Assembly (NCBI GenBank): GCA_029881835.1 | Contig: JAOULV010000001.1 | Span: 1 to 25,003, forward strand | Direction: 5' to 3' | From: Rhodospirillaceae bacterium | GTDB lineage: Bacteria; Pseudomonadota; Alphaproteobacteria; Rhodospirillales; Magnetovibrionaceae | DNA: 25,003 nt | In this document: piece after piece, positions 1 to 25,003 of the stretch | Numbering within the stretch: the stretch's first letter is position 1 | How the letters are laid out: each line of letters starts with the position of its first letter | The notes under the pieces: generated by a model | What the model was told of the DNA's origin: nothing | What the model saw: only the letters and a program-made list of their open reading frames with translations | The model's database searches: none | Made by a program: the position numbers and the translations under genes

Positions 1-6
1 AAAAAT

Positions 7-36
7 AAAACCCCCGCCAAAATGACGGGGGTTTTT
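7..36 (-). terminator. Rho-independent terminator of the petABC operon (possibly bidirectional)
   Basis: The minus strand reads CCCCCGTC-ATTTT-GGCGGGGG followed by TTTTATTTTT. It lies about 20 nt after the petC stop and has A/T tracts on both sides. Confidence 0.9.
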
Positions 37-56
37 ATTACTACAGCCAATCCAAA

Positions 57-911
57 CTAGTTAGGACGCTTGTTCTTGTTAATTTCCGTTTCAAATTTTT
101 CCACATAGGGGCCATGGGTGTATTCATCCAGGCATATGCGGTTCCAGATGCGGCGTTTTAACACATAGAACATGGCGGTAAGGATCATCAGATACAACAT
201 TACCTTTACCCCCAAACGCTTTCTTTCTTCCAGTTCGGGGTTTGATGCCCAAGCCAAGAAACCGGCAATGTCTTTGGCGTGCTGGTCAAGCGTTGCTTCG
301 GTGCCATCTTCATATTCCACCGCTTCATCAAACAATGGCTGGGCCATAAATATTTGGTGTCCGGGGAAATATTTGTTGTAGTAGGTGCCTTCGGACAATT
401 CAAAGCCTTCGGGGGCTTCTTCCATATATCCGGTCATCAAGCCATATATATAATTGGCGCCACCAGCTCGGGCTTTGGTGATAACCGAAAGGTCAGGCGG
501 GAATGCGCCGCCGTTGGCAGAGCGTGCGGCCTTTTCGTTGGCAAACGGTTTTACAATTCGGTCTGACAAGCGTGCCGGACGCAAAAACATTTCACCTTCA
601 TCGTTGGGGCCGTCTTCTACTTCGTATTCGGAAGCTATGGATTTAGCCTCGTCCTCGCTAAAGCCGATATCCAATAAATTGCGGTAATAGACCATTTCAA
701 TGGAATGGCATCCGGCACAAACCCCAAAATAAATGCTGGCACCGCGTTTTAATTGGGCATGGTCGAAGCTGCCAAAAATTCCCTCATAGCCCCATTTGTA
801 GTCGGGCAGCGGTTCTGCCTCGCTCTCTGCGGCCATGGTTTTGCCAGGTGCCATAAAAAAAGCAAAGGATGCCACCAACACAGCGCTAATTATTATATTA
901 CGGTTGCGCAT
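57..911 (-). CDS. petC: cytochrome c1 (bc1 complex)
   Basis: N-terminal signal peptide, CAGCH heme motif, ANGGAFPPDLSVITKAR motif and C-terminal TM anchor. Start moved to ATG 911 (MRNRN), just after the petB stop. Confidence 0.97.
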   Translation of the reverse strand: MRNRNIIISAVLVASFAFFMAPGKTMAAESEAEPLPDYKWGYEGIFGSFDHAQLKRGASIYFGVCAGCHSIEMVYYRNLLDIGFSEDEAKSIASEYEVEDGPNDEGEMFLRPARLSDRIVKPFANEKAARSANGGAFPPDLSVITKARAGGANYIYGLMTGYMEEAPEGFELSEGTYYNKYFPGHQIFMAQPLFDEAVEYEDGTEATLDQHAKDIAGFLAWASNPELEERKRLGVKVMLYLMILTAMFYVLKRRIWNRICLDEYTHGPYVEKFETEINKNKRPN

Positions 912-915
912 TGGC

Positions 916-2142
916 TTAATCCTCCTTGGTGCGGCATTTTTTAGCCACTTCTTCGAATATGCTAACAGGCAATTGTTTTGGTTTTTCAAATCTGCCAACC
1001 AGCGGCAAGACAAGGAAAAATAGGAAATAATAAGCGGTCGAAAGGCGACCCATTATCAGGTAAGCGCCTTCAGCCGGTTTTTGTCCAAGCCAGCCAAGGA
1101 ACAGTGCGTTGGCAACAAAAATCCAGAACAATTGTTTGTAAATCGGGCGATAGGTCGCCGAACGAACTTTTGAGGTATCCAGCCACGGCAGGACATACAA
1201 AACCAATATCCCTGCGGCCATGGCAAGTACGCCGCCCAATTTATCCGGGATCGCCCTTAGAATCGCGTAAAACGGCAAGAAGTACCATTCCGGCACAATG
1301 TGCGGCGGGGTAACCATTGGGTTGGCCGGGATGTAGTTATCCGGGTGGCCAAGGAAGTCCGGGGCAAAGAAAACAAAGAACGAAAAGAACATGAAGAAAA
1401 TGCCAAGTCCGAACAAATCCTTGATGGTGTAAAACGGATGAAACGGCATCATGTCGGCCGGGCTTTTGATTTCAATTCCCAGCGGGTTGTTGGATTTATG
1501 AATGTGTAGCGCCCACATATGAACCACAACCAGACCGAGGATAACCGCCGGTAACAAATAATGCCAAACAAAGAACCGGTTGATGGTCGGCGCATCAACC
1601 GAAAAACCGCCCCAAATCCACACAACGATATATTCGCCGATAACCGGAAGAGCGGAAAACAGGTTGGTAATAACGGTAGCGCCCCAGAAGCTCATTTGTC
1701 CCCAAGGAAGCACATAACCCATAAACGCGGTCGCCATCATTACAACATAAATGGTAACGCCAATCATCCACAGCAGTTCCCGCGGGGCTTTGTATGAACC
1801 AAAATATAGCCCACGGAACATATGAATATAGACCACGATAAAGAACATGGAAGCACCGTTCATATGCAGGTTGCGAAGCAACCAGCCATAATTCACGTCA
1901 CGGACAATGCGCTCAACGCTTTGGAAAGCAACATCGGTATGGGGTTGATAGTTCATGGCAAGGAAAATGCCGGTAACAATCATAATAACCAGAACGATCC
2001 CGGCAATGGAGCCATAGTTCCACCAGTAATTCAGGTTTTTTGGCGTCGGATAAGAAACAAGGTTTTCATCTGAATAGCTGAAAATAGGAAGACGTTCGTC
2101 AATCCACATCAGTAAACGATTGTTGGTTTGCATACGTTTCAT
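916..2142 (-). CDS. petB: cytochrome b (bc1 complex)
   Basis: 408 aa with the PEWY Qo motif, [14 protein letters not shown], and four heme-ligand His in [17 protein letters not shown] and [17 protein letters not shown]. Confidence 0.99.
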
Positions 2143-2150
2143 TGTTTATC

Positions 2151-2729
2151 TCAACCTATCACAATGGATGTTTCATCGGTGAATGTGTATTCCGGGATCG
2201 CCAGATTAAATGGCGCCGGGCCTTTGCGAACCCGTCCGGATGAATCGTAGTGCGATCCGTGGCAGGGGCAGAACCAACCGCCAAAGTCGCCTTTTTTGTC
2301 ACCAAGTTTTTGCCCTGATGGAATGCAACCAAGATGGGTGCAAACGCCAACAGCGACAAGCCATTCAGGTTTTTGTACCCGTTCGCTGTCTGTCTGTTTG
2401 TCGCGTAGCTCATCAAGGCTAACTTCATTAGCCGCAGCAATTTCTTCTTCGGTACGATGACGAATAAACACAGGTTTGCCGCGCCACATAACGGTTACTG
2501 CTTGGCCGACCTCAATCGCTGAAAGATCAACATCGGTTGACGCCAAGGCCAAAACGTCTTTGGCGGGGTTGATTGAATGAATAAAAGGCCACATCGCCAT
2601 ACCCACACCGGCAACACCTAATGCGGTGGTTGACATAAGCAAAAAGTCACGCCTTGGCGCGCTTTCTATTTCATCGGCAATTTGTTCGGCTGTTGCGCCT
2701 GCGGGGGCGGTATTGGAATTGTCAGACAT
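2151..2729 (-). CDS. petA: Rieske iron-sulfur subunit of bc1
   Basis: RRDFL Tat motif plus TM helix, and CTHLGCIP and CPCHGSHYD boxes. Start ATG 2729 is preceded by AGAAAGG. Confidence 0.98.
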
Positions 2730-2795
2730 TTTGCTGCCTTTCTGCATTAATTACTTGGCCGCTGGTTTATGGGCTATAACTTTGATGGTATTGGC

Positions 2796-2824
2796 CACAT
2801 AAAGCCCCCGAAGGGTACCGTCAA
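2796..2824 (-). promoter_or_regulatory. putative sigma70 promoter of petABC
   Basis: The minus strand has TTGACG-N17-TATGTG about 65 nt upstream of the petA ATG. The -10 element is weak. Confidence 0.45.
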
Positions 2825-2852
2825 GGCCTGTTCCAGGCTAGTCAATTTGCCG

Positions 2853-2871
2853 TTGATTTAGCCTAATTCAA
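2853..2871. promoter_or_regulatory. near-perfect inverted repeat, candidate regulator site
   Basis: TTGATTTAG-C-CTAATTCAA has 9-bp arms with one mismatch and lies upstream of the putative pet -35. Confidence 0.35.
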
Positions 2872-3024
2872 CACCATACACAATGGGGCATACTTCGGTG
2901 TTTGTTGGTATAAAACATTATTGTGGCAGGGAAAAGTGAAAATATTATATTTTACTAATATATTTATCACGGCATAACTGATTATAAATAAACAAATAAT
3001 TGATAATTAACTGGCGTCAAATAC

Positions 3025-3477
3025 ATGAAAATAGCCTTATTCCAACCGGATATCCCCCAAAACGCAGGAACCATCATCCGCACTGCGGCCTGCCTTGGTG
3101 TGGGGGTGGATTTGATAGAGCCTCTGGGGTTCGTGCTATCGGATAAACACCTTAAACGTGCGGGCATGGATTACCTGAATATGGCCCATGTCGAACGCCA
3201 CAATTCGTGGCAGACGTTCATGGCCAGCCGGGAAACGGCCCCCGGCAGGTTGGTTTTGCTTACCACCGGGGCAAATACCCCTTACACGGATTTTGAATTT
3301 TCCATTGATGACACAATTTTGCTGGGGTCGGAAAGTTCCGGGGTGCCGGACTTTGTCCATCAAAGCGTGGACGCAAGGCTGATTATACCAATGTCGGGCA
3401 ACGCAAGGTCACTAAACGTTGCTATCGCGGGCGCAATGGTGCTGGGCGAAGCGTTGCGCCAAAGCGCAAATAATTAA
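3025..3477 (+). CDS. trmL: tRNA (cytidine(34)-2'-O)-methyltransferase, SPOUT family
   Basis: 150 aa with LFQPDIPQNAGTIIR, LLGSESSGVP and IPMSGNARSLNVA motifs; divergent from petA. Confidence 0.93.
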   Translation: MKIALFQPDIPQNAGTIIRTAACLGVGVDLIEPLGFVLSDKHLKRAGMDYLNMAHVERHNSWQTFMASRETAPGRLVLLTTGANTPYTDFEFSIDDTILLGSESSGVPDFVHQSVDARLIIPMSGNARSLNVAIAGAMVLGEALRQSANN

Positions 3478-3481
3478 ATTA

Positions 3482-4516
3482 TCAATCGTGGCGAATAAGC
3501 CACCAGTGCATCAAAGTCCAAATTAGCGCCAACGCTGAAATCGCAATTATGCCCGCGGTTACTGCAATGTCGAAAGTATTGGAAAGCGGGATATGATAAT
3601 ATTGTGATGGCGAAGACCCCGACACCCAGACATAACGTTCAATCCATGTTCCTAAAATAACGCAAAAACCAACCATCATTATAACGCTTGGGCTGTGGCG
3701 CATTCTTTTAAACAAGAACAAGCTAAAGGGTATGAAAAATTTCAAAACAAGGAAGGTCATGCCCAGCAACATATAGCCCTCGTCAATCATGCGCCAGTAA
3801 CGCTCCATATCGGTTGGCAGGCGCCCGTACCACATGATTAGGTACTGGGTGAAATAAAAATAAACCCACATGATGCTCATGGCTAAAATGAACTGCGCCA
3901 AGTAATTGTAAATTTTAGGATCAAATACACGGGTCAAGCGGCCGGAACGGTCCAAAATAAACAACATTAAGACAAAAAATCCCAAAAAACCATGAAAGGC
4001 ACTTTGCAGTTGGTACGCACCATATGATGCGCTGTGCCAACCCGGCTCTAGCGTCATTTCAAAATCCCACGCAATCATGGTGCCATAAATTATGTAAGCA
4101 AACGGCATTATCACCGCTAGCTTGCCAAACATTTTAGGGCGATGTTTTTCTCTATCTGCTTCGGAAACGTACTGGCACCTTATGGCCGCGACCGAAAGAC
4201 CGGCAACAATCAAAAAACCGATAATCTGACGGGCCACAAGAAATGAATAATTGTGCCATCCCGGTAAGTGCGCTTCTTCGGCGTGCGCATTTTTAAGCCA
4301 AGGGAAAGTCATTTCCCCGTTTAGCAATAAAATTAAAAGCAAAATAAACGCTATGGGAAACAGCGATGTAACGGCACCGGAAAGAAAACGTATTTGCACG
4401 CGCCATTTGCCCCCGGCAAGATGCAAAATAACCGGAAACAAGGCTCCGGAAAGCGCCAAGTAAAGAACGATAAGAAAATTAGTTGTCAGTACGGACCAGC
4501 TGCCAAAATCTTCCAT
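3482..4516 (-). CDS. actF: alternative complex III subunit ActF (NrfD-like polytopic membrane protein)
   Basis: 344 aa with many TM helices and the segments WDFEMTLEPGWHSASYG and YLIMWYGRLP. Last gene of the act cluster; start ATG 4516. Confidence 0.85.
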   Translation of the reverse strand: MEDFGSWSVLTTNFLIVLYLALSGALFPVILHLAGGKWRVQIRFLSGAVTSLFPIAFILLLILLLNGEMTFPWLKNAHAEEAHLPGWHNYSFLVARQIIGFLIVAGLSVAAIRCQYVSEADREKHRPKMFGKLAVIMPFAYIIYGTMIAWDFEMTLEPGWHSASYGAYQLQSAFHGFLGFFVLMLFILDRSGRLTRVFDPKIYNYLAQFILAMSIMWVYFYFTQYLIMWYGRLPTDMERYWRMIDEGYMLLGMTFLVLKFFIPFSLFLFKRMRHSPSVIMMVGFCVILGTWIERYVWVSGSSPSQYYHIPLSNTFDIAVTAGIIAISALALIWTLMHWWLIRHD

Positions 4517-4520
4517 TTTC

Positions 4521-5102
4521 TCATTCCCCCTTTGGCGCAGGCATGGCTTGGGCCATGGCGGCATCTTTTGCCAGTTGGTGTTTTACATAATTTACCACAT
4601 GCCAGCGCTCTTCCACCGACAGGTCGTTTGATCCGCGCAGTTCCCCGTTCATGTCACCGGCCTGACCATAGGGCGGCATAATCGCGCTACCAAAAGTTAT
4701 GGTTCCAAAAATCCATCCATCGGTAAAATCTTCCATGAAATCTGGATCGGTTAAATCCGGCGCGCCAATTTTTTCCGCAACCGGGCTTTCGCCGCGCCCC
4801 GTAAGCCCGTGGCAACCACCGCAATAAATTCTAAAAAGCACACGCCCTTGGGTAAAGGATTGTTGCGTTGGCGCTATGGGGTTGGCAATTCCATCGGTCG
4901 CTTCGCGGTCCGTATATTCGGTTGGAATACCGGTTACGGGAACCGAGCGCGATGGGTAAGGCGTGGTTTTTTCCTGCGGCTTTATTGATACCTGATTGAC
5001 CATATCTTTTGACCACGGCCACGCGTGGGCGTTATGCGGCAATAGCAAAACTGCGCCAAAGCCGACAAACGAATAAATCAAATATTTAAAAGGAGATTTC
5101 AT
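4521..5102 (-). CDS. actE: alternative complex III monoheme cytochrome c ActE
   Basis: Signal peptide ending AHA, single CGGCH, distal Met in IMPPY, and position between actD and actF. ATGA overlap with actD. Confidence 0.88.
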   Translation of the reverse strand: MKSPFKYLIYSFVGFGAVLLLPHNAHAWPWSKDMVNQVSIKPQEKTTPYPSRSVPVTGIPTEYTDREATDGIANPIAPTQQSFTQGRVLFRIYCGGCHGLTGRGESPVAEKIGAPDLTDPDFMEDFTDGWIFGTITFGSAIMPPYGQAGDMNGELRGSNDLSVEERWHVVNYVKHQLAKDAAMAQAMPAPKGE

Positions 5103-5644
5103 TGTGCGTTCTCCTCAAAAATATCAATTACCCGGTGCTTAGCAAAAAGATCGCGAACCTGTTGGCGTTGGGTGTCATCAACCCGTTCAACCACAATGCC
5201 AATTTGATCAAGACTAACCGCATGGTCATAAAATGGACCGCGTTTGCGCATCAATCTGGCACCGATAATAAAACCGATAAGGGTCGCCAAAACACCAAAC
5301 AAAATTAGCATTTCATATGCCAACACCAGGTTTGATGGAATGGTTATCACCGGCTTGCCGCCTTGGGGTTGCACGGTAAAGTTGGCTTGCGCACCGGCAA
5401 GAAAGAAGAACCCGAATATAAGACCGAACAATCCGCCGACGAAGGCAAATTTTGGAATGTTGGTTGGGCGTTCGCCCAGCACGTCTTCAATTTCGGGATG
5501 TTCAATTGGTGATTTTATACGAACATCATCAACCGTAATTCCCGGAACTTCGTAACGGCGGATACCGGCTATTACTTCAAATGCTTGTTCAAAATCTGCG
5601 AACAGTCCGAATATGCGGTGGGTTGGTGCTGTATGATTTGCCAT
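5099..5644 (-). CDS. actD: alternative complex III subunit ActD (DUF3341-like)
   Basis: 181 aa with two TM helices and the segments SPIEHPEIEDVLG and LAYEMLILFGVLAT. Start ATG 5644, directly after the actC stop. Confidence 0.88.
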   Translation of the reverse strand: MANHTAPTHRIFGLFADFEQAFEVIAGIRRYEVPGITVDDVRIKSPIEHPEIEDVLGERPTNIPKFAFVGGLFGLIFGFFFLAGAQANFTVQPQGGKPVITIPSNLVLAYEMLILFGVLATLIGFIIGARLMRKRGPFYDHAVSLDQIGIVVERVDDTQRQQVRDLFAKHRVIDIFEENAQ

Positions 5645-5645
5645 T

Positions 5646-7094
5646 TCAAGACCCCCCATTTTTTGTCGAGCCGGCTTCAACGGCCGTGGGTGCACCTTTG
5701 TGCAGAACCATCATTTCATCAACGTCTTCATAAATTGTGCGTTTGCGATGAAAGACCATTTCCTTGACTTCATACATGGAAACACAAGGAAATACTTTTA
5801 CGAAAATAAGGAACAGCATTCCAAACCAGCCAAAGCTACCGCCGACCATTGCCCATTCAACCCAGCCGGGCCACATTATGTTCCAGCCCCACGGATGGTA
5901 TGACATGGACAGGGTAGGGGTTACGATCATCCAGCGTTCCAGCCACATACCAACGTTTAGTAATACCGATACAACAAACAATAACTTCATGTTGCGCCTG
6001 ACCCATTTAGACAAAAGCGCAAATGGTAAAAACATGCCAAACGCAATCATGCCCCAGAAGAACGGTGCATAGGGGCCATAGGCTTTTGCTAACAGAACTT
6101 CTTTGGATGGGATGTCATGGCCGTACCAAACGGAAGCAAACTCAACCAAGTTTAGATAAGACCAAACCATGGCGATAACAAATGTCAGCTTGCAGACCTT
6201 ATCCAAAATGGGGAACGTCATGTATTCTTCAAATTTGAAAAAATACCTGAGCAAAATAAACAGCGTAATAATGGCGGCACAGCCGGAATAAAGCGCACCG
6301 GCAACAAAATATGGCGGGAAGGTCGTAACGTGCCAGCCTGGCATAATAGCCATGGCAAAATCCATCGAAACAATTGAATGAACCGAAACCGCCAGCGGAA
6401 TAAGGAAACACGCAATCATAAGGTAGGTAATGCGGAAATTGCGCCATTGCCTGTCATCACCGTGCCAGCCGAGCGATAGCCAGGTATAAAGTTTTTTGCG
6501 CCAGCCGGTTGTGTTGTCGCGGCAAATCGCCAAATCGGGTATCATGCCGATATACAGAAACAAAACCGATGACGTTAGGTAAGTGGTGATGGCAAACGCA
6601 TCCCAAATTAGGGGTGAGCGGAAATTGGGCCAAATACCGCGATCGGTCATATAAGGCATAACCCAATAAAAGTTCCATACCCTTCCTAAATGAATGACCG
6701 GGAATATGCCCGCGGTCATAAGTGAAAACGTGGTCATGGCTTCGGCAAAGCGGTATATGGGCTTGCGCCAATCGGCATGAACCAAGTGCAAAATAGCCGA
6801 AAGAAGGGTGCCGGAATGGCTCATCCCGATCCAGAAAACGAAGGTGGAAATATATAAATCCCACATATGCGAGGTGTTAAGCAGGGCCGGGCCCATGCCG
6901 TAAATATATTGATAAACCTCGGCATAAATCATCACGCTAAACAGGGCCACAGAAATTGCCATCGCAATCCAATAGCCGCGGCGCGGATTTTCCATTGAAC
7001 GCAAAACGTCCCGGTTGATTTTGGCCCAAGCGATATTTTCATCAATATCTTTTGTTTGGGTTTCGCTTAAATGTTTAAGTGCGGCTTCGCTCAT
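5646..7094 (-). CDS. actC: alternative complex III quinol-binding subunit ActC (NrfD/PsrC family)
   Basis: 482 aa with FVFWIGMSHSGTLLSAIL, IHLGR, NFRSPLIWD, SVHSIVSMDFA and PPYFVAGALYSG motifs. Confidence 0.95.
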   Translation of the reverse strand: MSEAALKHLSETQTKDIDENIAWAKINRDVLRSMENPRRGYWIAMAISVALFSVMIYAEVYQYIYGMGPALLNTSHMWDLYISTFVFWIGMSHSGTLLSAILHLVHADWRKPIYRFAEAMTTFSLMTAGIFPVIHLGRVWNFYWVMPYMTDRGIWPNFRSPLIWDAFAITTYLTSSVLFLYIGMIPDLAICRDNTTGWRKKLYTWLSLGWHGDDRQWRNFRITYLMIACFLIPLAVSVHSIVSMDFAMAIMPGWHVTTFPPYFVAGALYSGCAAIITLFILLRYFFKFEEYMTFPILDKVCKLTFVIAMVWSYLNLVEFASVWYGHDIPSKEVLLAKAYGPYAPFFWGMIAFGMFLPFALLSKWVRRNMKLLFVVSVLLNVGMWLERWMIVTPTLSMSYHPWGWNIMWPGWVEWAMVGGSFGWFGMLFLIFVKVFPCVSMYEVKEMVFHRKRTIYEDVDEMMVLHKGAPTAVEAGSTKNGGS

Positions 7095-7097
7095 GGT

Positions 7098-7967
7098 TTA
7101 TTCCTCCCGCACACGTTCAAGGTAAAGGACCGAAGGGTCGGTATTTAGTTCTTCAAATATGCGATATCCCCGCAAAGTCGGGTTTTCCCTGTCTTGTTTA
7201 TACTTGCCCAGCTTTATTTGCTGGCGCACCCATGCTTGGGTAACCTTGCTTTCGGGGTTTAGCAGATCGCCAAACATAATTGCCTGGGTCGGGCAGGTTT
7301 GCTGGCAAGCGGTTTTTACTTCACCTTCGGTGACCTGACGATTTTCCATTTTTGCCTTGTCTTTGGCGGCATTAATGCGCTGGATGCAGAATGTGCATTT
7401 TTCCATGACGCCTTTTTCACGCACGCTAATATCCGGGTTTAGCTGTTGCTTCATCGGTTCGGGCCATGCGCCGTTTTCATCGGTATAAGAATAAAAATTA
7501 AACACCCGCAAACGATAGGGGCAGTTGTTGGCGCAATAACGCGAACCGATACAACGGTTATAAATCTGCGCGTTAAGGCCATCGGGCGTATGATAAGTTG
7601 CCGCCACCGGGCAAACCGGCTCGCAAGTTGCCGCATTACATTGTTGGCACATCATCGGCAAAAATGATGCACCGCGTTCTTGCATGGCGTTTTCATCATC
7701 TATTGCGCCGGGGTCAATATCGGGTTCATCAAAATATCTTTCAACCCGCAGCCATTGCATTGATTGGCGGGCAACGTATTTTTCTTCACCCACGGTAGCT
7801 ATGTTGTTTTCTGCATAGCACGCCACCGAACAGGCATTGCATCCGGTGCATTTATCAAGATCGATAACCATGCCCCACATATGTTCATATTCGTGATGGC
7901 CACCTTCTTCGATGCCTTTGGTGTAATCGGTCCAGCCTTTTAATATATTTCCGAATAGAGATGACAT
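7098..7967 (-). CDS. actB2: alternative complex III Fe-S subunit ActB2
   Basis: WGMVIDLDKCTGCNACSVAC, CQQCNAATCEPVCP, CIGSRYCANNCP (3Fe-4S type) and KCTFCIQR...CQQTCP. Own GAAGGAGG RBS and no signal peptide. Confidence 0.92.
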   Translation of the reverse strand: MSSLFGNILKGWTDYTKGIEEGGHHEYEHMWGMVIDLDKCTGCNACSVACYAENNIATVGEEKYVARQSMQWLRVERYFDEPDIDPGAIDDENAMQERGASFLPMMCQQCNAATCEPVCPVAATYHTPDGLNAQIYNRCIGSRYCANNCPYRLRVFNFYSYTDENGAWPEPMKQQLNPDISVREKGVMEKCTFCIQRINAAKDKAKMENRQVTEGEVKTACQQTCPTQAIMFGDLLNPESKVTQAWVRQQIKLGKYKQDRENPTLRGYRIFEELNTDPSVLYLERVREE

Positions 7968-7970
7968 GTA

Positions 7971-10151
7971 TTAGGCCCCTCCTTCAGTTCTGCGCTGTTT
8001 ATCGGCGCTTATGGTTGCAACAAGTTTGCGCCCGTGTTGACGATCAATTTCCATCAGCTTGGCCATTTGTTTGTTTTTGCCCGCACTTTTCACACTAACC
8101 TTGGTGGCAGTGGTGGCAATTTCACCGGTCTTGCTATCGCTTGCGCCATTAAGAATAGAAAGCGGGTTTACCCCGTTATCTTTGGCGTAACGCCCAAGCG
8201 CACTATGGCCGCGCCCAATAGGAACGGCGATGGCACCGGGATGAATGCCTTTATAAATAAAGGCGCGGGTGGTTACTTCACCGCTGGCAGATTTTATATT
8301 TATGTAATCACCATCTTTAATACCAAGTGACTTGGCAGTTTTGGGGTGAAGTTCTGCCCATGAATCCCACACTACTTTGGAAATTTGGTCAGGTGATTCT
8401 TGTAACCACGGAAGGTTGGCGCCCCGCCCATCCCACATACCCATTCTGGCGCTGGCAATTAAGGTTAGGTTGCCATCATCAGAATCATTCATCGTTGGTG
8501 TTATTTTGCCGTCACTATAAGAAAGTTTCCGCCCAAGTGATGGTATTTGGGTTTGCCCCGCCATCAAGAACCCGTTCCATTCTTTTTCGCTGTCGGTTTT
8601 TTTCAGCGCGCTTATGGCGCTGCGCAGGTAGCCGTAATAATCATCATAATCATCCAGTCCCGGCGCGCCCGCGTCTTTGGCCAGCGCCAAAACAACATCA
8701 CCGAAGCCGCGGGTATTGGGGAAAACCGGCTCCATTAACGGCTGTTGCAGGGCAAGATTTCTTGTTCCCTTGGCGTATGAAGGAATGTGGCTTCCCCAAT
8801 CTTCCAACGACGATGCCAACGGCAATACCACGTCTGCCGCTTCGGCCGTTTCGTCAAGCATGGAAGAAAGAACAACTTTAAATCCGACCTTGTTCCAGCC
8901 TTCAAGCATTTTTAGCGATTTGGGCGCAAGGAAAAGCGGGTTTGCGCCGGATACAAACAAAACATCAATTTTGCCCTCGTTGGCATCAATTGCCAAATCT
9001 TTTAGGTTGGCGCTGTTACCTTCAACCAAGTCTAGTTGCGGATAGGCAAGTTCACGCCCGGCGGTAATGGTAGTTCCGATGTTGCCTAGCATCTGGTTTA
9101 ACATCAATGCCGCTGCCGCTGCCGAATAACCGTTTGCATTGCCTGTGGCACTTCCGCCAGCCAAAACAAGGCTAGGGCTGTTTGCCGCCAGTGATGCGGC
9201 AATTTTTTCAATTCTGCCAACCGGCACAGCGCAAATGCCCGCCACTGTTTCGGGGTCGTGTTTATTGATAAGCGTTTTTGTTGCGTTTGAAATACCATTG
9301 CCCGCAACGCCGTGGTTATTCATAAGTGCATTTGCCACGCCTAGGGCCAGCGCGGTTTCACTTCCGGGTTTTATTCCAACCCAGTGATCTGCGTTGCCAC
9401 CGGTTAACGACATGGCGGGCTCGGCCTGAATAAGCGTGCCGCGCGGTGGGGTGCGAAATTCAGCGTAGCTTGCGGCAAAATGAACGGGCGAAATAAACGT
9501 GCCCAGGAAATCAGCGCCTAACGAGAAAATAACCTTGGCTTTTTCAAGGTGTATCTCGGGGTTGGGGTCATTGATAATATCTTTGCACGCCGTTTTCCAG
9601 ACATTGGCATTAATTTGTTCAACGGCGTAATGCCTAGACCCGCCAATTGCCCCAAGATGGGTTTGGGCCATTACTCTTTGATGGCCGCTAATGGTGCCGG
9701 TTACCCATGCGGCTTTGCCTGATTTGCTTTTTTCATTTATTAGCGCAATCGCTTCATCCCAGCTTGCTTCAACCAATGCACCGTTTTTGCGCACCATTGG
9801 GTTGGCTATGCGATCAGGGTTAAAATGGTGCTGCAGGGCGGCTTGGCCCATTTGGCAAAGGCGTCCCATGTTGACGCCGGAATCAGGGTTGCCTTCCAGT
9901 TTTAAAACCCGCCCTTCGCGCACCCGGCCATGTATCCCGCAACCAGCAGAACACCCCACGCAGGTTGACGCATACCATACACCAACACCGGGAATAACGT
10001 ATTCATTCGGCGCCAGATAGGAAATTACATTTTCTTCACCTTGTTCAAGCGTAACGTATGATGGCAGGTCGCACCCGGCCAAGGCCACACCCGCACCACC
10101 AAGGCCAAGACCTTTGAGGAATTGTCTGCGATCAAGTTTGCTCTGGTTCAT
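7971..10151 (-). CDS. actB1: alternative complex III ActB1, molybdopterin-oxidoreductase-like subunit, Tat lipoprotein
   Basis: 726 aa with DRRQFLK Tat motif, LAGC lipobox (C27), CX2CX3CX27C motif (C64/67/71/99), and a C-terminal dinucleotide-binding-like domain (AELHPKTAKSLGIKDGD). Confidence 0.9.
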   Translation of the reverse strand: MNQSKLDRRQFLKGLGLGGAGVALAGCDLPSYVTLEQGEENVISYLAPNEYVIPGVGVWYASTCVGCSAGCGIHGRVREGRVLKLEGNPDSGVNMGRLCQMGQAALQHHFNPDRIANPMVRKNGALVEASWDEAIALINEKSKSGKAAWVTGTISGHQRVMAQTHLGAIGGSRHYAVEQINANVWKTACKDIINDPNPEIHLEKAKVIFSLGADFLGTFISPVHFAASYAEFRTPPRGTLIQAEPAMSLTGGNADHWVGIKPGSETALALGVANALMNNHGVAGNGISNATKTLINKHDPETVAGICAVPVGRIEKIAASLAANSPSLVLAGGSATGNANGYSAAAAALMLNQMLGNIGTTITAGRELAYPQLDLVEGNSANLKDLAIDANEGKIDVLFVSGANPLFLAPKSLKMLEGWNKVGFKVVLSSMLDETAEAADVVLPLASSLEDWGSHIPSYAKGTRNLALQQPLMEPVFPNTRGFGDVVLALAKDAGAPGLDDYDDYYGYLRSAISALKKTDSEKEWNGFLMAGQTQIPSLGRKLSYSDGKITPTMNDSDDGNLTLIASARMGMWDGRGANLPWLQESPDQISKVVWDSWAELHPKTAKSLGIKDGDYINIKSASGEVTTRAFIYKGIHPGAIAVPIGRGHSALGRYAKDNGVNPLSILNGASDSKTGEIATTATKVSVKSAGKNKQMAKLMEIDRQHGRKLVATISADKQRRTEGGA

Positions 10152-10172
10152 GGTTTTTTCTTTCTCCAGATT

Positions 10173-10817
10173 CTACTTGTGACACTTGGTGCAGTCTGAC
10201 GGGCCTTCGTTGGCCTCGTGACAGCGAATACAAAAGCCCATGGTTAGCGGGCGCGACTTTTTAGCCACGGTCATTTCGGCAATATCGCCATGACACATGG
10301 AACAAACACGCTTGGCGTCCGAAACGTCTAGTTCTTGGTTATCAAACAAAAAACGCTTCAGGTGACGTTGGTGGGTAAAGTGAACAAAATCCGGCAGGTC
10401 ATGAACCTTGTTCCATTGTGGGCTTTCGCCTTTTTCCCACATGGCGGTTAGCTTTTGAATTTCCGGTTTTTCGGTTGCGATTACCGTGTGGCAGCCCATG
10501 CATTTGGAAAGGGGCGGTATGCCAGAAACCTTGGAACGCCTTGCGTAGGTATGACAGAACATGCAGTTAATCTCGTTATCGCCGGCATGGATTTTATGGG
10601 AAAAATCTATTGGCTGGGGGACATCGATGCCGGTGAAGGCTTCATCCGGGTACTGGGTTCCCGGAACTATAGGTCCCGGTACTACATCGGTGCTGGTGTA
10701 GTGAAGCTTTTGATCAAGTATCTGCGCCGCAATAACGATTATTGCGCCCACCAGCACAACAACCATGCTTAGACGGATCCATGGAATTGGCCTTTTCCTT
10801 GGGTTGTTCTTGACCAT
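10173..10817 (-). CDS. actA: alternative complex III pentaheme cytochrome c ActA
   Basis: N-terminal TM anchor, QPIDFSHKIH, five CXXCH motifs (CMFCH, CMGCH, CSMCH, CIRCH, CTKCH) and LPDFVHFTH. Confidence 0.93.
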   Translation of the reverse strand: MVKNNPRKRPIPWIRLSMVVVLVGAIIVIAAQILDQKLHYTSTDVVPGPIVPGTQYPDEAFTGIDVPQPIDFSHKIHAGDNEINCMFCHTYARRSKVSGIPPLSKCMGCHTVIATEKPEIQKLTAMWEKGESPQWNKVHDLPDFVHFTHQRHLKRFLFDNQELDVSDAKRVCSMCHGDIAEMTVAKKSRPLTMGFCIRCHEANEGPSDCTKCHK

Positions 10818-10860
10818 ACGGTCGATGCTCCCCTGTCAAACAACCCCGGTACCGCGAAAG

Positions 10861-10909
10861 TAATATTAGTTAATTAGTATATAATATTTAAGTAATATTC
10901 ATGTAATAT
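10861..10909. repeat. helically phased TAATAT direct repeats upstream of actA
   Basis: TAATAT at 10861, 10882, 10893 and 10904, plus TAATTA at 10871; spacings are 10, 11, 11 and 11 bp. Confidence 0.6.
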
Positions 10910-11068
10910 GCGTTATGTTGGGGCATTCTTATTATTATTTGAAGTAACCATAACTATACAAAGAAAAATTGTATTTGCTACTACTTATGTGGTGGGGGTG
11001 TATCTACCCATATGGGGGGCAGTTGTTTTTGGCAAATAATGTCGTAACCATGAATAAATTATTTTACT

Positions 11069-12382
11069 TCAGATAGTTGATGGATGATCACTGCTGGGGG
11101 CAATCTCACCGCGCAGGCGCTCTAGGCAGGCATTAAGATCTGGGCGAAAGTCTTGATCCATCCACCACCGTTCCACTTTTTTTAAAGCGTCCCCCAGTTC
11201 GGGGCCGGGGTTTAACCCCAAATCAAGGCCATGGCGCCCTTTTAGGGGGAAGCGAACCACCTGCCAGGCAGCAATTGCGGATAAAACATTTTTCCATTTT
11301 TCCGTTACGCCCGGTTTTTGGTGTGGGGTGATGGAAATCTCGCCCGCCCATTCAATCAAGGCTTTATCCATAACTATATCTTTGCCCAGCATATAACATG
11401 CGCTGCGGATGTCTTGCTCGCCAGACAAACCGTTTATGGGCGGCGCATCACCAGCATTTTCTGCGCAAGCAATTGCCAAAAGATGATCGCTTTCACGTTT
11501 TGAAAATTTAAGTCGCGAACAAATATTTTTTATTTCTTCTTTGTTTGTTCTGGGTTTTATCAATGCCGCCAGTCTGCGAACGGGGTCGGTTTCAATTTCA
11601 CCCATTATTATGCCGCGCTCGACCAACCATGCCAATGCCCGCAACCTGCCAACGTCGCCCGCTTCGGGAAGTATGTGTTCAAGTATTTTTTCCGAACGCA
11701 TCAAGGCAATAATGTCTGCGGTATTGGGGGCCATTAAAATACGGAAAAGTTCGCCCCTTATGCGTTCACCCGAAAGCTCTACCAATCTATGGCTCAGCTT
11801 GCGACAAGCTATCATTGCCTCGTTGTCTATGGGCGGCCTGCCGTACTGGGCATAAAAACGAAAAAATCTAAGCATCCTTAGCACATCTTCGTTGATGCGG
11901 CTTTCGGCTTCGCCGACAAAGCGTATTCTGCCTTTGGCTAAATCGTTTAACCCATCGTAAGGGTCAAAAATATCACCTTCATCGTTAGCCGACATTGTGT
12001 TGATGGTAAAATCACGCCGTGCCGCATCTTGGGTCCAGTCATCGGTAAATTTAACGGTCGCCCTTCTGCCGTCGGTTTTGACGTCAATGCGAAGGGTGGT
12101 TATTTCAAAATGATGTTTTTTTATAACCGCAGTTATGGTTCCATGGGCAATCCCTGTGGGTATGGCTTTTATTCCCGCTTGTTCAAGAACCTTTATCACC
12201 GCTTGGGGGTCGCTGGGGGTGGCTAAATCTATGTCTTTTACCGGGCGCTTTAGTATTGAATCGCGCACGCACCCACCAATAAAGCGTACCTCAATACCGC
12301 CTGCTTTAAGTGCGGCCATAAGCTCGCGGGTTTGTGGCGTTTTCATCCACGGTTGGGGTGGTATTTTTCCGGTGGGGTCCAC
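11069..12382 (-). CDS. cca: CCA tRNA nucleotidyltransferase (class II)
   Basis: FIGGCVRD, DIDLAT, RRDFTINTM and EDVLRMLRFFRF motifs. GTG start at 12382; ATG 12347 is an alternative. Confidence 0.93.
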   Translation of the reverse strand: MDPTGKIPPQPWMKTPQTRELMAALKAGGIEVRFIGGCVRDSILKRPVKDIDLATPSDPQAVIKVLEQAGIKAIPTGIAHGTITAVIKKHHFEITTLRIDVKTDGRRATVKFTDDWTQDAARRDFTINTMSANDEGDIFDPYDGLNDLAKGRIRFVGEAESRINEDVLRMLRFFRFYAQYGRPPIDNEAMIACRKLSHRLVELSGERIRGELFRILMAPNTADIIALMRSEKILEHILPEAGDVGRLRALAWLVERGIIMGEIETDPVRRLAALIKPRTNKEEIKNICSRLKFSKRESDHLLAIACAENAGDAPPINGLSGEQDIRSACYMLGKDIVMDKALIEWAGEISITPHQKPGVTEKWKNVLSAIAAWQVVRFPLKGRHGLDLGLNPGPELGDALKKVERWWMDQDFRPDLNACLERLRGEIAPSSDHPSTI

Positions 12383-12430
12383 TGGGTTAAATCCGCTAAA
12401 TATTAAGTGTGCAAATATTGAAAATTAGCT

Positions 12431-12724
12431 TTATTTCGGTGTCATTTCGCCCGGCACAATTTTACCGTCTTCAAATCGTGGTGGTTGGTAGCTAGAACCA
12501 GCAGGCGAACCGCCAACGGTTGCAATTACGCCAAGGCCTATGGCCATTAACAAAACGCCAGCCAGGACCAACCTTATCCACGGGGTTTTTATTTCCAGGT
12601 GCTCAACGTCTTCGCCGGCGCGTTTGGCCGCGTCTATTTTGCGCCTGACCCAACCCATCCATATAAAATATAAAATGCTAGGTAGAACCAGCGGTAAAAC
12701 ATATGTAAAAATAATACGTATCAT
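12431..12724 (-). CDS. small membrane protein, DUF6111-like
   Basis: 97 aa with two hydrophobic segments and a C-terminal YQPPRFEDGKIVPG; lies between the Nudix gene and cca. Confidence 0.7.
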   Translation of the reverse strand: MIRIIFTYVLPLVLPSILYFIWMGWVRRKIDAAKRAGEDVEHLEIKTPWIRLVLAGVLLMAIGLGVIATVGGSPAGSSYQPPRFEDGKIVPGEMTPK

Positions 12725-12770
12725 TAATTGCCCTTTATTGATCGTTTCCGCTCACGTATAAGCTTTAGCA

Positions 12771-13433
12771 TTATATGCCTTTTTTCTCAATCGCCAGAAC
12801 CTCGTATAGATTAAACAGCATTCCAGCGGTGGCGCCCCATATATAATAATCCCCATAAGGCATGGCGTAAAATTTTCTGATATTGCCTTCAAAATTTCTT
12901 TCCAAAAGCTGGTGGTTGGTTGGGTCCATAAAATGCGCTAAGGGCACTTCAAAAATCTCGGCCACTTCTTTGGGATCGGGGTGCAAATCAAACGAGCCAA
13001 AAATATGTCCAATAACCGGAACGATCGAAAATCCGGTGCGGGTTATGTAGGTATCTAGTCTGCCAATAACATTTATGTTTTCCCGCCCAATTCCGGTTTC
13101 TTCAAAGGTTTCGCGAATGGCTGCGGCGGTGGCGTCAATATCGCCATCGTCAATATGGCCGCCGGGAAAACTTATTTGTCCGGGATGGTGTTCAAGGTCA
13201 TCCGTGCGCTGGGTTAATAAAACGTGCAATCCATTTGCCCGTTCTAACAGCCCAACCATAACCGCAGCCGGGCGCAACGCAACGCCTGAGCGCATATCGG
13301 TTATAAGCTCGCTTTTTATTTCCGGATTTAAATCAAAATCGCCGCGGCCAATGGCGAAATTATTTTCGGGCGTAATTGATGGGGCGGTAGTTTCCGCATC
13401 TCTTAAGCGCTGTAAAACCCATTTAAGGTCCAT
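12771..13433 (-). CDS. CoA pyrophosphatase-type Nudix hydrolase (NudL/PCD1-like)
   Basis: LLTQRTDDLEHHPGQISFPGG, Nudix box IRETFEETG and IWGATAGML. Confidence 0.9.
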   Translation of the reverse strand: MDLKWVLQRLRDAETTAPSITPENNFAIGRGDFDLNPEIKSELITDMRSGVALRPAAVMVGLLERANGLHVLLTQRTDDLEHHPGQISFPGGHIDDGDIDATAAAIRETFEETGIGRENINVIGRLDTYITRTGFSIVPVIGHIFGSFDLHPDPKEVAEIFEVPLAHFMDPTNHQLLERNFEGNIRKFYAMPYGDYYIWGATAGMLFNLYEVLAIEKKGI

Positions 13434-13436
13434 CAG

Positions 13437-14018
13437 TTATTCGTGGGGGACCGTATCACCAACCGGAAAAAACGCCCCCGCGCTCCAAAATCCTTTGACT
13501 GGATTATTATCCAATACTGTTGTGACACATAATTTTAACAATTGTGAAAATATGTCATCTCGTATCAGAACATCCATATTGTTTTCCATCTTAACATATG
13601 GAGCAAGATTTTGAATTGCCGGGTTTGGCTTTAAATAAAAAGGGTTTTTTGTTGAAATCTCGACCTGCTGTTCGGTTTTGGTTATTAGTTTTATGGTCTG
13701 CTTTTCGCCTTCTCCCGCCATTACTATTTCAATCGCAACGAACGGTGCGTCGGCAACAGATATGCGCCCTATCTCGGTGGGGGAAACCAACCAATAATGG
13801 CCATCACTACCAAGCATAAGCATGTTTGAAAATAGACATGCCAATTCTTGTTGTTTAATCGGTTTGGAATTATAATACCAAGTTCCATCACGCCCAATTT
13901 TAATGTCCAAGTTACCGCAGTATTCGCGATCACCCAGTGGAATTGGCAGGTTTAAATCAACCTCTCCCGGATCAACAAAAATAGGAAAATCATTGTTATC
14001 TGATGTCTGTGAGACCAT
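13437..14018 (-). CDS. DUF1285-family protein
   Basis: LDIKIGRDGTWYY and YWLVSPTEIGRISVADAPFVA segments. Start ATG 14018 preferred; 14054 is possible. Confidence 0.75.
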   Translation of the reverse strand: MVSQTSDNNDFPIFVDPGEVDLNLPIPLGDREYCGNLDIKIGRDGTWYYNSKPIKQQELACLFSNMLMLGSDGHYWLVSPTEIGRISVADAPFVAIEIVMAGEGEKQTIKLITKTEQQVEISTKNPFYLKPNPAIQNLAPYVKMENNMDVLIRDDIFSQLLKLCVTTVLDNNPVKGFWSAGAFFPVGDTVPHE

Positions 14019-14184
14019 ATTTAACCTAACTAGTTTGCGCGCAGGCTCAACCAAGGCATTCGCGCATTGGCTACTTTTGTAATATGGGATCTATTTGGGC
14101 GTCTAAAAGCATTTTTTTAAATATTATTGACACTTTAAGATATATAAGCCTGATCATATATACGGGAAAAGCACGGAAAATAAG

Positions 14185-14886
14185 ATGATAAAAGTTATAC
14201 CACTTGAAAAACTTGGTCACGCGAACCATGGCTGGCTTAATGCCAGGCACCATTTCAGCTTTGCCGATTATTATGACCCGGCGCGCATGGGCTTCGGCCA
14301 TTTACGTGTATGGAACGATGATGCAATCAAAGGCAACAGCGGCTTTCCCATGCACCCCCACCGCGACATGGAAATAATTACTTATGTTCGTACTGGTGCC
14401 ATAACCCATGAAGACAGTCTGGGCAACCGTGGAAAAACCAGCGCCGGTGAAGTGCAGGTGATGAGCGCCGGAACCGGCATTCGCCATTCGGAATATAACG
14501 AAGACGAAGAAACCTTGACCCTGTTTCAGATATGGGTGGAACCAGACAGGGCAGGGCACGCCCCCAGATGGGATGCGGCCAAGGTTTCAACCGCAACCGA
14601 TGATGCTTTTCGCCTGCTTGTATCGGGGCGCAAAAAAGACGAAGGCAAAGGCGCATTATTCATTCATCAAGACGCCGCTTTTTATCGCGCCAATTTAGAT
14701 GTCGGCGCAAATGTTGAATATTCAACCGAACCGGGCAGGATGATGTATCTTGTTCCGGCAAGGGGAGAAATAGCGATTAATGGCTTAATCGTACCGGAAC
14801 GTGCCGGGGTGCAGATTGAAGACGAAGACCGCATAATAATAGATGCCCCCGAAGGCGCAGAAGTGGTATTGCTTGATCTTCCTTAA
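14185..14886 (+). CDS. pirin family protein (YhhW-like)
   Basis: WLNARHHFSFADYYDP, GFPMHPHRDMEIITYV, HEDSLGN, QVMSAGTGIRHSE and FQIWV motifs. Confidence 0.95.
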   Translation: MIKVIPLEKLGHANHGWLNARHHFSFADYYDPARMGFGHLRVWNDDAIKGNSGFPMHPHRDMEIITYVRTGAITHEDSLGNRGKTSAGEVQVMSAGTGIRHSEYNEDEETLTLFQIWVEPDRAGHAPRWDAAKVSTATDDAFRLLVSGRKKDEGKGALFIHQDAAFYRANLDVGANVEYSTEPGRMMYLVPARGEIAINGLIVPERAGVQIEDEDRIIIDAPEGAEVVLLDLP

Positions 14887-14930
14887 AAAAAGTAACAAAA
14901 AAATTGTCAAAGGGGATGCGGGGCACAGCA

Positions 14931-15350
14931 ATGAAGGCGCAGGTAAAATGGATTGGTGGCGTAGCTTTTGAAGCAACGGCCGACAGCGGGCACAAGGTCA
15001 TAATGGACGGCGCGCCAGAAAGTGGCGGTGAAAACAAAGGTTTTCGTCCGATGGAAATGGTTTTATTGGGCATGGGCGGATGCACATCGTTTGATGTAGT
15101 TGGAATTTTAAAAAAATCACGCCAACAAGTTGATGAATGCCTGGTCGAAATAACCGCCGAACGCGCCCAAACTGTTCCTAAGGTGTTTACAAAAATACAT
15201 ATGCACTTTTTAGTTAAAGGAAAGGGCATTGATCCCACAAGGGTAGAAAGGGCTGTTTCGCTTTCCGCTGATAAATATTGTTCAGCGGTGGCGATGCTGG
15301 GCAAGACCGCAACCATTACCCATGATTTTGAAATCATTGAAACTGATTAA
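14931..15350 (+). CDS. OsmC-like protein (YhfA type)
   Basis: RPMEMVLLGMGGCTSFDV and SADKYCSA (two conserved Cys); start ATG 14931. Confidence 0.9.
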   Translation: MKAQVKWIGGVAFEATADSGHKVIMDGAPESGGENKGFRPMEMVLLGMGGCTSFDVVGILKKSRQQVDECLVEITAERAQTVPKVFTKIHMHFLVKGKGIDPTRVERAVSLSADKYCSAVAMLGKTATITHDFEIIETD

Positions 15351-15353
15351 AAA

Positions 15354-16049
15354 ATGAAAGCCAATATTTATAAAATCTTGTTTGGCATTGTTGGGGCAAT
15401 GGCTATTTCTTCGTGCGCTGCCGTTCCGGGGGTTGATGATGACCCTATCATGCGAAAACTTTCATGGTTTTCTTATATTAACGGTGATGATATGCGCCCT
15501 AACTGCACCGCTGGTGCGGGTGAAAATTATCGTTTGGTATATAACGGCATATACACCGAACAGTTGCGAATATACCAAGTGGGCGGCAAAGAAAATAATT
15601 TTTCCGTTCGCGTAATTAACGCACCCGATTTAAGCGATATTTCGGTTGCCAGCGGTACCGATTTGTTAAATCCATGGCGCGGGTTGAAAAAAGAAAAAAT
15701 TATTTCATCAGATGAAATAATTAAACTGACCGCAGCAATGGAAAACGATGGTGTGTTTGGCCCGCCAGCGGTGGGGTTGCATATTTCATCTAAAGGGTTT
15801 TTCTGGACAATTGCGGCCTGTCATGAGGGTAATTTTTATTTTACCGCCCTAAGGTGGCCGGGTGAAAAATTTGAAAACGCCACTTTCCCCGCGGCGCTTT
15901 TGGCGCTTGATGAAAGCCACATCAAGGTTAACCAACCCCGAACCGTTCGCGCCTCAAATGTTGTTAACCAGTCGCAAACCAGCAAAAAAGTTGAAGACTT
16001 CACCCTTGAAGTGGGGAAAGACGGTCTGGTTGGCATTGCCCGCTTTTAG
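15354..16049 (+). CDS. hypothetical lipoprotein
   Basis: 231 aa with a signal peptide and ISSC lipobox (C21); starts 3 nt after the OsmC stop. Confidence 0.75.
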   Translation: MKANIYKILFGIVGAMAISSCAAVPGVDDDPIMRKLSWFSYINGDDMRPNCTAGAGENYRLVYNGIYTEQLRIYQVGGKENNFSVRVINAPDLSDISVASGTDLLNPWRGLKKEKIISSDEIIKLTAAMENDGVFGPPAVGLHISSKGFFWTIAACHEGNFYFTALRWPGEKFENATFPAALLALDESHIKVNQPRTVRASNVVNQSQTSKKVEDFTLEVGKDGLVGIARF

Positions 16050-16115
16050 GCACTTTCATTGGTCGGGCTATGGGTCTAAACTAACCGCAATTAGATATTA
16101 ATGGGGGAAATCAAT

Positions 16116-16487
16116 ATGCCATATGTATTGCGCAACGCCGATGGGCGCATCATTGCCGTGTTGAGCGAACACGTCGAAGGTGCGGAAATGGTTGCCGCCC
16201 ATGATGCGCAATTGACCGAATTCTTACAAAAAGACAGCCCCGAATCCAAAGCTCAGGCCGAATTGATTGAATCCGATCTTGGCATCGTTCGTGTTTTGGA
16301 AGATTTAATCGATATTTTGATTGAGCGCGGTCACATAATGTTTACCGATTTTCCCGAACCGGCCCAAAGAAAGCTTTTATCACGCCGTGGCTTGCGTAAA
16401 GAATTTTCTTATATGGACGACCTGTTTAATGAGGAAAACGGCCTTGATATGCCCGACCCCGATGAGGGCGGCGAAGGGTTCTTGTAA
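16116..16487 (+). CDS. conserved small hypothetical protein
   Basis: 123 aa with MPYVLRNADGRIIAV and ESDLGIVRVLEDLIDILIERG...PEPAQRKL, plus an acidic tail. GGGGG RBS-like sequence upstream. Confidence 0.75.
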   Translation: MPYVLRNADGRIIAVLSEHVEGAEMVAAHDAQLTEFLQKDSPESKAQAELIESDLGIVRVLEDLIDILIERGHIMFTDFPEPAQRKLLSRRGLRKEFSYMDDLFNEENGLDMPDPDEGGEGFL

Positions 16488-16497
16488 AAGAAATTGA

Positions 16498-17094
16498 TTA
16501 TTCCCCGTGCACCGCTTCGCCACGGGCAAGGCCCAGATGGTGGGCCTGATGATGGCTACCGGAAACCATAAGACCATAAAAACCAAGGGCGCGAATGTGC
16601 AGGGTTTCTTTCGCATCGGATGAACTAACGGTTAGCTTTGCCCCGCTGGTGGTTGTCTCTGCTTTGGCATTCCAACCATTAAGACCGTTAATCATCGGCG
16701 CGTGCGCCGGCACCATGGAATGAACGGCCTTTAGCGCACGCCCTTTGGCGTTAATTGTAATTTCCAATCCGCCATCAATATTTTTACTGTTTATGTCGGT
16801 ATCAATTATCAGCAGGTTCATATCAACCAGATGTGCGCGTAGTGCGCCTATATTTACTTTTGCCCAGTCGGTATTAGGGTCTGCTTCTAATATGGCTATT
16901 ATTTCCGCCAGCGCGCCAAACGCACCTTGCCCCGGCAATGTTGGCATTTGTTCGTGGTGCATATTTTCATTCATATTTCCATGCATATTTCCATGCATAG
17001 ATTCAGAACTATTTTGCGCGGCAGCAAAACTGATATTGAGCAAAATTATAAATGCAGTAGCAGTAAACGTAACAAACAGTTTATTGGAATGCAT
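16498..17094 (-). CDS. exported His/Met-rich protein, putative metal (Cu) binding
   Basis: Signal peptide ending AAA, then SMHGNMHGNMNENMHHEQM, PGQGAFGALAEII...LRAHLVDM, HSMVPAHAPM and SHHQAHH. Confidence 0.8.
   Translation of the reverse strand: MHSNKLFVTFTATAFIILLNISFAAAQNSSESMHGNMHGNMNENMHHEQMPTLPGQGAFGALAEIIAILEADPNTDWAKVNIGALRAHLVDMNLLIIDTDINSKNIDGGLEITINAKGRALKAVHSMVPAHAPMINGLNGWNAKAETTTSGAKLTVSSSDAKETLHIRALGFYGLMVSGSHHQAHHLGLARGEAVHGE
16960..16999. repeat. 12-bp coding tandem repeat
   Basis: CATATTTTCATT, CATATTTCCATG, CATATTTCCATG, CATA; encodes MHGN-MHGN-MNEN-M on the minus strand. Confidence 0.85.
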
Positions 17095-17130
17095 AATTAT
17101 AATTTCCCCATTAACATTAATTTATTCGCT

Positions 17131-18672
17131 TTATTGCGGTTTCCAGCGCAACACCGGGTTTCTGGCGGCCGCTGTTTCATCAAGGCGACGACGCGGGGTG
17201 TGGCGCGGTGCATCATGGAAAAATTCCGCATCACCGGCTTTGGCTTTTTCGGCCAAGCCCCTAACGGTCTTGATGTACAGGTCTAGCGTTTCTTTTGATT
17301 CACTTTCGGTCGGTTCCATCAACAACGCACCGTGCACCACCAACGGGAAATACATGGTCATGGGATGAAAACCTTCGTCAATCATTGCTTTGGCAAAATC
17401 TAGCGTGCTAACCCCGGTATCTTTCAAGAAGCGGTCATCAAACAGAACTTCGTGCATGCAAAGCCCGTCAAACGAAACGCTTAAAATATCACCAAGGCTG
17501 GCACGCAGGTAATTGGCGTTAAGCACCGCATCGCCCGATGCCTGCATCAGGCCGTCTGCGCCATGGCTCATCATGAACGCAAGGGCGCGGGTGAACATGC
17601 CCATCTGCCCGTGATAGCCTTTCAAGCGACCGAACGGCACGCCGTCTGCTTCATTTACGTCTTCGACTAACTTGAAAGAATTTCCATCATGAATGACATA
17701 CGGAACAGGCGCAAATGGGGCCAATGCTTCCGATAGCACGGTCGGCCCGGCACCGGGGCCACCACCGCCGTGGGGGGTGGAAAATGTTTTATGCAGGTTG
17801 ATGTGCATGCAATCAATTCCCAAATCACCCGGGCGAACCCGGCCGCAAATGGCATTAAGGTTGGCACCGTCACAATAAAAATATCCACCCGCTTCGTGAA
17901 TGGCGTCGGCTATTTCGATTATATCGTTTTCAAACAGGCCGCAGGTATTGGGGTTGGTCAGCATTATGCCTGCCACATCGGGGCCAAGCTTGGCCTTGAA
18001 CGCGGCAATATCAACCCGGCCTTTAGCGGTGGCGGGAATTGAATCAACCGTAAAACCGCACGCCGCTGCCGTGGCCGGGTTGGTGCCGTGTGCGCTTTCG
18101 GGCACCAAAACGCGGGTACGGTTTTCACCGCGCGCTTTAATGGCGGCGGCAATTGCCATCATTCCGCAAAGTTCACCGTGGGCACCGGCGGCCGGGCTCA
18201 TGGCGACGGCCGGCATGTTGGTCAACGTTTTTAACCAATGCGCCAGCGTATCAATAAGTTCCAGCGCGCCTTGCACGGTTGATTGTGGTTGCAATGGGTG
18301 CAAATCACCAAGGCCGCGCATACGGGCTATTTTTTCATTTACCCTAGGGTTGTGCTTCATGGTGCACGAACCAAGCGGATAAAACCCCGAATCAATTCCG
18401 TAGTTTTTTTGGCTAAGCCGGGTGTAATGGCGAACGATTTGTGGTTCAGAAAGACCGGGGAGGCCCACATTTTCTTTTCGCGTCAATCCACCAAGGCGGC
18501 TATCAGAAATTTCAACCGGGTTGATGTCAACCCCGGTGCGGCCTTCTTCGCCCATTTCAAAAATCAACGGCTCATCAAATTCAAGCCCCTTTGACCCGCT
18601 AATGGTAACGGTTTTGGGTTGTTGCGAGCCTGCGACGGGAACGTTTGTGCGTCCTTGTGACATGTCAGACAT
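17131..18672 (-). CDS. gcvPB: glycine dehydrogenase (decarboxylating) subunit 2
   Basis: YPLGSCTMKHNP and the PLP-lysine motif HINLHKTFSTPHGGGGPG; TAATG overlap with gcvPA. Confidence 0.97.
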   Translation of the reverse strand: MSDMSQGRTNVPVAGSQQPKTVTISGSKGLEFDEPLIFEMGEEGRTGVDINPVEISDSRLGGLTRKENVGLPGLSEPQIVRHYTRLSQKNYGIDSGFYPLGSCTMKHNPRVNEKIARMRGLGDLHPLQPQSTVQGALELIDTLAHWLKTLTNMPAVAMSPAAGAHGELCGMMAIAAAIKARGENRTRVLVPESAHGTNPATAAACGFTVDSIPATAKGRVDIAAFKAKLGPDVAGIMLTNPNTCGLFENDIIEIADAIHEAGGYFYCDGANLNAICGRVRPGDLGIDCMHINLHKTFSTPHGGGGPGAGPTVLSEALAPFAPVPYVIHDGNSFKLVEDVNEADGVPFGRLKGYHGQMGMFTRALAFMMSHGADGLMQASGDAVLNANYLRASLGDILSVSFDGLCMHEVLFDDRFLKDTGVSTLDFAKAMIDEGFHPMTMYFPLVVHGALLMEPTESESKETLDLYIKTVRGLAEKAKAGDAEFFHDAPRHTPRRRLDETAAARNPVLRWKPQ

Positions 18673-20021
18673 TACAATATCTCCTTCAATGCCGCGGTTA
18701 ATGCTTCCATGTCTTTGACCGTGTTGGTTTCGGTTGCCGCTACTATCATCATGTTGGTGAAATCTGCGTTACCGGGGAAAAGCCGTGAAAGGGGAATACC
18801 GCCCAAAATTCCTTTGCTTGCTAATTTTTCCACCACTTCGCCCGCCGGCTTGGCAAGCTTGACGGTAAATTCATTGAAGAATGTTTTGTTTAGCACTTCT
18901 ACGCCACTAACTTTGGCTAACATATCGGCCAAGGTGCAGGCATTGGCGTGGTTGGTTCTGGCCAAACGTTTAATGCCTTCGTCACCCAGCAGTGACGCAT
19001 GGATGGAAAACGCCAGCGCGCATAGGCCCGAGTTAGTACAAATATTTGACGTAGCTTTTTCCCGGCGAATGTGTTGTTCGCGGGTTGAAAGGGTTAAAAC
19101 CCAGCCACGCTTGCCTTCAACGTCTTTGGTTTCACCGCAAACCCGGCCGGGCATCTGGCGAACATATTTTGGGTTGGTGGCAAAAAGCCCGACATAAGGT
19201 CCGCCAAAACCAAGCGGGTTGCCAATTGATTGCCCTTCGGCGGCAACAATGTCGGCACCTTGGTTGCCCGGTGCTTCCAACAGGCCAAGCGAGATAATTT
19301 CGGTATTTACCGCAATCAACAAAGCACCTTTTTCGTGCGCCGCTTCGGCAATTTTTGTCAGGTCATAGAGGTTGCCAAAAACGTCAGGGGTTTGCACCAT
19401 TACGCATGATGTTTTGTCATCAATCAGGGAAATGAGCTCGTCCATACTGTCGCCGTTAGCATTGGGTTCGGGCGATACAATTTCAAAGCCAAGATATTTT
19501 GCATGCGTCTCGGTTACCTCGCGGTAATGCGGGTGCAGGCCACCGGCAATGACCGCGCGTTCGCGCCGGGTTACGCGGTTTGCCATCATTACCGCTTCGG
19601 CGGCAGATGTTGCGCCGTCATACATAGATGCGTTGGCGACTTCCATTCCGGTTAATAATGCAACTTGGGTTTGGAATTCGAACAATACCTGCAAGGTTCC
19701 CTGGCTTACTTCCGGCTGATAAGGGGTGTAAGCGGTCAGGAATTCGCCGCGCTGGATCATGTAATCAACGGTTGCCGGTATATGGTGGCGATAAGCGCCG
19801 CCACCAAGAAACGACGGCGAGGTGGAGGGGCTAAGATTTTTGGCCGCCATTTCAGCCATTATCCTTTCCACTTCCATCTCGCCTTGACGTGGGGGGAGGT
19901 CCACTGGCGCTTTTAACAGCGCCTGAGCTGGTACGTCGGCAAACAATCCGTTGATGTCATTAACACCGATTTTGCGAAGCATTTCTTCGCGGTCTTCATC
20001 GGTTAGCGGCAGGTAGCGCAT
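18672..20021 (-). CDS. gcvPA: glycine dehydrogenase (decarboxylating) subunit 1
   Basis: EFLTAYTPYQPEVSQG, NASMYDGAT and REQHIRREKATSNICTN motifs. Confidence 0.97.
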   Translation of the reverse strand: MRYLPLTDEDREEMLRKIGVNDINGLFADVPAQALLKAPVDLPPRQGEMEVERIMAEMAAKNLSPSTSPSFLGGGAYRHHIPATVDYMIQRGEFLTAYTPYQPEVSQGTLQVLFEFQTQVALLTGMEVANASMYDGATSAAEAVMMANRVTRRERAVIAGGLHPHYREVTETHAKYLGFEIVSPEPNANGDSMDELISLIDDKTSCVMVQTPDVFGNLYDLTKIAEAAHEKGALLIAVNTEIISLGLLEAPGNQGADIVAAEGQSIGNPLGFGGPYVGLFATNPKYVRQMPGRVCGETKDVEGKRGWVLTLSTREQHIRREKATSNICTNSGLCALAFSIHASLLGDEGIKRLARTNHANACTLADMLAKVSGVEVLNKTFFNEFTVKLAKPAGEVVEKLASKGILGGIPLSRLFPGNADFTNMMIVAATETNTVKDMEALTAALKEIL

Positions 20022-20042
20022 TTTGATTTTTTCCTATTAAAC

Positions 20043-20420
20043 TTAATCTAGGGTGCCCAAATATTCGTCGTATTCGGCATCGTTCATCATTCCATCCAGT
20101 TCGGACGTATTGGACATTTTAATTTTAAAGAACCAGCCATCGCTTCCGGCTTCGCCTGAAACCTGCGCCGGGTCATCGGCAATGGCTTGGTTGCCTTCAA
20201 CCACTTCGCCGCTAACAGGGGCGTAAACTTCGCTTGCGGCTTTGACCGATTCAACCACGGCGGCTTCTTCGCCAACCGAAACTGATTTACCCGCATCCGG
20301 AACTTCGACAAAAACAAGATCGCCAAGCTGTTCAAGCGCATAAGTGGTGATGCCAACGGTTGCGACATCGCCGTCAACCGAAACCCATTCATGATCTTTG
20401 GTAAATTTAATTGTGCTCAT
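20043..20420 (-). CDS. gcvH: glycine cleavage system H protein
   Basis: FTKDHEW and the lipoyl-lysine motif [17 protein letters not shown]. Confidence 0.97.
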
Positions 20421-20434
20421 TTTAAAAGATTCCC

Positions 20435-21559
20435 TTATTTCTTGATACGATAACGATGCGGGGTGAACGGCATTTTCACCACTCGGGCTGCAATTGCCTT
20501 GCCGCGAACAATAAGTTTTAATTCAGTGCCTTCAGCGCTGAAATCAGTTTTGACATAACCCATCGCCACCGGGCCATCAACGCTGGGGCCAAACCCGCCG
20601 CTGGTAATGGTGCCGATGGTGTTTCCATTGTTGTCTTGGATTTCGGTTCCTTCACGCGCCGGTGCACGACCTTCTGGTTTTATACCAACGCGCAGACGTT
20701 CGGTTCCGTTTTCAATTTGGTCCATTATTATATTTGCGCCGGGGAAGTTTTTTTCTTCGCGTCGGCGTTTGTTGATTGCCCATTTAAGGTCGGCTTCAAC
20801 CGGGGTGGTGGTCGTATCTATGTCGTGGCCATAAAGGCAAAGCCCCGCTTCAAGGCGCAGGCTGTCGCGCGCACCAAGGCCGATTGCCTCGACCTCGGGC
20901 TCACTTAAAAGCTTTTTCGCAAGCTCGGTTGCTTGGTTTGCGGGTACGGAAATTTCAAACCCATCTTCGCCGCTATAACCTGAACGGGTGGCAAAACACG
21001 CGATACCTGCAATTGTTACCTCGGCAAAGGTCATAAATGTCATGTCTGCGGTTTCAGGCGAAAGCCTTGCCACAACCTCGCCCGCTTTGGGTCCTTGTAT
21101 CGCCAATAATGCGCGGTCTTCAAGAATTTCCAGCTCGGCCTTGCCTGCGGTTTTTACCTTGATGTGGGCAAAGTCGGCATCCTTGCAGGCCGCGTTGACA
21201 ACGATGTAAAGACCGCCGTCAATTCTGGTTGCCATCAGGTCATCCATTATACAGCCCTTGTTATTTAGCAAAACCGTATAGCGGGTTTTGCCCACGGGCA
21301 TTATTTGATAATCGCCCGGAACCAAAGATTCAAAGGCATCAACTGCCCCATCACCTTTAAGAAATGCTTGGCCCATGTGCGAAACATCAAACAGACCAGC
21401 ATTAGTGCGGGTATGAAGGTGTTCTTTCAAAACCCCCATTGGGTATTGAACCGGCATGTCATAGCCTGCAAACGGCACCATTTTGGCACCCAGTTCACGG
21501 TGTAATGCGTCCAGCGGGGTTTTATTTAATTGGATGCTGTCTTTTTGGTTTTCTGGCAC
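20435..21559 (-). CDS. gcvT: glycine cleavage aminomethyltransferase
   Basis: [21 protein letters not shown] and [14 protein letters not shown] motifs; GTG start with AAGGAA RBS. Confidence 0.97.
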
Positions 21560-21623
21560 TTAGAGGTTCCTTCAGCGGTATTGGGCAGATTCCACGGCTC
21601 GATCAAAAGCCGTACTCTGCCCC

Positions 21624-21836
21624 ACCCTGTCTTGGAACCTGAAAGATTCCCCGCAAAAAACTTACGGGTTACATCTTCGGTGAGGCGCAAAAAATAATAT
21701 TGCGCCTACTTTCCAGAGCCTCGTTGCCGACTGCGGTCCGGGTGCCTGAGAGATTCCGGGGCGGTTGCTCCTTCGGCGTCGGTATTTATGGCAAATTGCC
21801 AAAACCGAACTCTCCCGCAGTGGCTTAAAATCGAGG
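21624..21836 (-). promoter_or_regulatory. tandem glycine riboswitch (cis-regulatory RNA)
   Basis: Aptamer 1 reads CTGCG-GGAGAG...CGCCGAAGGAGCAA...AATCTCTCAGGC...CGCAG. Aptamer 2 reads CTCTG-GAAAG...CACCGAAGATGTAA...AATCTTTCAGGT...CAGGG. Located in the gcvT leader. Confidence 0.95.
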
Positions 21837-21865
21837 AAAAAACACGTTTCCTTAAAAGTGTGGTT

Positions 21866-21893
21866 ATTCTAGCTGCCATATGGGTTTGGTCAA
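21866..21893 (-). promoter_or_regulatory. sigma70 promoter of the gcv operon
   Basis: TTGACC-N16-TAGAAT, with each hexamer matching consensus at 5/6, directly upstream of the riboswitch. Confidence 0.7.
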
Positions 21894-21946
21894 CAGGTTC
21901 CAAGCTTAAGCCCGGCCAATTTGTGTGGGTATCTGGGGGTAACTTA

Positions 21947-22519
21947 TTAACGCCTTGCTTTGACGTAGTTCAATTCATCGCGGCTGAGCTGTAGGCCTAT
22001 GAAAACACGCCATTTTGCCGCGGATTCACCGTCTTTTAAGGGAAGGGTTAAAATAACGGGTATTTCTTCCTGCCACAGGGTCTCGTCCAAACCATCCGGG
22101 TAAGTGATGGTTACGGGAAAGCGTTGTTTGTTGATAATTGTGCCACGGCTGTCCGATAGGGCGACAAAATAATCGAATCGGGCCATCCCATCGGTATTTG
22201 CCGGGCCTTTGATTGATGCAATCTGTGGGATAATTTCAACGTTCATTACCGCATCATCAATATTGTGTTCGCACGACCCCCTAAAACCGCTAAATAGTTC
22301 TTCGTGGATTATATTTTGTTCAACGCTTGCACCACCCGGTGCAAAACGAACCAGATTGGACCCATCAGAAAGGATTGATACTTCCGGGCATTCAAGGGTT
22401 GTATCGTTAGTGGTTGTTGAGCAACCGGCCAAACCAACGCTCAGGCCAATACCAAACAACGCCACGGTCAAATATTTGACCGCCAGCGCTATATTATTTT
22501 TCTGACCCGAATGCTTCAT
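21947..22519 (-). CDS. hypothetical lipoprotein
   Basis: 190 aa with an LAGC lipobox (C33) and a CPEVSI...RF...C segment. The ATG overlaps the CDGSH stop (TAATG). Confidence 0.8.
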   Translation of the reverse strand: MKHSGQKNNIALAVKYLTVALFGIGLSVGLAGCSTTTNDTTLECPEVSILSDGSNLVRFAPGGASVEQNIIHEELFSGFRGSCEHNIDDAVMNVEIIPQIASIKGPANTDGMARFDYFVALSDSRGTIINKQRFPVTITYPDGLDETLWQEEIPVILTLPLKDGESAAKWRVFIGLQLSRDELNYVKARR

Positions 22520-22758
22520 TAAATATCCTCGTGCGATCCATCGCAAAACGGCGGGGTTTTTGTTGCTTTGCAACCACAAAAATAAACTGTTTCGCTTTTT
22601 TCCGCTTTATGGGGCAGGGATTTGAATTCCGTGCCTTTGTGTGAACCGTCACAAAAAGGTTGTTTATTGCTTCTTCCGCAGGCGCACCAATAATAGGTTT
22701 TGCCTTCTTCTACTTCTACTTCGTATGGTCCTTTTTGTGCGCATTGTGGGTTGTTCAA
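22519..22758 (-). CDS. CDGSH iron-sulfur protein with two CDGSH motifs (MiNT/CISD3-like)
   Basis: WCACGRSNKQPFCDGSH and FCGCKATKTPPFCDGSH; TTG start with AGGAAA RBS. Confidence 0.93.
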   Translation of the reverse strand: MNNPQCAQKGPYEVEVEEGKTYYWCACGRSNKQPFCDGSHKGTEFKSLPHKAEKSETVYFCGCKATKTPPFCDGSHEDI

Positions 22759-22826
22759 GGCCGTTTCCTTTTTGTTATGTAGTTAAATAATTGTAATATG
22801 GAACGACTTTAATTAACTGGCGCGAT

Positions 22827-22844
22827 ATATACAAGATATACAAG
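22827..22844. repeat. perfect 9-bp tandem duplication
   Basis: ATATACAAG ATATACAAG in the 94-bp gap between the TPR-like gene and the CDGSH gene. Confidence 0.7.
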
Positions 22845-22852
22845 ATGCGCGG

Positions 22853-24649
22853 TTAATTTCCTTTATCCGTTGCGCTATCGGCAAGCCCACTAAGGGTTAG
22901 GGCGACCTTGGCCAGCGCGCGCGCACGACCCCACGGGTGATTTATTTTTATGGCTTCTTTTTTAGCTTGATCGTACAGATCCCACGCTCCGTCAATATCG
23001 CCTTTTTCTGCCCTTGTTTCTGATATATCGCAAAGCATCCATACTTTGCTTAATGCGCTTTTTATATCTCCGGTGGCGGAAATGGCTTTTTTATATGCAA
23101 AATTATAAAAATTGCTCTCGGCGCGTTTTCGCTCATCCGCTATGGCCCATATTATGTGGGCGCGCAGACGATCATCGGATACAAGATCCGCAACCTCAAG
23201 CGACTTTGCCATTAAATCTTTGTCGTCACCTGCGCTTATGCCGACATCATTGTATGAAAGCGCTATGCGCGACATGGCGTATGCTTTGGCAAAGGGAAAA
23301 CGAATTGTTTTTGCCGCATCCAGCGCCTTGCCCAAGGTTTCAACCGAATCATCTATCATCCCGGCACCCGCTTGATAGGCGGCAATTTTTGAAAGTACCA
23401 AAGAACGATAGCGAACCGCCTCTATGGCATCGGCAGTGCTAAGCGCAATATCCGACCTGCCGGAAAGGGCGTGACTGGTAGCGGCAGCCATAAGTATCGG
23501 AACATCATCCGCGCCATTTTTTGCCCCCTTAATAATTTTTAAGGCACGGGTCGGATCGCCCGATTCCGCCAGCGCGGCGGCAACATGACGCAATGCTTTT
23601 TCGCGCAAATGGTCATCATTTATTCTGCGCGCAATGGATAGCGCATTATCAATATATTTTTTTGATCTTTCTTCCTCGTCGTTATTATAAAGAATAACCG
23701 CCAGCCGCGACATTATGGCCGCTTTATTTAATGGATCTTTTACTTTGTCTAAATATTTAACAAGGTGCTCGCTGGTTTCATAGGAAAGCTGTTTATTGCC
23801 TTTGCGTGCCATAATTTCAGTTATGGAAATATATGCTTCTATCTGGCCGTTAAGGTCAGGAATAATATCTACCGCTTCCATTGCTTCCACATGGCGCCCG
23901 GCCTCGGCCTGGCTTTTGGCAATATCGCGCAAGGCGACCATTATCAGTTGCGGGTCATGAATGCGCCTTGCCGAATTCATTGCATCTTCGGCTAGGCCGG
24001 CCTTTGCTTGCGCCGCTAGAATTTCCCCAAGTGACCAGTTTTTCATTTCTAGTTTTTCAATTTCATCAACCGCAATTGACGCCTCTATCAACAGACAGCG
24101 CGGTGTTGTTTTTTCAACGCATTTGTTCCAGTCGTGCTTTATCAGGATGCCTGCATCAAAATCGCCCTCAATAAGGTTTCTGGTTTCCGGTCTGGAAAGA
24201 AGCGCTTGCTTGGCAGTGTCCATTGACCGGTTTTTTGCTTTTTCCAATTTTTTCAAAAGCTCGCCAACCTTGCCACCGGTTTGCAGATTATCTGACAGGC
24301 TTTTTGATGGCTTTCCATCAACCGCCAAGCCGGCGCTTTTTTGGTATGCACGGATCGCCCCTTCGGTTTCCGGGCCAAATACGCCGTCAATAGCGCCTAA
24401 AAAGTATCCTTGTTTGGAAAGGTTTTCCTGAATTGCTTTGACCAAAGCAGGATTATACCCAGAGCCGGATTTATTATCAGACGTAGAGTTATCCCTGGTG
24501 GCGGCCAGCAAAATGCCCCCGGGCTGGTTGGCAAAATCATTATTTTTGAAATCTGTGCGCGAATCGACACCCGCGCCTGAGGCATATCCCCCCCCAGCAC
24601 AAAACATCACAACAAGAGCACACCTGCCAAAAAAGCGGTACGGCTTCAT
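22853..24649 (-). CDS. exported protein with a PG_binding_1-like domain and TPR-like helical repeats
   Basis: 598 aa. LVKAIQENLSKQGYFLGAIDGVFGPETEGAIRAYQKSAGLAVDG is followed by repeats such as ALRDIAKSQAEAG, ALRHVAAALAESGD and VLSKIAAYQAGAG. Confidence 0.85.
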   Translation of the reverse strand: MKPYRFFGRCALVVMFCAGGGYASGAGVDSRTDFKNNDFANQPGGILLAATRDNSTSDNKSGSGYNPALVKAIQENLSKQGYFLGAIDGVFGPETEGAIRAYQKSAGLAVDGKPSKSLSDNLQTGGKVGELLKKLEKAKNRSMDTAKQALLSRPETRNLIEGDFDAGILIKHDWNKCVEKTTPRCLLIEASIAVDEIEKLEMKNWSLGEILAAQAKAGLAEDAMNSARRIHDPQLIMVALRDIAKSQAEAGRHVEAMEAVDIIPDLNGQIEAYISITEIMARKGNKQLSYETSEHLVKYLDKVKDPLNKAAIMSRLAVILYNNDEEERSKKYIDNALSIARRINDDHLREKALRHVAAALAESGDPTRALKIIKGAKNGADDVPILMAAATSHALSGRSDIALSTADAIEAVRYRSLVLSKIAAYQAGAGMIDDSVETLGKALDAAKTIRFPFAKAYAMSRIALSYNDVGISAGDDKDLMAKSLEVADLVSDDRLRAHIIWAIADERKRAESNFYNFAYKKAISATGDIKSALSKVWMLCDISETRAEKGDIDGAWDLYDQAKKEAIKINHPWGRARALAKVALTLSGLADSATDKGN

Positions 24650-24681
24650 GGTTTTTCCCGTTTATTTAAGGCCGCATAAAT

Positions 24682-24710
24682 ATAATATAGAATGTGTCTT
24701 ATGGTTCCAA
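24682..24710 (-). promoter_or_regulatory. putative sigma70 promoter of the PG-binding/TPR gene
   Basis: The minus strand has TTGGAA-N17-TATTAT, about 30 nt upstream of ATG 24649. Confidence 0.35.
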
Positions 24711-24861
24711 GCATCCATCGGGTTTAAAATGATTATTTCCATGGCAAGCCATCATGCTGGACATGGCGGGGGCCATTGCCTAGAAATAATCTGGTCGGGT
24801 AAAAATTGCCTAAACGTTAAAGTTTAATTATTTACTGTTTCAAAGTGGGGGGCCTGCAAGG

Positions 24862-25003
24862 GTGGCAGTTTATACGGAAGTTTCTGATGATGATCTGGCC
24901 AAATTTGCCGATGTTTACGGCATTGGCGAGGTTCTTTCGTGCAAAGGCATAGCCGAAGGGGTGGAAAATTCAAATTTTCTGCTCAACACCGACAAGGGCT
25001 CGT
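24862..25003 (+). CDS. thrB: homoserine kinase type II, 5' part only (truncated by the window edge; not in the ORF track)
   Basis: GTG 24862 translates as [46 protein letters not shown], the typical alphaproteobacterial ThrB N-terminus. Confidence 0.88.

Follow-up and report, generated by a model that had tools for sequence, protein, structure and literature searches.

What does a second, unrelated quinol:cytochrome c oxidoreductase do in a cell that already has a bc1 complex, and how did the genes of the two come to be neighbors? In the 25,003-nucleotide stretch of DNA that we analyzed (the window), petABC, for bc1, and actAB1B2CDEF, for a predicted alternative complex III (ACIII), lie side by side on the minus strand. 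The host, an uncultured alphaproteobacterium from marine sediment, belongs to a Magnetovibrio/Thalassospiraceae-like family and is represented by a fragmented metagenome-assembled genome (MAG) of 410 contigs (91.5% complete, 4.2% contamination). The question of what ACIII adds to a bc1-bearing cell dates from the discovery of both complexes together in iron oxidizers. If their roles differ, this clade would offer a clean natural setting for an answer; close relatives differ only in the presence or absence of act at one fixed site, and one relative (G020) has a closed genome of 3.07 Mb and may thus be a cultured strain.

The coexistence of bc1 and ACIII is already known from the literature, and the present case is a modest addition rather than a surprise. 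The main advance is that the host range of split-ActB, FS0-bearing ACIII is widened to Magnetovibrio/Thalassospiraceae-like Alphaproteobacteria; a conserved insertion site adjoining petABC is also documented. We consider it probable that these are two complete, separately transcribed operons, that act was inserted beside the ancestral bc1 genes after a single acquisition and was then inherited vertically, and that the two complexes act in parallel.

Both operons are complete

An earlier note on this DNA had described both complexes as intact, and this was borne out: none of the pet or act genes contains a frameshift or internal stop, and every defining part of ACIII is present (Table 1). For bc1, we found a Rieske protein with both cluster-binding motifs (CTHLGC and CPCHGS), a cytochrome b with PEWY, and a one-heme cytochrome c1, all in a single operon. 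The petC open reading frame (ORF), as listed, begins with a TTG at 1013, but an ATG at 911, 4 nucleotides past the petB stop, is its likely start; a signal-like N terminus follows M35. The petA start previously placed at 2729 is the second ATG, the ORF beginning at 2747. The hairpin downstream of petC is the probable end of the operon.

TABLE 1 Features of the pet-act region and its borders, numbered from the first letter of the window
Feature	Position	Strand	Supporting observations
Terminator-like hairpin	7-35	-	Just downstream of petC; 13-pair stem with 7 GC pairs, then a T run
petC, cytochrome c1	57-1013	-	PF02167 (Cytochrom_C1), 3.3e-94; one CXXCH (CAGCH)
petB, cytochrome b	916-2142	-	PF00033, 1.2e-73; PF00032, 4.9e-44; PEWY motif in translation
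petA, Rieske iron-sulfur subunit	2151-2747	-	TIGR01416 (Rieske_proteo), 224 bits vs cutoff of 97.4
petA/trmL divergent intergenic region, presumed pet promoter region	2748-3024	.	277 bp, AT-rich
trmL, SpoU-family tRNA 2'-O-methyltransferase	3025-3477	+	PF00588, 2.8e-30
actF, second NrfD-like membrane subunit	3482-4564	-	Best PDB matches are ActF chains; alternative start at 4516
actE, monoheme cytochrome c	4521-5102	-	PF13442, 3.9e-9; one CXXCH; signal peptide
actD, small membrane subunit specific to ACIII	5099-5695	-	PF11821 (ActD), 98 bits vs cutoff of 25.7
actC, quinol-binding NrfD-like subunit	5646-7094	-	NrfD Pfam match; solved ActC chains
actB2, iron-sulfur subunit	7098-7967	-	4Fe-4S dicluster domains; four cysteine groups
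actB1, molybdopterin-oxidoreductase-like subunit	7971-10151	-	PF00384, PF01568, PF04879, TAT_signal
actA, membrane-anchored pentaheme cytochrome c	10173-10817	-	Five CXXCH; N-terminal transmembrane helix; cytochrome c7/c3 Pfam match
cca/actA intergenic region, act upstream junction, presumed act promoter region	10818-11068	.	251 bp, very AT-rich
cca, CCA-adding enzyme/poly(A) polymerase family	11069-12382	-	PF01743 and PF12627; backbone gene

The act products were compared with the chains of solved enzymes. ActC matched those of all four solved ACIII (6lod_C, 8k9e_C, 6f0k_C, and 6btm_C; E values from 1.4e-99 to 2e-92). ActF matched 6f0k_F best (1e-18), followed by 8k9e_F, 6btm_F, and 6lod_F (range to 4e-13), with weaker matches to ActC chains, and ActD matched 6lod_D, 8k9e_D, and 6f0k_D. 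ActB1 aligned over its full length with the B1 domains of ActB in 6lod, 6btm, 8k9e, and 6f0k; it carries a Tat signal (RRQFLK), a lipobox (LAGC), and the CX2CX3CX27C FS0 motif, and it has an Asn at the position aligned with the Mo-ligand Cys of ArrA. With ActA, ActB (as B1 and B2), ActC, ActD, ActE, and ActF all recognizable by sequence, the act genes encode a predicted ACIII of the split-ActB type with an FS0 motif.

The residues of the quinol site, the proton channel, and the coupling between subunits have been assigned in Rhodothermus marinus ACIII by Sousa et al. 2018 (PMC5928083). In the window's ActC, Asp165, Ser237, and His239 align with R. marinus Asp169, Ser245, and His247, and His93, Arg110, Arg115, and Glu118 align with His97, Arg114, Arg119, and Glu122. 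Tyr172, Ser176, Asp187, Arg192, and Asp193 of ActC likewise align with R. marinus quinol-site or proton-channel residues, Glu128 of ActD aligns with the coupling Glu122 of R. marinus ActD, and Tyr235 of ActF aligns with the conserved Tyr284 of R. marinus ActF.

A grouping of the act genes with Qrc would have undermined this assignment, as the earlier note pointed out. QrcABCD of sulfate reducers has a homologous module, in which an iron-sulfur and an NrfD-type subunit are joined by a molybdopterin-like subunit that has no cofactor. QrcB and QrcC were the top-scoring named NCBIfam models for ActB1 and ActB2, yet far under their cutoffs (260 bits versus 440 and 227 bits versus 400, respectively), and the presence of ActD, ActE, and ActF further excludes a Qrc identity. 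Qrc is not known to have these three subunits, and it works as a quinone (menaquinone) reductase. The act genes thus match solved ACIII and not Qrc.

act and pet are predicted to be separate transcription units

The two operons had been described as co-oriented, with only trmL between them. Both are indeed on the minus strand with that single gene in between, but trmL itself lies on the plus strand, and its stop codon is 4 bp from that of actF. TrmL scored 129 bits against TIGR00185, under the cutoff of 190.6. Its gene lies next to petA in relatives with or without ACIII; it is a backbone gene that belongs to neither complex. Because a plus-strand gene and the 277-bp divergent trmL/petA region intervene, act and pet are predicted to be transcribed separately, a reading also backed by the strong terminator after petC.

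A promoter scan gave promoter-like matches no more often than expected by chance. We found no FNR/Anr-type box upstream of act or pet (TTGAT-N4-ATCAA with up to 2 mismatches; 22 matches in the window versus 17 expected), nor any regulator gene or recognizable regulatory box near act.

The act cluster occupies a conserved insertion site

The 7.3-kb act cluster is bordered precisely by the 3' end of cca on one side and that of trmL on the other, and it interrupts a conserved backbone consisting of nudix-DUF6111-cca on one side and trmL-petABC on the other. A survey of pet-trmL-act synteny, as advocated in the earlier note, showed that this order recurs in relatives from three families. cca-act-trmL-petABC was present on single contigs of five relatives in family f1 (G007, G002, G013, G018, and G020, the last with additional sequence separating actF from trmL) and of four in f22 (G155, G102, G127, and G115). 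G201, from f8, has the same layout minus trmL, a direct actF-petA tandem. The site is empty in eight genomes without ActD, in which cca lies approximately 15 to 200 bp from trmL, leaving too little room for a gene (G014, G016, G017, G019, G001, G041, G065, and G085), and one genome (G137) carries unrelated cargo there.

The pet-adjacent act genes form one clade (support, 100/100), and its topology agrees with that of a backbone tree made from the flanking genes themselves (PetABC, TrmL, and Cca). On that tree, the presence or absence of act requires a minimum of 6 changes. Its distribution is patchy within genera, with act in 2 of 6 genomes of g6 and mixed states in g28. The G+C content of the act stretch is approximately 0.48, compared with 0.481 for the genome. 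Because the act tree matches the flanking-gene tree and cca abuts trmL at the empty sites, a single old acquisition followed by about six losses is suggested. The cluster would probably have been acquired once, by the ancestor of three families in the order, the source being the split-ActB ACIII of Gamma- and Betaproteobacteria; vertical inheritance and several clean losses, about six, would have followed. Transfer of the cluster together with its flanks by homologous recombination would yield congruent trees too. Six clean losses are many, and it may be that the cluster was gained repeatedly at one hotspot instead. The adjacency of act and pet looks like the product of the place of insertion and not of functional coupling.

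Outside the Alphaproteobacteria, the act genes are closest to those of Gallionellaceae and of uncultured Gammaproteobacteria, among them "Ca. Tenderia," with 67 to 76% identity in ActC. Other families of the same order have a fused-ActB ACIII, which likewise coexists with bc1. Its ActC is merely 38 to 41% identical to that of the window, and its ActD scores 139 to 193 bits with the Pfam model versus 77 to 102 bits for the window's type; unlike the latter, it is not near pet, the two being 290 kb apart in G250. The higher ActC identity to Gammaproteobacteria and Gallionellaceae than to the order's other ACIII supports a foreign origin of the window's act genes. According to the literature, a COX operon of subtype a-I is the typical companion of Act clusters in Alphaproteobacteria (PMC6431628, PMC4986455). 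In 69 gamma- and betaproteobacterial loci with flanks of up to 10 kb, we found no pet, trmL, or cca beside act, even at an E value of 1e-3. As for the donor and the direction of transfer, two trees disagree: FastTree put the alphaproteobacterial act clade as sister to the gammaproteobacterial ones, whereas a more careful tree nested it among them, with weak support (85/59) and a very long outgroup branch.

ActD was detected in 31 of the 301 genomes surveyed in the order and petB in 284 of the 301. Almost every genome with ACIII also has bc1, and the generalization that ACIII usually substitutes for bc1, from which the earlier note had started, does not hold within this order.

The cluster resembles those of neutrophilic iron oxidizers

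As had been noted, actB1 and actB2 are split in the way already known from Gallionellaceae and Zetaproteobacteria (PMC4643136); Kato et al. 2015 reported actAB1B2CDEF in the neutrophilic iron oxidizers Ferriphaselus, Sideroxydans, Gallionella, and Mariprofundus (PMC4643136). The clusters of the iron oxidizers and of uncultured Gammaproteobacteria such as "Ca. Tenderia" share with the present one the seven genes in the same order, the split ActB, the CX2CX3CX27C motif in ActB1, the lack of actG and of an adjacent oxidase, and a bc1 in the same genome. The window's cluster differs from them in its alphaproteobacterial host, its position directly beside petABC, and the lack of a Cyc2-like gene in a heuristic scan.

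The solved complexes of Rhodothermus marinus (6F0K), Flavobacterium johnsoniae (6BTM), and Roseiflexus castenholzii (6LOD/6LOE), together with 8K9E/8K9F, have the same ActA-F set, and the window's proteins retain the residues of the quinol site, of the proton channel, and of the coupling among ActC, ActD, and ActF, but the ActB of the solved complexes is fused and not split. They come from menaquinone-using organisms, mostly without bc1. ACIII of that type is often encoded beside, or works with, a caa3 oxidase (PMC5928083).

Acidithiobacillus ferrooxidans, with petI and petII, also has two complex III-type enzymes in one chemolithoautotroph, and a passage of PMC5566968 cites proposals of uphill and downhill electron flow for its two bc1 complexes. 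Those enzymes are paralogous and their differential expression has been shown, whereas the two complexes of the window are unrelated and are known here from their genes.

Gene content fits a branched chain

The genome contains genes for NuoG, bc1, ACIII, cbb3 oxidase (ccoNO), and a cd1 NirS-like protein, a content that upholds the branched respiratory chain proposed earlier. A search for RuBisCO and oxidases, which had also been proposed, returned ccoNO and part of a form I RuBisCO, next to which lies a GvpN/CbbQ-like AAA+ gene. A three-gene molybdoenzyme cluster was read as SoeABC-like. RuBisCO, cbb3, and this putative SoeABC-like cluster are compatible with a lithoautotrophic, microaerobic organism. 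The presence of ACIII itself had been taken to suggest a lithotrophic or microaerobic lifestyle. That lifestyle is compatible with RuBisCO and cbb3, but ACIII adds nothing to its inference, because each of the family's 13 high-quality genomes has RuBisCO, 6 of them lacking ACIII. The content of heme-copper oxidases and NirS did not track ACIII within the family either.

A look for cyc2 and sox genes had been suggested as well. In this 91.5%-complete genome of 410 contigs, a heuristic scan, which sought one CXXCH near the N terminus of an ORF followed by a long C-terminal part, returned only NirS-like, MurG-like, and flavoprotein ORFs and no Cyc2-like one. SoxZ, cytochrome bd, and MqnA were not found in it, which at that completeness is not proof of absence, and a MenA-like match was barely at the cutoff (104.5 bits versus 102.15). 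For the different quinone pool that one complex had been suggested to serve, the MenA and MqnA results are the only hints.

A parallel route is the favored role of ACIII

Gene content, residue conservation, synteny, and phylogeny are the observations from which we infer the direction of electron flow, the choice of acceptors, and the regulation. petABC would be the ancestral alphaproteobacterial bc1. ACIII would oxidize quinol at ActC and pass the electrons through the iron-sulfur clusters of ActB2 and the hemes of ActA and ActE to periplasmic c-type carriers. From these carriers, electrons would reach the cbb3 oxidase and the cd1 nitrite reductase, with bc1 as a parallel route. Proton translocation as in the solved enzymes is suggested by the conservation of the coupling residues of ActC, ActD, and ActF.

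Alternatively, in line with the reverse operation of one complex suggested in the earlier note, the two might divide the labor, one working downhill from quinol to cytochrome c and on to cbb3 or NirS, and the other working uphill, where electrons of periplasmic cytochrome c would enter the quinone pool and pass via complex I to NADH for CO2 fixation. An uphill role of ACIII has been proposed for neutrophilic iron oxidizers (PMC4643136, PMC5566968), the ACIII found here is of the type of iron oxidizers and "Ca. Tenderia" (split ActB, FS0 in ActB1), and the genome has RuBisCO, NuoG, and cbb3. Nevertheless, since RuBisCO is also found in the 6 family genomes without ACIII, autotrophy in this family needs no ACIII. 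Furthermore, the heuristic ORF scan returned no fused porin-cytochrome resembling Cyc2, SoxZ was not found, and at its quinol site and proton channel, the complex keeps the residues of quinol-oxidizing enzymes. The proposers themselves termed the placement of ACIII in such chains highly speculative (PMC4643136). We regard this division of labor as unlikely.

A stronger version holds that the bc1-ACIII pair is a selected functional unit of a marine chemolithoautotrophic Rhodospirillales clade, with one complex running uphill and the other downhill, whichever way round. If this were true, the actF-petA tandem of G201 would be a genomic trace of their coupling; we find this version quite doubtful.

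ACIII might also be a second quinol oxidase that the cell can do without and that is expressed when bc1 works poorly, e.g., under natural Qo- or Qi-site inhibitors, sulfide, NO, or certain conditions of oxygen or iron. A conditional back-up of this kind would account for the free gain or loss of act by lineages, and the cluster is indeed patchy within genera on the same genomic background. The two operons have separate presumed promoter regions, and Sousa et al. have suggested that the expression of coexisting complexes is set by metabolic needs (PMC5928083). However, neither a regulator gene nor a recognizable box accompanies act, and this explanation largely overlaps with the parallel route that we favor, from which it differs in emphasis alone. 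As a separate account, it appears improbable.

The junctions are present in independent data

Finally, the earlier note had cautioned that the join between trmL and actF might be chimeric. Fusion of an alphaproteobacterial pet region with a gammaproteobacterial act region during assembly or binning could be envisaged from the state of the MAG (410 contigs, 4.2% contamination) and from the closest act relatives outside the order, which are Gammaproteobacteria, but this reading is already refuted by the same join in at least 10 independent assemblies from three families, by backbone genes on either side of act, by a uniform G+C content throughout the region, and by independent contigs. The layout is real and inherited. 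Logan contigs from four runs of four studies covered positions 1 to 12500, including both junctions, at even depth and with zero joints. Single Logan pieces spanned trmL/actF (3415-4264), actA/cca (10555-11249), and petA/trmL (2545-3083).

bc1 and ACIII operons side by side

At 25,003 bp, the window is the full longest contig (C381) of a fragmented MAG (1.87 Mb, 410 contigs, completeness 91.5%, contamination 4.2%, G+C 48%). Inspection of its genes confirmed that petABC and actAB1B2CDEF lie side by side, as the earlier note had claimed. All expected bc1 motifs are present: the Rieske protein has CTHLGC and CPCHGS, cytochrome b has PEWY, and cytochrome c1 has a single CXXCH.

Coordinates of the pet, act and flanking genes in the window
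Gene	Position	Strand	Remark
petC	57-1013	-	ATG at 911 is the likely start
petB	916-2142	-	
petA	2151-2747	-	
trmL	3025-3477	+	sole plus-strand gene among those listed
actF	3482-4564	-	
actE	4521-5102	-	
actD	5099-5695	-	
actC	5646-7094	-	
actB2	7098-7967	-	
actB1	7971-10151	-	
actA	10173-10817	-	
cca	11069-12382	-	

The Act proteins look like a complete set. ActA is membrane-anchored with five CXXCH motifs, ActE carries a single one, and ActB2 has four cysteine groups. ActD reached 98 bits against its Pfam family (cut-off 25.7) and matched the ActD chains of solved ACIII; ActC matched its counterpart chain in each of the four solved enzymes (1e-99 to 2e-92), and the best matches of ActF were likewise ActF chains. 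We aligned the proteins against the quinol-site, proton half-channel and inter-subunit coupling residues of Sousa et al. 2018 (PMC5928083). ActC has kept His93, Arg110, Arg115, Glu118, Asp165, Tyr172, Ser176, Asp187, Arg192, Asp193, Ser237 and His239, and Glu128 of ActD and Tyr235 of ActF are also conserved. ActB1 carries a twin-arginine signal, a lipobox, molybdopterin-oxidoreductase domains and the FS0 motif CX2CX3CX27C, with an Asn aligned at the position of the molybdenum-ligand cysteine of ArrA. Because NCBIfam models of Qrc, the menaquinone reductase of sulfate reducers, scored well under their cut-offs, and because Qrc is without ActD, ActE and ActF, all present here, a Qrc identity of the act genes was rejected. 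The cluster is instead exactly of the type that Kato et al. 2015 (PMC4643136) describe in iron oxidisers, with split B1/B2 and the FS0 motif, in line with the initial assignment.

A chimeric join between trmL and actF, raised as a possible artifact, was excluded. Independent MAGs from other samples show the gene order cca-actAB1B2CDEF-trmL-petABC too. Logan contigs of four runs, taken from as many sediment-metagenome studies, span positions 1-12500 without joints and with even depth, and single contig pieces bridge each of trmL/actF, actA/cca and petA/trmL.

The earlier note had also asked whether the juxtaposition was already described. Coexistence of ACIII and bc1 is: Sousa et al. 2018 (PMC5928083) stated it, Kato et al. 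2015 (PMC4643136) gave a table of it for iron oxidisers, and He et al. 2017 (PMC5566968) discussed either ACIII or bc1 as the inner-membrane partner of Cyc2 in these bacteria. No description of the cca / act / trmL-pet arrangement in Magnetovibrio/Thalassospiraceae-like bacteria came up in our literature search, and none of the 69 Gamma/Beta act loci compared has pet, trmL or cca in its flanks of up to 10 kb. With coexistence known, the addition here is a tidy evolutionary story for pet-adjacent split-ActB ACIII.

Predicted transcription units and function

From their layout, act and pet are predicted to be separate transcription units. The intervening trmL runs on the opposite strand and ends 4 bp from the actF stop; for pet there is a separate divergent intergenic region of 277 bp and a strong terminator after petC, and the act upstream region is 251 bp long and AT-rich. 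Neither upstream region contained an FNR-type box. By homology, the best-supported mechanism is that ACIII would serve as a second quinol:cytochrome c oxidoreductase that feeds the same periplasmic carriers as bc1, in parallel with it, and would probably pump protons, an activity proposed for the solved enzyme.

The act operon occupies the same site in genomes of three families

In the window's own family (f1, 21 species genomes), ActD was found in 14 genomes and petB in 19. In the pet neighbourhoods compared within f1, act lies exactly between cca and trmL in ACIII genomes; in five genomes without ACIII, cca is ~15-50 bp from trmL, and the backbone is the same on both sides (nudix, DUF6111, cca / trmL, petABC). 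Among 301 genomes sampled across the order, 31 have ActD and 284 petB, and nearly all ACIII carriers also have bc1. The same insertion was found in a second family, f22 (G155, G102, G127 and G115; empty sites in G041, G065 and G085), and in a single genome (G201) of the third family, f8. A different ACIII, with fused ActB, occurs in other families of the order; its ActC is 38-41% identical to the window's type, and it is far from pet.

In G201, a 55%-complete MAG (L117, C299, 8973-11704), trmL is missing, and petA follows ~200 bp after actF with the same orientation. This places the pet and act operons directly in tandem, and they could be co-transcribed. Adjacency is not universal among carriers: actF and trmL are 4.5 kb apart in G020, and no pet genes were found within 8-12 kb downstream of act in G009 and NORP274.

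The gap in G020, a closed 3.07-Mb relative (L090, C1:1004000-1023999, 10480-17668), holds ORFs without Pfam match, and petB is preceded by two petA-like (Rieske) genes in tandem (16182-16682 and 17168-17668). Three f22 loci (L113, L115, L116) have an extra ORF of ~213-225 aa between cca and actA, absent from f1, with a GDSL/SGNH-hydrolase-like N-terminus. In another f22 genome, G137 (L121, C4:56000-75999, 6512-12252), the cca/trmL site carries not act but unrelated cargo, encoding an ABC permease, a DUF4856 protein and a fatty-acid-hydroxylase/solute-binding fusion. This site is apparently a hotspot of variable content.

Origin of the pet-adjacent ACIII

Trees were built from concatenated ActB1+ActB2+ActC (FastTree, 79 rows) and from ActB2+ActC (careful IQ-TREE, 44 rows). 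The pet-adjacent alphaproteobacterial ACIII formed one clade (support 97 and 100/100, respectively) inside the split-ActB radiation formed by Gallionellaceae and uncultured Gammaproteobacteria, Ca. Tenderia among them; the two trees differ, with weak support, on its sister group. This clade divides into f22+f8 and f1; G020 is basal in f1, followed by genera g1+g3 versus g5+g6. The branching order agrees with that of a careful backbone tree (PetA+PetB+PetC+TrmL+Cca, 21 genomes), on which ACIII presence and absence takes at least six changes. In G+C, the act stretch does not differ from the genome. The simplest reading would be that act was acquired once, long ago, at the cca/trmL site, then descended vertically and was cleanly lost several times. 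As backbone markers, the tree uses the very genes that flank act, and transfer of act together with its flanks would give the same congruence.

Respiratory and carbon-fixation genes

The proposal of a branched chain in a lithoautotrophic, microaerobic organism was supported. The window's genome encodes NuoG, cbb3 ccoNO, a fragment of a second heme-copper oxidase cluster adjoining heme o synthase, a cd1 nitrite reductase cluster, and a form I RuBisCO fragment with a GvpN/CbbQ-like neighbour. Three further genes (L108, G000:C99, 4004-8648) encode a PhsA-like molybdoenzyme of 980 aa, a DsrO/DmsB-like iron-sulfur subunit and a membrane ORF of 314 aa without family match; this cluster was read as SoeABC-like because its layout resembles that of the SoeABC sulfite dehydrogenase, with no equivalog cut-off reached. 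RuBisCO was present in 13 of 13 high-quality f1 genomes, with or without ACIII, and oxidase and NirS content did not track ACIII. In the 91.5%-complete MAG, neither a Cyc2-like ORF (by heuristic ORF scan) nor SoxZ was found. On quinones, it gave a MenA-like hit barely at the cut-off and no MqnA. Reverse electron flow through one complex, also suggested initially, is speculation carried over from the iron-oxidiser literature, which itself grades the placement of ACIII in the chain "highly speculative" (PMC4643136).

A ~520-aa protein (G000:C47:483-1118; relatives, e.g., G007:C50:4334-4939) gave a weak cytochrome b N-terminal-like match, with 20-30% identity to PetB. It is family-wide and adjoins NorB-like and cd1 NirS genes; its gene has one in-frame TAA stop in the window's genome.

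Elsewhere in the window, three ORFs (231, 128 and 198 aa; 15354-17094) have no Pfam match, the first two being conserved in synteny family-wide between osmC and the gcv operon. Upstream of gcvT-gcvH-gcvPA-gcvPB (17131-21559) lies a glycine riboswitch aptamer (RF00504, 65 bits, 21724-21827, minus strand), an ordinary arrangement.

Follow-up and report, generated by a model that had tools for sequence, protein, structure and literature searches.

The MopB-like subunit ActB1 of a split-type alternative complex III retains an FS0 motif and probably a fifth [4Fe-4S] cluster

Does the B1 part of alternative complex III (ACIII), which is without a prosthetic group in the Rhodothermus and Roseiflexus structure papers, bind an iron-sulfur cluster where its sequence retains an FS0 motif, and what would such a cluster do? 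The question is raised by a window of 25,003 nucleotides (the whole stretch of DNA analyzed; Rhodospirillaceae bacterium, GCA_029881835.1, JAOULV010000001.1:1-25003), in which a first-pass annotation had noticed a complete FS0-type motif behind a Tat-lipoprotein signal in ActB1. According to both structure papers, the role of the three [4Fe-4S] clusters of B2 is not known; in the Roseiflexus paper, these clusters are described as a dead end for electron transfer. The host genome is a Rhodospirillaceae-like metagenome-assembled genome (MAG) of 1.87 Mb (410 contigs; 91.5% complete), whose nearest named protein relatives are from Rhodospirillaceae, Magnetovibrio, and Varunaivibrio.

Seven co-oriented, closely packed genes in the order actA-B1-B2-C-D-E-F, with actB1 second, form a complete ACIII gene set in which ActB is split in two (Table 1). 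The features of ACIII membership were all present: a pentaheme ActA upstream, a MopB-like B1 with a [3Fe-4S]-type B2, and ActC, ActD, ActE, and ActF. ActC was 37 to 49% identical to ActC from other ACIII operons. Cysteine group III of ActB2 reads C139-x2-S142-x2-C145-x3-C149-P, which is of the [3Fe-4S] type; Ser replaces the second Cys of the group, a signature of [3Fe-4S] sites in ACIII and Qrc, and QrcC was the best NCBIfam match of this subunit (227 bits, below the cutoff of 400). The actE product carries a Sec-type signal without a lipobox, its N terminus ending in AHA before W. A Pfam search of the actF product returned no match, and its assignment comes solely from a BLASTP match to the gene in the ActF position of an ACIII operon with fused ActB, L003 (E = 4e-24; 24% identity over 330 residues). 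The ACIII operon adjoins petABC, with a SpoU methylase gene between it and the cytochrome bc1 operon, and no gene for an electron-transfer partner of ActB1 was found within the ACIII operon itself. [quoted passage not shown]

Table 1. Genes of the ACIII operon and the N-terminal region of ActB1 (positions counted from the first letter of the window)
Feature	Position	Strand	Description
actF	3482..4564	-	Second, divergent NrfD-like membrane subunit
actE	4521..5102	-	Monoheme cytochrome c; Pfam Cytochrome_CBB3; one CxxCH
actD	5099..5695	-	Pfam ActD, PF11821, E = 6e-28
actC	5646..7094	-	NrfD/PsrC-like quinol-binding membrane subunit; Pfam NrfD, E = 1.3e-23
actB2	7098..7967	-	289-aa four-cluster ferredoxin subunit; no signal peptide
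actB1	7971..10151	-	726 aa; MopB fold, Tat signal, lipobox Cys27, FS0 cysteines, Asn181
actB1, residues 1-99	9855..10151	-	Signal peptide, lipobox, four FS0 cysteines
actA	10173..10817	-	Membrane-anchored pentaheme cytochrome c; five CxxCH; Cytochrome c7/c3 Pfam matches

We examined the N terminus of ActB1 by translation, Pfam search, and comparison with homologs. Reading from the start codon (10149-10151) to the last base of the C99 codon (9855), translation gave a twin-arginine motif (R8-R9 within DRRQFLK), a hydrophobic stretch terminating in a canonical lipobox (L24-A25-G26-C27), and the FS0 motif C64-x2-C67-x3-C71-x27-C99. Pfam recovered Molybdop_Fe4S4 (PF04879; E = 1.2e-11; 44.8 bits against a cutoff of 22.7) and TAT_signal (23.3 bits against 22.7), together with Molybdopterin and Molydop_binding, so that all three MopB domains lay above their cutoffs. 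The protein contains seven cysteines in total (positions 27, 64, 67, 71, 99, 189, and 307), five of which belong to the lipobox and FS0. Cys27 and the four FS0 cysteines were invariant in 120 of 120 ActB1 homologs of 48 to 91% identity; the twin arginines were kept in 115 of these 120 close homologs, and Asp28, at position +2 of the lipobox, was invariant in the close clade. The nearest named homologs were from Magnetovibrio, Varunaivibrio, and Rhodospirillales (49 to 55% identity). Given the Pfam scores, the small number of cysteines, and the invariance among homologs, the motif is more than a chance pattern, and the first-pass reading of a CX2CX3CX27C site behind a Tat signal and lipobox was confirmed.

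An AlphaFold2 model of ActB1 built from 65 homologs reached a pLDDT of 82.4 and a pTM of 0.84, with the FS0 region (pLDDT 76 to 81) below the core. In Foldseek, the best matches were ArrA (TM 0.75), PsrA (0.73), and ActB (0.67 to 0.71), and NapA and Fdh also matched at a TM of about 0.7. A sequence search of the PDB placed ArrA first (6cz7; E = 3e-39), with the four solved ActB chains close behind. Among NCBIfam profiles, QrcB ranked highest over the full length (NF041783; 260 bits), ahead of PhsA (160 bits) and ArrA (144 bits); this QrcB score is below the curated cutoff of 440 and does not place ActB1 in that family. Papers on Qrc describe QrcB as having no cofactor. Wells 2023 placed ActB beside ArrAB.

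Whether ActB1 could be an enzyme depends on its molybdenum site, which we mapped residue by residue with a HMMER alignment to ArrA (6cz7) that was ungapped over the Mo-ligand region. Cys193 of ArrA (SSVCAEAHK), which we take to be the Mo ligand and whose number is consistent with the alignment chain, aligned with Asn181 of ActB1 (EQINANVWK). The segment HYAVEQINAN, in which the first-pass annotation had seen no Cys, Sec, or Ser ligand, is thus the correct one. Five further ArrA residues presumably line the substrate pocket, again with consistent numbering, and four of the five are lost: R165, Y166, H189, and S190 correspond to T153, I154, V177, and E178 of ActB1, and K198 is kept as K186. We also compared two positions assumed to be hallmarks of Mo enzymes, a Lys/Arg at the second residue past the fourth FS0 Cys and the DPR Arg. 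At the first, ActB1 reads C99-Q-M101 (C-P-R in ArrA), and Met101 was invariant in the close clade; at the second, it reads E244-P245-A246 where ArrA and three aligned formate dehydrogenases read DPR. Judged by the features of a catalytic Mo/W-bisPGD site, ActB1 therefore has the FS0 motif and none of a ligand Cys/Sec/Ser/Asp, the Lys/Arg, or the DPR Arg. Asn181 was kept in 112 of the 120 close homologs. Across 151 representatives of the wider family, the ligand column held Cys in none and varied freely among G, S, A, D, N, and E. Most other FS0-bearing ActB proteins retain Arg at the positions equivalent to 101 and 246, so that loss of the pterin may not have been uniform across the family. 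For ActB1 itself, the replaced Mo-site residues, the freely variable ligand column, and QrcB as best profile together point to a subunit that is probably noncatalytic, and the caution of the first-pass annotation over catalysis was justified.

We also surveyed genes for synthesis of the molybdenum cofactor (Moco). MoeA was present in the host genome, and a search for MoaC in this genome (91.5% complete) returned no match; among 61 relatives, MoaC was found in 56, MoeA in 60, and ActB1 in 14. Moco genes are near-universal in the order with or without ActB1, and their presence is uninformative about its cofactor. Given MoeA and a second operon with a Psr/Phs/Soe-like MopB gene, the host is probably able to make Moco. 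This second MopB gene (L001, 4004-6946) was considered as a possible fused ActB and rejected, being Psr/Phs/Soe-like with its own Fe-S and membrane partners.

To ask how far the FS0 motif extends beyond close homologs, we drew two samples. A HMMER search of 1.84 billion representatives (clustered at 50% identity) returned 1,195 clusters at E <= 1e-30; among the query and the best 150 of these clusters, all four cysteines were present in 133 of 151 representatives, including 48 of the 52 that were fused and of ActB length. One fused, FS0-bearing representative lay in an operon of actA, fused actB, actC, actD, actE, and actF, and a second lay in an ACIII operon without actE. The other sample was seeded with ActC instead of B1 in species genomes, and the best 80 of at least 600 ActC matches yielded 76 operons with a B1 homolog. 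These were mostly from Gemmatimonadota, with others from Acidobacteriota, Gammaproteobacteria, Myxococcota, Nitrospinota, Methylomirabilota, and Binatia. Wherever the N terminus of B1 was on the contig, the four cysteines were intact (68 of 68; 56 fused and 12 split). ActB proteins without FS0 also occurred in both architectures (fused in L005, split in L006). Both samples were ranked by likeness to the query operon, and the fractions of 133/151 and 68/68 do not yield a family-wide share or a majority; clades without FS0 (Bacteroidota and Chloroflexota, for example) may also be large. FS0-bearing ACIIIs, the query among them, appear to account for a large part of the family. Conservation of the cysteines in both samples (30 to 56% identity) argues for purifying selection and hence for a cluster that is probably bound.

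We next placed these sequences in a FastTree phylogeny of 140 B1 domains rooted on the Psr-like enzyme of the same genome. FS0-bearing lineages were basal and found throughout, and lineages without FS0 were nested in about five places, with at least four of the losses forced by well-supported branches. ActB1 fell in a well-supported split clade of six members adjoining a large, mostly fused ACIII clade, where the branching is unsettled. This quick tree shows FS0 loss within ACIII as a repeated, derived event, and by virtue of these losses FS0 is dispensable for the core quinol:cytochrome c function. The suggestion that the complex is an intermediate between Psr-like enzymes and ACIII is consequently valid only insofar as an ancestral character has been retained: in all other respects the operon is that of a full ACIII, and it is loss of the motif that appears derived.

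The motif had been described before. Kato 2015 (PMC4643136) published the identical formula, CX2CX3CX27C, for the split actB1 of iron oxidizers. In Mariprofundus, the homolog was isolated and highly expressed, and was annotated as a "molybdopterin oxidoreductase Fe4S4 region" (Singer 2011). The PV-1 homolog was strongly expressed during Fe(II) oxidation, and models of iron oxidizers send electrons via the complex, an account continued by Emerson 2013 and a 2026 review. Our literature search turned up no FS0-bearing ACIII with a metal analysis, an EPR study, or a structure. The FS0 motif in ActB1 is therefore neither new nor rare, being published for iron oxidizers and common among uncharacterized ACIII operons. 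The first-pass annotation had suggested that this complex may have a fifth cluster, giving an extra periplasmic electron entry or exit. The cluster stands as a reasonable inference from deep conservation, but it is not supported as a peculiarity of this complex, given the published motif, the Singer annotation, and the presence of FS0 in the majority of nearby ACIII B1 domains, both split and fused.

Taken together, these data suggest that the gene encodes the ActB1 of a split-type ACIII, probably a lipid-anchored, noncatalytic subunit with a fifth [4Fe-4S] cluster that extends the B2 wire. ActB1 would fold in the cytoplasm, where it would most likely gain one [4Fe-4S] cluster on C64/C67/C71/C99, and would bind the signal-less, four-cluster ActB2, the pair then being exported by Tat via the twin-arginine signal of ActB1. 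After export, ActB1 would be lipidated at Cys27; the Asp at +2 fits retention at the inner membrane, on its periplasmic face. With the hallmarks of a Mo/W-bis-pterin site lost, the subunit would serve as scaffold and in electron transfer, not as catalyst. The retained FS0 cluster would sit at the B1/B2 interface near the distal B2 cluster, the place that FS0 occupies in PsrAB and ArrAB, adding one center to the [3Fe-4S]-to-[4Fe-4S]x3 wire of B2. This extra center may be either a stabilizer of domain I or a second electron port. The present analysis establishes the gene, the motif and its conservation, the operon, the fold, and the loss of Mo-site residues; cluster occupancy, coexport, and lipidation are points we infer from established Tat and CISM biology.

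Of the readings that compete with this one, a working second port survives best. A fifth cluster of this kind would make the dead-end FeS2-4 wire functional. The vestigial substrate funnel of B1 could then give a partner that is soluble in the periplasm (HiPIP, cytochrome c, or Fe(II)-derived electrons) a route by which to deliver or collect electrons, alongside the heme wire. Deep conservation of the FS0 cysteines fits this reading, as do the absence of a known role for [4Fe-4S] clusters that end blind at B1 in the structure papers and the strong expression of the PV-1 homolog during Fe(II) oxidation, with models passing electrons through the complex. In Mo enzymes, however, FS0 lies buried, with the pterin as its sole connection to the outside, and the pterin-bridging residues are lost here (Met101). 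The operon also offers no partner gene, and the independent losses of FS0 (about five changes) indicate that the complex works without it. We consider such a port unlikely, though the most credible of the alternatives.

The four cysteines could instead be a relic that holds no redox-active cluster in vivo, and perhaps binds Zn, forms disulfides, or acts only in cytoplasmic folding or Tat proofreading. The motif is missing from several lineages, all four solved ones among them, and the FS0 region was modeled at lower pLDDT than the core; lower pLDDT is, however, expected for a metal site modeled without its metal. A relic would hardly be invariant at four positions down to about 30% identity, and FS0 sites that bind a cluster have exactly this spacing, with a Pfam score here well over the cutoff. 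This reading is improbable. Arsenite oxidase binds Mo-bisPGD without a protein ligand, and a missing ligand alone thus does not exclude a pterin. Even so, we find it the least probable reading that ActB1 has remained a Mo/W-bis-pterin enzyme, with an unconventional ligand or none, coupling quinone chemistry to an undefined periplasmic substrate: it can draw on the retained FS0, the three MopB domains, the ArrA and PsrA structural matches, the kept Lys186, the clade-wide Asn181, and Moco genes in the genome and its relatives, but in this clade other residues occupy the positions of the ligand Cys, of the Lys/Arg beyond the fourth FS0 Cys, and of the DPR Arg, most substrate residues are lost, the ligand column is unconstrained across the family, the cofactor-less QrcB is the best sequence profile, and Moco genes occur regardless of ActB1.

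These findings bear on ACIII beyond the present locus. Many ACIII operons, split and fused, keep an ancestral FS0 under strong selection; given its retention in so many, the cofactor count, and possibly the wiring, of FS0-bearing ACIIIs may differ from the structural models, which is a pointer for the choice of the next ACIII to purify. The retention of FS0 concerns the family as a whole, can already be seen in the iron-oxidizer literature, and is not specific to this window, and ActB1 is an ordinary example of a known, conserved, and widespread ACIII variant. A broader proposal is that the fifth cluster is redox active in FS0-bearing ACIIIs generally, turning the dead-end FeS2-4 branch of the four solved complexes into a second electron entry or exit, and that the solved complexes are a reduced form and not the general design; this we regard as doubtful, more so than a port in the present complex.

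Among the closest known systems are the ACIII-like clusters of the neutrophilic iron oxidizers Ferriphaselus, Sideroxydans, Gallionella, and Mariprofundus, which have the same order, actAB1B2CDEF, with actB split. Their B1 is described with exactly CX2CX3CX27C and an Fe4S4-region annotation, and ActB1 shares this formula as compared by published description. The query differs in its host, a Rhodospirillaceae-like MAG, and in lying beside petABC. The solved ACIIIs (Rhodothermus marinus, 6F0K; Flavobacterium johnsoniae, 6BTM; Roseiflexus castenholzii, 6LOD; Chloroflexus aurantiacus, 8K9E) likewise comprise subunits A to F and share with the query a MopB-like B1 fold (TM 0.67 to 0.71), a [3Fe-4S]-type first B2 cluster, and a Tat signal on B. 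In contrast to the query, whose B is split and whose FS0 site is intact, B1 and B2 are fused in these complexes and B1 is cofactor-less. All four aligned FS0 positions are occupied by residues other than Cys in the ActB proteins of Roseiflexus (6lod), Flavobacterium (6btm), and Chloroflexus (8k9e); together with the cofactor-less B1 of the Rhodothermus and Roseiflexus papers, this bears out the first-pass statement that the B1 of characterized ActB proteins binds neither clusters nor Mo.

QrcABCD, the menaquinone reductase of sulfate reducers, provides the best NCBIfam profiles for both B1 (QrcB, 260 bits) and B2 (QrcC, 227 bits) and resembles the query in having separate molybdopterin-like and Fe-S subunits with a multiheme cytochrome gene upstream. 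Both scores are under the respective cutoffs (440 and 400), however, and Qrc is without ActD, ActE, and ActF; QrcB is reported to be without a cofactor. ArrAB and PsrABC, which gave the top matches by structure and by PDB sequence, resemble the query in the FS0 motif, in the Tat signal, in having the four-cluster partner as a separate subunit, and in an anchor of the NrfD type. In contrast to these enzymes, the query has other residues in place of the Mo-ligand Cys, the DPR Arg, the Arg/Lys beyond the fourth FS0 Cys, and most of the residues that bind substrate; it also has heme subunits and carries a first B2 cluster of the [3Fe-4S] type.

A complete cytochrome bc1 operon lies immediately downstream of the ACIII operon (see the table), the only gene between the two being one for a SpoU-type methylase on the opposite strand. 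Given that the bc1 and ACIII operons adjoin, two unrelated quinol:cytochrome c oxidoreductases are encoded side by side in this genome. The glycine cleavage genes elsewhere in the window, among them a putative gcvH ORF assigned from its position, look like ordinary housekeeping context.

Genes and sites in the window
Feature	Position	Strand	Context
Cytochrome bc1 operon	57-2747	-	downstream of ACIII operon
Cytochrome c1 gene	57-1013	-	bc1 operon
Cytochrome b gene	916-2142	-	bc1 operon
Rieske protein gene	2151-2747	-	bc1 operon
SpoU-type methylase gene	3025-3477	+	between ACIII and bc1 operons
actE	4521-5102	-	ACIII operon
ActB1 residue 181 codon	9609-9611	-	ACIII operon
Glycine cleavage genes	17131-21559	-	
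Split P protein, gcvPA/gcvPB	within 17131-21559	-	glycine cleavage
125-aa ORF, putative gcvH	within 17131-21559	-	glycine cleavage
gcvT	within 17131-21559	-	glycine cleavage

The distribution of the ActB1 clade is patchy and family-restricted: it was present in 13 of 20 sampled same-family genomes and in none of the 40 from other families of the same order. An in-frame TAA was reported in the ortholog of one same-genus assembly (G004:C40:388-2442), which could reflect a pseudogene or an assembly error. ActB1 residue 181 is equivalent to the Mo-ligand Cys position; Asn occupies it in 112/120 close homologs, although the residue there varies freely across the wider family.

The same genome carries a second CISM-type operon (locus L001, contig C99, 4004-8648). 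Its MopB protein (980 aa) has PhsA as the top NCBIfam match (220 bits, far under the cut-off) and is partnered by a four-cluster protein of 247 aa; a 314-aa protein of the locus had no NCBIfam match. The operon could encode a SoeABC-, Psr- or Phs-like enzyme, and it suggests that the organism makes and uses Mo-bisPGD.

The signal peptide of ActE is of the Sec type, with AHA as its last residues ahead of W, and it contains no lipobox. In contrast to the ACIIIs of Rhodothermus and Roseiflexus, in which ActE is reported to be a lipoprotein, the window operon places the lipobox on ActB1 rather than on ActE.
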